Below, piece after piece: positions 1-64,000 of a DNA stretch of 64,000 bases (positions are counted from its first letter, which is position 1; each line of letters starts with the position of its first letter). A program made the position numbers and the translations under genes. This DNA is from Candidatus Roizmanbacteria bacterium (GTDB lineage Bacteria > Patescibacteriota > Microgenomatia > UBA1406): the NCBI GenBank assembly GCA_024654535.1, contig JANLHL010000016.1:160626-224625 (forward strand), written 5' to 3'. Under the pieces are notes generated by a model, which was not told the origin of the DNA, ran no database searches, and saw only the letters and a list, made by a program, of their open reading frames with translations.

Positions 1-210
1 ATTTTTTGTAATCCAATCATTTAATTCTTTACAGTGAGAGCAGGTCGAACCCCAAAAGTAGATAAAATCACTCTTTTTCAAATTATGCGTAGTAACAGTG
101 GTTGTTGATGTAGAAGTACTTTGATCTTTTGCAGTGAATGAATATGCCGCATACGTAATACCTAACAGCAAAAAGACAGCCGCTGCACCTATGATAAATT
201 CTTTCTTCAT
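1..210 (-). CDS. Thioredoxin-fold thiol:disulfide oxidoreductase-like protein, membrane anchored (N-terminal part only, runs off left edge)
   Basis: Not in ORF track because there is no stop in the window. Reverse complement of 1-210 reads MKKEFIIGAAAVFLLLGITYAAYSFTAKDQSTSTSTTTVTTHNLKKSDFIYFWGSTCSHCKELNDWITKN. This is an N-terminal hydrophobic anchor followed by FWGSTCSHC (CxxC), typical of the Trx/DsbA/TlpA fold. TAGACT box (rc of 217-222) lies 6 nt before the ATG. Confidence 0.65.
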   Translation of the reverse strand, partial: MKKEFIIGAAAVFLLLGITYAAYSFTAKDQSTSTSTTTVTTHNLKKSDFIYFWGSTCSHCKELNDWITKN

Positions 211-241
211 ATTGGGAGTCTAGCGCATAACTCAGAAAAAC

Positions 242-1603
242 TCAACAGCCGTTTTTCTTGTAGACTCTGTAATATGTGTTCTTGTAATACAACATCGACA
301 TGAAACGCAATACTCCTTCTTGCTCTGCTGGTTCTATATAACCAGTTATGATATAACACGAAGATTTGTTGCTGTAGTCACGATAGATTCGCTTGTTTAG
401 TAAATAAGATAGCTCTGGCGCGTTATGCCAACCAATACCAGATATCGTTTTATCCTTCAATACGTGAACTATATTAAGCTGGTCTTTCAAAAGTGTGTCT
501 TTCGAAAAAGTGGGTACGCGGCGATATTCAATAAATAAACTGTTCTCAATAAGAAAACTTGGATTACTATATAGTTTTCTTTGCCCTATCAACCCACAAC
601 TCCATAAAAAGATAGAGAACACGATCACGAAAAACCCAAATCGAGATTTGCTCCAATAGGGGAGACAAACGGCTGCACTTAAGAGAATTGGGAAAAAAGT
701 TCGATAAAAGGTATTAGGCCCAAGAAATAGATAATACAACCCATAGAAAACGCCGTAGAGAGCGATATAGAAACCAACTAATGTTCCAAAGCGAAGTGCT
801 CCTATGAAAGCAAAAACGAGAAATAGAATCAGTAACAACGGAGAAAACCCAACTATCTCTCCAAGAATTTTAAATCTACTTACAATAAGATCTACGTGTA
901 CGTGCGTCTGAGAATGAACAAAAGTCGTGTAGTTTGACACATTCTGTATATATGCTTGTACAGATCCTAACGAGCTAAAGCGAACTATCTCTCCAAGCAC
1001 AATAGGAATAAGTAAAAAAATGAAAAAACGGATACTGCTACGCAGAGAGACATGCTTCGACGTATCTGAAATTATCATGGATAAGACAAGTGGTACCAGT
1101 GCGAATACGGCACTATTTTTAGTAATGACAGCGAGGCCAATACAAATGCCAGCTTGTTGAAATCGTTTCTTTTCAAGTAAAATATAACCAGCAGTCATCC
1201 ATACAAATGCTGGTAGTTCACCGAGGATATGTGTCGAAAATAAATTTGATAGCGGTATGAGGCTAAACATAATCAGAAACACCATAAATTGAGTGAGAGA
1301 CGTATACACATACCGTACTAGTAGCCAAAAGAGTACCAACGTATATATGAGGATGACAAGACGAGGTGCCCACCACGAGAAATGTACAAGTAATGCTGCG
1401 GGCAATAGTACTGGCCACCCAGTGGTTATATGGCTATCGAAAACGGCATCGAACGTTGCATACATACCCTTTGTGTGAAGGAGTAGCGGAACTTGCAGAT
1501 TGTACCCTTCGTCAAATACTAAATGCGAAAATAGAATATTTGAACAAAGCATGAGAAACACATATACAAAGATTGTGACTGCAATCACCTTACTCAATCG
1601 CAT
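242..1603 (-). CDS. Polytopic membrane glycosyltransferase, GT-C fold (ArnT/PMT, GT39-like)
   Basis: 453-aa ORF with many hydrophobic helices. Acidic first-loop motif VFDEGYNL as in ArnT/PMT-type enzymes. TATGAT box (rc 1610-1615) 6 nt before ATG. Confidence 0.6.
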   Translation of the reverse strand: MRLSKVIAVTIFVYVFLMLCSNILFSHLVFDEGYNLQVPLLLHTKGMYATFDAVFDSHITTGWPVLLPAALLVHFSWWAPRLVILIYTLVLFWLLVRYVYTSLTQFMVFLIMFSLIPLSNLFSTHILGELPAFVWMTAGYILLEKKRFQQAGICIGLAVITKNSAVFALVPLVLSMIISDTSKHVSLRSSIRFFIFLLIPIVLGEIVRFSSLGSVQAYIQNVSNYTTFVHSQTHVHVDLIVSRFKILGEIVGFSPLLLILFLVFAFIGALRFGTLVGFYIALYGVFYGLYYLFLGPNTFYRTFFPILLSAAVCLPYWSKSRFGFFVIVFSIFLWSCGLIGQRKLYSNPSFLIENSLFIEYRRVPTFSKDTLLKDQLNIVHVLKDKTISGIGWHNAPELSYLLNKRIYRDYSNKSSCYIITGYIEPAEQEGVLRFMSMLYYKNTYYRVYKKNGC

Positions 1604-1686
1604 GGAGCAATCATACGTTACAGAGTATATATTTCAGTCGATTATAGTCTATATATAGACGGGTTTAGGCTGTTCGAATAGTAAAA

Positions 1687-3096
1687 TTATCGACCTACAC
1701 CTAACACTGCATGTGCAATATCTTTCATACGTTGTACGAATGGCAAATAAACCCTAAATTCTGGTACTGGTGTAGCAGTTGGCGGTACAGGGGTATCGGT
1801 TGGTGGAACAGGAGTTGCAGTATCGGTTGGTGTCGGTGGAACAGGAGTTGCAGTATCGGTTGGAGGTACTGGCGTTTCGGTGTCTGTCGCAGTGGCCGTT
1901 GCAGTGGCAGTATCTGTGGGCGTAGGTGTTGGCGGTGGGTCAATAAGACTATATTCTACAGCAATCATATGCATGAAACCTTCGAGATTAGTAAATTCAC
2001 CATCTGCATTATTACCATACTGCGCAATTAACTCTTTCATTCGTGCGATTGGTATTATTGCAGCGCCATCTGGTCGCAAACCTTGAGCCATTTGCATAAT
2101 CGCTGCCATTTCAGAAACCGGTATGTGCGGACCAGCCACATAATTTATGTCGTTAGGATTTACATATCCCCAGATTTGCCCTGGTAATAGCACATCGCTA
2201 TGCCCAGAATCTGCTGGATTTTGAGATGATCCCGCAATAATTACGTGTTGAGCAATATCCGGGTCGTTTGCGAGGGTGGTTCCTGGAGCAAACACGATGG
2301 TGACACCTTTCCCAGCAGCTTTAGCTATATCTGCTTTTAGTAAATTTGAGGGCTCTGTATAAGCACCATCTACAGCTACCACCGTAATACCTTTAGAATC
2401 TTTTGCAACCAAACTCATAGCAGATGCTACGGCATTAGTTTGATCCAGTAAAGACGTGTCACTTCTTGTTCTTATGACACCCGGGATGACCATACTGGCG
2501 ACTGGTGAAATTCCCGTAAGTCCCATACCGTTATCTGGTAATGAAAATGGGCTTACCATTCCGTTAGAAGCTTGATTATCAGCAAAGACTGTAAAGGTAT
2601 TATCTCCACCTTCATTCCAGTCTCGTGAATAAGGATGATTCGCAGTTCCCCTAACGACAATGGTATCTATATCTACAGGATCATTTGGGTCATAGCCAAT
2701 ACCACCGCCTAGTAGTAACACAGCATTTTGTGGGTCTGGATTGGGGTTGTTTGGATCGTACACGTATCCAGGGTGTGCTAATACGTATAATTCATTGTAT
2801 CTCGCTATGGCACTAAGGTAATCTTGCTCAGTTCCACCTGCTATTGCAGCTAATTCTGGAATCTGATGGAAATATTCTGGATCAGTTGGGACTAGCAAGT
2901 TCAACGCATCGGGTATACGATATAATTGAGCATCAGCATCTATCCCAACAGGAGCAACAGTGGCAGCTTGAGCTACTGGAGGTCTAAAGAATCTAGCTAA
3001 CCAAGGGAATGCGGCAATTGTTGCAAGTGCAGCTGCTCCAACAGAAGTATCTCTTATCAATTCACGTCTCGTTATTCCAACTCTATCTTTATCCAT
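1687..3096 (-). CDS. Secreted protein of unknown function with twin-arginine signal and Thr/Pro-rich C-terminal linker
   Basis: N-terminus MDKDRVGITRRELIRDTSVGAAALATIAAF (RR + hydrophobic core). C-terminus PPPTPTPTDTATATATATDTETPVPPTDTATPVPPTPTDTATPVPPTDTPVPPTATPVPEF followed by a 22-aa tail RVYLPFVQRMKDIAHAVLGVGR. TGtTACAAT (rc 3103-3111) 6 nt before ATG. Confidence 0.75.
   Translation of the reverse strand: MDKDRVGITRRELIRDTSVGAAALATIAAFPWLARFFRPPVAQAATVAPVGIDADAQLYRIPDALNLLVPTDPEYFHQIPELAAIAGGTEQDYLSAIARYNELYVLAHPGYVYDPNNPNPDPQNAVLLLGGGIGYDPNDPVDIDTIVVRGTANHPYSRDWNEGGDNTFTVFADNQASNGMVSPFSLPDNGMGLTGISPVASMVIPGVIRTRSDTSLLDQTNAVASAMSLVAKDSKGITVVAVDGAYTEPSNLLKADIAKAAGKGVTIVFAPGTTLANDPDIAQHVIIAGSSQNPADSGHSDVLLPGQIWGYVNPNDINYVAGPHIPVSEMAAIMQMAQGLRPDGAAIIPIARMKELIAQYGNNADGEFTNLEGFMHMIAVEYSLIDPPPTPTPTDTATATATATDTETPVPPTDTATPVPPTPTDTATPVPPTDTPVPPTATPVPEFRVYLPFVQRMKDIAHAVLGVGR
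1765..1950 (-). repeat. Coding low-complexity Thr/Pro/Ala/Asp linker with exact 29-nt direct repeat
   Basis: ggtggaacaggagttgcagtatcggttgg occurs at 1802-1830 and again at 1835-1863 (33-nt period). The surrounding sequence encodes the PT-rich linker of ORF 1687..3096. Confidence 0.85.
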
Positions 3097-3131
3097 ACTG
3101 TTATTGTAACATATAGGTTTTGTACGAAAAC

Positions 3132-4076
3132 TTAAGTCACCATTGTTCTTATCGTTGCTATTCGTCTAAGTATCATATCGTGCGTTGGCGCATGGTTTGC
3201 AGCCCCATATACCTCTACTGCAAAGCTAGCGAGCGCATTCGCCTGAATGATACTTTCCTCAATCGAAATGTTTTGGGCTATCCCTGCCAAAAAACCCGCC
3301 CGCCACGCATCGCCACCGCCACTGGGATCTACAACCTTCTTGACCGAATACGCAGGTATCGTGTATGTATTATTTTTATCTTGATATCGAGCGCCGCGTG
3401 CGCCAAGTGTCGTTATGAGCGCTATGCCTTTGTGTACTAATGCTTGGGCAGTGGTATTAAGACGTTTTAGTATTTGGGTAACCTCATACTCATTACCAGA
3501 GACGTAACGAGCGTTTAAAACCCCACGCTTTAAATCTGTGTCCGTCAACCACGACAAAGACATGCCTGAGTCATATAAATAATCGACATGTAGTGCAACA
3601 GCCTCGTTCTGAAAGTGTAAAAAACTTTTGGGGTGATTTGCCAAAATAACTACTAAACTGTGTGCGTCTATACAGGGTTTCAGTGAAATTGAACTTGATT
3701 TTTCAGATGCACCGTAATAAAAATTCCATACTTGGTTTCCGTCGAGATCGGTTACTACTGTGCCATTCGCACTATATAATGTGGTATCGCGCAAAATGTG
3801 CGTTGTTGAAAGCCTGTGTTTTTTATAGAACTGTAAAAGCTCAGCACCGTCTTTACCCACAGCACCCAATATAGTCACTTTTTCAGGGCAAAGAAACGAT
3901 AAATTATAGGCAACGTTTGTGGCAGTACCACCGAAGCGTTTTTCCATCTTGTTTGCAACAAACGACGTATTTAGCTTATCCAAATGGCGTGGATCAATGA
4001 CACTCTTAAATCGAGAAGGGAAGTGCATAATAGTATCGTACGAAATCGACCCCGTCACGATAATGGATGTATACAT
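3132..4076 (-). CDS. PfkB-family carbohydrate/nucleoside kinase (ribokinase/adenosine-kinase-like)
   Basis: C-terminal PfkB signature DPSGGGDAWRAGFLAG. N-terminus MYTSIIVTGSISYD is typical. The track ORF starts at TTG 4115, but ATG 4076 gives the canonical N-terminus. Confidence 0.8.
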   Translation of the reverse strand: MYTSIIVTGSISYDTIMHFPSRFKSVIDPRHLDKLNTSFVANKMEKRFGGTATNVAYNLSFLCPEKVTILGAVGKDGAELLQFYKKHRLSTTHILRDTTLYSANGTVVTDLDGNQVWNFYYGASEKSSSISLKPCIDAHSLVVILANHPKSFLHFQNEAVALHVDYLYDSGMSLSWLTDTDLKRGVLNARYVSGNEYEVTQILKRLNTTAQALVHKGIALITTLGARGARYQDKNNTYTIPAYSVKKVVDPSGGGDAWRAGFLAGIAQNISIEESIIQANALASFAVEVYGAANHAPTHDMILRRIATIRTMVT

Positions 4077-4127
4077 TATTGGAGGTATAGTACTATATTG
4101 AAGTTTAAAAATCAAAATTAAAATGTA

Positions 4128-5132
4128 TTAACGCACGCCATACATGGTGTCGGCGAGTGAATGAATGGTACTTATCAATTCTGAGTTTTTAAGTACAGAC
4201 TGTAGCGTACCTTCTGGCATGATTGGCTTGCCAGAGCGCATCCAATTGTTCGTTAGTGTATCTATGGTTCTCTCTATTTGTGGCGTTTTCTGAGCTGCAC
4301 TGGCAGCCATATATAAATACTGATCTCCGTGACTAGACTGCCATGGCGCCTCATTAGCAAATATAGCGTTGGCAAAAGAATTACCAACAACAAGTAATGG
4401 GAATACATCGAATATGCGCCATAGATCGCTCGTTGCATTCGTCATTTCATTTATTGCAATTGATGCACCAATTTTCTGAAGAACAGAAGTGTTCGTAATT
4501 GCTTGATTATCTGAGCTTTGAAAAGTCATTCCATCTTCTCGTAATATATTTATCAGATCCCTCTGCATTCTAAAACCAAACGCGTGTGATACATATTCTT
4601 TCGCTAAAAACTGTGCAATAATAAAATCCGTGTTCAACGTTAATTGCTCTGTTCGCCCAAGATTTATGCCAAAATACAGTGAGCTAAATGGCTTACCGGT
4701 GTGGACACTCTTATCAGGCATAGTGTATATAAATCCAGCGTTAGGATCTTGTTCCCAACTTTCGATACCAAGTGCAGCCAAAGACGCATTGTTTCTATCT
4801 GTCATTATAGGCATCGGAAATGATCCCTCGTTCACATAATCTGGAAAATCTGCTGGTCGCGAACGCGCAGTTGCTAATGCTTGGATCTGGTCAGCTGCAA
4901 ATCCATAAAAGGGGACTCTACTCCCTTTTAGATTGGCTAAGTATTTTTCCAAATCTACTTCGGCAAGGAAATCTTTACCAACAAGCCCAGGTATGTGTGA
5001 CACTGCTTCGGGATTGTATCCAGGAATAACAGCGTTTGCTCCTTCTCCTGAAGCACATGCAGCAAGCACAAGACCTAATACCGCAGCGGGTGGAATCAGG
5101 CAAAAGGCTCTCCTTGAAATATCTGTTTTCAT
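4128..5132 (-). CDS. Putative Tat-exported lipoprotein, unknown function
   Basis: MKTDISRRAFCLIPPAAVLGLVLAAC: SRRxFxL Tat-like motif plus lipobox LAAC. No recognisable catalytic motif. Confidence 0.65.
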   Translation of the reverse strand: MKTDISRRAFCLIPPAAVLGLVLAACASGEGANAVIPGYNPEAVSHIPGLVGKDFLAEVDLEKYLANLKGSRVPFYGFAADQIQALATARSRPADFPDYVNEGSFPMPIMTDRNNASLAALGIESWEQDPNAGFIYTMPDKSVHTGKPFSSLYFGINLGRTEQLTLNTDFIIAQFLAKEYVSHAFGFRMQRDLINILREDGMTFQSSDNQAITNTSVLQKIGASIAINEMTNATSDLWRIFDVFPLLVVGNSFANAIFANEAPWQSSHGDQYLYMAASAAQKTPQIERTIDTLTNNWMRSGKPIMPEGTLQSVLKNSELISTIHSLADTMYGVR

Positions 5133-5142
5133 TGAACTAATT

Positions 5143-5171
5143 ATTATAGGATATTTTTAGCATGTATACAA
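5143..5171 (-). promoter_or_regulatory. Sigma70-like promoter TTGTAT-17-TATAAT for ORF 4128..5132
   Basis: On the minus strand, TTGTAT (rc 5166-5171), exactly 17 nt, then TATAAT (rc 5143-5148), then 10 nt to ATG 5132. Confidence 0.45.
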
Positions 5172-5207
5172 GCCTAAGTGTGTAATGTAGTAAAAATATA
5201 TTTGTAT

Positions 5208-5330
5208 TTTTTGACATTTGAACTTTGACATTCAATTGGCATTTGACATTGAGATTTGGTCATTTATTTGTCATTAGAACTTTGTCATTTGACATTAATT
5301 GGATATTTGATATTGGATATTGGATATTTT
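5208..5330 (+). repeat. Heptamer array, forward orientation (TTTGACA/TTTGAAC/TTGGATA words)
   Basis: Reads tttgaca tttgaac tttgaca ttcaa ttggca tttgaca ttgaga tttggtca tttat ttgtca ttagaac tttgtca tttgaca ttaa ttggata tttgata ttggata ttggata. Same vocabulary as the nine other intergenic sites. Confidence 0.9.
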
Positions 5331-5347
5331 CCTATATACTTGTATCC

Positions 5348-6604
5348 ATGAAGCTCCGCTTTAAAAACTTCCTGGGTAACAAGTTTGTAAAAGGGGGACT
5401 CGTGTTTACTCTCGCAAATATATTCGTCAGTCTATTCAACTACCTTTTCAATTCTCTCTCTGCAAAAGCGCTTGGCCCACAGGGGTATGGCGAAATTGCT
5501 GCTTTTTTTGCCTATCTCGTAATAGTTTCTGTTCCACTGGGAATAATTTCAACACTTATTATTCAAAAGTTGGGAAGTGTCGGAGAAAATAGGGCTGTAT
5601 ACGCTCTGTCTTTTGACTTGTGGTTTCGATCGCGCATCCGTAAATGGTGGTTTCTATTCTTACTACCTATACTGGCTATCCCACTAGTGCCTCGCATTAC
5701 TAACCTCAGCCTTGTCGCGTCTATTGGCTTATCGAGTATCATAAGCATTACCATGCTCACCGGTGTGTACATAGCGCTCATACAAGGACTCCAACTCTTT
5801 ACCACTTTTAGCTTGCTGTCGGTGTCTCAAACGCTTATAAAACTTGTTGGGGCACTCTTGGTGTTTTGGAAACTTGGTAATTTGTCGACAATCATATTTT
5901 TTATTGTCGTTGGTAATGTCACGACGTACGTACTCGCGCGCATGCGTATTACTCGTTTACAAAGCGCGTTTAGTGCATTTAAACACATAACATTTGACAA
6001 TCGCATAGTACATATACTACAGAGGAAGCAAACCATAATAGCCGTATGTTCACTCATCAGCATAACCTTACTGAGCAATGCAGATATAATTTTTGTGAAG
6101 AAATTCTTTGATCCTGTCGATGCAGGGCTCTACGGTGTATGGAGTTTGTTTGCAAAAATAATTATGTATATTGCTGGTCCGCTTATATCGGTTCTCTTTA
6201 TCTTTTTTGCAGATAGTCAGGAAAAACGCATGCATGGAAAACTTCTCGTTGCAGTCACGGCGATTTTTTTGCTCGGCACGCTATGTTCATTTGCCGTCTA
6301 CCAACTATATGGAAATATTCTTCTTAGTCTTATCGCAAGTAAGGCATACAGCCCGGTACTGACGTATTTACCCATGGCTGCACTGTTTGGCGGATTGTAT
6401 GGGCTTATTACAATCTATAACAACTATTTCATAGCCCAAAATAACAAAGGGGCTCTCATAAATACATTCACTGTACCACTCTATATAGCTTCACTCTTCT
6501 TATTCGGCCACACGTTAGAAAAGGTAATTTGGGTAAATATTTACTATGGCATGTTTGTTGTCTCAATAACATGGGTATGGTTGCTTGCGTCATCAAAAGA
6601 ATAA
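5348..6604 (+). CDS. Oligosaccharide/polysaccharide flippase (Wzx-like, MOP superfamily)
   Basis: About 12 TM helices, N-terminus MKLRFKNFLGNKFVKGGLVFTLANIF typical of Wzx/RfbX proteins. Track start 5225 (TTG) translates the heptamer array, so ATG 5348 is preferred. TATACT 5335-5340 lies 7 nt upstream. Confidence 0.7.
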   Translation: MKLRFKNFLGNKFVKGGLVFTLANIFVSLFNYLFNSLSAKALGPQGYGEIAAFFAYLVIVSVPLGIISTLIIQKLGSVGENRAVYALSFDLWFRSRIRKWWFLFLLPILAIPLVPRITNLSLVASIGLSSIISITMLTGVYIALIQGLQLFTTFSLLSVSQTLIKLVGALLVFWKLGNLSTIIFFIVVGNVTTYVLARMRITRLQSAFSAFKHITFDNRIVHILQRKQTIIAVCSLISITLLSNADIIFVKKFFDPVDAGLYGVWSLFAKIIMYIAGPLISVLFIFFADSQEKRMHGKLLVAVTAIFLLGTLCSFAVYQLYGNILLSLIASKAYSPVLTYLPMAALFGGLYGLITIYNNYFIAQNNKGALINTFTVPLYIASLFLFGHTLEKVIWVNIYYGMFVVSITWVWLLASSKE

Positions 6605-6634
6605 ATGTGTTTTGCATAGTGTATACTTTCACTT

Positions 6635-7375
6635 ATGAAGCAAAGTGGACATTTTTTAAGCCTCATCATTCCCGTCTATAAACAAGAGAGTACTGTTGTC
6701 AAAAATGTTCAGGAAATTCAAAAAGTACTCGACACTATCCGCTACGACTACGAAGTACTTATTGTAATAGATGGGCTAGTCGATCAATCACACGAACTGT
6801 TAAAAAAAGCTCATATACCAAAAACAAGGATCATTTACTTTAAAAAAAATCAGGGAAAAGCTTTTGCAATACGCACCGGTATGGAAAAAGCAAAAGGCGA
6901 CTACATAATGTTTATGGATTCGGGTATGGAGATAGACCCAAATGGCATTTCTATGTTACTTGAGCACATGGAGTGGTACAACGCAGACATTATAGTGGGG
7001 AGCAAGCGTCATCAGGCGTCGCAAGTGCAGTATTCCAGACAGCGCAAAGTATTAAGTTACGGCTATTACTATATTGTGAAACTCATGTTTGGTATAAAGG
7101 TTACCGATACGCAGGCTGGTATAAAAATATTTAAGAAAAATGTACTCAAAAAAATACTTCCCAAGCTTGTTGAAAAAAAATTCGTCGGCGATCTTGAAAT
7201 GCTCGTTGCTGCAAAAAGCTTAGGGTTCGACAGAATCTACGAAGCACCTATTAAGCTCAGCTATGCCATTGGCCCGCTCTCGAGCGCAGCAACGGTACAG
7301 TCTATAGCAGGAATTCTTCTCGATACGCTTGCTATTTGGTACAGGGTGTTTATTCTGAAGTGGTATACCAAATAA
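6635..7375 (+). CDS. GT2 glycosyltransferase (polyprenol-phosphate sugar transferase-like)
   Basis: LSLIIPVYKQESTV, IVIDGLVDQS and FMDSGMEIDP (DxD-type) motifs of GT-A/GT2. Confidence 0.8.
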   Translation: MKQSGHFLSLIIPVYKQESTVVKNVQEIQKVLDTIRYDYEVLIVIDGLVDQSHELLKKAHIPKTRIIYFKKNQGKAFAIRTGMEKAKGDYIMFMDSGMEIDPNGISMLLEHMEWYNADIIVGSKRHQASQVQYSRQRKVLSYGYYYIVKLMFGIKVTDTQAGIKIFKKNVLKKILPKLVEKKFVGDLEMLVAAKSLGFDRIYEAPIKLSYAIGPLSSAATVQSIAGILLDTLAIWYRVFILKWYTK

Positions 7376-7407
7376 AAGCACACATATCCTTATTCTAATA
7401 ACCGCTA

Positions 7408-7416
7408 TGCTATACT
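7408..7416 (+). promoter_or_regulatory. Extended -10 box TGcTATACT, 6 nt before ATG 7423
   Basis: tgctatact at 7408-7416, spacer tttcac, then ATG. No SD. Confidence 0.45.
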
Positions 7417-7422
7417 TTTCAC

Positions 7423-8499
7423 ATGGTGAAAAAGACCCGCTATTGTTTTTTTGTTGGCACACAAGCCGAGCTTATAAAACTTCTCCCCGTTATCCGTGAA
7501 TTTGAAAAAAGAAACATACCCTTTACCTTTATTTCTTCAGGGCAAAATGAACTATCAAAAGAACTTTTAGGTAACGCACACGTCGATATACAGCTTCACG
7601 AAAAAATATTATTTCCCCACATGATTTGGGTAATCGTGTGGTTTTTCCAAACGATGTTGCGAGGTTTTTTTATCATTAATAAACGCATCAAACGATCTGA
7701 ACGCGGCATAATGCTAATCCATGGTGACACTATTTCAAGCCTTATGGGTGCACTGCTCGGTAGGGCACTCGGCTTTAAAATCGCACACATAGAGGCAGGT
7801 CTCCGATCATTTAAACTAACGTCTCCATTTCCTGAAGAGATAGATCGCCTTATAATCTCAAAACTTACAACCTACCATTTCTGCCCAAATAAATGGTCAT
7901 GTGACAACCTTAAGCAAACACGAGGAATAAAAATAGACACAGAGCAAAATACACTGTGGGAACAATATCAAAAAGCTTCCATGAAAAAAATCGCATTAGA
8001 TACTACCCTACATAAACCTTATTTCTTATTCGTTATTCACCGGCAAGAAAACCTTTATAACAGGGAACTGGTGACTTCATTAGTCTCTGAAATTGTTAAA
8101 CAATCTGATCAACTCAACGCAGTATTCATACTGCATGAGCCGACAAAAATAGCACTTATACAATACAACCTCCTAGACACGTTGAAGAAAAATAAAAACG
8201 TTATTCTTCTCCCTCGTCAAGATTATTACCTATTTTCAAAAATCATTGAAAACAGCCAGTTTATGGTCACCGACGGTGGCAGTAACCAAGAGGAGTCGTA
8301 TTACATGGGAAAGCCATGCTTAGTATTGCGAACAGTTACTGAGCGTATCGAAGGCTTAGGAGAGAACGTCGTTATGAGCAATAATAAACTCGAAACAATT
8401 CATGATTTTTTTGTTCACTATAAAAAATATGTGAGAAAACCCCTGGTGACTGCGGCAAAACCGAGTGAAATAATCGTTGACTACTTACAAAACATATGA
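7423..8499 (+). CDS. UDP-N-acetylglucosamine 2-epimerase-like (WecB/MnaA family)
   Basis: GTQAELIKLLPV, IHGDTISSLMGALLG, AHIEAGLRSF and PFPEEIDRLIISKL match the HGDT / EAGLR / PEE-NR signatures of non-hydrolysing UDP-GlcNAc 2-epimerases. Confidence 0.8.
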   Translation: MVKKTRYCFFVGTQAELIKLLPVIREFEKRNIPFTFISSGQNELSKELLGNAHVDIQLHEKILFPHMIWVIVWFFQTMLRGFFIINKRIKRSERGIMLIHGDTISSLMGALLGRALGFKIAHIEAGLRSFKLTSPFPEEIDRLIISKLTTYHFCPNKWSCDNLKQTRGIKIDTEQNTLWEQYQKASMKKIALDTTLHKPYFLFVIHRQENLYNRELVTSLVSEIVKQSDQLNAVFILHEPTKIALIQYNLLDTLKKNKNVILLPRQDYYLFSKIIENSQFMVTDGGSNQEESYYMGKPCLVLRTVTERIEGLGENVVMSNNKLETIHDFFVHYKKYVRKPLVTAAKPSEIIVDYLQNI

Positions 8500-9515
8500 C
8501 AAATCCCACAATAAGCGTAGTTATGCCCACGCTGAATTCTGAGAAAACTCTGGAACAGTCACTTATATCGATAACGAATCAAACATTCTCACAAGATCGG
8601 ATAGAAATACTCGTTGTAGACGGTGGTTCAACAGATACAACTATTTCAATAGCCAAAAAATATAACTGCACCATTCTAAAAAACTTGCGCAAACTTCCAG
8701 AATTTGCAAAACACATTGGCATACGACGTGCTCGTGGACAGTACTGCGTGTTTCTCGATTCAGATGAAGTGCTGACAAACAAAGAGTCACTCAAAACAAA
8801 ATACGAACTCATGGAGCAAAATAGTACCATAAAAAATTGCCTCATCGGTGGGCTTGTAAATCCTTCTCACTATCCATTTATAAATGAGTATGCAAGCCAT
8901 ATTGGCGATCCATTTTCATATTTCATGTACGGTATCGACGCTGGAAATTATAGGCAGAGTTTAGAAAGTAAATTTAAATCAAAGACGAGGCACGACAGGT
9001 ACATACTCTATACAGTTACTAATGAAACGCTACCAATCTGCGACGGTGGGGGACACTTCTTTGATCTGTCTTACCTAAAAAATAATTTCGATATACGAAA
9101 TGAAAAAATTGTCTCTACTATCTTTGAACGCATGGTAGGCAAAACAAAACACTTTGCGATTGTGAAAAATGATTTTGTGCTGCACTATTCAAACACGAGT
9201 GTACGAAAATACTTAAGCAAGATTAGATGGCGAGTCATTGGAAATATACATTACTCGAAAGAAAACATTACCGGATTTTCAGAAAGAGAAAAATCACAAA
9301 CGCTCCTTTTCAGAATCAAAAAATTATTATTTATTCCACTATCTATTTTTCTTATTTGGCCTATCTATTCTTCTGTCATACTTATGAATAAAAATAAAAA
9401 TATTTTATATGCAACCCATATACTGTTTTCAATCTACACAGCGATACTTATTTTATTTTATTACGCATTACGATTTTTAAATATAAAACCAAGAATATCA
9501 GTCTACGGAAAATGA
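8496..9515 (+). CDS. GT2 glycosyltransferase with C-terminal membrane helices
   Basis: ISVVMPTLNSEKTLEQSL, VVDGGSTDTT and FLDSDEVL motifs. Start overlaps the previous stop (ATGA). Confidence 0.8.
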   Translation: MTNPTISVVMPTLNSEKTLEQSLISITNQTFSQDRIEILVVDGGSTDTTISIAKKYNCTILKNLRKLPEFAKHIGIRRARGQYCVFLDSDEVLTNKESLKTKYELMEQNSTIKNCLIGGLVNPSHYPFINEYASHIGDPFSYFMYGIDAGNYRQSLESKFKSKTRHDRYILYTVTNETLPICDGGGHFFDLSYLKNNFDIRNEKIVSTIFERMVGKTKHFAIVKNDFVLHYSNTSVRKYLSKIRWRVIGNIHYSKENITGFSEREKSQTLLFRIKKLLFIPLSIFLIWPIYSSVILMNKNKNILYATHILFSIYTAILILFYYALRFLNIKPRISVYGK

Positions 9516-9519
9516 TAAT

Positions 9520-10395
9520 ATGTATTCAACAATTATCCCAGAGTTAGTTTCTATAGATACAAATACCACCAAAATACCAGGGTTTTATTTATCTGAAAAA
9601 CTGCACTTCTATCCTCAGTCTAAGAAAAAAAGTAGATTCCACTATACCATTAAGCAAGATAATTCAATTATCATCCCACAAACATTTGACACGCGCAGCG
9701 GCTATTATTTGAGCCACAATAATAGTTGGTATTACGAACGCCGAACGCCGTTTGGAACGCTAAAGTTTCATTACAACACGGATAAAAAAGAATTTTACTT
9801 TAATAAACTGTACTCATTCATACCCATTGAAATAGGAAATATTTTTCCTGCTGGCCGTCATATTGCCAATCTTATTGGGCTCGAGCTTTTTCTTTCCGGT
9901 TTCATAATTATTCGTGCCTGTGCATTTTCTAAAGATGGCATTACATACCTACTCATCGCACCCGGACTGAATGGAAAGACAAGTATCGTAAATGCTGCTA
10001 TACAAAATAATGGAAACTATGTTGCAGAGGACTTGGCAGTATTTGATTTCTCACACAAGTGCATCTATCCAACATCACCAAAAACAAATTTTGGTAGAAC
10101 TATAAATGACAGCTTATTAAAAACGTTAGATGTAAATCAAACGACTCAAATAAAAAGCAAGGCCAATACAATAATTTTTTATCAAAAAAGTCACACGGAA
10201 GTTGCAAATACAAAAACGTTCCTCGATTATGTATTTATGAATTCACTTTTATTTCTCAGTAATCCATTTATACGCTCCTACATAGCAGAGAATTCTTTGT
10301 CGAATAAGGTACTCAGTAGTATGCAGAAAATTCAAAAAACTGATCTTCAATCAGTGTCTATAAGTAGTAGTATATTTGAATTAAACAATGACTAA
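9520..10395 (+). CDS. Hypothetical P-loop protein, HPr-kinase-C-terminal-like (HprK-related) pattern
   Basis: IRACAFSKDGITYLLIAPGLNGKTSIVNAAIQNNGNYVAEDLAVFD resembles the HprK-related kinase core (H/A-A-S..G..L.G.SG.GKS...A......G..L..DD). Homology not verified. Confidence 0.4.
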   Translation: MYSTIIPELVSIDTNTTKIPGFYLSEKLHFYPQSKKKSRFHYTIKQDNSIIIPQTFDTRSGYYLSHNNSWYYERRTPFGTLKFHYNTDKKEFYFNKLYSFIPIEIGNIFPAGRHIANLIGLELFLSGFIIIRACAFSKDGITYLLIAPGLNGKTSIVNAAIQNNGNYVAEDLAVFDFSHKCIYPTSPKTNFGRTINDSLLKTLDVNQTTQIKSKANTIIFYQKSHTEVANTKTFLDYVFMNSLLFLSNPFIRSYIAENSLSNKVLSSMQKIQKTDLQSVSISSSIFELNND

Positions 10396-11125
10396 ACAAA
10401 CAATCAACGAAAACTACTGGGACAAATATAATAAAGGCTACGGCAAAACGTGGAATGTAAAAACGCGCGCGTTGCTTTCAAAAAAAGAACTCGGATTTAT
10501 ACAAAAATATATTCCTGATTTACAACGTGCAACCATTCTAGATGTTGGGGTAGGTACCGGAAGAATTCTGAACTTCCTAATAAATAAATCAAAAAAAGAT
10601 GCATCCATATACGGCATTGATGTATCACAAAAAATGGTTGACTATTGCAAAACTATATTTGGGAAACAAAAAAAAATAAAAGAGATCAAACGCATTTCTC
10701 TCTCGAAGAAAAAAGGCTACATATTCAACGGAGTGAAATTCAGTCTTATCTCCGCAATCAGAGTATTGAAATATAATGCAGACTGGAAACAGTACATACA
10801 TACATTTAAAAATAATCTTGATAGAAATGGAGTTATGATTTTTACCATGCCAAATCGCGAGTCTCTCAATAAATTTGCACACTACACAATCCCATTTTAT
10901 AAATCAGATTATAAAGAAATACAGTCGGTTCTCGATACGAATAATTTAGAACTACTCGATATACAAACGTTTACACGGATACCCGATATTTTTTATGAAC
11001 TACCGCATCTGAAAAACACAAATTGGTATGCAACGCTTATAAATAGCACTGAGAGACTACTCAAGAGTATATTTGGCGCTCATAGATTCGGACGAATATT
11101 ATTTATCGCAGCCAGAAGAAAATGA
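10388..11125 (+). CDS. Class I SAM-dependent methyltransferase
   Basis: Motif I ILDVGVGTGRIL and overall Methyltransf_11/23-like layout. Confidence 0.8.
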   Translation: MTKQTINENYWDKYNKGYGKTWNVKTRALLSKKELGFIQKYIPDLQRATILDVGVGTGRILNFLINKSKKDASIYGIDVSQKMVDYCKTIFGKQKKIKEIKRISLSKKKGYIFNGVKFSLISAIRVLKYNADWKQYIHTFKNNLDRNGVMIFTMPNRESLNKFAHYTIPFYKSDYKEIQSVLDTNNLELLDIQTFTRIPDIFYELPHLKNTNWYATLINSTERLLKSIFGAHRFGRILFIAARRK

Positions 11126-12126
11126 AAATACATATTTCAATAATCATACCGGTTCGCGAAATAAATGATTATGTTACAAATGAAAATTTGCCTGCATTTG
11201 TACATCAAACGTACAAGAATTTCGAAGTTATAGTACTACCAAACGAATTGAGAAAAGAAGACAAAGCCCTTCTTACGAAGTATCCATTTTTGCGCATCAT
11301 CCCAACCGGTAACATAACGCGCCCTGCACTAAAAAGAGATATTGGGGCAAAGCACGCAAACGGAACTATTTTGGCCTTTATCGATGACGACGCTTATCCG
11401 AAAAGCGACTGGCTCAAACATGCTGAAACATTATTTACTAAAAAAGATGTTTCATGTGTTTGTGGGCCAGGGGTATTGCCAAAAAATACAAACATATGGG
11501 AAAAAGTATTTGATGAAATTCTTGTGAGCCCAGTAGGGAGTGGGGGATACGGGTATCGCTTTACCCCAAAAGAGACACGCTTTGTCGATGATTACCCTTC
11601 GATGAATTTTCTCATAACCAAAAAATTATTTACCCGTATCGGCGGATTTAATAATAATTTTTGGCCAGGAGAAGATAGTAAACTCTGTAACGATATTGTC
11701 TATAAAGAACACGAAAAAATTCTCTACTCTCCCAACGTTATCATCTATCACCACCGCAGAAATAGCCTCGTACCGTACTTACGCCAGCATATGCAATATG
11801 GATATCATAGAGGTGCGTTCATTGCTGTTGGCGATAAAAATTCACTTAAGATTAATTACTTTTTGCCACTATTTTTTCTATTATACTGCCTTTCTTTACT
11901 CGTACTTTTACCCTTTTTTACCCCACTATATTTTGCGCCACTTATTGCATATCTATTGTTAAGTGTTGTAATAGCAGTGCGTGCATTTTTAAAATACAAA
12001 AATATTTTTTATATAGTAGCTATTCCGAGTGTCTTATTTCTTACTCACATGCTTTACGGTATGTCTTTTCTGAAAGGTTTAGTTGTAGGTTTTATAAAAA
12101 GGGATAAAATATATGGGAATGAATAA
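11122..12126 (+). CDS. GT2 glycosyltransferase with C-terminal TM region
   Basis: ISIIIPVREINDYV, FIDDDAYP and WPGEDSKL motifs. ATGA overlap with the upstream gene. Confidence 0.8.
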   Translation: MKIHISIIIPVREINDYVTNENLPAFVHQTYKNFEVIVLPNELRKEDKALLTKYPFLRIIPTGNITRPALKRDIGAKHANGTILAFIDDDAYPKSDWLKHAETLFTKKDVSCVCGPGVLPKNTNIWEKVFDEILVSPVGSGGYGYRFTPKETRFVDDYPSMNFLITKKLFTRIGGFNNNFWPGEDSKLCNDIVYKEHEKILYSPNVIIYHHRRNSLVPYLRQHMQYGYHRGAFIAVGDKNSLKINYFLPLFFLLYCLSLLVLLPFFTPLYFAPLIAYLLLSVVIAVRAFLKYKNIFYIVAIPSVLFLTHMLYGMSFLKGLVVGFIKRDKIYGNE

Positions 12127-12200
12127 TATCCAATATCAAATATCCAATATCCAATAAAGTTCAAATGTCAAATGTCAAAATCAGATACTTGTCATTTGCA
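12125..12200 (-). repeat. Heptamer array, reverse orientation (TATCCAA/TGTCAAA words)
   Basis: aatatccaatatcaaatatccaatatccaataaagttcaaatgtcaaatgtcaaaatcag is the reverse complement of the vocabulary at 5208-5330. Confidence 0.9.
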
Positions 12201-12214
12201 TATAGGCTATAAGT

Positions 12215-12478
12215 TTGATTGAATATACGCTCATGGATAAAGCAACACTATATAAAAAGGGTGACATGGAGATTCGGGTACTGAGAAGCACCTGTATCGG
12301 AGCAGCAACATGTGTGGTGTACGCACCCAGCACGTTTGATCTTGATGATGACAGCATAGCGATAGTTAAAAATGGGCAGTGGGATAGCTTAGAAAAGATT
12401 ATTGCAGCTGCGCAGTCGTGCCCCGTTGTCGCAATCGAGGTATATGTGAAGGGTAAAAAAGTGTACCCCAAAGGGTAA
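12215..12478 (+). CDS. Small single-cluster ferredoxin
   Basis: MEIRVLRSTCIGAATCVVYAPSTFDLDDD...AAAQSCPVVAIEV: C-x2-A-x2-C ... C-P pattern of mono-cluster 3Fe/4Fe ferredoxins. Real start uncertain (TTG 12215, ATG 12233 or ATG 12266). Confidence 0.7.
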   Translation: MIEYTLMDKATLYKKGDMEIRVLRSTCIGAATCVVYAPSTFDLDDDSIAIVKNGQWDSLEKIIAAAQSCPVVAIEVYVKGKKVYPKG

Positions 12479-12573
12479 TATCCAAGTTCAAATATCCAAC
12501 TCGCCTGCCGGCGAGGCAGGTAAATGTCAAAGTTCAAATGTCCAGTTCTGATATTTGATATTGGGTATTGGAT
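12477..12573. repeat. Compact palindromic heptamer element (reverse words - GC hairpin - reverse words - forward words)
   Basis: aatatccaagttcaaatatccaa | ctcgcctgccggcgaggcagg (12500-12520) | taaatgtcaaagttcaaatgtccag | ttctgatatttgatattgggtattggat. The GC core CGCCTGCC...GGCGAGGCAGGTAAA is shared with 37175-37220 and 44464-44529. Confidence 0.85.
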
Positions 12574-12576
12574 CTT

Positions 12577-12604
12577 CCTTTATTGCAGACTGCTGCAATA
12601 AAGG
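12577..12604 (+). promoter_or_regulatory. Perfect 12-bp hairpin (cctttattgcag-actg-ctgcaataaagg)
   Basis: 12577-12588 pairs perfectly with 12593-12604 around a 4-nt loop. The 3' arm overlaps AAGGAG (12601-12606). No U-tract follows. It sits between the ferredoxin and the promoter of the radical SAM gene. Confidence 0.6.
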
Positions 12605-12607
12605 AGA

Positions 12608-12636
12608 TTGACACTTCACCCTCCATTTGCCATACT
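12608..12636 (+). promoter_or_regulatory. Sigma70-like promoter TTGACA-17-CATACT for radical SAM gene
   Basis: TTGACA 12608-12613, 17-nt spacer, CATACT 12631-12636, then 6 nt to GTG 12643. In-frame TAA at 12637-12639 excludes an earlier start. Confidence 0.55.
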
Positions 12637-12642
12637 TAACCC

Positions 12643-14331
12643 GTGACTAAAACAAAGAAAAAGACTGTCAAAAATCCAAAAACTGCCACTATCGTTGTTG
12701 GCTACTTGCCAATAGAATCCAAAAAGGGGACACCTCTTTTGTCACAAAACAGGCAGTTTCAATATTTTAATGCTGCTACTTATATTTACCCCATGGTACC
12801 CGCATATGCAGCTTCAAATTTGCAATTTCATGGCTACAAAACGTACTGGATGGACGGCATTGCTGAGCAAAAAAAATATGAACAATGGATGGAAGAATTT
12901 GCCAAAACAAAAGCAGACTATTTACTCGTAGAAACAAAGTCTCCCGTTATAAAAACACACTGGAAACAAATTAATGATCTAAAAAAACGTTTTCCAAAAG
13001 TAAAACTTATTTGGGTAGGTGACCACGTAACTGCGTTTCCGGTTGAAACATTTGAAAATAGCAACATTGACTACATAATTACTGGTGGCGACTACGACTT
13101 TATGGTGGTCAATTTACTCAACCACATTCATAAAGGCGAAGAACTAGAGGGTGGCGTGTACTTTAGAAAAGGGGACTCACTCATAAACGCAAAACCAAAA
13201 ACTACCCACACGTTAAAAAATAAAAAAGTAGTCTATTCTACCGGCGCCTCATCGTTGAAACACAATTTAGACTCCCTCCCATTTGTCGATCGCGACCTTA
13301 CCAAATGGCAGCTCTACGCATATGAAAACGGCAATTACAAATACACGCCGGGCACGTACATGTACAGTGGGCGCGACTGTTGGTGGAATCGCTGCACTTT
13401 TTGTGTGTGGGATCACACGATAAACCCTATTGGATCCTATCGAAGCTTCACACCAGAGAGGCTTTTCGCAGAAGTAAAACACGTCGTAGATAACTATGGC
13501 ATCAAAGAAATATTTGACGATGCAGGCACCATGTTTATTGGGCCAAAGTTAAAGAAATTTTGCCAGCTCCTCATAGATAGTGGCTACAATAAAAAAGTAC
13601 GCTATGGCTGCAATATGCGTTTCAATGCTATAAACCAAGAATACTACGACCTTATGGGCAAAGCAGGTTTTCGCTTCATTCTGTACGGTATGGAGTCGGG
13701 GAATCAAAAAACGCTTGATAGGCTCGATAAAGGCACCAAAGAAGCAGACGCTATAAATGGCCCACGTATGGCCAGAAACGCCGGACTTGACCCACATATC
13801 ACCATTATGCTTGGGTACCCTTGGGAGAGCTATGAAGACGCCAGGCGCACGATAGAAATAGCAAAGTACGCTTTTAAAAAAGGCTACTATGAAACCATGC
13901 AGGCAACTATAGTGATACCATACCCTGCAACCCCACTCTGGAAACAGTGCAAAGACAACGGTTGGCTCTTGACCGAAGATTACGATAAATACGACATGCG
14001 CGAGCCTGTCATGAAAACGCCGTTTCCAAAAGAAAAAATCTTAGAGCTAGAACAAGACTTATATTCGGCATTTATGACCCCACAGTACATCACCCGCAAG
14101 ATCCTAGGAATACGAAGTGTGCACGACTTTATGTATTTGTTTTATATGGGTAAAAAACTTATGGGTCATTTATTGGACTTCGACCCAAACCAAACAAAGG
14201 TAAACTATTTTTCATACGGCTTTATAAAGAATGCAAGCGGTAAGCTATTTGGCCACTTCTTTAAATCAAAAACCTCGGTAGATGCAGAGAAAGACGCCAT
14301 AAAACTAGTCGATAGCGCAGTAAACTTGTAG
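12643..14331 (+). CDS. B12-binding-domain radical SAM protein (class B rSAM-like)
   Basis: N-terminal Rossmann-like B12-binding-type region (ADYLLVETKSPVIKTHW...KLIWVGDHVTAFPVETFENSNIDYIITGGDYDF). Cys cluster GRDCWWNRCTFC. Later rSAM motifs IFDDAGT and GMESGNQKTLDRLDKG. Confidence 0.75.
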   Translation: MTKTKKKTVKNPKTATIVVGYLPIESKKGTPLLSQNRQFQYFNAATYIYPMVPAYAASNLQFHGYKTYWMDGIAEQKKYEQWMEEFAKTKADYLLVETKSPVIKTHWKQINDLKKRFPKVKLIWVGDHVTAFPVETFENSNIDYIITGGDYDFMVVNLLNHIHKGEELEGGVYFRKGDSLINAKPKTTHTLKNKKVVYSTGASSLKHNLDSLPFVDRDLTKWQLYAYENGNYKYTPGTYMYSGRDCWWNRCTFCVWDHTINPIGSYRSFTPERLFAEVKHVVDNYGIKEIFDDAGTMFIGPKLKKFCQLLIDSGYNKKVRYGCNMRFNAINQEYYDLMGKAGFRFILYGMESGNQKTLDRLDKGTKEADAINGPRMARNAGLDPHITIMLGYPWESYEDARRTIEIAKYAFKKGYYETMQATIVIPYPATPLWKQCKDNGWLLTEDYDKYDMREPVMKTPFPKEKILELEQDLYSAFMTPQYITRKILGIRSVHDFMYLFYMGKKLMGHLLDFDPNQTKVNYFSYGFIKNASGKLFGHFFKSKTSVDAEKDAIKLVDSAVNL

Positions 14332-14334
14332 TAC

Positions 14335-15237
14335 TTACTTCTCAAAACCATAGTGATCGCGCCTATGATTAGTTACATCTATTGGATACACATATGTATC
14401 CGAAGATTTGTTATCTCGTACATATATAGCAGCTCCGTTATGATCTAATTCAACCGCAGTAAATGCATCTATGTCAAAATCTAGAGAGAAGGTCTTCACT
14501 ACACTAAATACTGCTTTACGTTCCAATGGATGTACGACTGGAAGATACACTAGTCTACCTGTTCCCTTATCTTGAATGAGGAACGAGGTTGCATGCCTCG
14601 GCCTGTCATGTTGATCTAGATGCGTAGGTGCATCAGTATCTTCAAAATAGTCAGATGTGCCACTTATTGCTTTTATACCTTGCGAGTTTGAGAGAGCGTG
14701 CCATTTTTCTGCATCATTTACCAAACGTACGACACCATTTTTATAAACAACAATTGCGCCTCTTCTTTGACCAAGAGGGTCAGTTTCCATGAATGGATTT
14801 AATACATCTCCTTCATACGTAAACCCATTATTTGGAACTCGATCATCATGTGCATGCTCTCTGTGCGTTGGGCCGAAGAAACTTGAAACAATTCCTTTAT
14901 TATATCCCATATATTCTTTAGTACTTATCGAACTAGAAGTTAAGCCAATGTTAAATTTCCAAGATTCTGGAAACATAAAAAAACGAAAATTGATTTTATA
15001 AGTCGAGATCTTGGCAAGTGCAGAGGGCATTCTATATAAAGCTACCGTTAAGGATTCATGACCTAAGAAATTATCTTGAACATACGGACCAGTAAGCTCA
15101 GGAACCTCTACCGAGGGAGTAACTATTAGTTTGGCAATTTGCTCTGCTCCACGCCGTAAAGTAGCAGGGTCAAAATTACCATCCAAAATGTGACGAATTA
15201 TTCTTGGACCTAACGCGGAACTATTGTCTACTCCCAT
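14335..15237 (-). CDS. Hypothetical protein (weak phosphodiester-glycosidase/NAGPA-like pattern)
   Basis: 300-aa ORF convergent with the rSAM gene, 3 nt apart. RHATSFLIQDKGTGRLVYLPVV and AVELDHNGAAIYV faintly resemble NAGPA-family motifs. TATAAT (rc 15243-15248) 5 nt before ATG. Confidence 0.55.
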   Translation of the reverse strand: MGVDNSSALGPRIIRHILDGNFDPATLRRGAEQIAKLIVTPSVEVPELTGPYVQDNFLGHESLTVALYRMPSALAKISTYKINFRFFMFPESWKFNIGLTSSSISTKEYMGYNKGIVSSFFGPTHREHAHDDRVPNNGFTYEGDVLNPFMETDPLGQRRGAIVVYKNGVVRLVNDAEKWHALSNSQGIKAISGTSDYFEDTDAPTHLDQHDRPRHATSFLIQDKGTGRLVYLPVVHPLERKAVFSVVKTFSLDFDIDAFTAVELDHNGAAIYVRDNKSSDTYVYPIDVTNHRRDHYGFEK

Positions 15238-15390
15238 GTAGTATTATACAAAATAATGACAAATAAATATATTATAGGGTATTATAAGATATCATTTCCC
15301 TCCACAAATGCATTTTTTATATATTCTCATTGTATTATTGCACGCAAACTCGATTGTAACGAAGTGAAGTACATGATAAGCTGAAAAAAG

Positions 15391-16896
15391 ATGCAAAATA
15401 AGTATAAAAGCCTGATTGTATACGCACTCTTAACCGGTATAGTCATTGCCGGATTCATCTTTCGCCTTCAGGGTATTATTGACAACCATTCATTTTGGTC
15501 AGATGAAGCATATGTTGCAACATTAGGTAGAGACATTGTTACAAGCAAAAGGTCTATTCCAGAAGCTATCAAATTACTAAATTATCAACCTCTACACGTG
15601 CTTACAACAGCACTATCTATGAAACTATTCGGATTTAATGAATTTTCAGCACGACTCCCAGTTGTTTTATTTGGAACGCTTGGTATTATTGCAGCATTTT
15701 TATTGGCAAAAAAATTATCCAATGCTTATGGGGGACTATTAGCAGCATTTTTATACGCAATTTCTCAATTGAACTTAGCAAATAGTACTCAAGCGAAACC
15801 AAACACAGCAATTCAGACTATATTCATATTTAATATTTATTTGCTATCGCTTTTGTATGAAAATAAAAAAAATGTATATTTACATACCATCATAATTGCA
15901 CTCTCTTGTATTGCTACTCTGTTTCATTTTATAGGTATTTTAGTATTTATCCCATATTTTATATTTATAATTACAAATATAAATTACAAAAATATTTTTG
16001 TAGACTCAAAAAAAATTATATATTTCTTACTATTTTCCGTATTTTTTATGCTTGTTTTTTTCTTATCTTCAGGAAAAAGTAGGTTTGAAAATCTTTTTAA
16101 TCCAACAAATATCAAGGACTCCGTCTTTTTGCACAATATATCTTTACTAAGAGAACTTTTGTGGAAAAATTATTCATTTATTACTTTGCCAGCACTATTT
16201 GGATTAATACTTTCGTATAAAAGAAAGAGGGTACTAACTGCAACCATTATCACTTATGTCGTGATACTAATATTTTTTTGGGTGTTCTACGCGTTCGGAA
16301 ATATACGCTATGTCTTGCCCATAATAGCTCTTATGTTTATGTATTTCGCTGTATTTTGGAGTTATATTGGCGAAAAAATTTTGATGAATAAAAGTTGGGC
16401 AGTATGCTTACTGGTCGCAATTGCTATATATTTGGGAGGCAATAAGATAGTACGGATTCCGCAGAACTACTACAGTCCAAATGAAGATCTTTATGGAGAC
16501 GTTCAGTTTGCCGATTACAAAAACACATATAAATATATAGGGTATAAATATCCAAATCTTTCTAAAGTTGCAATATTTAATGACTGGCATGAAGCTCAGT
16601 ATTGGTACTTACCTAACAAGCTTCCAAATGCGTACTTTATTAAAAACGAGAAAAATAACTCAGAACACTGGATAGATAAACAGCCTGTCTATAATACATT
16701 GAGTCACTTTTTGAATGCGATGTCAAAATATGATAGTGGCATTCTTATTGTTGAAGATTGGGATAGTTTACTACCAAATGATATAAAAAACTATGCAAAA
16801 TCAAATCTCAAACTAGAATTTAGATCTAGCGCAATATCACAGGCTGTAAATGATCCTTGGCCAGTAGAAATATATAGTTGGCATTCAGAGAAATAA
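15391..16896 (+). CDS. GT-C membrane glycosyltransferase (ArnT/PMT, GT39-like)
   Basis: Polytopic. First-loop motif HSFWSDEAYVATLGRDI (DE). Very AT-rich coding. Confidence 0.7.
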   Translation: MQNKYKSLIVYALLTGIVIAGFIFRLQGIIDNHSFWSDEAYVATLGRDIVTSKRSIPEAIKLLNYQPLHVLTTALSMKLFGFNEFSARLPVVLFGTLGIIAAFLLAKKLSNAYGGLLAAFLYAISQLNLANSTQAKPNTAIQTIFIFNIYLLSLLYENKKNVYLHTIIIALSCIATLFHFIGILVFIPYFIFIITNINYKNIFVDSKKIIYFLLFSVFFMLVFFLSSGKSRFENLFNPTNIKDSVFLHNISLLRELLWKNYSFITLPALFGLILSYKRKRVLTATIITYVVILIFFWVFYAFGNIRYVLPIIALMFMYFAVFWSYIGEKILMNKSWAVCLLVAIAIYLGGNKIVRIPQNYYSPNEDLYGDVQFADYKNTYKYIGYKYPNLSKVAIFNDWHEAQYWYLPNKLPNAYFIKNEKNNSEHWIDKQPVYNTLSHFLNAMSKYDSGILIVEDWDSLLPNDIKNYAKSNLKLEFRSSAISQAVNDPWPVEIYSWHSEK

Positions 16897-16980
16897 GTTG
16901 GAAAGAATGAAAAACGCAAATAATATATAATTATATTCCATTAATATCTATCAGTATTTATTTTATACACACAATACAAA

Positions 16981-17706
16981 ATGAGCATCAAAGCATATGC
17001 TTCTCATCTATTCAGACAGTGGGCAAAGGACGATCTAGAATGTGTATACAGCTATCTAGAACCAAATAAAAATATTAAACTACTAGATCTTGGTTGCGCG
17101 GAGGGTACACTTACAAAAAAATTTGCTGACTATTGCAATGCGGAAGAAGTAGTTGGTATTGATGGTGTGAAAAGTAGAAATTTAAAAGGAATAAATATAA
17201 TACAGGCCAACCTGAATGATGAATTTCCTTTACCCAAAAACCATTTTGATGTAGTAATAAGTCATTATAGTTTCGAACACTTATATAACCCTGGATTGTT
17301 TATAAGTGAAATATATCGTGTGTTAAAAAAGGGTGGATATTGTATTATTGCTACTGATAATCTTTCATGCTGGCCAAACATACTTGCTCTAATTATGGGT
17401 TGGCAACCTTTTTCAACCACAGACGGTGTAGGATCAAATGCAATTGGCAATCCTTTCGCAATACACACACGCAGACATAAAGGGGAAAAAGCATTTGAAA
17501 AAAAATATCTAAAACAAGGGATTTTCGAACACAACAAAGTAATGGCTTACCAAATGTTAATAGATTCCTTTACCTATTTTCATTTTAATATCGAACGCAT
17601 AAAAGGCGTTGGCTATTTCCCACTTTATGGTTATTTTGCAAAACTAATGAACAAAATTGACATTCGGCATAGCCATTTCCTTATTATAAAGGCAAGAAAA
17701 ACTTGA
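16981..17706 (+). CDS. Class I SAM-dependent methyltransferase
   Basis: Motif I LLDLGCAEGTLT and post-I/II motifs (VVISHYSFEHL, LKKGGYCII). Confidence 0.8.
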   Translation: MSIKAYASHLFRQWAKDDLECVYSYLEPNKNIKLLDLGCAEGTLTKKFADYCNAEEVVGIDGVKSRNLKGINIIQANLNDEFPLPKNHFDVVISHYSFEHLYNPGLFISEIYRVLKKGGYCIIATDNLSCWPNILALIMGWQPFSTTDGVGSNAIGNPFAIHTRRHKGEKAFEKKYLKQGIFEHNKVMAYQMLIDSFTYFHFNIERIKGVGYFPLYGYFAKLMNKIDIRHSHFLIIKARKT

Positions 17707-17783
17707 ATAACAAGCAGATTAAATAGAAAAAACTCAGTTAAGTTTACAGTAATTATTTCGTAGGTTGCTGATCGATAAAGTTA

Positions 17784-18806
17784 CTATTTGCTAGCAAATA
17801 TGCTCTTTATATTTTTAGTAAAAATACTAATACCATACCCTACTAAAAAAATCCAGCACATAAACGGATGTAAAAACCATGCTATATCTTTCACTTTGCG
17901 ATAACCTTTAATACTTAAAAATATAGGTTGAATAAACGTTATCGTATAAAACACGAACAGTATTAAACTAATTTTATCTACACTAGAAGTTGTGTCAAAG
18001 ACTAGATAACGCCTTTCATTTTTTCTAGTCTCATAATGTAAATTCATATATCTAATCCTCTTAATGATCGTCTCTGCGAAATTAGAGGCTGTTGAATGAA
18101 ATACAGAATTTTTGACGATCGCGTACTTATCAAAGCCCTGCCGTACCATGTCCTGAACAACATCTATGTGAAAAAATGAATTTTCATCTTTCGCGTATTG
18201 TTTATATGTACTTGCTCTAAAAATCACTCCATTGCAACCCATTGTGGGTATAGTCCTATTAAATTCTACTTCAAAATAGTTTCCCATATCCTTGAATTGA
18301 TTATTAAAAATCCATTTATTTTCATAATGCGGTATCCTGTCGGCTTTATGTAAATAAAAAGCAACTGGATCATTAAAACCAAAAAGCCCAAAGTATCGAT
18401 TTAAAATCGTCGTTTTCTTCTCGTAACTGTAATGCAGGGTTTGAGACCCCGCCAGTCGAGTATCTGATTCTAATGGTTCAATCATATTTTTCAACCAGTT
18501 TTTGTCAGTAAGAAAGACGTCTGGATCAATAGAACAAATATATTTACCTCTTGCATTCTGAATACCTATAGCTCTTTTAGGCTCCTGATCTTTAATTTTA
18601 GTTTTAATAATACGAAAACACGGAATCTTCCTTCTATATTTTTCAATAATTTGAAATGTGTAATCACTACTTCCACCATCAACAAATACTATCTCCATAC
18701 TGTTAGTGGGATAATTTTGTTTCGAAATATAACTAAGACACTCATCTAGTTTCCCTGCACTGTTCCATGTAATAATGACTATAGAAAGCCGTTTTTTGTT
18801 TCGCAT
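17784..18806 (-). CDS. GT2 glycosyltransferase
   Basis: LSIVIITWNSAGKLDECL, FVDGGSSDYT and SIDPDVF motifs. TATAAT (rc 18814-18819) 7 nt before ATG. Confidence 0.85.
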   Translation of the reverse strand: MRNKKRLSIVIITWNSAGKLDECLSYISKQNYPTNSMEIVFVDGGSSDYTFQIIEKYRRKIPCFRIIKTKIKDQEPKRAIGIQNARGKYICSIDPDVFLTDKNWLKNMIEPLESDTRLAGSQTLHYSYEKKTTILNRYFGLFGFNDPVAFYLHKADRIPHYENKWIFNNQFKDMGNYFEVEFNRTIPTMGCNGVIFRASTYKQYAKDENSFFHIDVVQDMVRQGFDKYAIVKNSVFHSTASNFAETIIKRIRYMNLHYETRKNERRYLVFDTTSSVDKISLILFVFYTITFIQPIFLSIKGYRKVKDIAWFLHPFMCWIFLVGYGISIFTKNIKSIFASK

Positions 18807-18847
18807 AATAAGTATTATACTGGGTACGTATTTAAAATTGGTACAAT

Positions 18848-19798
18848 ATGATGATGACTAATTATTGGAGTGGTAAAAAGGTGCTCATTACAGGTGGTAA
18901 TGGATTTATCGGAACTCATTTCATCAAGACACTTAATAATTTGAATGCTACAACAATTAATGTTTCACTCCACAAAATAAGACGCCCCATTGCTCATAAA
19001 AATTATTATGTAAATATAGAAAACTGCCATACGTTTGATAATATCGATGAGAAGATTGATGTTATTATCCACTGTGCAGCAATTGATGGAAATTCAGAGT
19101 TTAAAGAAAAAAATTCGGTACTTATATTCGATTCAAACACCAAGATGGTTTCTAACGTATTAAATTATGCAAAAACTAATAACATTTCCGATGTAGTCCT
19201 TATGAGTTCTGCCGAAATATATACTCCTAATACAAAAAGCCCAATATCGGAAAACGGAAATGGTAGCGTGAATTACTCTACTCAAAATGGGTATATACTT
19301 TCTAAAATAGTGACTGAAATGTATGGAGAAATTTACTCTAAGCAATGCGACATGAGAGTCTTTACCCCCAGACCAACAAACACATATGGACCAGGGGACA
19401 ACTTTGGGACAAATAACAACAGGGTAGTTCCTAGCTTTATAAAAAAAATTGACAACGGTGTTCCTCTAGAAATTTGGGGTAACTGTAAGAAATATTTTAA
19501 TTTCATATATATTACAGATCTAGTAGAGAGTATTCTAAGAATGGTCGAGACAAGAAAATATCGAACCTTGAATATAGCAAATGAAGAACCTATATCTTTA
19601 GAAAAACTTGCGCTAAATATTGGACTTATATTTGGTAAAGACGTAAAAGTGAAAATTATTCATAAGCCTGTTTTAAACTCTAATGGGCGAATACTAAATA
19701 TAGAAAAATTAAAATCTATCCTGAATACAAATCTTATATCTATGTCAGATGGATTAAAAAAAACAATAGATTGGTACAAAAATTATACGCGAATATAG
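18848..19798 (+). CDS. NAD-dependent sugar-nucleotide epimerase/dehydratase (extended SDR)
   Basis: VLITGGNGFIGTH (GxxGxxG) and catalytic YILSK (YxxxK). TGgTACAAT 18839-18847 abuts an ATGATGATG start run. Confidence 0.85.
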   Translation: MMMTNYWSGKKVLITGGNGFIGTHFIKTLNNLNATTINVSLHKIRRPIAHKNYYVNIENCHTFDNIDEKIDVIIHCAAIDGNSEFKEKNSVLIFDSNTKMVSNVLNYAKTNNISDVVLMSSAEIYTPNTKSPISENGNGSVNYSTQNGYILSKIVTEMYGEIYSKQCDMRVFTPRPTNTYGPGDNFGTNNNRVVPSFIKKIDNGVPLEIWGNCKKYFNFIYITDLVESILRMVETRKYRTLNIANEEPISLEKLALNIGLIFGKDVKVKIIHKPVLNSNGRILNIEKLKSILNTNLISMSDGLKKTIDWYKNYTRI

Positions 19799-19815
19799 AC
19801 ATTGTTTTTATTTTT

Positions 19816-19845
19816 TTGATTTGCTATTAATAATTAATATATAAT
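19816..19845 (+). promoter_or_regulatory. Promoter TTGATT-18-TATAAT, 6 nt before ATG 19852
   Basis: ttgatt 19816-19821, 18-nt spacer, tataat 19840-19845, spacer aacact, then ATG. Confidence 0.5.
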
Positions 19846-19851
19846 AACACT

Positions 19852-20961
19852 ATGAAAAAAATACCACTTTTCTTACCCTTCATGTCAAAGGAGGCAGTTA
19901 AAAATGCAAGCGCAGTTTTACAAACTCCATGGATTGGTGAAGGGCCTAAAGTTAAAGAATTTGAAAAAAAACTAGTACCTTGGGTTGGGTCAAACAATGT
20001 TTTGACAGTAAACAATGCAACGTCTGCTATCCACATAGCACTACGGTTAGCTAATGTACGAGGTGGAGAAGTAATATCTACACCAATGACTTGCACTGCG
20101 ACTAATGAACCGATCATTAATGAGGGGGGTCATATTGTATGGGCAGATATAAATCCGAATAGTGGAAGTATAGATCCTGCAGACATAGAAAAAAAGATTA
20201 CCAAAAAAACAAAAGCAATAATGATCGTACACTGGGGCGGAAACCCTTGTGATTTAACTAAAATAAATAGTATAGGTAAAAAATATGGTATTAAAATTAT
20301 TGAAGACGCAGCGCAAGCGCTCGGGTCTACCTATAAAAGCAAACCAATTGGTAGTTATTCTGACTATGTGTTTTTCAGCTTCCAGGCAATTAAAATTATT
20401 AATACAGTAGATGGAGGTGCACTAATTACAAGAAATAAAAGTGATTGGTGGAAAGGTAAAGAATTAAGGTGGTATGGAATCGACAGAGATAAAAGAAAAG
20501 TTCAAGATACATATTGGGATTATCCTATTAAAGTTGCGGGTTACAAATTCCATATGAATGATGTAACAGCAGCAATAGGATTAGGTCAGCTACCTTATTT
20601 AGATGGACTCCTTAAACAAAGACGGGAACAGGCTGCTATATATAGAAATGCAATAAATGAAAGTAAAACTTTAAAAACAGTGGAAGTCCTTTCTGAAGCA
20701 AAACCAAATTGGTGGATGTTCACGGTACTTTGTGGGTCTAAAGAAAGCAGATTGAAACTTTGGAAAAAACTTAGTGAAAATGGAATAGATAGCGGTGAAG
20801 CACACATTAGGAATGACCTGTATCCAGTCTTTAAGAACTCAAAAAGGGATAAATTAGATGGAGTTACAAAATTTAACAACGAGAAACTATGTATTCCAAT
20901 AGGTTATTGGGTAACCAAAAGTGATGTTAGAAAAATTTCTGATATTTTGGCTTCGTTTTAA
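19852..20961 (+). CDS. DegT/DnrJ/EryC1/StrS-family PLP-dependent sugar aminotransferase
   Basis: Family layout with FSFQAIKIINTVDGGAL (PLP-lysine region) and N-terminal IPLFLPFMSKEAVKNA. Confidence 0.85.
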   Translation: MKKIPLFLPFMSKEAVKNASAVLQTPWIGEGPKVKEFEKKLVPWVGSNNVLTVNNATSAIHIALRLANVRGGEVISTPMTCTATNEPIINEGGHIVWADINPNSGSIDPADIEKKITKKTKAIMIVHWGGNPCDLTKINSIGKKYGIKIIEDAAQALGSTYKSKPIGSYSDYVFFSFQAIKIINTVDGGALITRNKSDWWKGKELRWYGIDRDKRKVQDTYWDYPIKVAGYKFHMNDVTAAIGLGQLPYLDGLLKQRREQAAIYRNAINESKTLKTVEVLSEAKPNWWMFTVLCGSKESRLKLWKKLSENGIDSGEAHIRNDLYPVFKNSKRDKLDGVTKFNNEKLCIPIGYWVTKSDVRKISDILASF

Positions 20962-20970
20962 AGTCGTGAC

Positions 20971-21726
20971 ATGAAAGCTGTGTATGAAAATGGCTACGCG
21001 AAGATGAAGCGTATAAAAAACCATCCACGGCTTATGAAAACCCTAAATGTTGCGCGTGGATTATTCAAACCGAACGATAAGCTAAAAGTATTAGACATAG
21101 GATGTGGCGATGGTTTATTTGCAATAGAATTAGGGAAAGTGCTACATACAAAATCGCTTTATGGTACTGATATATCTAATAAAGCAGTTACACTGTCAAA
21201 TAAAAATAACGTTGAAACATATCTAATTGATACTGACAAAAATAAATTACCATTTAAATCTGGCTATTTTGATTTAGTATTTTGTGGAAGCGTAATTGAA
21301 ATAGTTGATAATCCCGATAAACTACTTATAGAATTAAACAGGGTAGTGAAAAAAAAAGGCTATGTCATTGTAACTTTCCCAAATCATAGTGCATGGTTAA
21401 GTAGAATTGCAGTACTTTTTGGATATCTACCTTTTTACTACAGATTATCTACTAAGTTTGAGCTTGGAAAAATGTTCGGAACAACTCAAAAGGGTAATTC
21501 ATCAGGTTTTATACGTTTATTCAATTCAAATTCGTTTAAAATACTAGCTCAAAAATATGGTTTTGAAAATATAAAAATTACCGGTTCACAAGAAAATGCA
21601 CTACCTAGATTTCTTAAACCATTAGATACGATTCTATCTAAAAGGCCATCTCTAGCTTTCCAAGTTATTGTATTAATGACAAAAAAAAATAAATCAAACT
21701 ATGAAAACACTATACAAAGCATGTAG
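20971..21726 (+). CDS. Class I SAM-dependent methyltransferase
   Basis: Motif I VLDIGCGDGLFA, plus DLVFCGSVIE. Confidence 0.8.
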   Translation: MKAVYENGYAKMKRIKNHPRLMKTLNVARGLFKPNDKLKVLDIGCGDGLFAIELGKVLHTKSLYGTDISNKAVTLSNKNNVETYLIDTDKNKLPFKSGYFDLVFCGSVIEIVDNPDKLLIELNRVVKKKGYVIVTFPNHSAWLSRIAVLFGYLPFYYRLSTKFELGKMFGTTQKGNSSGFIRLFNSNSFKILAQKYGFENIKITGSQENALPRFLKPLDTILSKRPSLAFQVIVLMTKKNKSNYENTIQSM

Positions 21727-22318
21727 TGATTACATAAAAACATACAGTAAGAATTACAATAAGAAGCGAATTCTTGACTTAGGTTGTGGTGAAGGATATT
21801 TCACTTCTCTATTTGGATTACGAAACAATGTCATTGGAATTGATTTGCAAAATATTGTTCCAAAAAAATATAAAAATTTTATATATCGTAAAGCAGACGT
21901 CACAAACTTGCCTTTTAAGTCAAGTTCCATGGATTTGGTAATTTCCTTCGACGTGATAGAGCATATTCAAAATGATAAAAAAATGCTTGATGAAGCATAT
22001 CGAGTATTAAAAAAAGGCGGCCACATCCTGTTTGGTACGCCTAATAGAAACAGATTAGCAAACACGATTCTCAAAATATTCGGAAAACCAAGATCCTATC
22101 CATGGCTTATCGGAGACGATAAAGTTCTGGGTAAAATGATACATGTCCGCGAATATGACTACAAAGAATTATCTAACATATTAAAATTAGTTGGATTTAA
22201 GAAAATAAATATAACACCATTCTGGTTTGGTTCTCCATTCTTTAAATATGGTTTTGTGAAGGTTTTTGAATTTAGTAAAAGATATTGTCAATACTATTTC
22301 TTTGAGGCAAGTAAATAA
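21701..22318 (+). CDS. Class I SAM-dependent methyltransferase
   Basis: Motif I ILDLGCGEGYFT, plus DLVISFDVIEHI and LKKGGHILF. Confidence 0.8.
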   Translation: MKTLYKACSDYIKTYSKNYNKKRILDLGCGEGYFTSLFGLRNNVIGIDLQNIVPKKYKNFIYRKADVTNLPFKSSSMDLVISFDVIEHIQNDKKMLDEAYRVLKKGGHILFGTPNRNRLANTILKIFGKPRSYPWLIGDDKVLGKMIHVREYDYKELSNILKLVGFKKINITPFWFGSPFFKYGFVKVFEFSKRYCQYYFFEASK

Positions 22319-22334
22319 ATACAACGTAAATGAA

Positions 22335-23381
22335 ATGATTATCATAGCTTCACATGTATTTTCTCCTGGTACTTCACAAGCGCTATATGGTTACTGTAAG
22401 CATAACAATATTGATGTACAATTTATTGGTCATCGACTCTTCGGAAATTATTTTTCATGGAGTTTTGGATTTATAGATACAATATACAGAGTGCTTAAAA
22501 ATAAAAGGAGTGCAGATATATTCGTTGGCTTTAACAATCTAAATGCACTTGCAGGAATTATCTTACAAAAGACTGGAAAGGTAAAAAAAACTGTCTACCA
22601 TACAGTTGACTATAGCCCTAGGCGTTTCAATAACAAGCTACTAAATAAATTCTATCATTGGTTAGATCATTTTTGTGTAAAAAATTGTGATATCGTTTGG
22701 AATTCATCATCCATAATGAAAGTTGACCCTATAATGAAAGCTCGAGAAAAAGCAGGTTACAACATATGTTTAAGAAAAAAACAAATTCAAGTGCCCGACG
22801 GTTGCGACAAATTTCCAGTGATTCCATTTAGCAAAATAAATAGAAATCTAGTTGGTTATGTAGGTCACATTAAGGAAGACATGGGAGTAAACCTGATGAT
22901 TGATGGATTTATTGAAGTACTCAAGAACTTCCCAAATGCTGAATTATTAATAATAGGCAGTGGCCCTTTAGAAAAGGTACTAATGAAAAAGGCAGAAAAA
23001 TTTAAAAATATTAAATTCATTGGATATGTAGGAGAAATAGAAACCGTATATGAAAAACTCTCAACCTGCGCATTTGCTGTAGCACCATACAAACACGGTG
23101 GTATTTCTCAATATAGCGATCCTGGAAAAGTTAAAAACTACCTCTCAGTAGGTCTACCAATTATAATTACCGACGAACCTATAATAGCACGTGAAATCGA
23201 AAAGGAAAGATGTGGTTTGGTTATAAAGGACAATAAAAAGCAATTTGTTCAAGCAGTTACGAAACTCCTGAAAAATAAAAAACTTTTGGTAAATTTACGC
23301 AATAACACCAAAACTTTAAGGAAAAAATACAGTTGGGATACTATCTTCGACAAAGCTCTTCGAATTACAAACAAAGTATGA
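22335..23381 (+). CDS. GT4-family (GT-B) glycosyltransferase
   Basis: C-terminal half shows the GT4 layout (LVGYVGHIKEDMGVNLMIDGF..., PYKHGGISQYSDPGKVKNYLSVGLPII). ATG 22335 is preferred over track start 22266, which overlaps the upstream gene. Confidence 0.7.
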   Translation: MIIIASHVFSPGTSQALYGYCKHNNIDVQFIGHRLFGNYFSWSFGFIDTIYRVLKNKRSADIFVGFNNLNALAGIILQKTGKVKKTVYHTVDYSPRRFNNKLLNKFYHWLDHFCVKNCDIVWNSSSIMKVDPIMKAREKAGYNICLRKKQIQVPDGCDKFPVIPFSKINRNLVGYVGHIKEDMGVNLMIDGFIEVLKNFPNAELLIIGSGPLEKVLMKKAEKFKNIKFIGYVGEIETVYEKLSTCAFAVAPYKHGGISQYSDPGKVKNYLSVGLPIIITDEPIIAREIEKERCGLVIKDNKKQFVQAVTKLLKNKKLLVNLRNNTKTLRKKYSWDTIFDKALRITNKV

Positions 23382-24559
23382 AAATATTATATATAGCTTG
23401 TGGCAGTGGAAGCGATCCTACAATGGGAGGAAGCTTACTTAGAACCGTGGAAGTTGCTAAAAAAATGAGCATAAAAGGCAATATTCTACTTCTAACAACA
23501 TCAGGAGGTAAGAAGGCAGCAAAAAAATATATACAGCCTGAATCATTTATTGAAATAAAAACAAATGTTAGCAAGTCCGATGGGGAAAAATTCCATTTAT
23601 TAAAGCTATTTGTAAGTTATCTACTTCTGTTTATTAAGATCCCAAATGCTATTAGCAAAATACCACACGTTGATATTGTTTATCTAGACAGCGATGGTAT
23701 TTGGGATATTATTCCAGGATTATTGTATAAGTTGCGGAACAAGAACGTAAAAATTATTTCAATGAATCACCACATAATATCTATAAGAAAAGACAATCTA
23801 GCAGGATATTATTCTTCAATCATAAATGTCATTCTTCAAAAAATAGGTCAATATCTAATTGCAAAAATTGCTGACGGAATATTCATACTTGATACTGATA
23901 TGGGGGGGGAAATAAGTAGACTATATATAAAAATAGGGTACAGAGGTACTTTTTACAAAGTAAGAAATGGAATAGATTTCAAGTGCATCGAAAACATTCC
24001 AAAACAATCAATAAAATATGATGCTTGTTTTTTTGGATATTTAAGACCAAGTAAAGGCTTACATCAGATAGTTCCAATTTGGAAGAAAGTTGTTGCATTT
24101 AGCCCGCATGCAAAACTAGTAATCATTGGGGGAATGATGGAAAGCTACAAAAGAATACTACTTGAAGAAATCAAGAAGGAGAGTTTAACAGAGAATATTA
24201 TTCTTACCAATTATTTGATAAACAAAAATGATGCAATTAAACTTGTTAAGTCATCTAAAATATGTATAAGTCCTAGTCAAGAAGAGGGGTGGGGAATAGC
24301 AATAATTGAATGTATGGCAGCTCAGCTGCCTTGTGTAGTATGGGATTTAAGTACTTTCAGTAGAATTCTAAACAAAGGGGTAATTAAAATTAAGAAATAC
24401 GACAAAACAGCATTTTCAGATGAAATATTGCATCTCATAAAAAATGATGCAGAGAGAATAAGATTTGGAAAGGAAGCAAAGATAAGTGTGGAAAAATATG
24501 ATTGGGCTAATATAGCAATGCAAGACTTTAAATACTATAATGAGGTTATATTATTATGA
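23378..24559 (+). CDS. GT4-family glycosyltransferase
   Basis: MKILYIACGSG... and C-terminal SPSQEEGWGIAIIECMAAQLPCV (E-x7-E-like GT4 motif). ATGA overlap with the previous stop. Track start 23333 is an upstream extension. Confidence 0.75.
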   Translation: MKILYIACGSGSDPTMGGSLLRTVEVAKKMSIKGNILLLTTSGGKKAAKKYIQPESFIEIKTNVSKSDGEKFHLLKLFVSYLLLFIKIPNAISKIPHVDIVYLDSDGIWDIIPGLLYKLRNKNVKIISMNHHIISIRKDNLAGYYSSIINVILQKIGQYLIAKIADGIFILDTDMGGEISRLYIKIGYRGTFYKVRNGIDFKCIENIPKQSIKYDACFFGYLRPSKGLHQIVPIWKKVVAFSPHAKLVIIGGMMESYKRILLEEIKKESLTENIILTNYLINKNDAIKLVKSSKICISPSQEEGWGIAIIECMAAQLPCVVWDLSTFSRILNKGVIKIKKYDKTAFSDEILHLIKNDAERIRFGKEAKISVEKYDWANIAMQDFKYYNEVILL

Positions 24560-25608
24560 AAGCATGTTACTTTTTCTCTAACTACTATTTATCATATATT
24601 ACTGGTCAAGCAGGTTTGATGAATAAAGTAGCACAAGAAACCGCAAAAAATTCAATCGATACTTACGTTATCTCAAACGGTTTGGAAAAAAAGGAATTCA
24701 TGAATAACAATGTGCACTATGTTATTCATGAGGGTAAAGGAAATATAATTACATACATCAGAAATTTATTTCCAATCGTTTTTCAACTATCTCATATTAA
24801 GCCAGACATAATTAATACACACGGCGTTCTATATACACTATATATTTGGTTTATAAATAGACTTTATAATTATACTCACTATGTTACTATTTCAGAATCC
24901 CTAGATCAGTTTGGATCTTTCACTAGTCGTATATTTACTTACTGCATACATAGAACGAAACATATATTTGTTACTAGTAATTTTATAAAAAATCAATTAA
25001 TTAATAATGGGGTTTCAAGTGATAAAATAACAATCATAAAAATTGGCTTAGATAAAAAATTTACCATATTTAAAAGCAAAGACGAAAGAAACTACATACT
25101 GTATTTCGGCGATGCAAACAAGGAGAGAGGTTTTGATAAGATTGTACAACTCTCCAAAATAATGCCAAATATGAAATTTTTGATATTACTCCGAAAGTAT
25201 GAAAAAAATAACATTCTTATAAAATCGACTATAGAATCTCAGAACATTACGACTCTATATTATCCATATAGAAAGAGCTTAATTTCTATGATAAGCCAAG
25301 CCAAACTTATACTACTTCCGTTCCAATGGATGAGTGTAAGACCCCCAATTTCAATTATAGAAAGTATGGCACTTGGCAAGTGTACGTTAACTTCAAATAT
25401 GAAAGGAAACGATGAAATAGTAAGTAATGGTGAAAATGGATATTTGTGTGATTTCAACAAAATTGAATCTGTTGTAAATCTTATTAATAATTTACATAAA
25501 AATAATCATCTTAGACTTAAAATAGGCAAGAGGGCAAAGAAAGATATACTTAAAATATACTCCAACACAGAGTATTCTAAAATCTTAAAAATATATAGTT
25601 CGATTTAA
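24556..25608 (+). CDS. GT4-like glycosyltransferase
   Basis: GT-B layout with ILYFGDANKERGFDKIV and SVRPPISIIESMALGKCTLTSN. ATGA overlap. Confidence 0.65.
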   Translation: MKACYFFSNYYLSYITGQAGLMNKVAQETAKNSIDTYVISNGLEKKEFMNNNVHYVIHEGKGNIITYIRNLFPIVFQLSHIKPDIINTHGVLYTLYIWFINRLYNYTHYVTISESLDQFGSFTSRIFTYCIHRTKHIFVTSNFIKNQLINNGVSSDKITIIKIGLDKKFTIFKSKDERNYILYFGDANKERGFDKIVQLSKIMPNMKFLILLRKYEKNNILIKSTIESQNITTLYYPYRKSLISMISQAKLILLPFQWMSVRPPISIIESMALGKCTLTSNMKGNDEIVSNGENGYLCDFNKIESVVNLINNLHKNNHLRLKIGKRAKKDILKIYSNTEYSKILKIYSSI

Positions 25609-25612
25609 TTCC

Positions 25613-26440
25613 ATGTTAAAGCTATCAACTGCAGATTCAGAAATAAATGAGGCATGTAATAAAATATATAATAAAAATATCGTAGCGTCACTGTTACGTA
25701 ATAATCCAAAAAAAACGTATATTGAACGTTTCGTAGAAGAAAATAGACTTGAATGTCTATTACCAACTCTGACTAATCCTCTTTACAAAAATGAATGTAG
25801 TAAATATATGAAAAACTTGATGAATGTTTTGGAAGTATTCAAAAAAATGGTAGGCAAAAAAAAATTTATAATAATAAAAACGCTTTCTTCATATCCACAT
25901 ATTACTAGTGATATTGATATTGTAATGGAAGAGAGAGAAGATGTTCTTGAAATATCAAAAAAAATTTCTTTTCTCAAACTACCTATTGAAGTTGATATTA
26001 ATTCTGTAATATCCTGGACTCCGAGCCAAGAAATTAGTAAAAGATTTATATGGAATAACATTCAATATCATTATCTCGATGGAGAAAAGTACCTAGTTCC
26101 GAATCCTAATCTCGACACACTTATTCGTATTGGACATGTACCTTTTGAGCTAGCAGAAATTAGATTGGGCGAGCTGCTACATATATTTTCACAGATGTCA
26201 AAAATAGATATGTCAGCGTTGAAAGTTGAGGCGAAGAAAATGGGTTGGATAAACACCTTTAATAATATGGTCTTTATAATCAATTCTCTTTATAAAAGTC
26301 TCTACTCTGAAACAGGTAGATATATCTCGTTTCCTTACAAATTATCGTACCTGACACTTTTTAAAGCAATGGTAGAAAAAAAAGCTTGGTATAAAATATG
26401 GGGTGCTCGTTATATTATTAGAGACAGACTAGGTATATGA
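25613..26440 (+). CDS. Hypothetical protein, nucleotidyltransferase-like (NTP_transf_5-type pattern)
   Basis: SSYPHITSDIDIVMEEREDV resembles the [GS]-x-D-[IL]-D-[LIV] nucleotidyltransferase motif of the uncharacterised NTP_transf_5 family. Weak call. Confidence 0.4.
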   Translation: MLKLSTADSEINEACNKIYNKNIVASLLRNNPKKTYIERFVEENRLECLLPTLTNPLYKNECSKYMKNLMNVLEVFKKMVGKKKFIIIKTLSSYPHITSDIDIVMEEREDVLEISKKISFLKLPIEVDINSVISWTPSQEISKRFIWNNIQYHYLDGEKYLVPNPNLDTLIRIGHVPFELAEIRLGELLHIFSQMSKIDMSALKVEAKKMGWINTFNNMVFIINSLYKSLYSETGRYISFPYKLSYLTLFKAMVEKKAWYKIWGARYIIRDRLGI

Positions 26441-27012
26441 GTACAAAAGAAAATTTCTTGATAGTCTTATGCGGGATGGATGGAACTGGAAAAAGTACTC
26501 TTGCAAAAAAACTGGCTGAGTACTATGAAAATAGAAAATTCGCTGTCCATATTAAACATGCGCACACATATACCATTTCACCAAACAGCTTCGCAGTAAA
26601 CGACTCAAACATAGATAAATACAAATGGTTTTTTTCCTTACTTGTTCCTTTTGCATATTTTGACAATCTATTCACCTATTGGTATAAATATAGGAAAGAA
26701 TTTGTAGATAAAATATTGATTTGCGACCGATACTTTTATGATAAGGTTGCGCACCTGATATACTACGGAATTTGTAGCAAACCACTAGCCAAAATTTACC
26801 TTCGCTTACTACCCAAACCGAAATATGCTCTATTCCTAGATGCACCTCCAGAAAAAGCAAAGAATAGAAAAAAGGAACATAGTCTGAAAGAACTAACAAG
26901 GTATAGAGAAATTTATAGTTATATTGCTAGCACGATTAATGCGCCCATTATTAAAACTGATGTTTCCATTCAGAATTCATTTGAAGAAATTCTTTCATAT
27001 GTTTCTCGATAG
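26437..27012 (+). CDS. Thymidylate-kinase-like P-loop NMP kinase
   Basis: LIVLCGMDGTGKSTLAKKL (Walker A in Tmk context), CDRYFYD, FLDAPPEKAKNRKKE. ATGA overlap with the upstream gene. Confidence 0.55.
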   Translation: MSTKENFLIVLCGMDGTGKSTLAKKLAEYYENRKFAVHIKHAHTYTISPNSFAVNDSNIDKYKWFFSLLVPFAYFDNLFTYWYKYRKEFVDKILICDRYFYDKVAHLIYYGICSKPLAKIYLRLLPKPKYALFLDAPPEKAKNRKKEHSLKELTRYREIYSYIASTINAPIIKTDVSIQNSFEEILSYVSR

Positions 27013-29353
27013 ACTAAAAAAAAATAAGTCTACCGCTATATATATAGCGGTATTGTTTTTTATGTCACTATTTATTACCTTAATCAACCTAGGATTTAAA
27101 AAGGATTTCATAGGTGAGGATTCTGGTTTAATTTATTTTTTTCATAATGGTCTGTCAAAGTATGCATACTACACATGGGATAATATGTGGGCCCCTGGCA
27201 AGATTTCAATCACAACTTTGTTTGGATTCATTTGGACAAATATTTTACTTTGCTTACAGAGAATTGGATTAAGTTACTTTTTTATACAACGAATCCTTTT
27301 CTTTTCTTTTCTCTTCGTATCTTCCACTGGCATGTTTTATTTATTTAAGACATTAATACCGTTACATGGAAAAGTAAAAAATAGAGAAAGCCTCTATTTT
27401 GGTGCTTTTTGCTCAAGTTTACTTTACTTATTAAACCATTATGTTGGGTATATGATAGGTTTTCCCATTATTCCTTTTCATATAACGTATATGATACTAC
27501 CTTGGTTACTACTGTATTTCATTAAAAATCTATATATAAAATCGAGTTTTACAGACACCCTTATATTTTCACTCCTTGTATTATTATTTATAGGTGGCAA
27601 TCCTGCATCTACCCTGCTTTCGGCAATAATGTTAGCTGGATATTTTATATGCTTTTTTCGTGATTTCATAAAATCAACTGCACAGAAATATAAATTCATT
27701 ATTATCTCCGCTAGCTTGGTATTATTGCTGTCACTTTTTTTAACGTTACCTATTATTATGATGGGGTCAAATCCATACGGAGGGGATACCTCACTGCTTG
27801 GAAATTACGTACAATCTTTCGAGTTTAACAGTATGCATACTTCCTTACTCAACTTGTTCATCTTGGGCGGTACTGTTGGATGGCCTAATTCCACGTTCTA
27901 CACACTATATACTGCCAATCCCGTATACATTTTCTTGGGTTACATATTAACGTTAATAATATTCACCACTCTTATAAGCAAAAAGGATATGAAACTCAAA
28001 CTATTCTTCTTGATTATTATAGTAATTTCATTCTTTTTCGCAAAAGGATTACACGAGCCTCTTTCTGGAATTAATGCCTTCTTGTACGACAAGATAGCAC
28101 TTCTTAGAATTTATCGGGCAGTGTATAACAAATTTATGTTTCTTTCGGCATTTTCTTATTCGATACTTATAGGTATTTCTGGTTTTTATGTACATAGAAT
28201 ATTTTCACAACGTACAGGAAAAGGGAAGCACATAGTGCTTTTTCTTCCGATTATTATTGTCTTATATGGGCTACCGTTTTTTTTAGGCGGTATTATTCCA
28301 AACCTATTTTTAACTGAGCTTCCAAAAGAATATAAAAATCTCACGTCTCAAATTAGTGATAATTCTGATTATAAAATACTCAGTATACCTCCTACTCCTA
28401 ATGGAGGAGGTCCACTTCTTAACTGGAAAAACGGAAATAAATACATTGGCCCTCAAATGGAAAGTTTTGTTTTAGGTAAGCCTGTTTTAGATTCATATTT
28501 TTTTATCAAAGAAGGTTTAAATGGCTTAGGCCCCAGCGACTCATGGACAACAAAAAAATTTATAAAAAGCTTTCCAAAAGTCCTTGAATACTCAAATATA
28601 TTTAACATAAAATACGTATTTCTACATAAAGACTACTTGACAAGCTACAAATTCAACAAATCCGGAGACGCTTTAAAAATAGGCTCAAAGAATGATTATA
28701 AATCATATACCAGGATTCTAGAAGATAAGTATGGGTATGCAAAAGTTATATCTACAGAATTTTATGAACTATATAAAGTTCCAAACTTAAACTACTTAGA
28801 TCATTTTTACATTCCTGAAAAAATTATATATTCAAAGGACCAAAAAAAGACATTATATAGTTTTAGGCAAAAAGAGAAAATAAATAGCTACGCGATAATT
28901 TCAAAAAATAAGTACATAGATAAAAAGACATCGTATTCTCCTGCCAGTTTATCTATAAACAAAATAAATCAAACGAAGTATATACTTAAAATAAAAAACG
29001 CAAAATCAAAACACTTAATTGTATTTTCGGAAAGCTACGACGTAAACTGGAAATTATATATACTGAATAAAGACAGTACGGATAATAGCTTCTTTAGTAT
29101 ATTTAGACAATCCGTAGATGAGTCAAGACATATACTTGCAAATGGATATGCAAATGCTTGGATTATTGATACGGATAATATATGTAACAATATAACTAAG
29201 TGTACTAAAAACAAGAATGGGAATTATGATTTCACTACGGTTGTTGAATTCGCTCCACAAAAGTATTTTCATTTAGGCTTACAGATAGGTTTGATGGCAT
29301 TTATCTTAACTTCCAGTTATCTTTTCTATCTGAAGTTAGTTAAAAAAACATGA
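26999..29353 (+). CDS. Large polytopic membrane protein, GT-C-like (AftD/DUF3367- or YfhO-like)
   Basis: About 785 aa with many TM helices in the first 450 aa, then a soluble C-terminal domain (SESYDVNWKLY...ANGYANAWIID) and a terminal TM helix. ATG 26999 preferred over track start 26924. Confidence 0.5.
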   Translation: MFLDRLKKNKSTAIYIAVLFFMSLFITLINLGFKKDFIGEDSGLIYFFHNGLSKYAYYTWDNMWAPGKISITTLFGFIWTNILLCLQRIGLSYFFIQRILFFSFLFVSSTGMFYLFKTLIPLHGKVKNRESLYFGAFCSSLLYLLNHYVGYMIGFPIIPFHITYMILPWLLLYFIKNLYIKSSFTDTLIFSLLVLLFIGGNPASTLLSAIMLAGYFICFFRDFIKSTAQKYKFIIISASLVLLLSLFLTLPIIMMGSNPYGGDTSLLGNYVQSFEFNSMHTSLLNLFILGGTVGWPNSTFYTLYTANPVYIFLGYILTLIIFTTLISKKDMKLKLFFLIIIVISFFFAKGLHEPLSGINAFLYDKIALLRIYRAVYNKFMFLSAFSYSILIGISGFYVHRIFSQRTGKGKHIVLFLPIIIVLYGLPFFLGGIIPNLFLTELPKEYKNLTSQISDNSDYKILSIPPTPNGGGPLLNWKNGNKYIGPQMESFVLGKPVLDSYFFIKEGLNGLGPSDSWTTKKFIKSFPKVLEYSNIFNIKYVFLHKDYLTSYKFNKSGDALKIGSKNDYKSYTRILEDKYGYAKVISTEFYELYKVPNLNYLDHFYIPEKIIYSKDQKKTLYSFRQKEKINSYAIISKNKYIDKKTSYSPASLSINKINQTKYILKIKNAKSKHLIVFSESYDVNWKLYILNKDSTDNSFFSIFRQSVDESRHILANGYANAWIIDTDNICNNITKCTKNKNGNYDFTTVVEFAPQKYFHLGLQIGLMAFILTSSYLFYLKLVKKT

Positions 29354-30366
29354 CTAAATTACTAGTAACATTGTTTCGGTTAGTCAGTGCACAAATAAGG
29401 AAGTACAGAATATATTACTTACTTATCTGCATTTTATTATTACCCATATATTTTTTATCTCCAATAAAAATATATACAGTACTATTATTGATATTTCTAT
29501 TTTGGTTTCTTTCAATAGCAAACTATCGTGTTGCGCATTATATTTCCTTTACTCCAGTATTACTATTTATTTCTCTTTGTCCAATTTTTCTTTTATTTGG
29601 GAATAGCGTTGCGGCAGAAAAATCCTCAATATTAGCGTATCTTTTATTGATCTCCGGACTTGTCTATTCGTTGACAATCCAATTATTTTATACTAATGAA
29701 ATTATAGAATATGATGAACTTATAACAGAGTTTATGCGCAGTACTAAAGCACTAGTACCTATCAAAGCTGAATATAATAAACTCCAGAGAATTATTAGCA
29801 AAATTTTAAAAAAATTACTAAATACAAATCCACAAACCGCACTTGATTACATACTAAACTTGATGAAAATTATACTGTTACTGTCAGTAACAGTATTTGT
29901 TTTATCTTTTTCAGCAAATATAATTAGTGGGTTCATAAAATATGCACTTGTCATACAAAGAGCTGAACAAAAGAGAAATACCAGGCTATCACTTAATCCA
30001 AACATAGACAAAGTTGAGCCATATTTGGTATATTCTGGAAATAAAGTAATTATTTATGGAAAAAGATTTGGTTGGAAAGGAGGTGAAAATGTTTTACTTA
30101 CAAAGGGAAATGAAACTATTATTACCGAACTTTGGACTGATACAAAAATAATTTTTACTGTCCCTTTGGGGTGGAAGCCGGGAAATATTCCGTTAGTTAT
30201 TAGAAAGCAAATACATTGGGAAAGAAAAAATACTTATGCAGAGAGCAAAAAAGTGTCAATTAAATTATTGAAAAGTACTGGTAAAATTAATACAGATGAC
30301 GACGCTTATTTTGAGCAACTCAAAACATTGTCACCTGAAACGTTAAAAATGAATGGCTATGAATAA
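29350..30366 (+). CDS. Membrane protein with C-terminal IPT/TIG-like beta domain
   Basis: Several N-terminal TM helices. C-terminus VEPYLVYSGNKVIIYGKRFGWKGGENVLLTKGNETIITELWTDTKIIFTVPLGWKPGNIPLVI matches the IPT/TIG pattern. ATGA overlap. Confidence 0.5.
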   Translation: MTKLLVTLFRLVSAQIRKYRIYYLLICILLLPIYFLSPIKIYTVLLLIFLFWFLSIANYRVAHYISFTPVLLFISLCPIFLLFGNSVAAEKSSILAYLLLISGLVYSLTIQLFYTNEIIEYDELITEFMRSTKALVPIKAEYNKLQRIISKILKKLLNTNPQTALDYILNLMKIILLLSVTVFVLSFSANIISGFIKYALVIQRAEQKRNTRLSLNPNIDKVEPYLVYSGNKVIIYGKRFGWKGGENVLLTKGNETIITELWTDTKIIFTVPLGWKPGNIPLVIRKQIHWERKNTYAESKKVSIKLLKSTGKINTDDDAYFEQLKTLSPETLKMNGYE

Positions 30367-31177
30367 AATACCACCACTATCAATAATCATTGCAACCTAT
30401 GGGCGGGGAAAAGATGCATATGTTCTTGCCCAAAAATGCATAAATGCAGTACCAAATTGTGAAGTTATAATTGTTGAACAGCCAGTAGGTGATAGTTATT
30501 CGCTCCTAGAAAAATCAAGTGAAAATGTGTGTATAGTTCATCAAGAAAAAGCCAATCTACCCGCAGCACGAAATAGGGGAGTGCGTTTAGCGAAGTCAAA
30601 CATTGTTCTTTTTTTAGATGATGATGTTCAGATATCAAAACAAGCGCTACAAGCGCATATAGATGCATACAAAAAAGACAATAAACTAGGTGGCGTTGCT
30701 GGGCGAGTACTGAATGAAAATGATCCAAAAGATTCACCCATAGCTCCAGTTGGCACAGCGAACAATTCGGGAACTATATTTCATCAAAACTTTTACAGTA
30801 CGAAAAAACAAAACGTACAGTTTGTCTACGGATGTAACATGTCATTCAAAAAAACAGCAATAGAAAAGGCAGGTTACTTTGATGAAAAGTTTCCACCGCT
30901 TTTTGAAGAAATAGACTTATCAGCGCGAATTAGTAAAAACTCTCCAATACTTTTTGAGCCAGAAGCACTTGCTATACACTTAAAAAAACAGACTGGCGGC
31001 GTACGGCAAGATAGCTCGAAAGTGTTTACAATGTACTATCAGGCTTACGGGCGATTTGTTAAGAAACATGTTTCATATGTATTACTTTTTTATACAGTTC
31101 CTGTGGTAATTATGCGCGCTTTTCGGGAAAGCGGGAGTAGGGGAGTAATGGCATTTATAAACGGCTTATTGAACTAA
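30353..31177 (+). CDS. GT2 glycosyltransferase
   Basis: LSIIIATYGRGKDAYVL, ARNRGVRLA and FLDDDVQ motifs. Confidence 0.8.
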   Translation: MAMNKIPPLSIIIATYGRGKDAYVLAQKCINAVPNCEVIIVEQPVGDSYSLLEKSSENVCIVHQEKANLPAARNRGVRLAKSNIVLFLDDDVQISKQALQAHIDAYKKDNKLGGVAGRVLNENDPKDSPIAPVGTANNSGTIFHQNFYSTKKQNVQFVYGCNMSFKKTAIEKAGYFDEKFPPLFEEIDLSARISKNSPILFEPEALAIHLKKQTGGVRQDSSKVFTMYYQAYGRFVKKHVSYVLLFYTVPVVIMRAFRESGSRGVMAFINGLLN

Positions 31178-31269
31178 TACACAAACATCTGCGCATCACT
31201 CTGATTATTATTTCGTCGGCTATTTTTGTAACATCTCTTATTCTTCATTTCCACAATGCGCTTCTGTAT

Positions 31270-32418
31270 ATGCCAAACCATGGCTTTGACGGATCAGGGC
31301 ATGTGTACTATGCGCAGTACATAGCACAACACGGCACACTACCCGATCCAAACCACTGGGAAACACATCAACCACCGCTGTACTATATAATAGGTGCAGC
31401 ATTTATGCGCATGGGCGCAATGAACATAAAAGCCTTGCAATTTGTAAACCCACTTTTGTTTTTCATACTTGTGTACGTTTCTTTTTTAGGTCTGAAAAAA
31501 ACCTTTGGCATGACTGCGCCAACATACATAGGTACACTTGCCGTAGTAGCACTGCCCATGTTAAATATCTTTCCCCCCATGGTAACGAACGAATTTTTAA
31601 ATGCGCTTTTGATAACCGCAAGTTTCACAACAGCACTCTACATAGCACATGCAAAAAGTAAACAAGATTTTTGGCGACTGCTTATGCTTTGGATAGTTAT
31701 TACAACGCTAGGGTTTTATACAAAGATAAGCATTTTCACGGCAATTCCATCACTCGTTGTTGCACTTTTTATACAAGCACGGGATAAAAAACCAATGTAC
31801 TCTATGAAAAAATTCATCGTCTTCTGTATTCTGAGTATCAGCTTTGTATGTGCAATTGCATACCCGATTTATCTTCGCACTCCAAAAAATTCTCCGACCA
31901 ATGTAGCAAATGTGGCATCTATAAAATCGCGAAGACCCCTAAGCTTCTACTATCGCATGGACTGGCTAGGACGCGTTGACATGTTCAACGCGCAATACTA
32001 TTCTTTTATAGGAGGGAGCTGGAACAGCTTTTGGCAAGACGGTCACAACGCCATTACTCCTTTTGTTTCTTTTCATAAAAAAGTTCTTGTGTTATGGAGT
32101 CTTGGTTTTATTTTGTTTCCACTGTCGCTCTATGGATGGCATGTTCTGTGGAAAAAACATCGTACAGCCGCACTGGTGATAGGGAGCTACGGTGTAACTG
32201 CCTTGGTGATATATACGCTCTTCAATACACGGGGAAGCCACTACTCAGCTGTTCGCTTAACCTACGTTATGCCTATTGCAATTGTGTATGCGTTTGGTAT
32301 TGCTGGTGCCGCGACACATAAGAAGCTTCGCTGGCTGCTAACAGTACTGCTGTTTATTCAATATGCGGTTATGGTAAGCCATTTTTGGATACAACCCTGG
32401 TGGCATGTAACAAGGTAG
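31270..32418 (+). CDS. GT-C-like membrane glycosyltransferase; N-terminus probably lies upstream of the annotated ATG
   Basis: Polytopic ORF. The same frame is open from 31141 and encodes KRLIELIHKHLRITLIIISSAIFVTSLILHFHNALLY (a typical first TM helix) with no ATG/GTG/TTG codon. Confidence 0.55.
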   Translation: MPNHGFDGSGHVYYAQYIAQHGTLPDPNHWETHQPPLYYIIGAAFMRMGAMNIKALQFVNPLLFFILVYVSFLGLKKTFGMTAPTYIGTLAVVALPMLNIFPPMVTNEFLNALLITASFTTALYIAHAKSKQDFWRLLMLWIVITTLGFYTKISIFTAIPSLVVALFIQARDKKPMYSMKKFIVFCILSISFVCAIAYPIYLRTPKNSPTNVANVASIKSRRPLSFYYRMDWLGRVDMFNAQYYSFIGGSWNSFWQDGHNAITPFVSFHKKVLVLWSLGFILFPLSLYGWHVLWKKHRTAALVIGSYGVTALVIYTLFNTRGSHYSAVRLTYVMPIAIVYAFGIAGAATHKKLRWLLTVLLFIQYAVMVSHFWIQPWWHVTR

Positions 32419-32426
32419 GAATAGGG

Positions 32427-32488
32427 AATATCCAATTTCAAATATCCAATATCCAATAAAATCAAAATGACCAAATTAAAATGTCCAA
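32427..32488 (-). repeat. Heptamer array, reverse orientation
   Basis: aatatccaatttcaaatatccaatatccaataaaatcaaaatgaccaaattaaaatgtccaag. Confidence 0.9.
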
Positions 32489-32588
32489 GAAAACTAATAA
32501 TATAAAAGGTCATTGGAAAAGGGCAGAAGAGTAATTTTGTAGAGCATATGCGATAGTCTGTGTTTAAACTACATGTAAACTAAGAATC

Positions 32589-32921
32589 ATGTATGACCTG
32601 GAATCGAGAACAACTACGCTTGGACAAAATATAGTCGCATTCGTAAAAAAGCTTCCACGTAATCAGATTACCGATTCATTACTGATACAACTTATTCGTG
32701 CAGGAACTAGTATTGGCGCAAACTACTGTGAAGCAGATGGCGCAATGACAAAGGCTGATTTTAAAAATAAGATAACAATCTGTCGCAAAGAAGCAAAGGA
32801 GACTCGCTACTGGCTACGCGTAGTATGTTCAACATATCCTGGTCTTGAGAATAAGACAGATCTCCTTATACAAGAAGTTAGAGAATTGATATTCATATTC
32901 TCCGCGATTCTTAAAAAGTAA
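32589..32921 (+). CDS. Four-helix-bundle protein (23S rRNA intervening-sequence protein / Avd-like family)
   Basis: 110 aa. LLIQLIRAGTSIGANYCEADGAMTKADFKNKITICRKEAKETRYWLRVV is the hallmark core (S-x-x-A-N-I-x-E-G ... E-x-x-Y-W-L) of this family. TAAACT 32576-32581 lies 7 nt before ATG. Confidence 0.85.
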   Translation: MYDLESRTTTLGQNIVAFVKKLPRNQITDSLLIQLIRAGTSIGANYCEADGAMTKADFKNKITICRKEAKETRYWLRVVCSTYPGLENKTDLLIQEVRELIFIFSAILKK

Positions 32922-32925
32922 CTTT

Positions 32926-33067
32926 TTATTGGAAATTGGATATTGGATATTTATTGGGCTTTGGATATTGGATATTGGGTATTAACTTGATATTTGTCAT
33001 TGGGATTTTGTCATTCAATTGCCATTTGTCATTTGAACTTGGACATTTATTAGATATTGGATATTGG
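32926..33067 (+). repeat. Heptamer array, forward orientation
   Basis: tttattggaaattggatattggatatttattgggctttggatattggatattgggtattaacttgatatttgtcattgggattttgtcattcaattgccatttgtcatttgaacttggacatttattagatattggatattgg. Confidence 0.9.
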
Positions 33068-33072
33068 CTTTG

Positions 33073-33134
33073 CCCGCCGAAGCTCGACGAAGCGAATCTC
33101 GCCTACGCACAAGGCATCGGCGAGCGAAGGCGGG
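33073..33134. repeat. GC-rich imperfect hairpin appended to the heptamer array
   Basis: cccgcc (33073-33078) ... ggcggg (33129-33134), with inner ctcgcc (33098-33103) / ggcgag (33119-33124). Shares the words CTCGCC/GGCGAG/CGACGAAGC with the other GC cores. Confidence 0.7.
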
Positions 33135-33163
33135 ATATTGGGGTTTCTCTATCTATCCCATAG

Positions 33164-33172
33164 TGTTATAAT
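33164..33172 (+). promoter_or_regulatory. Extended -10 box TGtTATAAT, 5 nt before ATG 33178
   Basis: tgttataat at 33164-33172, spacer atctc, then ATG. No SD. Confidence 0.5.
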
Positions 33173-33177
33173 ATCTC

Positions 33178-34278
33178 ATGGCAACACCCGATAATGGCAG
33201 CGAACTCGTAACGCATCTCACAGATAAAGACTATATTCGATATGCACGCCATGAACTCGCATTGTTCGAAAAAGCAGCAATAGCTTTAAAAGGTAATCTA
33301 AATATCTTTGATCTGACGCATGCTACTACAGATCATGAGCTTGATGCAGCTTTGCTGTGTCATAGAGCAGCTGCTCGCTTTTTGCCGCCAGCAAGGAAAG
33401 GTGATGTATTTTTTGGAGAAGACTCGATAAATTTACTATCGTCAGAAATGTATACGACAGCTCAAATGTACAGATTACGTGGCTATCCATTTCCCATAGC
33501 AGGAAATATAGGGCTTATAGGTTCGGGAACAGCGATTCCAGAAGTTATTGGATTATCAAGACAAATTCAAGTTAGGGATCCATCCCTATTTCAGTTCGCT
33601 CTCAGTAATATCGCACAAGCATATAGGGATGCTCATCCTGCATACCTGTTTGACGAAAACTTTTTTAGAACGACTGATGAGGTTTCACAAACTGTTGGTT
33701 TAACCGCCACAACAAATAGAAGGCTCAATTTTTTTGCATTTGATCCTGGTCAATCTCAACAAACAGTGGGGGAACTAAGACGCAAATTTGCACCTGGCCA
33801 AAGAGTGGAATTTAAACGTGAAACGTTAAATTGGTTTCTCAATTCTCAAAAGTCAGGGTTTTCCGGCCTTGTTTGGAATAGAGCAGACCCAGCAGTACTT
33901 TTTAATGGAGAAAGTTTTGGTAGAAAAACAACTGGAATATTGTCTGTAAAGAATCCAACACCAGCGCTTTTTGGAGCGATATTTTCTGAAGAACTAATAA
34001 CGGTAGATAGACTTGTGACTAATCTCATGCGAAAGCTACTTCCTGGTGGTGCCTGCTATATTACTGTTGGTCTGGGTAATCTTATAGATAGTGATGTCGA
34101 ATATGATATGCGGAGGATTTTTACATCACTTTTAGTAGGTGCTGGTCAATCTAGTCAATATTGCAGTGTGGCAGAAATGTTTCCCATTACCAAAAATAAC
34201 GAAATACGAAACCTCATGCCCCAGGCAAGTACATGGTGCGCATATCTACAAAAACCAAGCCGTCCTCCAAGAAAATAG
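33178..34278 (+). CDS. Hypothetical protein (possible divergent Rossmann/methyltransferase-like fold)
   Basis: 366-aa ORF with no clear family. NIGLIGSGTAIPEVIGL, FFAFDPGQS and LLPGGACYITV loosely resemble methyltransferase motifs I, II and post-III. Confidence 0.6.
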   Translation: MATPDNGSELVTHLTDKDYIRYARHELALFEKAAIALKGNLNIFDLTHATTDHELDAALLCHRAAARFLPPARKGDVFFGEDSINLLSSEMYTTAQMYRLRGYPFPIAGNIGLIGSGTAIPEVIGLSRQIQVRDPSLFQFALSNIAQAYRDAHPAYLFDENFFRTTDEVSQTVGLTATTNRRLNFFAFDPGQSQQTVGELRRKFAPGQRVEFKRETLNWFLNSQKSGFSGLVWNRADPAVLFNGESFGRKTTGILSVKNPTPALFGAIFSEELITVDRLVTNLMRKLLPGGACYITVGLGNLIDSDVEYDMRRIFTSLLVGAGQSSQYCSVAEMFPITKNNEIRNLMPQASTWCAYLQKPSRPPRK

Positions 34279-34305
34279 TTCGACTTATCGCTCGTGTATT
34301 CTGAT

Positions 34306-34405
34306 TAATATTTGATATTTGACATTGGGATTTGGACATTTATTTGATATTTGACATTTGAACTTTGACATTTGACATTTATTTGATATTGGTTATTGGA
34401 TATTT
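34306..34405 (+). repeat. Heptamer array, forward orientation
   Basis: taatatttgatatttgacattgggatttggacatttatttgatatttgacatttgaactttgacatttgacatttatttgatattggttattggatattt. Confidence 0.9.
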
Positions 34406-34421
34406 AGTTTATAATTACCCT

Positions 34422-35714
34422 ATGCACAAACGCTCCGCATTCATTATCACCCTCATATTTGGCCTTACCTCTGTCGCAAATATTGCTGCACAAATAGTCA
34501 TTGCGCGCGTATTTGGTATTTCACTCGAACTCGATGCATTTTTAATCGCAGTAGCACTGCCAACGATGATAATAGCTGTTTCATACGCCAGTATAAACGA
34601 TACATTCCTACCGCAATATAGCACAGCAAAGCACACAGACGAAGCACGCAAAGTTGCAGGTTCATGGGTACGCACAATAGCCGTACTAGCAGCAAGCTTG
34701 AGCTTGCTCTTCTTTCTTTTCCCACGTGAAATACTGACCCTCTTATTTTCGACAGTATCAGAGCAATCGTACCAGTACCTTCAGATACTTGCGCCTGCGT
34801 GTTTCTTTGGCATGCTGACGGCATTGTTTATGAGTATTAGCTACAGTCATAAGCATTTCTTACTACCTCCTCTCGTACAGCTTGTGGGGGCCACTATAAA
34901 TATTGCCCTTATTTGGTTCTTATTCCCATATGTTGGAGGGCTTGCGCTCCCTTTTGCTTTTGTTGGCAACTATGTGCTCCAATTTCTCTTCGTTGTCAGT
35001 AACATACGCTATGCAAATTTAAAAGCAAGCCTCGTATCATTTCCTCAACTATTGCCGCTTTTTATACTTTTTGGCACGTATTTGCTCATGCGCACCGACA
35101 CGCTGCTCTTACGATTCGCAAGCGTAGGCTTGGGTACAGGGGCTGTGAGCTTGGTAAACTACAGCGCGCGCATGATGAGCATGCCCAGCGGTCTTATAAC
35201 CTCGGGTATAAAAGTTATTTTACTACCACTCTTGGCCGAAACAGTGCGCAATAACAATACGAGTCGCTTTTCTTCTCTCTATACAAAAGCAATACTTTTT
35301 GCACTACTACTGACAATTATTGCTGTCGTTACAATGGTAATCATCTCACTGCCGCTTCTTAAAATTCTCTTTGTCAGAGGTAAGTTTACCTTTGCTGACG
35401 CGATACAGGTGAATACTCTTATACCGTGGTTTATACCTGCAGCACTTGGCTGGGGACTCTTTGAAATTGCAAGCGCTCCTTTTTTTGCAGTGAAGAAGTA
35501 TGTACCAGTTGCGCTTACCACTACATGCAGTTTTCTCATATCACTCGCAGTTATTTTTCTATTCAAGCAAACACTCGGTGTGTATACAGCAGCTCTCGCA
35601 ACGGGGAGCTTATTGGGAGTCAATACCGTTTTGTTACTTGTGGTATGGCAGGTAAATAAGGGGAAATACATGGAGGAGAAGAATATCCAATATCAAATAT
35701 CCAATGTCAAATAA
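34422..35714 (+). CDS. murJ: Lipid II flippase MurJ (MviN family, MOP superfamily)
   Basis: N-terminus SVANIAAQIVIARVFGISLELDAFLIAVALP matches the MurJ signature (R..G....DAF..A..lP), with about 14 TM helices. ATG 34422 preferred, because track start 34365 translates the array. TATAAT 34410-34415 lies 6 nt upstream. Confidence 0.8.
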   Translation: MHKRSAFIITLIFGLTSVANIAAQIVIARVFGISLELDAFLIAVALPTMIIAVSYASINDTFLPQYSTAKHTDEARKVAGSWVRTIAVLAASLSLLFFLFPREILTLLFSTVSEQSYQYLQILAPACFFGMLTALFMSISYSHKHFLLPPLVQLVGATINIALIWFLFPYVGGLALPFAFVGNYVLQFLFVVSNIRYANLKASLVSFPQLLPLFILFGTYLLMRTDTLLLRFASVGLGTGAVSLVNYSARMMSMPSGLITSGIKVILLPLLAETVRNNNTSRFSSLYTKAILFALLLTIIAVVTMVIISLPLLKILFVRGKFTFADAIQVNTLIPWFIPAALGWGLFEIASAPFFAVKKYVPVALTTTCSFLISLAVIFLFKQTLGVYTAALATGSLLGVNTVLLLVVWQVNKGKYMEEKNIQYQISNVK

Positions 35715-35760
35715 ATGACAAAGTTCAAGTGACAAATGGCAAATAAATAAGAAAATCCAA
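35682..35760 (-). repeat. Heptamer array, reverse orientation
   Basis: aatatccaatatcaaatatccaatgtcaaataaatgacaaagttcaagtgacaaatggcaaataaataagaaaatccaa. Overlaps the last codons of murJ. Confidence 0.9.
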
Positions 35761-37131
35761 ATGGCAAAAATAATCAAAAAATACCTACCTATAACCTTAA
35801 TATTACTGGCTGCTACATTTCTGCGCTTTTATCGCTTGAAAGATTTTTTTCCGTACACCATCGATGAAGAATACTTGTCGCAACTTGCCTGGACAATTGT
35901 GCACGATTTCCATGTTATTTGGATCGGAGTGAGCGCAGGCAGTACAAACTTTTATTTAGGCCCTGGATATATATATGTCACCGCATTTCTCTTGTGGATA
36001 GGGAGGGGGAATCCACTCGCACTTGCATACTGGGTATCGTTTATTGGAGTTGCAACGGTTTTCAGCATGTGGTGGATAGTGAAAAAAGCTATAACACCGA
36101 AAGCCGCTCTTATCGCTTCATCGATCTATGGTTTTTCATACTTTATTGCTCTGTATGACCGCCATTTCTGGCCACCAATCGTAAGTTTCACACTACTGTG
36201 GATGGCGTATTTTTTATGGGAAGCGCGCAAGGATACACGCTGGCTTATACCATTTTTTTTCGTTCTTGGAGTAAGTTTACATTTGCATTTATCACTTTTC
36301 GTTTGCGCCCCTATCGCACTATGGGTAGTTCTACGAAATAGAAAACAACTACGTCTTAGCACGATACTACTATATGTCATAAGCTATGTACTGGCAGTAA
36401 GCCCGCTTATTGTCTATGATTTTGTCCACAATTTCGACAATCTGCGAGCACCTTTTTTAATGCTTTCTCATAGTTCAGGTGGTTCTCTCAACCTAGTCCC
36501 TCGACTTTCTACTATGTTGATTGTTGTGAGTAAAATAGTAGATCCAGCCACTTCAACCGTCTTTTTGGGAACGATACTTGTTCTGTTTTGTGCACTAGGA
36601 GTCTTTGCTCTTCGAAAAAAAATACCCAGCTTTATTGCACTTTCTCTAGCAACGTTCGGTTTGTTAACAGTACTTTTTTTCATCTACCCAGGGCGAGTTG
36701 AAGAATACTATCTTATCGGCACGTTTCCATTCATAGCAGTTCTTTTTTCCTATGTATTACAAAGCTTCGTTCCACAGAAACCACTCATCTTTTTGCTTAG
36801 CATATTTCTCGTCTCAAGTATTTTTATGCTCGCGACCACAAAACCTCTTTACAACGCTTACTCACAGAAAGAAAAAGTAATTGAAGCAATTAAAAAAATA
36901 ACAAAAAATGAGCCTATACTTTTAAATACTAAAGGCCCTTACGTATTCGACGGAGGGTGGCATTTTCTCTTTACACAAGCAGGTATTCCGGTTACACAAG
37001 GATCCTCAAGCGAAATGTACAACTGGATATACACACAGTACTATACCCCTCCAACAAGAGCTGTCTACACAGTGATTCTAGAAAATAAAGATGGAGGAGT
37101 AAAGTATACGATAAACCCAAATATCCAATAA
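35761..37131 (+). CDS. GT-C membrane glycosyltransferase (ArnT/PMT-like)
   Basis: Polytopic. First loop FPYTIDEEYLSQLAWTI (DEE). The 3' end runs into the next array. Confidence 0.7.
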   Translation: MAKIIKKYLPITLILLAATFLRFYRLKDFFPYTIDEEYLSQLAWTIVHDFHVIWIGVSAGSTNFYLGPGYIYVTAFLLWIGRGNPLALAYWVSFIGVATVFSMWWIVKKAITPKAALIASSIYGFSYFIALYDRHFWPPIVSFTLLWMAYFLWEARKDTRWLIPFFFVLGVSLHLHLSLFVCAPIALWVVLRNRKQLRLSTILLYVISYVLAVSPLIVYDFVHNFDNLRAPFLMLSHSSGGSLNLVPRLSTMLIVVSKIVDPATSTVFLGTILVLFCALGVFALRKKIPSFIALSLATFGLLTVLFFIYPGRVEEYYLIGTFPFIAVLFSYVLQSFVPQKPLIFLLSIFLVSSIFMLATTKPLYNAYSQKEKVIEAIKKITKNEPILLNTKGPYVFDGGWHFLFTQAGIPVTQGSSSEMYNWIYTQYYTPPTRAVYTVILENKDGGVKYTINPNIQ

Positions 37132-37398
37132 CCAATATCCAATAAATGTCAAATGACAAAGTCCTAATGACAAACCCGCCTGCCCGCTTCGACGCGAGGC
37201 GAGCCGGCGAGGCAGGTAAAGTTCAAAATCCCAATATCAAAAATAGTCGTCATTGCGAGGAACCCGCCTAAGGCGGGGACGAAGCAATCTAATCTGGAGA
37301 GATTGCCACACTCAACTTCGTTTCGCTCGCAATGACAAGGTTATTGGGCATTGGAACTTTGTCATTTATTTGATATTGGATATTTGAACTTTGACATT
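37119..37398. repeat. Composite palindromic element A (reverse heptamers - GC hairpin - reverse heptamers - GTCATTGCGAG hairpin - forward heptamers)
   Basis: Layout: 37119-37173 reverse words, 37175-37216 cccgcctgcc...ggcgaggcagg, 37217-37245 reverse words. 37248-37338 forms a stem tcgtcattgcgag / ctcgcaatgacaa enclosing cccgcc-taa-ggcggg (37263-37277) and gcaatct / agattgc (37284-37290 / 37300-37306). 37339-37398 carries forward words. Homologous to 44437-44726. Confidence 0.9.
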
Positions 37399-37450
37399 AA
37401 CAAGTTATTTGTTTTTCACAGCTTTTTTCAGTCTATGATAGACTAGTTTT

Positions 37451-38209
37451 ATGACAATAACAGCCCTCGTTCCAGCACGCAAACAAGATGATACGTATTT
37501 AAAACAGTGTATCGAAAGCTTAAGCTGGTGCGATAGTATCGTAGTGTTGTGGATGGGCGGGGAAAAGCCACTATTTTTACAAAATAAAAAAATAGCTATT
37601 ATTGAAAAAGCGTGGGAAGGAACACCATTTATTCGCGTACAAAAAGCTATAAACTGGGCTATTAAAAACGTTGAATCAGATTGGTTTCTAAGAGTCGATT
37701 CAGATGAAATAGTTACCCCCGAGTTAGCGAATGAAGTACAAAAAATAATACAACAAAACGATACGTTTGATGCATACGGAATTCCTCGAAAGCAATTTTT
37801 TTGGGGAGATTTTCTCAAAGGAGGGGACTGGGCATTTGACCGTTTAGTTCGATTATTCAAAAAGGGGAAAGCTCACTACAGTGAAAAAAATAGTGTTCAC
37901 GAACAGTTCGCTGTGAACGGAAAGACAGGGTATATAAAAAATACACTACTTCATTATTCCCATCCGACACTCGCTGTAGCCGTAGAAAAATTTAATACAT
38001 ACACGAGCCTCGAAATAAAAAATATACATACTTCGGTAGTCAATGCATATGTGCACATGTTTTTTTTGCCACCATATATATTTTTACGATGGCTGCTGTG
38101 GCACCACGGCTACCGCGATGGTATGCGCGGAATCGTAGCCGCGTCGATGCGCGCATGGTACGAGTTTCTATTGTGGTCTAAATATATTGAGTCAAAAAAA
38201 TTAGCGTAA
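37451..38209 (+). CDS. GT2 glycosyltransferase (LPS-core KdtX/WaaE-like subgroup)
   Basis: ITALVPARKQDDTYLKQCIESL and RVDSDEIVTPEL motifs. C-terminal amphipathic/TM tail. Confidence 0.75.
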   Translation: MTITALVPARKQDDTYLKQCIESLSWCDSIVVLWMGGEKPLFLQNKKIAIIEKAWEGTPFIRVQKAINWAIKNVESDWFLRVDSDEIVTPELANEVQKIIQQNDTFDAYGIPRKQFFWGDFLKGGDWAFDRLVRLFKKGKAHYSEKNSVHEQFAVNGKTGYIKNTLLHYSHPTLAVAVEKFNTYTSLEIKNIHTSVVNAYVHMFFLPPYIFLRWLLWHHGYRDGMRGIVAASMRAWYEFLLWSKYIESKKLA

Positions 38210-39634
38210 GAACTGCTGAGCATCAATAGTGTAACTATCTACTCTTGGCGTATCTTTATACCCGTAGAGCACGGTTATTTTTTTTCCAGGAAAATAAAAA
38301 TCCACAAAGTCTTGTCCGTGGAGTGTTGTCTCCAACTTTCTTGACCATCCCCACGCATCGGGTTTTCTATCTGGATCTTTAAAGTAAATACTTGAATGAC
38401 GAGCACTATTTATTTTATGCGTATTCATATAGGATTCCACATTTCGCGATATTGAGCTCTCATACATATAGTTACTCGTTCGCTCATGAACACGCACTCC
38501 AAAAAAATTCCACGTTATATATAGGAGTATCAAGAATAGAGAGGCTATCCGCAATCGACTATTTTGCATGGCCTTCAAAAGAACATACGCTTGTATGAAC
38601 GATACAAAAATAAGCGGCACTGTTAAACGTACCATCCACTTGTGGATAATAAGCACCGTCGGCGAAATAAATAGCAGAAAACTAAACAACAAAAATAACA
38701 ACATTCGTATATTCATTTTTCTAACGAGTGTACGATACTGTGCTATTATCATGCCAATAAATGTTGCACTATACAGAAGTAAACTTCCCATATATATTTT
38801 TGCATCTGTGCTTTCAAAATATGCCCAGACCGCAGGTAGTGGAGGTCTCAAAATACTCGTAAAGTAATCTGGCAAAAAATTTGGTAAACCGACCGACCAT
38901 AGGCTGTACCACATTGTATTATTCACTATCAATCGAGGATTCAGTTGTAACGCATATGTTTCTTCATGTATCACAACACTTGAGCTTCCTGATCTATAGA
39001 GAATAAGAGCTATAACGGAAAGTAAGATATACATTATATATACTTTTTTGCTGTGGTGACCAAATTGAGGTATTTTAAAAAAACTGCCAATGACCAAAAA
39101 AATTGGGAATAATACCGCGCTCTCTTTTGACAAAAGCGCACATACAAAAAATAGAAAACTTACTCTATAACTCTTATTAAGAAATGTATAAAAAGAAATG
39201 ATGAGAAAGGTAAACGCAAATACTTCCTGTGCAGTACCCAGATAATAGAGTTGAAAAACATGGGTGAAATGTAAAGAATACAATAGTATTGCAAGATACG
39301 ATAATGTACTACTACTTGTCATCTTAACTATCGCTTTATACAGAAAATATATTCCTATGAAAAAAAGTATAAAAACAAGAGCGTGTGCAAACAAAATAGA
39401 CTCGTGAAAAATATGTGTGTAAAAATAGAATACCTCTGATGAGAGTGGACGATAAAAAAAAGTCTTTAGAGGGGAAAAAAAATCTATAAAACCTTGCATA
39501 TTCGATATACGAGAAATTCTTAAAAAAAAGAAATCATCTTGAAAATAAAAAGTGTTAAATGCGTGAAAAAAAAATGCAAACACGAGAACGAACAAAAGAG
39601 AAAACTTTGCTCGTATCGATGACAATATTTTCAT
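38201..39634 (-). CDS. Polytopic membrane protein, GT-C-like partner of the upstream polyprenol-P GT2
   Basis: 477 aa with many TM helices and an acidic first loop FYFQDDFFFLRISRI. ATGA-type overlap with the GT2 gene at 39631-39634. Confidence 0.55.
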   Translation of the reverse strand: MKILSSIRAKFSLLFVLVFAFFFHAFNTFYFQDDFFFLRISRISNMQGFIDFFSPLKTFFYRPLSSEVFYFYTHIFHESILFAHALVFILFFIGIYFLYKAIVKMTSSSTLSYLAILLYSLHFTHVFQLYYLGTAQEVFAFTFLIISFYTFLNKSYRVSFLFFVCALLSKESAVLFPIFLVIGSFFKIPQFGHHSKKVYIMYILLSVIALILYRSGSSSVVIHEETYALQLNPRLIVNNTMWYSLWSVGLPNFLPDYFTSILRPPLPAVWAYFESTDAKIYMGSLLLYSATFIGMIIAQYRTLVRKMNIRMLLFLLFSFLLFISPTVLIIHKWMVRLTVPLIFVSFIQAYVLLKAMQNSRLRIASLFLILLYITWNFFGVRVHERTSNYMYESSISRNVESYMNTHKINSARHSSIYFKDPDRKPDAWGWSRKLETTLHGQDFVDFYFPGKKITVLYGYKDTPRVDSYTIDAQQFLR

Positions 39635-40368
39635 GAAGAGAAAGATGTTTTAAGAATTACCCACAAGGCATATAATCCGTCTTTCCAGCCAATTTTCTTT
39701 CCTTCTTCATACGTTCTGCCTTGGTACGATATGCCCACTTCATATATTTTTACTTTTTTTATCTTCGCAATTCTTCCCGTTATTTCTGGCTCAAATCCAA
39801 ATCGTGAGCACGATAGCTTTGGTGCAATTTTGCGTATAAGTGTTCCTTTAAATACTTTATAACCGGTTTCCATATCGGTTAGATTAAGGTTAGTAAACAT
39901 ATTTGAAAACATTGTCAGTGCTACGTTGACTGTATAGTGCCAATAATATAGAACCCTGTGTGGTCTATTTGAAATAAATCGTGACCCAAAAACAACATCT
40001 GCTTGATAATCAAAAAATGGCTCCAAAAGAGTGGGGTAATCGTGTGGGTCATATTCAAGATCCGCGTCTTGCACAAGCACAATGTCTCCCGTGGTCTTTA
40101 GAATACCTGTTCGCAATGCCATACTTTTTCCCATATTCTTTGCATGCTCCACTATGATTATGCTTACAGTAGGGTATTTTTTCAGAAAAAGTTTAGGTAC
40201 TTTTCGAATGACATTAACAGTTCCATCGGTCGAACCATCATCAATCACTACTATTTCTTTCAACATTCCTTTACTATCGGCCTGAACAACCCTTATGAGA
40301 GTTTCCAAAATATAATCATGTTCGTTATATACTGGGATAACTATTGATAGTATTCTCTGTTTGAGCAT
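39631..40368 (-). CDS. GT2 polyprenol-phosphate glycosyltransferase (DPM1/GtrB/ArnC-like)
   Basis: LSIVIPVYNEHDYILETL, VIDDGSTDGT, QDADLEYDP and FGSRF motifs. Confidence 0.85.
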   Translation of the reverse strand: MLKQRILSIVIPVYNEHDYILETLIRVVQADSKGMLKEIVVIDDGSTDGTVNVIRKVPKLFLKKYPTVSIIIVEHAKNMGKSMALRTGILKTTGDIVLVQDADLEYDPHDYPTLLEPFFDYQADVVFGSRFISNRPHRVLYYWHYTVNVALTMFSNMFTNLNLTDMETGYKVFKGTLIRKIAPKLSCSRFGFEPEITGRIAKIKKVKIYEVGISYQGRTYEEGKKIGWKDGLYALWVILKTSFSS

Positions 40369-40374
40369 AGCAAA

Positions 40375-40409
40375 ATTTTAGCACACAAATACGACTTATG
40401 TGCTAGGAT
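40375..40409. promoter_or_regulatory. Back-to-back divergent extended -10 promoters in a 47-bp intergenic region
   Basis: Minus strand: TGcTAAAAT (rc 40375-40383), 6 nt before ATG 40368. Plus strand: TGcTAGGAT (40401-40409), 6 nt before ATG 40416. Confidence 0.5.
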
Positions 40410-40415
40410 TGCTAT

Positions 40416-41888
40416 ATGATAAAAAGTGCCGCAATTACTCGGCTATTTCTATTTACCCTTCTTACCGGGTTTTTACTTCGTATACTTTGGCTGTCTCATT
40501 TTCCTGTGTTTACCGATGAGGCTATATATGCACACTGGGCTCAAGGTCTTGTCAATGGAACACTCTCGCCATTTATTTCAATATCCGACGGTAAAACACC
40601 ACTTTTTATTTGGGCAATAGCAGCAGTCGTTAAACTTGGCATTCCATACACGTTAGCAGGAAGAATACTATCGGCATGTGGATTCATTGGGACTGCACTC
40701 TTTATATATTTGCTATCAAAAAAAACTATGAAGGGTTTTTGGATTGTAGTTCCAACATTTCTCTATGCACTGTCACCCTTCACTCTTTTTTTTGAACGAA
40801 TGGGCCTCATGGATTCGTTGCTTACTTTTTTTTCTACTGGCTTTCTGTATTTCACCTATCTGTTTTTAACCAAGAAAAATTCAATGTATAGAGTGCTTTT
40901 AGCGAGCTTATTTCTATCTCTTGCATTTATGACAAAACCTTCAGCTCTGCTTTTTGTCTATACCAGCACACTTATTCCGCTTCTATATATTTTTATAGAC
41001 AAGAAGAAAGCTTTGTATTCGTTATTACTCGTAATACCAACATTGTTTATTTTGTTTTTACTATCTCGTTCAAGCGGATTCAGTGCTTACAGCTTTAAGA
41101 ATATGGAGTTTACATACCCTCTGACAACAGACTGGCAGATACTCTTGAACAACCTCATTATGAATATCAAAACTTTAGCCCCTGCATTCGCACTCTATTT
41201 TTTACCAGTTCTTATTCTCTTTCCATTTGCTCTCTATTATCTAACAACTGAGAAACAGTATGAATTGCTCCTACAGATTCTTCTCTATATGCTCATTCCT
41301 GTTGGTATCGTCATGGTGTTTGGTCGTATAGTTTTTTCTCGCTATTTTCTTTCATTCGTTCCGTTAATCTTTTTTGCTCAAGGATACACACTTATGCATA
41401 TATCCAACGCAAAAAACAGTTTGGTTAAAAGGGGACTACTCGGTATTAGCCTATTTGGAACACTACTATACTTTGCCTATGGATCGAGTATGACTTTGAC
41501 AGACCCTTCTCATGCATTCTTATCCAAACAAGATCGATGGCAATACATAACCAGTACTGCGTCTGGTTTCGGGATGACAGAATCGATAGATTTTATTAAA
41601 AAAATGCAGACAGAAGCAACAATAGTCACTACTCAAGATTTTGGTAACTTACCATATATTTTTGATTTTGCATTTGAGCATGAACCCAAAATAACCATAA
41701 AAGGAACATGGACCCAAAACCCAAAAACAATACAATCTGAAATGAGCAATATAGATACCCCGTTATACGTTGTCTATAATCTACCTTTAAAAGATATGCC
41801 CAAATCTTCAACAACATTAAAACAGCTATTCGCATATACTCGGCCAGGAAATATAAGCGGGATACGTATATTTGAGCTTATTCGTTAG
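40416..41888 (+). CDS. GT-C membrane glycosyltransferase (ArnT/PMT, GT39/83-like)
   Basis: Polytopic. First loop FPVFTDEAIYAHWAQGL (DE). Confidence 0.75.
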   Translation: MIKSAAITRLFLFTLLTGFLLRILWLSHFPVFTDEAIYAHWAQGLVNGTLSPFISISDGKTPLFIWAIAAVVKLGIPYTLAGRILSACGFIGTALFIYLLSKKTMKGFWIVVPTFLYALSPFTLFFERMGLMDSLLTFFSTGFLYFTYLFLTKKNSMYRVLLASLFLSLAFMTKPSALLFVYTSTLIPLLYIFIDKKKALYSLLLVIPTLFILFLLSRSSGFSAYSFKNMEFTYPLTTDWQILLNNLIMNIKTLAPAFALYFLPVLILFPFALYYLTTEKQYELLLQILLYMLIPVGIVMVFGRIVFSRYFLSFVPLIFFAQGYTLMHISNAKNSLVKRGLLGISLFGTLLYFAYGSSMTLTDPSHAFLSKQDRWQYITSTASGFGMTESIDFIKKMQTEATIVTTQDFGNLPYIFDFAFEHEPKITIKGTWTQNPKTIQSEMSNIDTPLYVVYNLPLKDMPKSSTTLKQLFAYTRPGNISGIRIFELIR

Positions 41889-43489
41889 GGTGTAGCAACT
41901 CTATACACGGTTACATCTCTATTGCTAAATACAGAGTGCAAAAATGAATAGTGCGGTAATGTCCCGAGCTTTTTTTCATCCGATCCATAGACAACATACT
42001 CTATGTTATTGTTCTTCAAAAATTCAAATGCCTTAGCCTTTGTTTCACTACCAGAATAAAACGAACTAACGAGTATAAACTTTTCATAAAATTGAGGCGT
42101 CTGAATTATGTGACCAAAATATACTTTTGAACCAGTAAATGGAGGTATATGGCTTGACGTTACATAGGCAGCTAACACATTCGCAGGAGTTTTTTTTGAA
42201 AGAAAAGCGTACATATCACGCGTTGTATTTGGCTGATAATACCAAACATTCTCCTCCGGAATTTCATCAACCCTACGCTGGTATACAGACAGCGTCGACA
42301 GTGGAACTAAAAACAACAAGAATATGGTGACAATAGTTCTCGACATTCCCCATGTCTTTTTTTGCGAATATATAAAAATAAGGACACTTACAACAATCGG
42401 GAAGAAAAGTCCTCGTAAAAAAAATCTATTAATACCTAATGGTGCGAAGTTCAAAGCAATACTCGTGAGTACCCATAGATTGAGAAAAATATACCTACTA
42501 TCTCGTAAAGCCTTTTTACTGAAAAGCTGGAGGATATACAAAACTCCAAGAATGCCATATCCGAATATAATATGAACTATGGTTACTTGACTCAACTGTT
42601 GTGTGGCAACAGACGCAAAGCCTGCATTTTTTAGCGACAGATAATAATAAATATCAACAACTCCCAATATTGCATAGCCAAATAAAAACAAAGCGACAGA
42701 TATTTTATCTTTTTTCTGCAATAATATAAATATAAACCCAATAATGCCTATGCTCAGTAGGTAGTACGGATAGAAAATCATAAGAAAAAAAGATGATAAT
42801 GCAAATAGAAATATACGTTTTCTGTTTGTTGTAAGCGACACAAACAGAGACACGAGCGAAGTAAGATATAGCATAGTGCCAATAGCCTCATGACCCCTTT
42901 GGATAGAACTATGAAAAGTAAAACTGGTTACAAACATATCGGCGGATCCAAATGCACCAGAAACTATCCAACCCATTCCTCCACCAAATAGTATGAGAAA
43001 AAAAGCGAGCAAACGTACCTTATACGATTGAATAAAATAACCAATCAGCCAGTATATTGCCATACACAGAAAAAAACCAGCTACAGTACTGACCACATGG
43101 AACAGTACGAATGGATCGACATGGGGAAAACTATACCCGACAAATGTATAAATTGGGTAGAGCAAAGCTCCTCTCGTAGCATCGACTGTATAAAAATTCT
43201 GCAACAATAAATGTCCCTGTTGCCCTGAGCGTATTGCCGTTACATAGACATTAATATCCCATGGATCAAAATACGCAGCCTTACCCATATACATAAATCC
43301 GGGGGGGGTTTTTAAATATGCTAAATAATCAGGAAAGTGTACATCGAACAACATAAAAAAGGCTATGAATAATGCAATGAATAAAGCGACGTAGCGCTTA
43401 TGTTTTACGATTCCCAACCATGCGGATGATCTTTGTACCATAGGGTTAATGAATGAATACTTTGTTGAAGAGATCGTTTCGGACTCCAA
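41885..43489 (-). CDS. Polytopic membrane protein (GT-C-like, unassigned)
   Basis: 534-aa ORF with more than 10 hydrophobic helices and a C-terminal soluble domain. The track start overlaps the galE 3' end by 85 nt. Alternative ATG 43441 (MVQRSS...) overlaps it by 37 nt. Confidence 0.5.
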   Translation of the reverse strand: MESETISSTKYSFINPMVQRSSAWLGIVKHKRYVALFIALFIAFFMLFDVHFPDYLAYLKTPPGFMYMGKAAYFDPWDINVYVTAIRSGQQGHLLLQNFYTVDATRGALLYPIYTFVGYSFPHVDPFVLFHVVSTVAGFFLCMAIYWLIGYFIQSYKVRLLAFFLILFGGGMGWIVSGAFGSADMFVTSFTFHSSIQRGHEAIGTMLYLTSLVSLFVSLTTNRKRIFLFALSSFFLMIFYPYYLLSIGIIGFIFILLQKKDKISVALFLFGYAILGVVDIYYYLSLKNAGFASVATQQLSQVTIVHIIFGYGILGVLYILQLFSKKALRDSRYIFLNLWVLTSIALNFAPLGINRFFLRGLFFPIVVSVLIFIYSQKKTWGMSRTIVTIFLLFLVPLSTLSVYQRRVDEIPEENVWYYQPNTTRDMYAFLSKKTPANVLAAYVTSSHIPPFTGSKVYFGHIIQTPQFYEKFILVSSFYSGSETKAKAFEFLKNNNIEYVVYGSDEKKLGTLPHYSFLHSVFSNRDVTVYRVATP

Positions 43490-44412
43490 TTAAGAACCGT
43501 ATGAGCTCGTGTTATATCCGCAACCATTTTGGCGTATTCACCTTCACGTGCAGTTGTTTTTTTTAGATCGAAATGAACATTTGTCTCCTTTTGTACAGCA
43601 TTGACTATTTCAAGTACTGAGTTTCCCGTGCCCGTACCAAGATTAATTGTTACCGGCTTTCCATCGTGCATCAAATATTCAAGAGCTTGTATGTGTGCCT
43701 CGTTGAGATCAACGACATTTATATAATCACGGATAGGTGTTTTGTCTATCGTATCTACTGTAGGACATGTTAAATAAAATGGCTCTATTCCCAGTGCACC
43801 ACGGACTGCATTTTGCACCAGTAAGACTGATGGTTTTTTTGAATCACCAATGACTCCATCGTCACTCGCGCCACACACATTAAAATAACGCAAAACAACA
43901 TAAGTCAATCCTTTTGTTTGTGCATACCAATCAAGAATTTTTTCAACCATTTTTTTCGACTCTCCATAGGGGTTGGTTGGATTCGTTGGATGCATTTCAT
44001 TTATCGGCAATTTCTGAGCCTCGCCATAAACAGCACAGGTCGACGAAAAAACAATTTTGCGTATATTGTGCTTGTTCAACTGCTCGATAAAGTTGAGCGA
44101 TCCATAAGTATTGTTGTAAAAATACTTATGGGGATTTTTCATAGATTCATCGACCAAACACGATGCAGCATAATGAATGACTACATCTATTCCGCTCTCA
44201 CGTCTTAATATTGAAGATAAATCGTCGTGCAAATCTGCCTCATAGTATGAAAGTTTGCTTTTCCCAAATTTCTTCTGCATGAATTCAAGAGGAGCTTTAT
44301 ACCCTGTTGTGAAATTATCCACTCCAACCACCCTATATCCCTTTTCAAGAAGTAAATAGGTAGCCACAGATCCAATATATCCACCGGCCCCAGTAACAAG
44401 AATTGTGCTCAT
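43405..44412 (-). CDS. galE: UDP-glucose 4-epimerase
   Basis: ILVTGAGGYIGSV, catalytic YGESK and the overall GalE layout (NVCGA, PIRDYI-V-DL). TGcTATACT (rc 44419-44427) 6 nt before ATG. Confidence 0.88.
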   Translation of the reverse strand: MSTILVTGAGGYIGSVATYLLLEKGYRVVGVDNFTTGYKAPLEFMQKKFGKSKLSYYEADLHDDLSSILRRESGIDVVIHYAASCLVDESMKNPHKYFYNNTYGSLNFIEQLNKHNIRKIVFSSTCAVYGEAQKLPINEMHPTNPTNPYGESKKMVEKILDWYAQTKGLTYVVLRYFNVCGASDDGVIGDSKKPSVLLVQNAVRGALGIEPFYLTCPTVDTIDKTPIRDYINVVDLNEAHIQALEYLMHDGKPVTINLGTGTGNSVLEIVNAVQKETNVHFDLKKTTAREGEYAKMVADITRAHTVLNWSPKRSLQQSIHSLTLWYKDHPHGWES

Positions 44413-44436
44413 TTTACTAGTATAGCATGTAAGAAA

Positions 44437-44726
44437 ATCAAATATCCAATATCAAATGTCAAACCCGCCTGCCCGCTTCGACGCGCCTACGTCGACGCAG
44501 GCGCGAGGCGAGCCGGCGAGGCAGGTAAAGCTCCAAATCCCAACGCCAAAAACGATCGTCATTACGAGGTGGTAATTTAGTTTGTCGTTGCAAGGAGCGA
44601 AGTGACGAAGCAATCTTGTCAAAAGACAGGGGATTGCTTCGCTACGCTCGCAATGACAGGGTTATTGGACATTGGAGCTTTGTCATTTATTGGGTATTTG
44701 AACTTGGATATTGGATATTGGTTATT
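44437..44726. repeat. Composite palindromic element B (homologue of element A)
   Basis: Same order of parts as 37119-37398. The GC hairpin (44464-44525) is about 20 nt longer and contains the near-perfect palindrome gcgcctacgtcgacgcaggcgc (44483-44504). Core stem tcgtcattacgag / ctcgcaatgaca, with gaagcaatc / gattgcttc (9 bp). Forward words at 44660-44726. Confidence 0.9.
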
Positions 44727-44753
44727 CTCAGCTGCGTTCTTACCGCGGTGGAG

Positions 44754-47192
44754 TTATATTAACGAATTTTGCAGATGGTAGTAGGCAGGTTTGTTCTTAT
44801 ACCGTTTTACTGTCAGACGAATTATTTCCTCCAAAAAGTCTCCATAGTTAAATCCCTCTATTTCAGCTACCTTAGGAATACAATCCATCGTATTTATTGA
44901 TGGGTTCGGATTCAATTCAAGCACATATGGATTCCCAGCACTGTCAACCCTCACTTCCACTCTACCGTAATCATGACAATTGAGTATATTGTACGTATCC
45001 AAAGCTATTTCTGAAATCACTGTTAGCAACTTTTGGCTGACACTCTTGGGCGGTCTCTGGATAATTATTTTGCTATATTCAGATGCTGCTCTATTCCATT
45101 TTGCATCATATGCAAACACATGCCACATACCTTCTGGCATCTTAGTAAAAATAGAACGGGACAACGGCAACACACGCAAATCATCATCCTGACTTCCGAT
45201 TATAGATACGTCATATTCGTCTCCTTCTATATATTCCTCTACCAAAGCAGGATTATGTAAACCGTTGATAACACGATCCATTTGCTCAAGAAGATCTTTT
45301 TTATTCGTTACAACAGAGTCATTGGTAATCCCAATAGAATTGTCAGAGTTTGCCGGTTTCACAATTAACGGATAACGTAAGTCTTCATTGATCTCATCAT
45401 CAAGTGTATAAGCGTAATCCCAACGAGGTGTAGGAATATTGTGGAAATTCAAAAGTTTTTTCACCTTAATTTTATCGATACAGAGCGCAAGCGTGAGTGG
45501 ATTAGAACCGGTATAGGGAACACGCATAATATCAAATATCGATGCTGCATGAGGCTCAAGTAGGCTTGAGTTATTTATTCTCTCGCAAACATTAAATACC
45601 AAATCTATATCAGATCGCATGAGATGAGAAAGAGTAGGGGAGAGCTTATTAAAATCTAAAAACTCTGTTACATAACCCCTACTTTGAAGTGCGTGCTCTA
45701 TATTCTTGCCAACGTTCATAAGATCTTTCTCAACAGCATTATTCGACTCCTTTTCACTTTCATACACGTTGCAGGCAATGCCTATTTTGAGTTTTCGTAT
45801 GTTGGCTACATCTAAACGCCTTAGGCGCTCAATTTTCTCACTACCTTGATGCTTCCCGAGTATTAACGCAGAAGAAAACTTATTTTTACGCTGCGTTTTT
45901 CCAAGTGTAGAAGTTGCTTTAAAAGGTGTCACCTCAATATCTATTACTTTCTCCACCTCTTCAATGGCTCGGTCAGCATCGGCATAAGTATCACCCTTTA
46001 CCAAAACCCACCCTATGTAATCGTAACCATCGGGAGGGATGAGTATTTTATCACCGACCTGCTTTGAAACGAGAAAATCGACTACAGATGGATTGCTTTT
46101 TAGGCCTTCGAATCCACGCAGTTTAGTGATTACCCCCGAATCATCTGGAATAAAGAATTTCCCAACAATACACGAGTCGGTTTTTTTTACTGTATTATGT
46201 ACGTGAACACCAAGAGCTATGTAGCACGCCGCTTGAATCAAATCAAAATCATGCACTTCTTTCACAGCTCTAAAGGTATAATCACCTCCCATACGAGAGG
46301 CAATTTCTATTATTTTTACTCCTTCTTCTGTAAGTTTTAGTTCTGCATGCGCCAAACTATTTCGGACTCCGAGTACGATGAGTGCGGACTCAACAGCATC
46401 TTCTATAGAGTCAATGTCTTCTTCATCTATGCGTGGTGGTAAATAGTCACCCGTCTCCATAAAGAAGGGAAGGCTCATAGCTGTTTTTTCATGAATACCA
46501 ACCACATGAGGTATGCCATGCTGGATGTAACATTCAGCACTAAACTCCGGACCATCTATATAGCTTTGATACACAAACTTTCCCTCGTTATAAATATAAA
46601 TAGGATCAAATTCTGGCGTACAGTTTTTTCTTATGTATGCGTACGCATTTTTGGCTTCATCAACATTGTTAACCCGAACAACAAATTGACTGAGCGATCC
46701 CCCGACCGGTTTAATTATTGCTGGGAATCCTATCTTATCTATTGCTACGGTAAGATCTTCTTCATTTGTGAGGAGATGCTCTCTGATGGCTGGTAATCCT
46801 GCACTATTCATAACCTCTTGCATAAGATACTTACTGCGGGTATTTCTCGCTGCTTCGAGTGAATTTCCAGTAAAACCAAACTTCGCACACACTTTAGCCA
46901 GAAGCTCGATACTATCTTCCCAAAAAGTTAGCGCGCCATCTATATGAACACTCGGATTTTCCGCTATAAAAGTTTCGATAGCAGAAAGTACATTAGCATG
47001 TCTATACGTATCTGCAATAATCCAATGATCTACATAGTAATTAGCCCAGTTTTTAACCTCATTGACAACGACGATTTTCAATCCAAGCTTCTTAATACGT
47101 TGATAAACAAAGCGTTTTTGAATGTACCCAGTATTGAGTATGAGGATTGTTTTCCCTCTAAGAGGATTTTTTATCATTGTATTTGTATGCAT
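44754..47192 (-). CDS. Fusion of two ATP-grasp ligase modules (N-terminal L-amino-acid-ligase-like + C-terminal D-Ala-D-Ala-ligase-like)
   Basis: N-terminal half: FPAIIKPVGGSLSQFV, EFSAECYI, HAELKLTEEGVKIIEIASRMGGD. C-terminal half: DLVFNVCERI, LCIDKIKVKKLLNFHNIPTPRW, YPLIVKPANSDNSIGI, EEYIEGDEYDVSIIG, GRVEVRVDSAGNPYVLELNPNPS. Confidence 0.7.
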   Translation of the reverse strand: MHTNTMIKNPLRGKTILILNTGYIQKRFVYQRIKKLGLKIVVVNEVKNWANYYVDHWIIADTYRHANVLSAIETFIAENPSVHIDGALTFWEDSIELLAKVCAKFGFTGNSLEAARNTRSKYLMQEVMNSAGLPAIREHLLTNEEDLTVAIDKIGFPAIIKPVGGSLSQFVVRVNNVDEAKNAYAYIRKNCTPEFDPIYIYNEGKFVYQSYIDGPEFSAECYIQHGIPHVVGIHEKTAMSLPFFMETGDYLPPRIDEEDIDSIEDAVESALIVLGVRNSLAHAELKLTEEGVKIIEIASRMGGDYTFRAVKEVHDFDLIQAACYIALGVHVHNTVKKTDSCIVGKFFIPDDSGVITKLRGFEGLKSNPSVVDFLVSKQVGDKILIPPDGYDYIGWVLVKGDTYADADRAIEEVEKVIDIEVTPFKATSTLGKTQRKNKFSSALILGKHQGSEKIERLRRLDVANIRKLKIGIACNVYESEKESNNAVEKDLMNVGKNIEHALQSRGYVTEFLDFNKLSPTLSHLMRSDIDLVFNVCERINNSSLLEPHAASIFDIMRVPYTGSNPLTLALCIDKIKVKKLLNFHNIPTPRWDYAYTLDDEINEDLRYPLIVKPANSDNSIGITNDSVVTNKKDLLEQMDRVINGLHNPALVEEYIEGDEYDVSIIGSQDDDLRVLPLSRSIFTKMPEGMWHVFAYDAKWNRAASEYSKIIIQRPPKSVSQKLLTVISEIALDTYNILNCHDYGRVEVRVDSAGNPYVLELNPNPSINTMDCIPKVAEIEGFNYGDFLEEIIRLTVKRYKNKPAYYHLQNSLI

Positions 47193-47220
47193 TGCAATTA
47201 TAGGGTTGTTGCAGAAAAAG

Positions 47221-48558
47221 TCAATGCGAAATATACATAACTATCACGCCACGATAATCTTGGTATTGCGTAACGGCAAACTCTTTCATGGTATTAATCC
47301 CATAGATATCAGTGGTATAGGGGAAAACGATGAACGTCTTTGGTGCAGTTCGCTTCTGAAGTGTACGGATATCTTTCACCTGAATATCTGGCCTGTAATA
47401 GGTCAGTGCATCCATAGATGAAGGAACGCCATAGACAACCGTATGCGCTGGGATAGCCTGAGCAGCACTTTTCCAGTCTTCACGATGAAAGCGTGGAAAA
47501 CATACGTACAGCCCTGAAAAAAATATAAATCCAAGCACAATGCCGTAGGCACTTTTCTTACCAGATATCCCACTTGCAAGAGAAATACTTATTGGAATGA
47601 GAAGGTATATAAATCGAAAATAAGACAGAAGTGGAGAAAAAAATGAAAATAGTATACCCAACAATAGTGGGATAGTACTTAATACCAGCAATTTCTTCTG
47701 TACTACAAATCCTTTTACTACCATAAACCATACTATTACTCCCCATATGCCACTTAGTAACCAATAGAACCACTTCGGTTCAAAACTTATCCTGCCCACG
47801 ATAAACTTAAGCGGAATAAGTAGGATGTTTTTAATTGTCACAGTCCCCAACACACTGCTCCATGTGGAGACACTTGAAAGTGCAGTTCGGGAATGTATAA
47901 ATTGGGAAATAGTAAGTGGTGAAAGCAACAGTACCATTATTACAGTGCACAATGACACAACAAACAGCGCTCTATATCTTCTACGTAATAGAAGAAGTAA
48001 CAGTATGCCAGACATATAAAAGATAGATCCGTAAAACACTGCAAAACTCGCCGATAATAACAGGCCAAGATATATTTTTGTTTTCAGCTGTGGCATTCGC
48101 TCATCTGCAAAGAAATAATACGTTGCCATCGATAGCAAACATACTGCAAACATATACATGCGTGCTTCCTGACTGTAATAGACAATTAATGGGTTGAACA
48201 AAAATAACGCAGATGCCAATGGTGCCTTTTTTTTATCGACAACATACAGCGCTGTTTTATATATAAAATACCCAGCGACGAGAGAAAAAACAACCGAAGG
48301 TAATCGAAGCGCAATTTCAGAATAACCCGCAATTGTCGTCCATGTTTTCATAAACAAATAATACAATGGCGGATGAAAATCAAACGGTGCAAACTGTCGA
48401 ACGAGCTCAACCAATGTATACTCTTTTACGACTCGAGCAGTTGTCGCCTCGTCCAGCCATACTGACTGATTAAGTCCGATAAGTCGAATAAAAAACGCGC
48501 TGAAGAAAAGAAGTTGGATACGGTATTTTGAAATCAATAAGATAAGGTACTGTTTCAT
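47221..48558 (-). CDS. GT-C membrane glycosyltransferase (GT39, ArnT/PMT_2-like)
   Basis: IGLNQSVWLDEATTARVV (DE loop), polytopic. ATG 48558 preferred, because track start 48624 translates the GTCATTGCGA repeat remnant (MLAMTGG...). Confidence 0.75.
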   Translation of the reverse strand: MKQYLILLISKYRIQLLFFSAFFIRLIGLNQSVWLDEATTARVVKEYTLVELVRQFAPFDFHPPLYYLFMKTWTTIAGYSEIALRLPSVVFSLVAGYFIYKTALYVVDKKKAPLASALFLFNPLIVYYSQEARMYMFAVCLLSMATYYFFADERMPQLKTKIYLGLLLSASFAVFYGSIFYMSGILLLLLLRRRYRALFVVSLCTVIMVLLLSPLTISQFIHSRTALSSVSTWSSVLGTVTIKNILLIPLKFIVGRISFEPKWFYWLLSGIWGVIVWFMVVKGFVVQKKLLVLSTIPLLLGILFSFFSPLLSYFRFIYLLIPISISLASGISGKKSAYGIVLGFIFFSGLYVCFPRFHREDWKSAAQAIPAHTVVYGVPSSMDALTYYRPDIQVKDIRTLQKRTAPKTFIVFPYTTDIYGINTMKEFAVTQYQDYRGVIVMYISH

Positions 48559-48586
48559 TGCTCTATTGTTAAAATCAATTGCTCTT

Positions 48587-48639
48587 TTGTCATTGCGATC
48601 ATTCCCTCCTGTCATTGCGAGCACAAGCGAAGCAATCTC
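48587..48639. repeat. Remnant of the GTCATTGCGAG / GAAGCAATC repeat (half element, no complementary arm)
   Basis: gtcattgcga at 48589-48598 and again at 48611-48620, followed by gcacaagcgaagcaatctc. No heptamer words and no inverted partner nearby. Confidence 0.7.
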
Positions 48640-48640
48640 A

Positions 48641-49771
48641 TCACTTTTTACTTTTTATTTCCGATGTTACTATTGGAGTTTCGACTACTTTGTTGATAAA
48701 AGAGTGCACACCGGACCAAGTATTCATCCCGCTTCTCGGAACGAGAATATACTGCCCGTCATCGGAATATGTATCCTTCAATACATTATCGAGTGATAAA
48801 ACTACTCTTTGTGTCGAATAATCTCTCATAGAAAAAAATTCTTTACCAAACTTCTGCATTTCTGTTAACGCTATATCAGTTTTAACGTGGTTACTTACTT
48901 CATCCAATAAAGGCAACAATTTTGGTACAGAACCGATAGCTAATGCTTTCTTTGCAACCGCTTCCATGAAGAGTTGTTGTCGTGCCGACCTTCCAAAATC
49001 GCTCCCATCTTGCAACGAATGACGTGAGCGTACAAATTTTAAAGCAGTTTCACCATTCATCGTTGTCAAACCTTTATCGAAGTGTAAATGTTCATATCGA
49101 CAGGGAAAAGCCAACTCGGGCGATTCTGTTGCTATTTTTTCTAGTTCAGGCAAATCCTCTGGCTGTTTACCGCATAGATCCGTCTCTTTACCATCAACCG
49201 GATACTCATAATCATCAAAAGTCACGGCAACGTTGACGTCAATACCGCCAAGTAGGTCCACAACTTTAGTAAAACCATCAAAATCTATTGCTACATATCT
49301 ATCAATAGAGAATCCTGTCACACTAGATAAGATTCGTTTCACGAGTTGGGCACCTGGCTGTTCAACTTTTGGAGCAAAAGCAACGTCGGGATAATTCTTT
49401 GTGTATAAACCCATTTGATAGACCGAGTTTATTTTAGAATAATAAGGCTTCTTCGATTTCGTCGGTACCTTTACCCACAGATCGCGGGGTATGGAAATAA
49501 GTTGAGCACTTTTTTCAAGCGTATTAACATGAACAATCATTATAGAGTCGGTGAGAAACGTCCCTTCGTGAACCCCACCGCCATACCCAAGTAACGCAAT
49601 GCTGTATTCTGTTTTTTTTAGGGGCACTTGAGTAACGGTATTTGACGTATATACTTTTGAGTAAATTTTCACGACTCGCGAGAAGACAAAATAAACCAAC
49701 ATACCAATACAAATGGCAAGTACTATAGCCGTTTTTGATAGTAACCTATTTCCTGTCCTTGACGTATACAT
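48641..49771 (-). CDS. LytR-CpsA-Psr (LCP) family cell-envelope glycopolymer transferase
   Basis: N-terminal TM anchor then LLGYGGGVHEGTFLTDSIMIVHVNTLEKSAQLISIPRDLWVKVP (LCP core motif). ATG 49771 preferred over 49828. Confidence 0.85.
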   Translation of the reverse strand: MYTSRTGNRLLSKTAIVLAICIGMLVYFVFSRVVKIYSKVYTSNTVTQVPLKKTEYSIALLGYGGGVHEGTFLTDSIMIVHVNTLEKSAQLISIPRDLWVKVPTKSKKPYYSKINSVYQMGLYTKNYPDVAFAPKVEQPGAQLVKRILSSVTGFSIDRYVAIDFDGFTKVVDLLGGIDVNVAVTFDDYEYPVDGKETDLCGKQPEDLPELEKIATESPELAFPCRYEHLHFDKGLTTMNGETALKFVRSRHSLQDGSDFGRSARQQLFMEAVAKKALAIGSVPKLLPLLDEVSNHVKTDIALTEMQKFGKEFFSMRDYSTQRVVLSLDNVLKDTYSDDGQYILVPRSGMNTWSGVHSFINKVVETPIVTSEIKSKK

Positions 49772-50108
49772 TGAGTATTTTATCGAGCTTACCACTAAAG
49801 GCTCGCTCCAAATCGACACGCATAACATTTGCCAGGGTCATAACCGCAAGTAAAACATCGGCAAACTCCTCATACATATTGAGCTTGCTGAATGCATTCA
49901 ATTTTGATTTCCTTTGTAACGAAAGCGTAGCCAATATATCGTTTGATAATTCTCCGACCTCTTCTGAAAGTTTCACCGTTTTAACTAAGATATCTTTTTC
50001 TCGTTTCGTTAGCGTTGAAAAAGTAATACGCATATCTTTTTCTTTACTTTTCAATACGGTTTGCAATTCTCTCAGACTATATCCGCGTAAGGATTTTTCT
50101 TCAGCCAT
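49746..50108 (-). CDS. MazG-like nucleotide pyrophosphohydrolase (small all-alpha NTP-PPase)
   Basis: 120 aa. LSEEVGELSNDIL ... EEFADVLLAVMTLANVMRVDLE is the EExxE...ExxD pattern of the MazG family. Confidence 0.7.
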   Translation of the reverse strand: MAEEKSLRGYSLRELQTVLKSKEKDMRITFSTLTKREKDILVKTVKLSEEVGELSNDILATLSLQRKSKLNAFSKLNMYEEFADVLLAVMTLANVMRVDLERAFSGKLDKILNVYVKDRK

Positions 50109-51102
50109 TTGATTTTTGAATGTTTTTGAGTCTTTTTAAATCTGCTTCAACCATTATTGAGACTAAAGATATAAAAGATGTCTTAGGTTTCCACTTGAGT
50201 ACTGTATGTGCTTTATCAGCTCTACCTCTCAGCGCTGGTACTTCTGCTGGGCGTTTAAAGCGAGGATCTATCTTCACATACTTTTCCCAGTCGGTAATTC
50301 CTACAGTCTTAAAGGCTTCAATAACAAACTCTCTAACAGAATGTGTTTGTCCTGTAGCAACTATATAATCATCCGGCTTTTCCTGCTGCAACATTGCATA
50401 CATTGCCTCAACATAGTCTCCGGCAAATCCCCAGTCACGTTTGCTCTCTAAATTTCCCAATCGAAGCTCCTTGGCCATCCCCAGTTTTATACGCGCAACA
50501 CCATCTGCAATTTTTCGTGTTACAAACTGTATACCTCGGATAGGGGACTCGTGGTTGAATAATATTCCATTCGAAGCGTACATATTGTATGACTCGCGAA
50601 AATTTACTGTCATCCAATACGCGTATACTTTTGAAATACCATATGGGCTTCGTGGATGAAAAGGAGTATCTTCACCCTGAAAACCATCCGTGTGTGACAA
50701 ACCATACATTTCGCTTGTTGATGCTTGATAAAAACGCGTTGATGGAGAAAAAAACTTAAGAGCCGTTAACAAACTCAGCACGCCAAGTGCATTTATTTCT
50801 GTTGTTACTTTCGCCTGATCCCATGAGTTACCAACAAATGACTGTGCAGCTAGATTATAGACCTCATTCGGATATATATTTTTTATAATACTTATGAGTG
50901 AAGCCTCGTCGGTCATATCACCTTCAACATACTCTATCTCGTTATGTATCCCAAGATACTCTATGTTGGAGTAGTCCGGTGTCGAATGCCTGCGGATCAT
51001 ACCGTACACTTTGTAGCCTTTTTCGAGCAACAATTTTGCTAAATAAGGTCCATCTTGACCCATGATTCCGGTAACTAATGCCGACTTACTCATACTATTC
51101 AA
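50101..51102 (-). CDS. gmd: GDP-mannose 4,6-dehydratase
   Basis: ALVTGIMGQDGPYLAKLLLEKGYKVYGMIRR and SPYGISKVYAYWMTVNFRESYNMYASNGILFNHESPIRG closely match canonical Gmd motifs. Confidence 0.9.
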   Translation of the reverse strand: MNSMSKSALVTGIMGQDGPYLAKLLLEKGYKVYGMIRRHSTPDYSNIEYLGIHNEIEYVEGDMTDEASLISIIKNIYPNEVYNLAAQSFVGNSWDQAKVTTEINALGVLSLLTALKFFSPSTRFYQASTSEMYGLSHTDGFQGEDTPFHPRSPYGISKVYAYWMTVNFRESYNMYASNGILFNHESPIRGIQFVTRKIADGVARIKLGMAKELRLGNLESKRDWGFAGDYVEAMYAMLQQEKPDDYIVATGQTHSVREFVIEAFKTVGITDWEKYVKIDPRFKRPAEVPALRGRADKAHTVLKWKPKTSFISLVSIMVEADLKRLKNIQKSNG

Positions 51103-52081
51103 AATAAATTTGTAATGCTTTTAATACCTCCAACTCTTTTCTCAAAAACCGTGCCTGAAACGACTTAGGCAACGTACTCATCATAACAAGAGCATCTTTT
51201 CGCAAATCAGATGCATCACGTACTGATTCTACTATATTACCTACATTTAACCCAATTGTTTTGATTGTACCAAGTTTTGCCATACGAGCCAATTGCAATT
51301 GAGGATACAGACTGCGCACGTCGATGCGCGTAGATATCAATAAAGGCTCACGAGTCAATATACTAAGCACAAATCGGATGCAGTTCTTAATTGCAATTAA
51401 GCACAGGATACGCATAAATACTAACTTTGAAGCCCCGGTTCGTGGACGGGGAATTTTGAATACGTTGTACCAAAATAAGTGAAGAGGCCGCGGAAACCAC
51501 GAGAGAGTTCGTTCAGAAACATCAATAAATGCAAGATCGTCACCCATAAATTCATACCCATCGACTATGCACGCATTCAGTGCAGATGTCGTTTTTCCTG
51601 CACCTCCATGACCTGCATAAGCCGTTACAATACCTTTTTTACTTATCGAAGAAGCGTGGAGTAAGTACTTTTTTGAAAAAACCATACAAATATAGAGTAG
51701 TGGCTCAAGTACATTCGTCTGTATAAAAGGGCCCACTGCATTCATATAGAAAGTGCTCAAAAAATGGCGCTTGATGTACAAACGTACCGGTTCTTTCCCA
51801 TTTGATTTCGTATATGCTCCAAAGTCGAGCAAGTACTCAAACCAAAACAGCTTTTTGAAATGAACTCTTCTATAGACACAAAGTCTATCTTTTTGTTTTG
51901 CCGTTCCTAAAGAGTCAACAATAGCACAGACAATAAGTGGCATATTGTTTTCCTTTTTTTTGGCAAACCAATACTCTTTGTCAAAATAGCGAATGTACTC
52001 TTTCCAGTGGGAGGTTAGCGCTATTGCAACATTCAATTTCTGCCCACGGATAGGATTCATAAATTCGTAGTATCGTTTCAT
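51095..52081 (-). CDS. Hypothetical P-loop protein, HprK-related-kinase-like (second paralogue)
   Basis: LLHASSISKKGIVTAYAGHGGAGKTTSALNACIVDGYEFMGDDLAFID follows the HprK C-terminal pattern. Same architecture as ORF 9520..10395. Confidence 0.4.
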   Translation of the reverse strand: MKRYYEFMNPIRGQKLNVAIALTSHWKEYIRYFDKEYWFAKKKENNMPLIVCAIVDSLGTAKQKDRLCVYRRVHFKKLFWFEYLLDFGAYTKSNGKEPVRLYIKRHFLSTFYMNAVGPFIQTNVLEPLLYICMVFSKKYLLHASSISKKGIVTAYAGHGGAGKTTSALNACIVDGYEFMGDDLAFIDVSERTLSWFPRPLHLFWYNVFKIPRPRTGASKLVFMRILCLIAIKNCIRFVLSILTREPLLISTRIDVRSLYPQLQLARMAKLGTIKTIGLNVGNIVESVRDASDLRKDALVMMSTLPKSFQARFLRKELEVLKALQIYFE

Positions 52082-52109
52082 AGAAATTTAAATTTTTCCT
52101 TTTTCTCTT

Positions 52110-53291
52110 TTAATAATGTATTAATTCAATATATTCTTTGATCAACCGATCCCATCTATACCGTGCTAGTGTTATTCGCTTATTAGTCGTTGTATGTAAG
52201 CAACCACGCAGTATTGTAGCAAACTCATCAACATTTGCGGGATTTTTTATTAACTGTACCTGTTTTTTTATTGTATTCCATTCAGGAAGTAATTCTATAT
52301 TCGTATCCCTGCTTGCAACTACGCCTGTCCCTGCAACTAGAGCTTCTAATAATACCACCGGTAAACCCTCAAAGTCACCTTTCGCTACCAAAGAGGGGAG
52401 TACCACATATCGAGTCTTGCCTAGTAAAACTTCTTTTTCGCGTGATTGAACAAACCCTACGTATTCTGCATTTTTTACTTGGGCGATGCGGCGTACATAG
52501 TGTTCATTCTGAGGCCCTCCAGCGATGGCGACTGTTGGAAACTGGCCGTGTTTATTCAAGTTAAGAAGTGCGTCGAGGAAAAAGTCGAGCCCTTTTTTAG
52601 CAACAAAGCGGCCAATAAAGGCAAAATCATAACGAATAGAACTGCCTATTGGCACTTCAATCGAGACACCCATCGGCATGGTATATACCTCGGGCTTTTT
52701 CGCTTTCATATTCAATACGATAGAATTAATCTCTTCAGTAAGTTTTGTATTAACACAAAAAATAATGTCTGCGCAGCTTACCAGCGCGCGTAGTATGACT
52801 AGGCCAAATAGGGGTATTTTTTTGAGCAACGCAACGTCTGAAGAGTGGTTATGAATAACAAATCGTAAACGCTTCGAGCTGTATAGCTTGTGAATCATTA
52901 GCACTATATATGCGCTTATTCCCTGCGGTACAAACCAATGTGCGTAGAGAGTATCTATGCGTTCAGTACGCAACAAATTTAAGATGGAGAATATTTGCGA
53001 AACAATATAAAAAGGAATAAGTGCGATGAGTAAAAAGTTTGCACGAATATTTGGCAAAAGAGCCGGGTAGGCAAGCTTTTCAAAAAACGTTGGAAACATA
53101 TAACGGAAACGGTGCACCACAACGCCATCTATTATCTCAAATGTTTTTGCTCCTCTGTCGTGTGGCGCAAGGATATGGACGTTATCTGTGGGTTGAGCTT
53201 TCTTCCACGCCACTGCCTGTTCAAGTACAAACGGCGACTGTGTATCGTTCTTAAAGCGGGGAAAGGTAGAGGTAAGAAATAATATATTCAT
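52110..53291 (-). CDS. GT4-family glycosyltransferase
   Basis: MNILFLTSTFPRFKNDTQSPFVLEQ and C-terminal PSLVAKGDFEGLPVVLLEALVAGTGVVAS (E-x7-E). Confidence 0.85.
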   Translation of the reverse strand: MNILFLTSTFPRFKNDTQSPFVLEQAVAWKKAQPTDNVHILAPHDRGAKTFEIIDGVVVHRFRYMFPTFFEKLAYPALLPNIRANFLLIALIPFYIVSQIFSILNLLRTERIDTLYAHWFVPQGISAYIVLMIHKLYSSKRLRFVIHNHSSDVALLKKIPLFGLVILRALVSCADIIFCVNTKLTEEINSIVLNMKAKKPEVYTMPMGVSIEVPIGSSIRYDFAFIGRFVAKKGLDFFLDALLNLNKHGQFPTVAIAGGPQNEHYVRRIAQVKNAEYVGFVQSREKEVLLGKTRYVVLPSLVAKGDFEGLPVVLLEALVAGTGVVASRDTNIELLPEWNTIKKQVQLIKNPANVDEFATILRGCLHTTTNKRITLARYRWDRLIKEYIELIHY

Positions 53292-53306
53292 ATATAAGTT
53301 GCATAT

Positions 53307-53382
53307 TGAGCGAGAATATCTATTTTGAGCATATGTCGTGGGTCCCTTTGGGTGACGACGCGAAAAATAGATATCGAGCTCA
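53307..53382 (-). other. Long intercistronic hairpin between two co-directional genes
   Basis: atatctatttt (53316-53326) pairs perfectly with aaaatagatat (53364-53374). The stem is extended imperfectly by tgagcgag / cgagctca. Inner small stem gtcgt (53335-53339) / acgac (53355-53359). No U-tract. Confidence 0.5.
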
Positions 53383-53399
53383 AAGTTACAATACTAAAA

Positions 53400-54305
53400 C
53401 TACTTACTCTGTTTTTTTGCATATATCTTCATAAAATACCAACTGATTCCAAAAACCACAATATCACGAATAAGCGTCAAGACCCTTTGTACGAGTGATA
53501 GTGAAAATCCTAGTATAAACGCTTTTTCTATATTTTCCAAAAAAATGCCGAGTAAATATTCGCGTATACCCAAACCCGACGGCGCTGGTAAAAATAGAAA
53601 ACCACCAATCCAACTTATGACATAGCTTGCGCTTACGTACAAAAATTGACCGATAGTAAAGTGAACAGTATTATAAGCATAGAGAAGCAACGCAAAAGAA
53701 AAACCGGTGACAACCCAGAATGCTAGATTGTAGAAAGCTAGACGTACAAAAGATGAAATTGAATAGACATAGAAAAATGGGTAGCGACGCAATATATAAA
53801 ACGAAAGAACGCCACCAATAACAACTACCAAACATGCCCATACATACGAAAGAGGAGTGGGCAGAAAAATTGCGACGAGCGGTGCAGCCATAAATGGACC
53901 AAAGAAAATAAGACCAAACACTATACGCCAAAACATCTCGACAAAAATAAGCTTTGTCGATCGCAGTAGTGAAGCTTGGCTATTTTTATTTAACATAACC
54001 ACTGCGTCCAACTGATTCCATATGCCACCAGGTACATATTTCAAGAGTCCGTTGTGTGCCAAAATATACAATTGAGTAGGAGAATCTATTACAAGTTTGA
54101 GGCTTTTTACAAGAACCTCTCTGCTCTTATATTGAAACCAAAAGGACGGAAATAGCAAAAAAAGTGATAGGCCAAGCAACATTGGATTCTTTACGTTAAA
54201 AAAGCTGACGATACTATTTTTATTTGCATACAAAAAGTATGCTATAAAAGCCCACGTTACAATAAAAAAAACCGACTGGGCATATTTTAATACGCTCTTA
54301 AGCAT
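53400..54305 (-). CDS. Membrane protein with lysyl-PG-synthase-TM / flippase-like domain (UPF0104-type)
   Basis: About 8 TM helices. FLPAPSGLGIREYLLGIFL resembles the conserved P-G-G-x-G-x-x-E motif of that family. ATG 54305 preferred, because track start 54434 translates the array. TATACT (rc 54312-54317) 6 nt upstream. Confidence 0.55.
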   Translation of the reverse strand: MLKSVLKYAQSVFFIVTWAFIAYFLYANKNSIVSFFNVKNPMLLGLSLFLLFPSFWFQYKSREVLVKSLKLVIDSPTQLYILAHNGLLKYVPGGIWNQLDAVVMLNKNSQASLLRSTKLIFVEMFWRIVFGLIFFGPFMAAPLVAIFLPTPLSYVWACLVVVIGGVLSFYILRRYPFFYVYSISSFVRLAFYNLAFWVVTGFSFALLLYAYNTVHFTIGQFLYVSASYVISWIGGFLFLPAPSGLGIREYLLGIFLENIEKAFILGFSLSLVQRVLTLIRDIVVFGISWYFMKIYAKKQSK

Positions 54306-54342
54306 ATAAATAGTATACAGCCCTGGACCATATGGTGCAGGG

Positions 54343-54476
54343 AATATCCAATAGCAAATAAAGTCCCAATTCCCAATGTCAAAGGTCAAATGACAAATGT
54401 CAGAATTGGACATTGGAACTTTGTCATTTGTCATTCGTCATTCGTCATTCATTTGACATTGGATATTGGATATTGG
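54343..54476. repeat. Palindromic heptamer element C (reverse half then forward half, no core)
   Basis: 54343-54404 holds reverse words (aatatccaatagcaaataaagtcccaattcccaatgtcaaaggtcaaatgacaaatgtcag). 54405-54476 holds forward words, including the exact 7-nt register TTTGTCA TTTGTCA TTCGTCA TTCGTCA TTC (54421-54450) and TTGGATA TTGGATA. Confidence 0.9.
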
Positions 54477-54482
54477 AAACTT

Positions 54483-54498
54483 ACCTGCGCAAGCAGGT
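54483..54498. repeat. Minimal CCTGC/GCAGG hairpin with GCAA (GNRA) loop
   Basis: acctgc-gcaa-gcaggt is a perfect 6-bp stem. It has the same stem words as the CCTGCC...GGCAGG cores at 12500, 37175 and 44464. Confidence 0.7.
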
Positions 54499-54525
54499 TG
54501 GATACTTCTACCCTCCACATTCCTC

Positions 54526-54555
54526 TTGACAATACCTTGAGAGATGATCCATACT
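54526..54555 (+). promoter_or_regulatory. Candidate promoter TTGACA-18-CATACT
   Basis: TTGACA 54526-54531, 18-nt spacer, CATACT 54550-54555. Same hexamer pair as the rSAM promoter at 12608. It would start a roughly 170-nt leader ending at the 54729 terminator. Confidence 0.4.
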
Positions 54556-54604
54556 GTAATCTCTTGCAATTCTAGTAGTATAAATAGTAAAATATATAAC
54601 TAAT

Positions 54605-54676
54605 ATGTATAAAGACGTTTTGAGAACCGTTATTTTCAGCATCCTCCTCCTTGCAAAAGCGAGGGCGGATGTTTGA
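54605..54676 (+). CDS. Candidate 23-codon leader peptide MYKDVLRTVIFSILLLAKARADV
   Basis: ATG 54605 to TGA 54674-54676. The Ile-Leu-Leu-Leu run (54641-54652) lies on attenuator segment A. The ORF ends just after segment B. TATATA 54593-54598 lies 6 nt upstream. Too short for the ORF track. Confidence 0.3.
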   Translation: MYKDVLRTVIFSILLLAKARADV

Positions 54677-54729
54677 TGGTTTTCAAGACTTCCAGAAAAT
54701 ATCCGCCCGCTAGCCGGGCGGATTTTTTT
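54640..54729 (+). promoter_or_regulatory. Four-segment terminator/antiterminator (attenuator-like) structure
   Basis: Four segments: A CATCCTCC (54640-54647), B GGGCGGATG (54663-54671), C ATCCGCCCG (54701-54709), D CGGGCGGAT (54715-54723) followed by T-run to 54729. A:B pairs 7 of 8, B:C is 8 bp perfect, C:D is 9 bp perfect plus the U-tract, which makes an intrinsic terminator. B and D are direct repeats competing for C. Confidence 0.6.
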
Positions 54730-54761
54730 ATAAGTTAAAACAGGAATGGAGATGAATATAT

Positions 54762-54959
54762 ATGCCAGATATAGATACACAAACAGGTACTGAATATGTA
54801 TTACCAGTAACAGTAGATACCGCAGTCATAGCAATAGGAACAGCTGCTACAGTATCTGCTGTAGAAGCGCAACGACTGTTATTAGAACAAGTCCATGCAC
54901 AGTATGGTACCGATCCTAGACAAATAGCTGCAGCATTTCAAAATTCAGGAATGCAATAA
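54762..54959 (+). CDS. Small hypothetical protein (65 aa)
   Basis: MPDIDTQTGTEYVLPVTVDTAVIAIGTAATVSAVEAQRLLLEQVHAQYGTDPRQIAAAFQNSGMQ. One of the few starts with a GGAG (54748-54751) 10 nt upstream. Bracketed by the attenuator and a strong terminator. Confidence 0.55.
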   Translation: MPDIDTQTGTEYVLPVTVDTAVIAIGTAATVSAVEAQRLLLEQVHAQYGTDPRQIAAAFQNSGMQ

Positions 54960-54974
54960 TTACTACACAAAATC

Positions 54975-55016
54975 AAAATGAGGCCACATTTGATCGGGTG
55001 TTAGTGGCCTCATTTT
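54975..55016 (+). terminator. Strong hairpin terminator (13-bp perfect stem)
   Basis: aaaatgaggccac (54975-54987) pairs perfectly with gtggcctcatttt (55004-55016). The 3' arm ends in TTTT. The hairpin is symmetric, so it could act in both directions. Confidence 0.7.
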
Positions 55017-55087
55017 CGCTCTGTATGATAGAATATAGACAAGCACGATATCTGTCTTTATACAAGTAAAGAAGAAGTGCATCAATA

Positions 55088-55504
55088 ATGTCAGTAGATA
55101 ACTTAAGACGTCGCTTCACACACATATTTTTATCGGCAATGATCGCGCTGACCATATCTAGTTGCGTTGATAGGCAAAATTCATTAGACGAGGCCACTCC
55201 ACCCTGCTTGCCCGTAGAATGGGTTCAATTGATCCCTCGGGGAGATTTTACATACATAGGTTCAGTAATAGTAATGAATAGTGGAGGTGAGCTTATTGTA
55301 GATCCAAATACACGAAATCAACCGACTGTAAAGGACGGGAATATAGTAATGACAACAAATGATGGGGTACAAGTTGCTGTTAATCCAGATAATAACTTGA
55401 TGTTATTTAATCAAGGTCTTGCACACTATTTCATTTATCCCCAACAAGAACCATACGACTCTATCAGAGCTACTGTTATTAAAACATGTGATCAAGCAAT
55501 TTAA
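55088..55504 (+). CDS. Small putative lipoprotein
   Basis: MSVDNLRRRFTHIFLSAMIALTISSCVDRQ: signal peptide plus lipobox ISSC. No family recognised. Confidence 0.6.
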   Translation: MSVDNLRRRFTHIFLSAMIALTISSCVDRQNSLDEATPPCLPVEWVQLIPRGDFTYIGSVIVMNSGGELIVDPNTRNQPTVKDGNIVMTTNDGVQVAVNPDNNLMLFNQGLAHYFIYPQQEPYDSIRATVIKTCDQAI

Positions 55505-55534
55505 ATAAAAGCTTATTCGTTACTTTTATTCTTT

Positions 55535-55559
55535 ATTTGTACATATTTTATGTACAAAT
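55535..55559. promoter_or_regulatory. Perfect 11-bp-arm AT-rich palindrome (TGTACA half-sites) upstream of tdk
   Basis: atttgtacata-ttt-tatgtacaaat. Lies 31 nt after the lipoprotein stop and about 65 nt before the tdk -10 box. It could be an operator or a weak terminator. Confidence 0.45.
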
Positions 55560-55637
55560 AGTCTCTCTTCGTTAGTGCTTTCTATAGGATACACACATAT
55601 ATTGCGTATATTGTACGTTCACGTTACAATTGGTCGT

Positions 55638-56234
55638 ATGAATACCTCACTTACCGTAATAACAGGCCCTATGTTTAGCGGGAAAAGCGAAGAGTTGGTA
55701 CGACATCTGCGGCGATATGCCATTGCAAATATTCCAGCAAAAGTATTTAATCACGCTCTCGACATACGCTATGGCAAAAAAAAGATTATTTCACATTCGA
55801 AGGAATCGTGGGATTCAATTCCGATAAAAACAGGGGCACAAATACTTTCTCAAATAACGGCTGACACAAAAGTCGTTGTCATAGACGAGGTACAATTTTT
55901 TAACGAAGACGTTATTATGGTTATTTCCCATATGCTCTACCGTAACATAAATGTTATTGCTGCTGGACTCGATACCGACTTTCGCGGTGAACCTTTTGGC
56001 CCAATAGGATCGCTACTATGCATGGCAGAAAAGATCATAAAATTAAAGGCAGTCTGTAGCGTATGTCACGAATGGAACGCAACTCGTACGCAACGACTAC
56101 TAAATAATGGGGAACCAGCACCCTACACTGATCCGCTCATAAAAGTGGGCGCACTCGATTCATACCAGGCTCGTTGTCATAGTCATCATGATCTTCCGGA
56201 AGCCCCATTCAATACTATTTTACAAAAAAAATGA
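55638..56234 (+). CDS. tdk: Thymidine kinase
   Basis: LTVITGPMFSGKSEEL (P-loop), VIDEVQFF, zinc-ribbon cysteines CSVC ... ARCHSHH. ATG 55638 preferred over track start 55575. TACAAT 55625-55630 lies 7 nt upstream. Confidence 0.9.
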   Translation: MNTSLTVITGPMFSGKSEELVRHLRRYAIANIPAKVFNHALDIRYGKKKIISHSKESWDSIPIKTGAQILSQITADTKVVVIDEVQFFNEDVIMVISHMLYRNINVIAAGLDTDFRGEPFGPIGSLLCMAEKIIKLKAVCSVCHEWNATRTQRLLNNGEPAPYTDPLIKVGALDSYQARCHSHHDLPEAPFNTILQKK

Positions 56235-56812
56235 AACGACTATTTTCATACATACCGTCAATCTCAACACTAGAAAGATACATACTCCCAAGCTTACTAA
56301 TACTTTTTTTTATCCAATTTCACTACTATAAATTTTATGCTCAAAAATTCGGTGAAATTGCACACTACACAGATACGTCGAAACCAAATATGTACGAACA
56401 AATTCAAAACCAACACCAATACGCAGAGCTCTATCAGCTTGCCAACAAATATAGAAATACCAATGTTCAATTATTTCTTGTAACAACTCTCCAGGAAAGG
56501 GAATATCTCGATTATGTGACTACCTACTATCAAAATCAAAATAGTAATCAAAAAAAAACTCCCGTATACCTCACTGAATTAAAATTAATGACAAACTACT
56601 TCTTCTATCCGAGAGTAGTACGCAGTTATTCGCTTCGTCAATTTAAGAAACTAAAACCTATTCCCAATTCAATCGTCATAGCAGATCTAGATTTACGATA
56701 TTCTTTACCGATACAATCCACACTTGTCCAGATACCGACTGGACCAAAGCAATATATTATGAATATTAAAAAAGTTCCAAAGCCATATTATTTATTTAAT
56801 GTAACACAATGA
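56231..56812 (+). CDS. Hypothetical membrane-anchored protein
   Basis: 193 aa with one N-terminal TM helix (LPSLLILFFIQF). ATGA overlaps on both sides (tdk upstream, membrane protein downstream). Confidence 0.6.
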   Translation: MKRLFSYIPSISTLERYILPSLLILFFIQFHYYKFYAQKFGEIAHYTDTSKPNMYEQIQNQHQYAELYQLANKYRNTNVQLFLVTTLQEREYLDYVTTYYQNQNSNQKKTPVYLTELKLMTNYFFYPRVVRSYSLRQFKKLKPIPNSIVIADLDLRYSLPIQSTLVQIPTGPKQYIMNIKKVPKPYYLFNVTQ

Positions 56813-58188
56813 GAGAGTGGATATTTATCGCTAGTTGTTTCATCCTTTTTCAATATGTCATAGGATATATTTTTTTATCTTTTCTGTGGAAAAATTACAA
56901 AATAAGTATGCTCATATATGTACCCATTGCGTGGGTTATCGGGAATGCCCTCAGTATACCGCTACTCTATTGTTTGGCTTTTTATAATTTACTCGGTTAC
57001 ATTACCCCCTTTACTGGCTTAGTTGTCTTCACGCTCTCATGTTTCGTAGCCATAGCCGTTACAGTATCTAACAAAAATGCCGTTCACATTTCTAAACGTC
57101 ATATTGTACTACTGAGCGTGGTCTTGCTGTTTTTTTTCCCGCTCATAAAAAATAGTGTTTTTTCATTTCTCATAGAATGGGATGCTGTTGCTGAGTGGTT
57201 TATGAAGGCGCAGTCATTTTTCTATTCACCTGGAATTTGGGGAAATCAACTTTTTCAAAACAGTGCTTTTCTGTATACAGAGCGTTCATATCCCTTAGGA
57301 GGTTCTTTACTCATTTCTGTTTTTTACCGATTGGTCGGCTTTGTAAATGACCAAACAGTGCAGCTATACTTGCTTTTTTTCTACTTAAATAGCGTCATAC
57401 TTGGACTCGGTTTTCTAAACGATAGAATTCGTAACATTTCTCTATTAAGCGTGCTACTTATAGTCCTTAGCTTTTTCATTAGTCCATTGTTTATCTTCTT
57501 CTCACACAATGGCTATATGGATATGGTTATTGCCAACGTATTCATAAGTGTAGTTGTGCTCTATATTTTTCTTCTCGAAGATAAAAAACAACGCATAGCC
57601 CAATACCTTATACCCATAACGCTCATCGCTGGTGCTGGAATGTTGATTAAAAACGAAGGAGTTCCTTTATTTATTCTGAGCATTATTTTTTCGTATCTCA
57701 CCGCACTGTTCAAATACAAGAGAATGAAACCCGTAGCTATATCTGGAACTGTACTCATATATCCTCTTTTAGCTAAGACCATGTGGGAGTATTATAAATC
57801 GGCAAGTAATATCAATTATTATTTCAATCCTATCGGATTTGAAGATATCCGTAGTCGGACAACATTAATAGTCTCTCACTACTTAAATACACTGCAGTAC
57901 ACACCCACACAAGGCGTTACGCTTATACTTGCGTTCTTTTTACTCATTATTTTTACCACTATACTTATCGCTAAACGCCAATATATAACACTCTTACCCC
58001 AACTATTGCTTCTTTTACAGCTTGGGTCATACACATATTTTTATCTCGTTACATCACTCCCTCTCGATATACAATTACCCGCTTCATTTGATCGGCTTGT
58101 ACTTCAGCTTCTGCCAGCGTTATTTGTGGTGTTGGTGTATCAGGGAGAAAAAGTAACAAAAATATTTTCTAATAAGCAGTTTGTATGA
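56809..58188 (+). CDS. Polytopic membrane protein (GT-C-like, unassigned)
   Basis: 459 aa with more than 10 hydrophobic helices. No clear acidic-loop motif (IEWDAVAEWF). Confidence 0.5.
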   Translation: MREWIFIASCFILFQYVIGYIFLSFLWKNYKISMLIYVPIAWVIGNALSIPLLYCLAFYNLLGYITPFTGLVVFTLSCFVAIAVTVSNKNAVHISKRHIVLLSVVLLFFFPLIKNSVFSFLIEWDAVAEWFMKAQSFFYSPGIWGNQLFQNSAFLYTERSYPLGGSLLISVFYRLVGFVNDQTVQLYLLFFYLNSVILGLGFLNDRIRNISLLSVLLIVLSFFISPLFIFFSHNGYMDMVIANVFISVVVLYIFLLEDKKQRIAQYLIPITLIAGAGMLIKNEGVPLFILSIIFSYLTALFKYKRMKPVAISGTVLIYPLLAKTMWEYYKSASNINYYFNPIGFEDIRSRTTLIVSHYLNTLQYTPTQGVTLILAFFLLIIFTTILIAKRQYITLLPQLLLLLQLGSYTYFYLVTSLPLDIQLPASFDRLVLQLLPALFVVLVYQGEKVTKIFSNKQFV

Positions 58189-58287
58189 TTTGTGAGTGAT
58201 CACTACTCTCGTTTGCGGATAATCTAAGTTGGTTCGATCACGAACAAATTATAATAACTGCGAGTAATAATAACTTAATTCAATTGT

Positions 58288-59412
58288 TTACTTATTGATT
58301 TTTTCATTGAGCGCTTTGCTCAACGCTACGCTTTCCTGACTCATCCTAACAACCGAATCCCACATGAATAAATCATCTTGAGACATAGTTGAGTTACTTT
58401 CTAAACGAGAAATGAGCGTTTCGCAGAAAACTATTTGTCTATTCAAAGAATCTATGAGTGGATCAACTTCTTCACGCGAAAGGTAGTCGTATCCTTTTTC
58501 CCAACTTGTTCTGGCATCCTTGACTTGAGAAAGATACTTCTTCAGTACATCAATATCTAACTGTGCTTTTGCTTCAGGAACATCGATACTTTCGACCTGG
58601 CTTTGTGAACTGCTTTGTGAAGACGCAACCTGTGTAACATTTGGAATTGTGGTATCTTTCCCTTCGGCAATAAGGTTATTTACCAAGGGAGCGACCAAAT
58701 GAGATGAAAGTGCGTTTCCCAAGCCTTCGAGTGGTCGAGGTAATTTTTCATTTGACCAGCTCTCTTTTGCAGTCACCACTCCAATGACACCGCATTTATT
58801 GACTAATGGACCGCCTGAATTGCCAGGATTCAAAGGTGCATCTGTTTGTATAAATTCAAGCCCACTTTCATAATGATTTATGCGCGAGAATATTCCTTTT
58901 GTAATCGTTGAGTCGCCACCAGGCTCATTGGGCCATCCTATGGCATATAGGCTTTCGGCTAGCGCAAGGGTCGATGAATCTTGCCATGTGCACGTTGGTA
59001 TCAAACCTGATTGTGGTAATTTCAAAACAGCAATATCGAATGTAGGGGAGTAGTTCCATAAGCTCACTTTTTGCTTTTGGCCAGCTGTAATTATATAGAG
59101 ACTGTGCGCACCTTCAATAACGTGTTTATTAGTAACCACAAACCCATCACGAATAGAAAACCCTGTTCCATGACCACCATCGTCGCGCAACACCATGACC
59201 GTGCATCGTTTTACTGTAGTAAGCATATTTTGCTCATTGCATGAAGACGTGTCTGTTTCTAGTATAGGCGCAGGTTTTTTTTGTGAAGATGAAGAAGTGG
59301 AATCTGAATTATGAATATTTTTGGGCAACAAAAATCGTATATCTAATCTTGCAATCATCAAACCCAAAATGACTGCAGCGATAATGAGCAATAGTGCTGT
59401 AATAAATTTCAT
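58288..59412 (-). CDS. Membrane-anchored trypsin-like serine protease (S1C/HtrA-like, no PDZ seen)
   Basis: Catalytic triad contexts VVTNKHVIEG (His), DIAVLKL (Asp), NPGNSGGPLVN (Ser). N-terminal TM helix. Ser/Gln-rich linker and helical C-terminal extension. Confidence 0.85.
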   Translation of the reverse strand: MKFITALLLIIAAVILGLMIARLDIRFLLPKNIHNSDSTSSSSQKKPAPILETDTSSCNEQNMLTTVKRCTVMVLRDDGGHGTGFSIRDGFVVTNKHVIEGAHSLYIITAGQKQKVSLWNYSPTFDIAVLKLPQSGLIPTCTWQDSSTLALAESLYAIGWPNEPGGDSTITKGIFSRINHYESGLEFIQTDAPLNPGNSGGPLVNKCGVIGVVTAKESWSNEKLPRPLEGLGNALSSHLVAPLVNNLIAEGKDTTIPNVTQVASSQSSSQSQVESIDVPEAKAQLDIDVLKKYLSQVKDARTSWEKGYDYLSREEVDPLIDSLNRQIVFCETLISRLESNSTMSQDDLFMWDSVVRMSQESVALSKALNEKINK

Positions 59413-59509
59413 AATGCAATTTTTTTTATTCTACTTCAACTTATCGCTTGTTGCAACAAGATCCTTTGTCGTTTCCATACTGGTGAAACTACTAAAATTT
59501 TCTGCTGCC

Positions 59510-59737
59510 TTATACAACGAGGCGGTAATACGTACCTGTTTCATCGACGCCATAATCGATAGAGTGAAAAATTCCACCACCAAATTCTTCCCTTGCCCAT
59601 CTATGAAACTGCTGTTTCAAAACTTGTATCGCACCAGGTGTTAATTGATCGCTCCGCAACAAAACCCAGCCCTCTTCTGCACAATAAATCTCACTAATCT
59701 TACCTTGGACTGGTAACGGTAAATCTGGAGATGACAT
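59510..59737 (-). CDS. Small hypothetical protein (75 aa)
   Basis: No competing ORF. Own extended -10 TGgTATAGT (rc 59743-59751) 5 nt before ATG 59737, matching the window-wide start architecture. Confidence 0.55.
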   Translation of the reverse strand: MSSPDLPLPVQGKISEIYCAEEGWVLLRSDQLTPGAIQVLKQQFHRWAREEFGGGIFHSIDYGVDETGTYYRLVV

Positions 59738-59790
59738 AGTGTACTATACCACACACTTGTCTGAGCTTGAGTGAATCTCACTATAATTAT

Positions 59791-60567
59791 TTATTTCTGC
59801 AAAACTCCCTCGAGCAAAAGCCTCATGCGAGATGACGCTTTGGTCGCCTGAAATAATACCTGCTTATGATCGTGTTTTACAAACGCCAGATTAGTGACAA
59901 AAGACAAACCCAATACCCTCATGCGTAGTGATTTCGCCATGAGCACTTCTGGAACCGTGCTCATACCAACAACGTCAGCCCCTAAAAACTTCAGGGCCAT
60001 TTTATCGGCAGGAGTTTCATAATGAGGACCGCGTACATAACTATACACGCCTTCGTGAAATGAAAAGTTATTTTCTACACATACTTCTTTTGCTTTTTTT
60101 GCAAGCTCAACATCAAAAACGCTGCTCATATCGACAAAATTCGCTCCGAAAAGAGGGTTGTAACTTCCCAGAAAAAGAGTGAGTAGGTCTGAAAGAATTA
60201 TAATATCACCGACAGCATATTTTTCGTTTAAAGCGCCACTCGCAGACGTTATGATGAGTGTTTTAGCAGAAGCTTTTTGAAATAGTTTAATTGGAAGAGT
60301 AGCATCGATACCTGAATGACCTTCGTATGTATGAAAACGACCAGACATACACGCAACTTTTCTTCCACCAATATCGACTATAACTAAACGGCCCTCATGA
60401 CCCGGAACGGTTGACGCAGCGCCAAACAAATCACTATAACCTATGTCAATGATTCGCGTTTTTCCATCGACTATAGAGTTCCAACCGCTGCCGAGCATAA
60501 GCACGGTATCTGGAAAGTGTGGTATAGCTTTTTTCAATATGGCGAACGACTTCTCAAGCGTAAACAT
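59791..60567 (-). CDS. Purine nucleoside phosphorylase (trimeric PNP/MTAP family)
   Basis: VPGHEGRLV, SGRFHTYEGHS and GADVVGMSTVPEVLMA signatures. ATG 60567 preferred. TGtTACAAT (rc 60574-60582) 6 nt upstream. Confidence 0.85.
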   Translation of the reverse strand: MFTLEKSFAILKKAIPHFPDTVLMLGSGWNSIVDGKTRIIDIGYSDLFGAASTVPGHEGRLVIVDIGGRKVACMSGRFHTYEGHSGIDATLPIKLFQKASAKTLIITSASGALNEKYAVGDIIILSDLLTLFLGSYNPLFGANFVDMSSVFDVELAKKAKEVCVENNFSFHEGVYSYVRGPHYETPADKMALKFLGADVVGMSTVPEVLMAKSLRMRVLGLSFVTNLAFVKHDHKQVLFQATKASSRMRLLLEGVLQK

Positions 60568-60574
60568 AGGTGCA

Positions 60575-60604
60575 TTGTAACAAAACTTGCGCAAGAGGTA
60601 TACT
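60575..60604 (+). promoter_or_regulatory. Promoter TTGTAA-18-TATACT, overlapping the divergent PNP promoter
   Basis: ttgtaa 60575-60580, 18-nt spacer, tatact 60599-60604, then 6 nt to ATG 60611. The same 43-bp region carries the minus-strand TGtTACAAT. Confidence 0.45.
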
Positions 60605-60610
60605 CATACC

Positions 60611-60787
60611 ATGACCCAAAAAACCTTTACTATGGCAGGCTTTACCATAGGATCGCTTTTAGGTTCATACATTCCAACACTTTTTGGCGCAGGTATGTTA
60701 TCGTACACTTCTGTGCTCGTTAGCGGTGTAGGTGGTATCGCTGGGATATACATTGGTTATAAACTGGGCTCTAGCTTCGGAAACTAA
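60611..60787 (+). CDS. Small glycine-zipper membrane protein
   Basis: MTQKTFTMAGFTIGSLLGSYIPTLFGAGMLSYTSVLVSGVGGIAGIYIGYKLGSSFGN: two hydrophobic Gly-rich helices. Confidence 0.55.
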   Translation: MTQKTFTMAGFTIGSLLGSYIPTLFGAGMLSYTSVLVSGVGGIAGIYIGYKLGSSFGN

Positions 60788-60818
60788 TACATACAACCTG
60801 ATATACTGAAGCTCGCAC

Positions 60819-62498
60819 ATGAAAAACTTCATAAAAAAAGCGAAAGAAAAACTACACGCTGATTTACCCTTTCTCTCTATCCTTTTCATTTTTATTGTAC
60901 TTTCATCATATCCAGTGTTCAAATCAGGATTTTTTCGCACTATAGATGATATTACCCCCGTAAGAATAGCGTATTTAACGAGGGAACTCATGCATATCGA
61001 TTGGGTCAATCAATTTCCAGTACGTTTATCTGGCGAACTAGCTCATGGATTTGGGTATCCTCTTTACCTATTTTATGCACCGTTGACATACTATGCAGGC
61101 GCTGTCATAATGCTCATTTTGAAAGTAAATAGTATCATAGCAACAAAGGCAGTCTATGTTTTCCCCCTTATTGTAGGACCAGTACTATGCTACTGGGCGG
61201 CACGACAAATACTAAAGCCACTTCCTGCACTCGTTGTCGCTTGTCTATACACACTATTCCCATTCAGAGGATATGACTCATATATTCGGGGAGGCGTAGG
61301 AAAAGCATGGGCTATGGCATTTATACCTGGAGCGTTTGGTGGGATTTTCCTTTCACAGAAAAATAAACATAGTACAGATCGATCAAATGAATTAGGATTT
61401 TTGTTGTTCAGTTTGTTTCTAACTCTCGCAATAATTTCTCACAATATTAGCACCATACTTTTTATACCCCTTTTCTTTCTCTACGGCATCGTTTTCCTTC
61501 TTTCAAAAAAACAGTATTGGTTCTATTTTTTCCTCACCCTCGGCTTGTCTGCTTTTTTTTGGCTTCCTTCTGCGTTCTATCTTAATATAGTAAAAGTTAA
61601 TTACTCAAATCAGAATACCGGCCAACTACTCAATTTCATAGAACCAGTCTCAAATTTATTTCGTGTTACAGTGCCCTATAGAGGCGATGATAGGTATTCT
61701 GTACTTTTTATTCTTTACTACCTTGTTGTATTTACCGCACTCACAATAAAAAAAGACGCACTATCTATTAAACAGAAAAGGGGTTTCATATTTTTTGCAG
61801 TCGTAAGCACTCTTGGATTTGTTGTACTCTTTAAACCTGCGCAAGGATTGTGGGAATTTACTTTGCCCATAACACGGCTTTTGCAGTTTCCATGGCGAAT
61901 ACTTATTATCCTTTCTTTTACCCTGCCACTTTCTTTAGGTTTTGTATTACAAAAAATATCCAGCCGAACGATACAAATCGTATTGGCATTTGTACTTATC
62001 ATAACGAGCCTGTATCACTTAAGTGCATTCAAACCAAAAGAATACTCATTCTTTTTTGAATACAAAGCCGAAGACACGGGCCCGTGTGCAACCAGTTGGG
62101 GAGATGAGTATTTACCAATATGGGTAAAGGATTGCGTAAGTAATCCCTCTACCACAATCGCTTATTTCGACAATCAAAAAAATAGTATTTCCTCATCGCA
62201 CGGTAATTCCACCAATATAACAGTAGTTACCGACTCAAAACAAAAAGCCACCCTTTTTGTAAATAAATATTATTTTCCCGGATGGAAAGCAACGGTAGAC
62301 AACTCTCCCGTGAGTCTCGCGCACCCAAGAACAGTTCACGGCATTTTCTCATTGATAGTACCCAAAGGCAAACATACCACACATATTTTCTTCTCGAAAA
62401 CGCCTATTATGCTTTTGGCAGATCTTGTCTCACTTTTTTCACTCGTATATTTTCTCTTTCGCCTCAAGGTTATTTCTAGACGAAAAATCAACCCCTAG
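60819..62498 (+). CDS. Polytopic membrane protein, PTPS-related/YfhO-like GT-C candidate
   Basis: FRTIDDITPVRIAYLTRELMHIDWVNQFPVRLSGELAHGFGYPLYLFYAPLTYY and C-terminal YYFPGWKATVDNSPVSL resemble PTPS-related/YfhO-type membrane proteins. TGaTATACT 60799-60807 lies 11 nt upstream. Confidence 0.55.
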   Translation: MKNFIKKAKEKLHADLPFLSILFIFIVLSSYPVFKSGFFRTIDDITPVRIAYLTRELMHIDWVNQFPVRLSGELAHGFGYPLYLFYAPLTYYAGAVIMLILKVNSIIATKAVYVFPLIVGPVLCYWAARQILKPLPALVVACLYTLFPFRGYDSYIRGGVGKAWAMAFIPGAFGGIFLSQKNKHSTDRSNELGFLLFSLFLTLAIISHNISTILFIPLFFLYGIVFLLSKKQYWFYFFLTLGLSAFFWLPSAFYLNIVKVNYSNQNTGQLLNFIEPVSNLFRVTVPYRGDDRYSVLFILYYLVVFTALTIKKDALSIKQKRGFIFFAVVSTLGFVVLFKPAQGLWEFTLPITRLLQFPWRILIILSFTLPLSLGFVLQKISSRTIQIVLAFVLIITSLYHLSAFKPKEYSFFFEYKAEDTGPCATSWGDEYLPIWVKDCVSNPSTTIAYFDNQKNSISSSHGNSTNITVVTDSKQKATLFVNKYYFPGWKATVDNSPVSLAHPRTVHGIFSLIVPKGKHTTHIFFSKTPIMLLADLVSLFSLVYFLFRLKVISRRKINP

Positions 62499-62558
62499 AT
62501 ATTGAACACAGACACTTGAGAATAATTAATGGACTTGAAGCTCAAAACAGGATAGTAA

Positions 62559-62849
62559 TTAGGGAGTAGGAGTTTGCATTGCTTCGATCTGACTATATAC
62601 ATCTCCAAGTTTTCTTGCTGCCTCAGTTGCAACTGCTCTATATTCCTCATCAACAGCTTTTGCTTGATCGGCTGTTAATGTTGCTGCAGGAGTTGGTGTT
62701 TCATACACTGGTACAGGTATTTTCGAATCGTTTGAATCGCACCCGCTCACAAACAACATAGCAAGTATCAAACTCGTTGCAATAGAATTTCTCATTGTGT
62801 GGTGTTCGTTACCAAAAGCAGAGAAGGGTGTATACTTCAAGATATCCAT
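62559..62849 (-). CDS. Small putative lipoprotein
   Basis: MRNSIATSLILAMLFVSGCDSNDS (lipobox VSGC) begins at internal ATG 62795. The track start 62849 has TGaTATTAT (rc 62855-62863) 5 nt upstream, so the start is ambiguous. Confidence 0.55.
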   Translation of the reverse strand: MDILKYTPFSAFGNEHHTMRNSIATSLILAMLFVSGCDSNDSKIPVPVYETPTPAATLTADQAKAVDEEYRAVATEAARKLGDVYSQIEAMQTPTP

Positions 62850-62936
62850 ATCCTATAATATCATAAACCGAACAGTATGTCTACTTCATTGTGTTCTATT
62901 GTCAAAACAGGATCAATACAAATCTATAAACTAATC

Positions 62937-63800
62937 TTAGTTTGACATTTCGTGAGGGAGTGAAAAGACATGGATTCCGCTATCAGTTATCCATTCTTCA
63001 CGTTCTCCAAAAAGCAACGCTGGATAATTTGGCTTAACTTCTTTAGCCAAACATAAATTGAAGCTTAAATCACCGGCGGCCAATCTCAAAGTGGCAGCTT
63101 GTGCAGTATCGGTGAAAGTTGCTTTAATTCCAGCTCTCTGTAATTGTTCGTATGAAAATGGATCACCTACCACCTCCCAACCTGTATTCATTGGAACGAC
63201 TTTGTCTGGGAGAAAAATAAGAATTGGTGGGCTACTGTCACCACTTTGTATCCCTAATCGTCTTGCTATCTGATTATCTTGAGTTATCAAACTTCCATAA
63301 GATATGTCACCCATTACGTCCCGACGATTTAGAACATCGCGACTTACCGAGAGAGTTTCCACTACTGGCGAAACGTCCTCTGGCAAATGGAGTAACTTAA
63401 CCTGACTTTCTAATCTTCCATTACCACCATTTGGTGTAGCGTAGATAAATTTATATTCAGTAGACCCGGCAGGTTGATTACTCTGCGATAAATAAGGATG
63501 GCGCGTACACAACTCTACAAAGTCAGGCATGATTAATTGACTTGATCCGCCAAGAGCGTCTGCGCCTATTTTCATTTCTGTAGTATGAAAATCAATATTC
63601 CTGCCTTCACGATTTCTATATCTAAAATATGAAATATCTCCTTCTGAACAAGAACTACAAACTCTTTGGTCTTGGTCTAAAATATTAAGTAGACTACGAT
63701 CAAACTGAAGCGATGGGCGAGCAGCTTTCATAATATAATTTTCTCCATTTGAAAGAGGGGGTTGATTCAGATATCCTGTGTATATATCTACCTTACTCAT
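62937..63800 (-). CDS. Hypothetical protein
   Basis: ATG 63800 (MSKVDIYTGYLNQ...) is preceded on the minus strand by TTGACT (rc 63831-63836), 17 nt, TAGAAT (rc 63808-63813), then 7 nt. Track start 63836 (TTG) lies inside that promoter. Confidence 0.6.
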   Translation of the reverse strand: MSKVDIYTGYLNQPPLSNGENYIMKAARPSLQFDRSLLNILDQDQRVCSSCSEGDISYFRYRNREGRNIDFHTTEMKIGADALGGSSQLIMPDFVELCTRHPYLSQSNQPAGSTEYKFIYATPNGGNGRLESQVKLLHLPEDVSPVVETLSVSRDVLNRRDVMGDISYGSLITQDNQIARRLGIQSGDSSPPILIFLPDKVVPMNTGWEVVGDPFSYEQLQRAGIKATFTDTAQAATLRLAAGDLSFNLCLAKEVKPNYPALLFGEREEWITDSGIHVFSLPHEMSN

Positions 63801-64000
63801 GAATGTAATTCTACAATAAATATATGTAATAGTCAAATACTATAGGAGTATATTTAGACGTACGCTTTTAATACCTTCTTGAATAAAGGGTATAGAAAGG
63901 AGACAAGAAGAGATTTACATATAACTACAGGATAAGTTATATATCACTTTTTGCAAAAATAAAGGGTTGCTGTTGTTTAAGTGATTATTAGTTCAATCCT

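Follow-up and report, generated by a model that had tools for sequence, protein, structure and literature searches.

Two intergenic repeat mosaics in a Roizmanbacteria-like genome combine heptamer arrays, nested hairpins and a branched palindrome found across phyla

Introduction

Rickettsia palindromic elements (RPEs) are small palindromic repeats of 100-150 nt, confined to Rickettsia, that lie in frame inside genes, where they are tolerated as peptide insertions. For Nostoc, Elhai et al. are said to have described in 2008 small dispersed repeats (SDRs), imperfect palindromes of 21-27 nt that are nested in heptamer arrays, in MITEs and in each other. The canonical units of the STRR sequences are CCCCAGT, TTGGTCA and CAACAGT. 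Cyanobacteria and Xanthomonas are documented to have heptameric repeats between their genes; these form hairpins and differ from one related strain to another (PMC2670836, PMC4692102). In bacterial interspersed mosaic elements (BIMEs), which are built from REP palindromes, extragenic imperfect palindromes are combined into mosaics, in fixed order, with other short motifs; these lie after stop codons, are non-autonomous and vary between close relatives (PMC3116915).

Here, we describe two elements, A and B, that share all of these traits of BIME/REP DNA. They lie in a 64-kb stretch of DNA, called the window in the following, from an uncultured, Roizmanbacteria-like (CPR) genome. On balance, and with moderate confidence, we regard them as BIME- or STRR/SDR-like nested intergenic repeat DNA that was layered by insertion and gene conversion, with enterobacterial BIMEs and the Nostoc nests of STRR plus SDRs as the nearest comparisons.

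Results

A sequence-only reading had reported two related elements of ~280-290 bp, and both are indeed present at these places with the parts that it listed, arranged as the same ordered modules. Its coordinates of A (37119-37398) were right; the start of B had to be moved from 44437 to ~44434 (B = 44434-44726). The parts are as follows.

37119-37174: left arm of A, reverse heptamers AATATCC/AAATGTC/AATGACA, with the stop codon of the upstream gene (gene end 37131) inside
37175-37220, + strand: module 2 of A, GC hairpin CCCGCCTGCC ... GGCGAGGCAGG TAAA
37185-37205: nested 21-nt palindromic insert CGCTTCGACGCGAGGCGAGCC in the loop of module 2 of A
37221-37248: second reverse-heptamer stretch of A, able to pair with 37369-37392
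37249-37336, + strand: module 4 of A, branched palindrome with outer stem GTCATTGCGAG/CTCGCAATGAC, side hairpin CCCGCC-TAA-GGCGGG and inner stem GAAGCAATCT/AGATTGCCAC
37337-37398: right arm of A, forward heptamers (TTGGGCA TTGGAAC TTTGTCA ...)
44434-44463: left arm of B, reverse heptamers (TRF among the basis)
44464-44529, + strand: module 2 of B, identical to that of A over 51 nt
44486-44505: further 20-nt palindrome CCTACGTCGACGCAGGCGCG, nested within the nested insert of B
44530-44557: second reverse-heptamer stretch of B
44558-44583, + strand: solo 5' half-site GTCATTACGAG and 15-nt spacer of B
44584-44657, + strand: complete module 4 of B, GTCGTTGCAAG ... GAAGCAATC ... GATTGCTTCG ... CTCGCAATGAC
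44658-44726: right arm of B, forward heptamers (TRF among the basis)

A and B can be aligned from end to end, with 78% column identity and three large indels; the direct-repeat blocks (heptamer arms) are 82-87% identical, and the 51 identical nucleotides of module 2 include the 21-nt insert. The sequence tcgtcattAcgag (44558-44568), previously taken for the 5' arm of the inner element of B, is an extra solo half-site, and the true arm is GTCGTTGCAAG (44584-44594). This layout of half-site, spacer and full copy recurs in other genomes.

Each element lies directly after the stop codon of co-directional genes. The genes on both sides of A are on the + strand and those on both sides of B on the - strand; therefore, contrary to what had been supposed, neither element is at a boundary of oppositely transcribed blocks. 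Since both have the same DNA orientation, they are oppositely oriented with respect to transcription: A is sense and B antisense. A homologous pair in direct orientation, 7.3 kb apart and with glycosylation genes in between, might be read as site-specific recombination sites bounding a mobile 7-kb glycosyltransferase cassette (37451-44412). This is barely credible, because the relative L151 has the block in the same order with a B site that lacks modules 2 and 4, the relative L148 keeps the flanking genes without A, and there is no recombinase gene within or beside the block.

Within the window, about 10 intergenic regions hold inverted arrays of degenerate heptamers (TTGGATA/TTTGACA; also TTTGTCA). 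TRF confirmed period-7 arrays in 10 spacers, and inverted arm pairs are present. The double heptamer matches the window 47 times (1.8 expected), GTCATTGCGAG with at most one mismatch 7 times (0.67 expected) and CCCGCCTGCCCGC 3 times (0.14 expected). In kind only, the arrays resemble the cyanobacterial STRR, likewise tandem 7-nt intergenic arrays able to form hairpins (PMC2670836), but they come from another phylum (CPR) and their units TTGGATA, TTTGACA and TTTGTCA differ. The heptamers listed for 5242-5269 include TTGGTCA once. More copies of the two hairpin modules are located at 12500-12524, 33072-33134 and 48589-48640; with the arrays in about 10 spacers, they make A and B more than a two-copy curiosity.

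12479-12574: smaller relative with reverse heptamers, short module 2, reverse and then forward heptamers, and no module 4
12500-12524: short module 2 of this relative, CTCGCCTGCCGGCGAGGCAGGTAAA
32427-33134: heptamer palindrome (32427-32500 reverse, 32925-33070 forward)
32589-32921: 23S_rRNA_IVP four-helix-bundle gene at the centre of this palindrome
33072-33134: module-2-like GC hairpin in reverse orientation
48589-48640, - strand: truncated remnant of module 4, outer half-site GTCATTGCGAT, then GTCATTGCGAG..GAAGCAATCTC
54343-54481: heptamer palindrome that is 'empty', with neither module 2 nor module 4, and whose heptamers include the order TTGGACATTGGAACTTTGTCATTT also seen in A and B

Module 4 is complete only twice in the 64-kb window and present once as a remnant; the ortholog of the remnant site in L151 holds a complete, nested copy. 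All copies of module 2 in the window are intergenic. A and B are mosaics of separate modules and not one unit.

Module 2 is a GC hairpin of 24-25 nt (CCCGCCTGCC|GGCGAGGCAGGTAAA) whose loop holds more palindromes. The hairpin is also present in other MAGs of CPR and Bacteroidota, often between A/C-rich short repeats. In a murB gene and an epimerase gene of other CPR MAGs, it falls within the coding sequence, and its in-frame translation is PPAGEAGK. The MurB copy is part of a stretch of 26 residues that S. aureus MurB, of solved structure, lacks. Such in-frame landing is reminiscent of RPEs, but module 2 is much shorter (24 nt versus 100-150 nt) and occurs in CPR and Bacteroidota. In its length, its nesting and its position inside heptamers it resembles the Nostoc SDRs, a likeness to SDR1-8 that is one of description only.

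Module 4 has the family form GTCATTGCGAG...GAAGCAATC...GATTGC...CTCGCAATGAC and a length of ~80 nt. A pattern scan of IMG/VR gave at least 120 loci, and the family is large and crosses phyla, with at least 120 IMG/VR contigs in addition to bacterial plasmids. It is present without annotation on plasmids of Novosphingobium, Methylosinus, Methylocystis, Halomonas, Legionella and the cyanobacterium Aulosira, thus in Alpha- and Gammaproteobacteria and a cyanobacterium; in Novosphingobium, at least 40 places were found within one replicon, and on a Nostocales plasmid module 4 is nested in a MITE-like palindrome. Its neighbours in viral contigs, plasmids and many phyla are unrelated genes. A covariance model (R1) built from 59 IMG/VR copies, with the window sequences excluded, recognized A with 36.8 bits (E 2e-7) on the + strand and 24.4 bits on the - strand, and B with 62.8 bits (E 1.6e-14) and 33.8 bits, respectively. 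The terminal arms of 11-12 nt, Y-GTCATTGCGAG / CTCGCAATGAC-R, are both exact in A (37249-37259, 37326-37336); B has an exact 3' arm and, besides the upstream solo half, the 5' arm GTCGTTGCAAG with 2 changes. The inner arms G(A/C/T)(A/G)GCAATC / GATTGC(TT/CG/CA)C are present in both. A and B also have the side hairpin that the family carries between the outer and the inner 5' arm. Its sequence varies across the family while the hairpin is kept, and B has the commonest form, GAGCGAAGTGAC, in the place of CCCGCC-TAA-GGCGGG in A.

Module 2, heptamers and module 4 were found in exactly this order only at A, B and the orthologs of A. A metagenome scan for the composite junction gave only 4 matches, all unrelated, so that the composite itself is not established as a dispersed family. 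This restriction and the private 21-nt insert common to A and B are what one would expect if either element were a single duplicate of the other and there were no family. Such a local duplication is highly improbable: independent copies of the modules exist both in other genomes and in the window (12500, 33072, 48589, 54343), which largely refutes it, the sequences that flank A are not related to those that flank B, and module 4 of B is a different member of the family (62.8 versus 36.8 bits, with another side hairpin and loop).

The ends of module 4 are sharply defined (Y, then GTCATTGCGAG...CTCGCAATGAC, then R), and complementarity ends one base beyond the 11-nt arms. Flanking direct repeats of 3-6 nt were seen in none of 91 copies, those of 2 nt in 6 (5.7 expected); comparison of the flanks of copies revealed no conserved target, and no duplication is visible at the insertion junctions of the B site. 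Module 4 resembles a DDE-type MITE in being short, non-coding, multi-copy, bounded by terminal inverted repeats and polymorphic between relatives. This assignment was rejected, since a target-site duplication was found in 0 of the 91 copies and no related autonomous element was seen; in addition, the internal structure is conserved and not the ends alone. From REPs, it differs in several respects: these are lineage-specific, simple hairpins of 20-40 nt beside a conserved 5' GTAG, whereas module 4 is branched, ~80 nt long and shared in sequence across phyla, and, on reading the sequences, its ends have the form Y|GTCATT and no GTAG-type motif.

Relatives differ at the orthologous sites, which are empty in some and otherwise filled in others; looking for empty sites had been proposed as a test of mobility. 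L148 and L149 (89% nucleotide identity in genes) have an unrelated 121-nt spacer instead of A. In L150 and L151 (~79%), A is present with a short module 2 that lacks the 21-nt nested insert. At the B site, the spacer of L155 measures 27 nt, and that of L151 consists of heptamers around no more than a tiny hairpin, with neither module 2 nor module 4. Identity between A and the L150 ortholog is 92-97%, compared with 66-88% (~78%) in the flanking genes; A and its promoter-proximal flank are more conserved than the coding flanks. Purifying selection on a spacer with a function would explain this island of identity equally well.

Both elements fold far better than shuffled sequences, and equally well on either strand (Z-scores on the + strand: A -7.5, B -8.9; on the - strand: A -8.2, B -10.7). 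In the module 4 family, the helices have statistical support: 90% of their cells are paired (slid controls: 28-40%), covariation scored 0.139 versus 0.061, and 0 of 500 shuffles reached the observed score. Rfam 15 gave nothing at gathering score across the whole window; at E <=10, the sole match was a chance one of 19 bits to a plastid psbA 3'UTR model. On neither strand does A or B have a site at which a T-tract follows a GC-rich hairpin, as in intrinsic terminators (0 sites). Terminators of this type are used elsewhere in the genome (54730 region). Among the IMG/VR matches listed, module 4 is sense to its flanking genes in 23 cases and antisense in 19, and it lies between convergent genes in 18 and between divergent genes in 8.

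These data bear on the folded-RNA half of the original proposal of a structured RNA or MITE. A strand-specific structured non-coding or cis-regulatory RNA, whose inner hairpins are swapped under selection for a common fold, would account for the multi-helix architecture, the measurable covariation, the higher score of the covariance model on the + strand for both A and B, and a side hairpin that persists while its sequence changes. We give this little credence, and a strand-specific RNA from A or B is unlikely: there is no Rfam family match even at E <=10, the strands fold equally, A is sense and B antisense to the surrounding transcription, the 42 co-directional contexts show no orientation bias, close relatives lack the elements, module 4 lies beside unrelated genes in viral contigs, plasmids and many phyla, and the arm positions 37:86 and 38:85 are often discordant, in both directions. 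The repeat-family half of the proposal is borne out by the family model scores, the empty sites and the statistical support of the helices. The indels that had been described as keeping the pairing intact fit palindromes nested within the loops of older ones better than they fit a single RNA under compensatory evolution.

A function at the RNA level that is independent of orientation, in which the long heptamer stems and GC hairpins of A and B, once co-transcribed, would be putative mRNA 3' stabilisers, RNase III processing sites or weak bidirectional terminators under selection, is doubtful rather than far-fetched. It agrees with the position of A and B directly after stop codons of co-directional genes, the very stable folding of either strand, the 18 convergent versus 8 divergent contexts among the matches listed, and the conservation of A and its promoter-proximal flank above the coding flanks; hairpin-forming STRR of cyanobacteria have been proposed as transcript stabilisers (PMC2670836). 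However, neither A nor B has a hairpin with T-tract, although the genome uses such terminators, and L148 and L155 have this gene order but not the elements. Elements with this function would separate genes of the glycosylation cluster, and the function would fit a selfish origin followed by domestication.

Discussion

A and B look like selfish or repeat DNA and not like a dedicated RNA gene. As nested intergenic repeat DNA, they may have arisen in layers. The scaffold would be two degenerate heptamer arrays in inverted arrangement, which fill many spacers and probably grow by slippage. The layers set into this scaffold would be the 24-25 nt GC hairpin, the palindromes nested in its loop, and the non-autonomous, ~80-nt branched palindrome found across phyla. 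The composite A would be older than the split of the L150/L151 lineage or have recombined with that lineage, and the interior of B may have been rebuilt in the lineage of the window from A-like and other donor copies, by gene conversion or re-insertion between the homologous heptamer arms. Effects on transcripts, such as long double-stranded RNA stems and protection or processing of mRNA 3' ends, would be an orientation-independent by-product. It should be mentioned that the helix covariation is real and counts against this reading, for a functional RNA or single-stranded DNA would give the same.

The modular build, the family membership, the presence or absence at orthologous sites, the nesting and the lack of strand bias are observed here; the mechanism of copying and the selfish nature of the elements are what we infer from them. 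Copying of module 4 would require a trans-acting, structure- or sequence-specific mechanism that is not encoded nearby. REP/BIME systems with RAYT have a gene for a REP-associated Y1 (HUH) transposase in the genome, which the repeats typically flank. A phmmer search for Y1/HUH enzymes with approximate queries (RAYT of E. coli and TnpA of IS200) gave no match in six-frame ORFs of the 64-kb window, which is the part of the source genome covered, and of ~1.3 Mb of other loci. It is tempting, if tentative, to speculate that module 4, and possibly also the 24-nt hairpin, belongs to an undescribed class of broad-host-range mini-elements whose conserved ends and inner arms are read by a widespread enzyme. 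Such elements would leave no target-site duplication and would be copied in CPR, Proteobacteria, cyanobacteria and phages, and the hairpin would tolerate in-frame landing in essential genes, as in murB.

For annotation, caution is needed, as these spacers of 280-310 bp are repeat mosaics in which spurious ORFs arise, such as those behind the 'DIGYW' and 'HCEE...' peptides, and by which gene ends can be altered; recombination and assembly errors are likely to be concentrated there. The window joins three seldom-linked things, STRR-like heptamer arrays in CPR, nested palindromes and an unannotated ~80-nt element shared across phyla, and its orthologous empty and filled sites make up a clean set of junctions before and after. 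If a dedicated enzyme indeed mobilises module 4, this enzyme would explain a very common, unnamed kind of 'dark' intergenic DNA.

Architecture of elements A and B

Elements A and B are two homologous palindromic composites of about 280-290 bp. When both stretches are read directly, they contain the same parts in the same order, as the sequence-only reading had listed.

Elements A and B with their flanking genes
35761-37131, + strand, gene
37119-37398, element A
37451-38209, + strand, gene
43405-44412, - strand, gene
44434-44726, element B
44754-47192, - strand, gene

Parts of A and B, in order
Part 1, heptamers in reverse orientation
Part 2 (module 2, a GC hairpin), CCCGCCTGCC...GGCGAGGCAGG, then TAAAG
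Part 3, a second run of reverse heptamers
Part 4 (module 4, a branched palindrome), long stem GTCATTGCGAG/CTCGCAATGAC with further helices inside
Part 5, heptamers in forward orientation

The observation is real and more extensive than first described. A and B share 78% column identity in a MAFFT alignment with three large indels; a repeat finder recovered homologous blocks of 83, 68 and 48 nt (82-87% identical) as well as inverted arms as long as 55 nt, and period-7 arrays in the elements were called by TRF. The diagnostic motifs are far above shuffled expectation (7 versus 0.67, 3 versus 0.14 and 47 versus 1.8). One detail is corrected: what had been taken as the 5' arm of the long stem in B, tcgtcattAcgag (44558-44568), is an extra solo half-site, and in the covariance model the partner of the 3' arm is GTCGTTGCAAG at 44584-44594. 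It had also been stated that both elements lie at boundaries of gene blocks transcribed oppositely or independently. However, the neighbours of A are both + strand genes and those of B both - strand genes, so that neither element is at a switch of transcription direction. Because both have the same DNA orientation, they are opposite relative to their transcripts.

Module 4 is a family of dispersed palindromes

A scan of IMG/VR with the pattern GTCATTGCGAG-N55-85-CTCGCAATGAC found module 4 at at least 120 loci, and the 139 instances among the matches listed have one common architecture.

Common architecture of module 4
Outer arms, 11 nt plus one covarying flanking pair (C-G 36, U-A 10)
Side hairpin, on one side, variable, e.g. 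GC-GAA-GC, GCCC-AAA-GGGC, GCCCGCC-TA-GGCGGGC
Inner arms, CGAAGCAATCC/GGATTGCTTCG, tip variable
Linker, short, CTTCG, itself a fourth hairpin in some copies

In an alignment of 61 sequences, 90% of the cells in the helices are paired, compared with 28-40% when the partner is slid, and ten pairs changed on both sides. The covariation that the earlier reading had proposed to look for is indeed present in this alignment (score 0.139 versus 0.061 in shuffles, reached by 0 of 500 shuffles). A covariance model trained on 59 IMG/VR copies only detected B with 62.8 bits (E 1.6e-14) and A with 36.8 bits (E 2e-7), together with the orthologs of A on the related contigs L150 and L151 and a further copy in L151-L153. 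Since this model detects both, the cores of A and B are bona fide members of the module 4 family, and the suggestion of a MITE or other repeat family is borne out by the width of that family.

Module 4 is also present on plasmids of Novosphingobium, Methylosinus, Methylocystis, Halomonas, Legionella and the cyanobacterium Aulosira, where the copies carry no annotation; in Novosphingobium it occupies at least 40 places on one 1.76-Mb replicon. The genes adjoining the IMG/VR copies are unrelated phage genes. The ends are sharp, with complementarity at background one base beyond the arms. A target-site duplication of 3-6 nt was seen at 0 of 91 copies, which sets module 4 apart from DDE-type MITEs and their target-site duplication, and no conserved target motif was found at these copies. 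Approximate query sequences matched no RAYT or IS200 homologs in the window or the compared loci. Rfam holds no family matching module 4; full-text literature searches retrieved no paper quoting its sequence or translations (the matches were unrelated primers and papers) and, for CPR repeats, unrelated papers only. That module 4 is an undescribed mini-element of broad host range seems to us a rather doubtful proposition.

Module 4 sits at the apex of a pre-existing palindrome in the window, L151 and Aulosira. Insertion at such apices was rejected as a general rule, as the sequences on either side of 89 IMG/VR copies showed no excess of complementarity over controls. On the Aulosira laxa plasmid (Nostocales; AP018309.1, 160274-161142), module 4 is nested centrally in a larger MITE-like palindrome with terminal inverted repeats of about 30 nt.

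A solo 5' half-site followed after 10-15 nt by a complete element is found at 44558-44657 of the window and also at L033, L045, L145, L147 and L151. Since this layout recurs in unrelated genomes, it suggests a stereotyped insertion or duplication step beside an existing arm. Of the module 4 copy in the LytR/PMT_2 spacer, only a 5' piece is left in the window (48589-48640); the same copy is complete in L151 (8330-8440), nested between the outer half-sites GTCATTGCGAT ... CCGCAATGAC. Small GIY-YIG nuclease genes adjoin module 4 in L107 (5330-5830, beside a tandem pair) and L145 (9188-9460); with two cases in about 140 copies, an association is not established.

Folding and the possibility of an RNA

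A folded RNA had been considered for both elements. Folding of both strands, as had been proposed, gave z = -7.5 (+) and -8.2 (-) for A and z = -8.9 (+) and -10.7 (-) for B against dinucleotide shuffles; the elements thus fold much better than shuffles, yet equally on the two strands. Module 4 is unbiased in orientation to flanking ORFs (23 sense, 19 antisense) and lies between convergent genes in 18 and divergent genes in 8 cases. Rfam gave nothing useful for the whole window at gathering score or for A and B at E <=10. Because of the two-strand folding, the opposite transcript orientation of A and B and the module 4 family evidence, a strand-specific RNA from A and B is unlikely; neither contains a canonical intrinsic terminator. 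A role in RNA that is independent of orientation, as stabiliser or RNase III site, is possible and compatible with a selfish origin.

Module 2 and nested palindromes

The core of module 2 consists of CCCGCCTGCC, GGCGAGGCAGG and TAAA, with the stem CCTGCC/GGCAGG. In a scan of one genome per species it was present in Moran-, Levyi-, Nealson- and Wolfebacteria, Saccharibacteria and Parcubacteria as well as in MAGs of Saprospiraceae, Flavobacteriales and Cyclobacteriaceae. It lies between A/C-rich short tandem repeats in L128, L130, L131, L137 and L141, exactly as in the window. Viral contigs gave 0 exact matches and one chance match within a collagen-like gene. In two CPR MAGs the 24-nt hairpin CCGCCTGCCGGCGAGGCAGGTAAA is translated in frame as PPAGEAGK, a peptide for which the literature gave unrelated matches only.

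In-frame copies of module 2
L128, 2990-3075, MurB, Parcubacteria MAG
L123, 620-650, epimerase, Levyibacteriota MAG

In MurB, the hairpin and its flanking heptamers form a 26-residue segment that has no counterpart in the S. aureus MurB structure 1hsk. RPEs are tolerated in frame inside genes, and this tolerance is common to RPEs and module 2.

One spacer of a Saprospiraceae MAG (L130, 5990-6660) carries several heptamer families (AAATTCC/AACACAA, AATACCC, ATCCCTG) and two copies of the window's GC hairpin, of which one is exact and the other lacks a single base. It looks as if the combination of heptamers and hairpin were a pattern shared across phyla.

The indels between A and B had been interpreted as preserving the pairing of a folded molecule. 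The differences are real, but they are better explained as palindromes nested in palindromes, since A has a 21-nt palindrome inside the loop of the module 2 hairpin, and in B this 21-nt sequence in turn encloses another palindrome, of 20 nt. This 21-nt insert is absent from 156 of 156 other loci examined.

Orthologous sites in related genomes

Empty sites had been suggested as a test of mobility, and in relatives the sites of A and B are indeed empty or filled differently. The left neighbour of A has homologs on L148/L149 (91% identical) and L150 (74%). L148/L149 are without A and have an unrelated 121-nt palindrome as spacer, of which the window has no copy; the genes on either side of this spacer align with the window at 89% nucleotide identity, as far as the stop codon on one side and from the following start codon on the other. 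L150 and the syntenic 22-kb contig L151 have A at the same place with the same module 4 and a short, slightly decayed module 2 (CCCACCTGCCAGCGATGCAGGTAAA). Window and L150 are 92-97% identical over 37050-37449, compared with 66-88% (mean about 78%) in the flanking genes, and this island also takes in the 3' end of the gene upstream. We read it as a recombination tract; selection on the spacer is the alternative.

At the B site, the spacer is 27 nt in L155 (ATP-grasp gene 90% identical in amino acids), a heptamer palindrome of 246 nt that has no more than a small hairpin at its centre, CCTGCCTGCGGCAGGCAGG, in L151 (95%), and the full composite in the window. A and B of the window share 51 identical nt of module 2, and the 21-nt insert, absent from L150/L151, is part of this stretch; the heptamer arms of A and B are only 82-87% identical. 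The module 4 of B is another family member than that of A; it is similar to the copy that L151 has in full and the window only in truncated form, at 48589-48640. Relatedness of 34638-55916 to L151 is mosaic, with 74% amino acid identity in the 456-aa gene left of A and 95% in the ATP-grasp gene on the right-hand side of B. Because both values come from the same syntenic contig, they indicate recombination among Roizmanbacteria populations.

The idea that A and B are cassette boundaries was rejected, because relatives retain the gene block, in conserved order, without the sites. A scan of JGI metagenomes for the junction of module 2 to module 4 matched four unrelated loci and did not find the junction elsewhere.

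Heptamer spacers of the window

The window has a G+C content of 37%. Its genes include a cluster for glycosylation of the cell envelope, with GT2 and PMT_2 glycosyltransferases, MurJ, epimerases, LytR and an ATP-grasp fusion. For two flanking proteins, the nearest relatives with a name come from Candidatus Roizmanbacteria MAGs. Period-7 arrays of the TTGGATA/TTTGATA/TTTGACA/TTTGTCA family occur in about ten intergenic spacers, usually with a reverse array first and a forward array after it, so that the two form a long imperfect palindrome. The spacers are a graded series, in which A and B carry the heaviest load.

Further spacers of the series
12479-12574, heptamers and the short GC hairpin CTCGCCTGCCGGCGAGGCAGGTAAA only
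32427-33134, heptamer palindrome with a 23S_rRNA_IVP gene in its centre, also a GC hairpin of module 2 type in reverse orientation
48589-48640, long-stem element (module 4), truncated piece
54343-54481, bare heptamer palindrome, heptamer order TTGGACATTGGAACTTTGTCATTT shared with A and B

The 23S_rRNA_IVP gene (32589-32921, 110 aa, four-helix-bundle, Avd-like; Pfam 3e-14) is in the exact centre of its palindrome, and the module-2-like hairpin follows at 33072-33134. A homolog is found at the corresponding place in L150 (6813-7082), without a gene call there. A small single-cluster ferredoxin ORF (12215-12478) likewise has heptamer arrays on both sides (12127-12574). The spacer at 54500-54760, conserved with L151, has one hairpin and, after it, another that is followed by seven T (GCCCGCTAGCCGGGCGGATTTTTTT); a small RNA or a true intrinsic terminator may lie here, and the spacer had no Rfam match.

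Interpretation

A and B are best described as mosaic repeat DNA. Their parts occur independently and nest, and the presence of these parts at orthologous sites varies among relatives in a way that does not match the phylogeny of the flanks. Both hairpin modules are families dispersed across genomes, module 4 also across phyla and viral contigs, and strand bias is absent. BIME/REP mosaics follow the same logic, but the GTAG motif of BIME/REP is missing here. In cyanobacteria, small dispersed repeats and MITEs are reportedly nested with STRR heptamers, as Elhai is said to have described in 2008. These STRR heptamers with their nested repeats and MITEs are closest to the window composites in behaviour (PMC2670836 for STRR).

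The heptamer arrays may arise by slippage, a process that has been put forward to explain why heptameric repeats are generally in excess in bacteria (PMC4692102). Copying of the hairpin modules would be the work of a trans-acting machinery that leaves no duplication behind, and B may have been rebuilt via gene conversion or re-insertion between homologous heptamer arms. Altogether, the kind of repeat DNA is familiar, and the lineage that carries it is not. What is unusual, and partly outside the finding on A and B, is the cross-phylum identity of an element of about 80 nt and a 24-nt hairpin that is carried in frame inside genes.

Follow-up and report, generated by a model that had tools for sequence, protein, structure and literature searches.

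Does a CPR bacterium let a translating ribosome decide whether the transcript of a small gene is completed? This question is raised by a leader on a contig of Candidatus Roizmanbacteria (CPR), from which a stretch of 64 kb, called the window in the following, was analyzed. An earlier note had described four segments (A to D) in this leader that could form three alternative helices, among them an intrinsic terminator, together with a short open reading frame (ORF) rich in Leu codons. From this it had proposed the logic of trp/leu-type attenuation, with a small RNA or an unknown riboswitch as alternatives. To our knowledge, almost nothing is known about gene regulation and nutrient sensing in CPR bacteria. 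Our analysis supports the attenuation logic, the layout of which recurs in six sequences from three clades, and finds the sRNA and riboswitch alternatives less well supported. On balance, we lean toward a ribosome-mediated transcription attenuator, which would be OFF by default and turn ON when the leader ORF is translated slowly.

Structure of the leader RNA

All four segments can be read from the sequence: A (CATCCTCC, 54640-47), B (GGGCGGATG, 54663-71), C (ATCCGCCCG, 54701-09) and D (CGGGCGGAT, 54715-23). They belong to the following features of the locus:

54605..54676, plus strand: leader ORF of 23 codons, MYKDVLRTVIFSILLLAKARADV, with its UGA stop (54674-76) inside the antiterminator 5' arm
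54614..54692, plus strand: long hairpin (anti-antiterminator) with 5' strand 54614-54654, tetraloop 54655-58 and 3' strand 54659-54692
54663..54708, plus strand: antiterminator, 5' arm B 54663-79 (GGGCGGAUGUUUGAUGG) with 3' arm C 54692-708 (CCAGAAAAUAUCCGCCC)
54696..54729, plus strand: intrinsic terminator, AAAAUAUCCGCCCG / CGGGCGGAUUUUUU, loop CUAGC, U7 tract
54748..54751, plus strand: GGAG, resembling a Shine-Dalgarno motif, 10 nt ahead of the 65-aa ORF
54762..54959, plus strand: downstream gene for a 65-aa protein (NCBI NUV65_02195), starting 32 nt past the U tract
54975..55016, plus strand: second terminator-like hairpin, which closes the unit; 13-bp perfect stem (AAAAUGAGGCCAC/GUGGCCUCAUUUU), 16-nt loop

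The GC-rich terminator formed by C and D was recovered by a terminator scan as it had been described, with a stem of 9 pairs (7 GC), a 5-nt loop and a T-run at 54723-29 (about -19 kcal/mol), and under strict criteria the 64 kb contain no other canonical intrinsic terminator. Segment B and segment D are part of an 11/12 direct repeat, and the pairing of B with C, which had been proposed as an antiterminator of 8 pairs, is real, but extends to 15 pairs (54663-74/54697-708 plus 54677-79/54692-94). Shuffled sequences do not come close to this complementarity: the strongest duplex that the upstream 91 nt can form with the C region has -26.2 kcal/mol, as compared to -9.4 +/- 2.3 kcal/mol for shuffles, none of which was as good (0/2000). 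The antiterminator is mutually exclusive with both the terminator and the long hairpin.

The pairing of A with B is real as well, not as an isolated 8-bp helix, as had been suggested, but as the middle of a hairpin of ~35 bp (about -38 kcal/mol, with 7 G-U pairs), which sequesters segment B. An outer stem (54617-32/54674-89) is followed by a UUUUC bulge (54633-37), a middle stem (AGCAUCC/GGAUGUU) by a 4x2 internal loop, and the tetraloop caps an apical stem of 6 bp. This anti-antiterminator exceeds the antiterminator in stability by 14-16 kcal/mol; the latter reaches -24.6 kcal/mol once the 5' strand of the hairpin is masked. Read-through would therefore need active opening of the 5' strand, which a translating ribosome would supply. 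The energetics of the hairpin, of the terminator and, with the 5' strand masked, of the antiterminator are alike in all four close variants of the element (see below). The fold is much stronger on the plus strand, for which the region 54600-54735 reaches -57.7 kcal/mol (z = -8.0; 0/200 shuffles as good), while the minus strand is 17 kcal/mol worse (-40.7 kcal/mol, z = -4.0).

Conservation and covariation

The comparison comprises six distinct element sequences from three diverged clades. Four of them, i.e., the window and the loci L081, L082 and L083, are close relatives, found via syntenic loci, in which most pairs are invariant. The two distant copies, L127 (32.6 bits, E = 3e-5) and L125 (22.1 bits, a weak score), were found by a covariance model and are both syntenic. 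The element occurs once in the 64-kb window. It was not found at L084, where the neighbor is 46% identical, and L095 and L128 are available without the upstream region. Viral contigs, scanned with two conserved leader strings, gave no matches or merely chance 16-17-mers. A YbhN-like, divergently oriented upstream neighbor is conserved in every element locus, while the cargo genes differ. A scan of the genome collection for thymidine kinase returned 80 loci, all of them at <=52% identity (Bacilli, Chloroflexota, and others) and without value for synteny. As further observations on the locus, the element adjoins a cluster for envelope biosynthesis (cell-envelope glycosylation), and heptamer repeat arrays are located directly upstream of it (54343-54488).

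Among the four close variants, the leader core is 88-90% identical, as compared to 39-72% for the promoter spacers overall and 46-64% for the DNA of the downstream ORF. No other part of the locus is as well conserved as the leader, and the difference to spacers and downstream ORF suggests purifying selection on the leader RNA. The search for homologous leaders that the earlier note had recommended uncovered not only conserved helices, but also compensatory changes, which affect three pairs; 98.4% of cells are paired, as compared to <=59% with slid partners. In the long hairpin, such changes are found at 54626/54680 and 54653/54660 (RNAalifold consensus), and in the terminator, the pair C54707-G54717 is U-A in L081 and L082. 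Segment C changes from C to U and from U to C, and both changes keep the pairing with B; indeed, all 15 B:C pairs are kept in 4/4 close variants. A GC-rich terminator stem of 9-10 bp followed by a tract of U7-8 is present in all six variants. In the hairpin at 54975-55016, the stem is conserved and the loop is variable in L081 and L082. A putative pairing of the 5' single-stranded segment with the region after the terminator was rejected, as it is perfect in L081, but lost in L082 and L083.

The primary sequences of L127 and L125 differ from the window, but the layout is kept: a -10 box, a short hydrophobic ORF covered by a long hairpin (-25 to -38 kcal/mol across all clades), a stop codon at the B arm, a strong terminator, and a gene. 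In both copies, the B-equivalent repeats the 3' arm of the local terminator (GGCGGGG/GGCGGGGG in L127; GCGGUAGGG/GCGGCGGGG in L125). The B:C duplex of L125 (-20.6 kcal/mol) was equaled by 2/2000 shuffles (p about 0.001), and that of L127 (-14.6 kcal/mol) by 38/2000, which is marginal (p about 0.02). The occurrence of the same design in diverged relatives makes a ribosome-sensing attenuator the most likely reading of the element.

Promoters and translation initiation

Two promoter candidates precede the leader ORF:

54526..54555, plus strand: promoter candidate P1, TTGACA (54526-31), 18-nt spacer, CATACT (54550-55)
54564..54593, plus strand: promoter P2, TTGCAA (54564-69), 18-nt spacer, TAAAAT (54588-93)

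P1 is the promoter on which the attenuator was originally drawn. It is present as claimed, with hexamers that are invariant in the four close variants around a spacer of just 39-56% identity, but its conservation is restricted to the clade of the window, and neither of the distant copies, L125 and L127, has it. The promoter common to all clades is P2, probably the main one. In the window clade, its conserved hexamers flank a variable spacer, and the equivalent -10 box in L083 reads TATAAT. The corresponding promoters of the distant copies are TTGCAA-17-TATAAT in L127 and TTTACA-17-TAAAAT in L125, with -10 boxes that are followed by the ATG after 8 and 6 nt, respectively. The transcript from P2 is predicted to start near 54600, probably 3-6 nt ahead of the leader AUG. 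Over all variants, the AUG lies 6-11 nt from the -10 box, and the 11 nt of the window clade imply an mRNA that is short-leadered, not strictly leaderless.

The leader ORF lacks a Shine-Dalgarno motif. In the window, such motifs are rare in general (8/53 long ORFs, with 4% at random positions), and among the 24 promoter-proximal genes, 13-14 start 4-7 nt behind a -10 box, the usual arrangement here. The genome appears to be largely devoid of Shine-Dalgarno motifs and to make wide use of leaderless mRNAs. Since the motif is rare across the window, its lack before the leader ORF is not counted against translation, and the AUG would be usable by a ribosome that binds to the 5' end or close to it.

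The leader ORF

The ORF is found where the earlier note had placed it, and it is in frame and of the same length in L081, L082 and L083, i.e., neither absent nor frameshifted in close relatives. Analogous ORFs are present in the distant copies (MKLAVLSIIVLLLTA in L127; MVFKLAVIFFFLLIIRYRGREI in L125), resulting in lengths of 23, 23, 23, 23, 22 and 15 codons over the six variants. In 6/6 variants, the B arm either contains the stop codon or directly follows it. Alternative leader ORFs starting at 54669 and 54675 were rejected, since their lengths and ends vary among the variants.

The Leu run, which is central to the original proposal, recurs in part. Short hydrophobic ORFs with CUY Leu codons exist in every clade, all Leu codons of the hydrophobic run are CUY, and the run is unbroken in 5/6 variants (LLL in the window, L082, L083 and L127; LL in L125). 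However, it is broken in L081 (LNL), and L125 reads FFFLLII. The geometry of the leader defines a zone in which a stalled ribosome would free segment B, and the hydrophobic run is located at the 3' margin of this zone. The hydrophobic cores of the peptides comprise 10-13 residues, and their tails are not conserved. In the window clade, codons 1-12 show no change at synonymous sites, and non-synonymous changes occur as often as synonymous ones. The long hairpin puts a constraint of its own on the bases of the Leu run. Within the window clade, hardly any nucleotide varies, even at synonymous sites, in the single-stranded 5' segment 54594-54616, in the U-rich bulge of 5 nt or in the linker ACUUCCAG. 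These patterns suggest that selection on the leader ORF of the window clade acts on RNA or DNA, and not demonstrably on the peptide. Two further points speak against reading the ORF as the sensor of an attenuator: in AT-rich DNA, ORFs of 23 codons arise by chance not infrequently, and hydrophobic codons follow automatically from a hairpin strand rich in U and C.

The downstream genes

The earlier note had named an orphan 65-aa ORF as the controlled gene, which is true in the window, but the cargo differs between loci. Depending on the locus, the gene in the downstream slot belongs to a 65-76-aa family, is a 625-aa ORF (L083), or is one of two other ORFs, all of them mutually unrelated (BLASTP). 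In 6/6 variants, 9-34 nt separate the U tract from the downstream ATG, which, as with the 32 nt in the window, leaves no room for a promoter of its own. A GGAG or GGAGG motif is also present in L081 and L082. The 65-aa family, with the motif YG(D/T)DPRQ(K/I)AA, has three members among 5.8 billion proteins; searches with the protein and with a 3-sequence profile returned nothing beyond these three, and the scan of the genome collection no relatives of the ORF. For the cargo proteins, sequence searches of Pfam, NCBIfam and PDB gave no match. The AF2 model of the 65-aa protein has a pLDDT of 58 and is therefore too poor for a fold search. We considered whether the 65-aa ORF is what remains of the L083 gene for 625 aa and rejected this, as the one hhalign match covers 12 columns and is not significant (E = 0.15). 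The downstream genes are not recognizably biosynthetic, and do not resemble a biosynthesis operon. The missing metabolic logic between the signal and unrelated cargo argues against an attenuator, as does the fact that it is the upstream synteny that persists.

Proposed mechanism

Transcription would start at P2, and possibly also at P1, with the 5' end of the RNA shortly ahead of the AUG at 54605. When no ribosome is present, the hairpin 54614-54692 would form co-transcriptionally and lock segment B, leaving C to pair with D; the polymerase would stop near 54729, release an RNA of about 130 nt, and the gene would remain OFF. A ribosome that has reached the stop codon (54674-76) would cover B, leading to termination again. 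In contrast, a ribosome that is slowed down with its P site at ~codons 8-15 (TVIFSILL) would keep the 5' strand open and B free. Provided that transcription and translation are coupled, free B could pair with C before D is made, so that no terminator would form and the polymerase would read through into the gene 32 nt further on. As read-through would be caused by slowing at codons 8-15, the signal would be slow elongation on codons rich in Ile, Phe, Leu and Val. The slowing itself may be caused by a shortage of charged tRNA, for which the CUY-reading tRNA-Leu is the most recurrent candidate, or by general translation stress.

There is also a more far-reaching suggestion, which we put forward tentatively and hold to be rather doubtful in its entirety: the element might be a leaderless translation-rate sensor in a CPR episymbiont that is auxotrophic for amino acids. 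It would respond to the supply of charged tRNA (tRNA-Leu for CUY codons, and tRNAs for other hydrophobic residues) or to ribosome-targeting toxins from the environment, operate a rapidly exchanging cargo slot beside a glycosylation cluster, i.e., combine a conserved switch with interchangeable outputs, and represent the first attenuator family defined in the CPR.

Alternative explanations

The element could also be a gene in its own right, encoding an sRNA of ~130 nt or a hydrophobic peptide of 15-23 aa, with its own promoter, a strong constitutive terminator, leaky read-through into unrelated neighbors, and maintenance next to the envelope cluster. Such a gene would account for four unrelated downstream ORFs next to a constant YbhN-like neighbor, and for a hairpin and a terminator that are both very stable. 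However, an antiterminator would serve no purpose at a constitutive terminator, and still all three clades carry, in different sequences, a B-like copy of the terminator 3' arm in the 3' strand of the hairpin. Moreover, the position of the stop codon tracks the B arm, and the promoterless downstream ORFs begin directly behind the U tract (9-34 nt). The peptides share a hydrophobic core of 10-13 residues, and these cores are loosely similar to very short membrane peptides and to type I toxins such as Ibs, but they are too short for a transmembrane helix and continue into non-conserved tails. An antisense partner, as in type I toxin-antitoxin systems, is not evident: no antisense promoter or structure was identified at the locus, and the minus strand folds much worse. 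Taken together, we regard a stand-alone gene as unlikely.

Somewhat less probable still is a conditional terminator that works independently of translation, in response to a ligand (i.e., a novel riboswitch), an RNA-binding protein, or an RNA or tRNA acting in trans, with the ORF being incidental. The three-helix layout is common to the expression platforms of riboswitches, PyrR-type attenuators and T-boxes, and therefore fits such a switch, as do the near-invariant 5' segment, bulge and linker, and the selection that seems to act on RNA rather than on the peptide. However, it is the primary sequence that differs between the clades, while the ORF and its position are kept. In Rfam, no family attains its threshold, and riboswitches are missing even from the matches at E <= 10. 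The leader folds into a simple rod whose apical part varies; neither a multi-helix junction nor a pseudoknot is evident, and a conserved aptamer with invariant unpaired nucleotides is not recognizable. With respect to energetics, a ligand that stabilizes the anti-antiterminator would be redundant, given its lead of 14-16 kcal/mol, and a factor that opens it would face competition from -25 to -38 kcal/mol. A PyrR-like site (UCCAGA) in the linker was rejected, as its structural position is wrong and there is no match to PyrR in Rfam.

Finally, it is very improbable that the element is a product of chance or a non-functional relic, e.g., a duplicated hairpin or degenerate intergenic repeat that happens to hold an ORF: local duplication could create the direct repeats B and D, and heptamer arrays lie directly upstream, but the element is single-copy in the window and the most conserved part of its locus, its layout recurs in distant clades with different sequences, and its 3' arms are 11/12 identical while the 5' arms are ~7/12 identical (by eye), the opposite of what neutral decay would produce.

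Comparison with known systems

If the ribosome-mediated attenuator is taken as the working model, the question arises to which of the known attenuators it is related. Rfam, searched over the whole window as the earlier note had advised, returned nothing at gathering score. A permissive search of 54300-55100 gave sub-threshold matches alone, among them models of amino-acid leaders at E 0.7-5.8: Thr_leader (RF00506, 18.9 bits vs. a gathering score of 55), Phe_leader (RF01859, 18.7 vs. 55), Leu_leader (RF00512, 14.8 vs. 50, with the match on the wrong strand) and Trp_leader (RF00513, 14.7 vs. 41). With all scores below threshold, membership in a known Rfam family of leaders, sRNAs or riboswitches was rejected. 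The literature search found no described attenuators in CPR bacteria (Patescibacteria) either, in line with the earlier note, which knew of none in such reduced genomes.

In its design, the element resembles the proteobacterial leaders trpL, leuL, ilvL, hisL, thrL and pheL, in which a leader ORF overlaps segment 1, segments pair alternatively as 1:2, 2:3 and 3:4, a GC-rich terminator is followed by a U tract, and the stop codon lets a terminating ribosome block segment 2. With the ilv and leu leaders, it also shares codons for Ile, Leu, Val and Phe. However, its cargo is neither biosynthetic nor conserved, its codon run is short and imperfect, and its leader ORF has no Shine-Dalgarno motif and is leaderless or short-leadered. 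Moreover, the 1:2 hairpin of the trp attenuator has about -11 kcal/mol, whereas the equivalent hairpin is far more stable here (-25 to -38 kcal/mol). The host differs, too, as CPR bacteria generally lack amino-acid biosynthesis.

A second group are attenuators of Firmicutes that respond to antibiotics or translation stress. Leaders of the vmlR and lmo0919 type, reportedly known from Term-seq studies, are similar attenuators of this group. Further cases are bmrB-bmrCD (PMC4191407) and mef(E)/mel (PMC4335068). Common to them and the element are a leader ORF, a terminator with an antiterminator, and cargo that is not biosynthetic. Read-through results from a stalled or slowed ribosome and not from one particular amino acid, which is also proposed here. 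In contrast, their cargo is resistance machinery (ABC-F proteins, efflux, methyltransferases) and their leader ORFs have Shine-Dalgarno motifs, whereas the cargo of the element is unrecognized.

A third parallel is provided by the polycysteine short-ORF attenuators of mycobacteria, which reportedly act on translation, respond to cysteine and control cysteine metabolism (bioRxiv 10.1101/834739). They likewise have a leaderless sensory short ORF as first cistron, as proposed here, and a ribosome that pauses in the codon run remodels the downstream RNA and turns the operon on. The element differs from them by its intrinsic terminator, its hydrophobic codons and its unrecognized cargo.

If our reading is true, classical attenuation logic works in a genome that is largely without Shine-Dalgarno motifs and seemingly relies on leaderless mRNAs, and the element would offer a short, concrete and testable object for transcription-translation coupling in CPR bacteria. 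It would also flag the unannotated downstream genes as functions that are induced by stress or starvation. The covariance model provides a handle for finding further copies across Microgenomates. Measured against the proteobacterial, Firmicutes and mycobacterial systems, we are inclined to place the element as a new family within a known kind of regulator.

Structure of the leader

An earlier note had described an attenuator-like leader with a promoter, four pairing segments (A to D), a T-run and a short open reading frame (ORF), all of which were found where the note had placed them. In the folded RNA, A pairs with B at the centre of a far longer hairpin (54614-54692). The elements, read from the sequence except where indicated, are:

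54526-54531 and 54550-54555, plus strand: promoter candidate, TTGACA and CATACT with an 18-nt spacer
54605-54676, plus strand: leader ORF of 23 codons, MYKDVLRTVIFSILLLAKARADV (translation)
54640-54647, plus strand: segment A, CATCCTCC
54663-54671, plus strand: segment B, GGGCGGATG
54701-54709, plus strand: segment C, ATCCGCCCG
54715-54723, plus strand: segment D, CGGGCGGAT
end at 54729, plus strand: T7 run
54617-54632/54674-54689, plus strand: outer stem of the hairpin, 16 bp (folding)
inside the outer stem, plus strand: 5-nt bulge, UUUUC (folding)
inside the bulge, plus strand: middle stem, 7 bp, AGCAUCC/GGAUGUU (folding)
between middle and apical stems, plus strand: 4x2 internal loop (folding)
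hairpin tip, plus strand: apical stem, 6 bp, capped by a tetraloop (folding)

A consensus terminator scan finds the C:D stem with 9 pairs (7 GC) and a loop of 5 nt, followed by TTTTTT, and an inverted-repeat scan extends it through A-U pairs to 54696-54728. A stricter scan, which asked for 7 or more bp and 5 or more GC pairs in the stem, a 3-8 nt loop and 6 or more T among the following 8 nt, leaves this terminator (54701-54729) as the sole canonical intrinsic terminator in 64 kb; transcription of most genes in the window evidently ends another way or at weaker signals.

The plus strand of 54600-54735 folds with -57.7 kcal/mol (z = -8.0; 0 of 200 shuffles match), the minus strand with only -40.7 kcal/mol (z = -4.0). 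Since seven G-U pairs account for this difference, the fold is a plus-strand RNA structure and no DNA palindrome. The note had drawn both the A:B and the B:C helix too short: A:B lies within the long hairpin, and the antiterminator pairs 54663-54679 with 54692-54708 (15 pairs, 2x2 internal loop). Folding energies are about -38 kcal/mol for the hairpin, about -19 kcal/mol for the terminator and, with the 5' strand made unavailable, -24.6 kcal/mol for the antiterminator. The best duplex between the upstream 91 nt and the C region reaches -26.2 kcal/mol, compared to -9.4 +/- 2.3 for dinucleotide shuffles (0 of 2000 match). B and D are identical at 11 of 12 positions, while their 5' partners match at about 7 of 12 (by eye), a pattern that fits selection for B:C pairing, and not the decay of a duplicated hairpin.

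Conservation among close variants

Scans of genome collections found no close relative; relatives were obtained by a metagenome scan with the neighbouring membrane protein, and then by look-ups of homologues of this neighbour. The many loci recovered collapse to four distinct leaders: the window, the L081 type, the L082 type and L083. The leader is the best-conserved stretch of the locus: among the window, L081 and L082, its core (54588-54729) is 88-90% identical, compared to 39-72% for the two promoter spacers and 46-64% for the downstream small-ORF DNA, and the small downstream proteins are 33-35% identical to the 65-aa protein of the window.

The RNAalifold consensus of the four sequences recovers hairpin and terminator, with compensatory changes at 54626/54680 (A-U to U-A), 54653/54660 (G-C to A-U) and 54707/54717 (C-G to U-A), as well as several G-U/A-U switches; 98.4% of its cells are paired, a value that falls to at most 59% when the partners are slid. 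The antiterminator keeps 15 of 15 pairs in all four sequences, and where segment C varies, at two positions (C to U, U to C), its pairing with an unchanged B persists, which is consistent with the B:C helix without proving it.

Distant copies

A covariance model built from the four close sequences found syntenic elements adjoining neighbour homologues of only 37-42% identity; the scores are weak (L127, 32.6 bits, E = 3e-5 in a search of 337 kb; L125/L126, 22.1 bits). Read directly, L125 and L127 have a common layout with the window in different sequence:

Promoter: L127, TTGCAA-17-TATAAT, 8 nt from -10 to ATG; L125, TTTACA-17-TAAAAT, 6 nt
Leader ORF: L127, MKLAVLSIIVLLLTA, stop UAG in the apical loop; L125, MVFKLAVIFFFLLIIRYRGREI, stop within the second part of the B:C helix
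Hairpin: L127, GUCUUAU.../...AUAAGAC; L125, UUAGCA.../...UGCUAA
B equivalent: L127, GGCGGGG, directly 3' of the stop; L125, GCGGUAGGGAG
Terminator: L127, CCCUCGCC/GGCGGGGG + U8, next ORF 26 nt on; L125, AGCCCCGCCGC/GCGGCGGGGCU + U8, next ORF 9 nt on

Their B:C duplexes amount to -14.6 kcal/mol in L127 (38 of 2000 shuffles match) and -20.6 kcal/mol in L125 (2 of 2000), with one arm taken, as in the window, from the 3' strand of the hairpin right after the apical loop. Among the clades, with all comparisons resting on six sequences, the terminator sequence differs and the B copy changes in step; this is covariation of a kind that was not available from the close variants.

Possible translation of the leader ORF

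The leader ORF has no Shine-Dalgarno (SD) motif, and such motifs precede 8 of the 53 long ORFs in the window even with generous start choice (4% at random positions). Of 24 promoter-proximal genes, 13-14 have a TAnnnT box, in many cases TGnTAnAnT, that ends 4-7 nt before the ATG, an arrangement characteristic of leaderless mRNAs. Given these boxes and the near absence of SD motifs, leaderless mRNAs seem to be the rule in this Roizmanbacteria genome; the literature searched yielded no such description for CPR. Examples of ATGs of this type are at 3096(-), 7423, the 8499 region, 33178, 37451, 40368(-), 40416 and 44412(-).

The leader ORFs of L125 and L127 start at exactly this distance from the -10 box, and in the window clade 11 nt separate the -10 from the ATG, implying a leader of 3-6 nt. 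By the standards of this genome, translation of the leader ORF is therefore plausible. By chance alone, ORFs of this length are not uncommon. The synonymous sites of the unpaired first codons are invariant in the window clade, so that selection there acts on the nucleic acid.

The downstream gene slot

The ORF that follows the leader in the window is identical to NUV65_02195 of a Candidatus Roizmanbacteria MAG, its sole match among 5.8 billion proteins; the host with a reduced genome, at which the earlier note had guessed, is thus indeed a CPR bacterium. The slot is occupied as follows:

54762-54959, window: 65-aa ORF
5976-6185, minus strand, L081: small ORF
9432-9635, minus strand, L082: small ORF
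2541-4418, minus strand, L083: 625-aa ORF, replacing the small ORF
1-573, minus strand, L125: ORF cut by the contig end
1-549, minus strand, L127: ORF cut by the contig end

These four kinds of gene are mutually unrelated and of no recognisable family, and no recognisable domain was found in any of their proteins. The small proteins (65-76 aa, motif YGDDPRQKAA) are known from only three clusters worldwide; hhalign matches their EQ..A.YG.D..Q stretch weakly and without significance (E = 0.15) to residues 519-530 of the product of the 625-aa ORF. In all three lineages, GGAG/GGAGG lies 8-11 nt before the small-ORF ATG (54748-54751 in the window); an SD motif here, unusual in an SD-poor genome, fits internal initiation on a read-through transcript. 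The small-ORF unit ends in a hairpin whose perfect 13-bp stem, AAAATGAGGCCAC/GTGGCCTCATTTT, is conserved in L081 and L082 and whose 16-nt loop varies. After it comes an extended -10-like box (TGATAGAAT, 55026-55034; the same in L081, TGTTAGAAT in L082); hairpin and box together occupy 54975-55034 in the window. Farther downstream, a 138-aa protein and thymidine kinase are encoded.

The upstream neighbour and intergenic repeats

The divergent upstream gene (53400-54434, minus strand) encodes a multi-pass membrane protein of 344 aa by mechanical call, and of 301 aa from M44 (near 54305) in NCBI NUV65_02190; relatives also have about 301 aa. With the M44 start, the true intergenic region is about 130 nt longer and takes in the heptamer repeats. 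For one distant relative, the source gives the name YbhN/UPF0104. The gene heads a cluster with glycosyltransferase, epimerase, MazG, LytR and PMT_2 genes. In L082, the strand opposite the leader has a spurious 417-aa ORF running across it.

Arrays of a 7-nt unit, T(T/G)GA(C/T)AT (e.g., TTGACATTGGATATTGGATAT), fill many intergenic regions:

54343-54488, upstream of the leader
~5211-5327, 12126-12178, 12478-12568, 32428-32455, 32930-33064
~34305-34396, 35683-35710, 37146-37383, 44442-44462, 44698-44718

The 14-mer repeat pattern has 43 matches with at most 2 mismatches, compared to 2.6 expected. Directly upstream of the leader promoter, the heptamers make up an imperfect inverted repeat of 59 nt; L081 and L082 have comparable arrays, L083 has none. 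Iterons that bind a protein, promoter-like decoys and a mobile repeat are candidate explanations for the arrays.

Proposed mechanism and alternatives

By default, the hairpin would form co-transcriptionally and hide B, C would pair with D, and transcription would stop near 54729 (OFF). A ribosome at the stop codon (P site 54671, cover to ~54686) would mask B with the same outcome. If the ribosome lagged while its P site was at about codons 8-15, the 5' strand would be held open and B left free, so that B:C could form before D is transcribed and the polymerase would read through (ON). As the hairpin exceeds the antiterminator in stability by 14-16 kcal/mol, it must presumably be opened actively; the ribosome would be the obvious agent, and a ligand that stabilises the hairpin would be redundant. 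We consider this ribosome-mediated attenuation somewhat better than an even proposition.

Against the attenuator weigh the small number of sequences (six), the weak scores of the distant copies, the invariant synonymous sites in the unpaired first codons and the ease with which ORFs this short arise by chance, but most of all the unrelated downstream genes of no recognisable family. That the conserved partner of the element is the divergent envelope cluster and not the putative target, with unrelated genes downstream, keeps alive an unlikely alternative, a stand-alone small RNA or micro-peptide gene. It leaves unexplained, however, why in three clades the B copy and the stop codon follow the terminator, and how genes 9-34 nt past a strong terminator are otherwise transcribed. 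A conditional terminator that operates independently of translation leaves the same two points unexplained and seems less probable still.

As to the signal for attenuation by the ribosome, each clade has a hydrophobic run at the 3' edge of the stretch in which stalling would be productive (SILLL in the window, IIVLLL in L127, FFFLLII in L125). Its Leu codons are all CUY (CUU and CUC make up 23% and 14% of the Leu codons in the window). Leucine is a possible but unproven signal, because L081 has LNL in the run, the bases of the run are also under pairing constraint, and in the window-clade ORF non-synonymous changes (~6-7) occur as often as synonymous changes (5). The attenuator of the earlier note is supported by comparative evidence, with promoter, helix extents, signal and cargo amended.

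Comparison with known systems

The covariance-model check suggested in the note was run, and no Rfam family reached its gathering score in the whole window; against Rfam leader families, the leader scores 14.7-18.9 bits (gathering scores 41-55) and is no member of any. The 64-kb window contains no tRNA genes. Nothing relevant on attenuators or structured regulatory RNAs in CPR/Patescibacteria was found in the literature searched, and the leader would represent a new family within a known type of regulator, of which no case was found described for this lineage. Its working logic is like that of the trp/leu/ilv attenuators, but biosynthesis is not under its control. Its output places it nearer to Firmicutes attenuators that respond to translation stress (bmrB-bmrCD, PMC4191407; mef/mel, PMC4335068). 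In its mode of initiation, it is nearer to the leaderless polycysteine sORF attenuators known from mycobacteria, which reportedly unmask a ribosome-binding site and not a terminator (bioRxiv 10.1101/834739).
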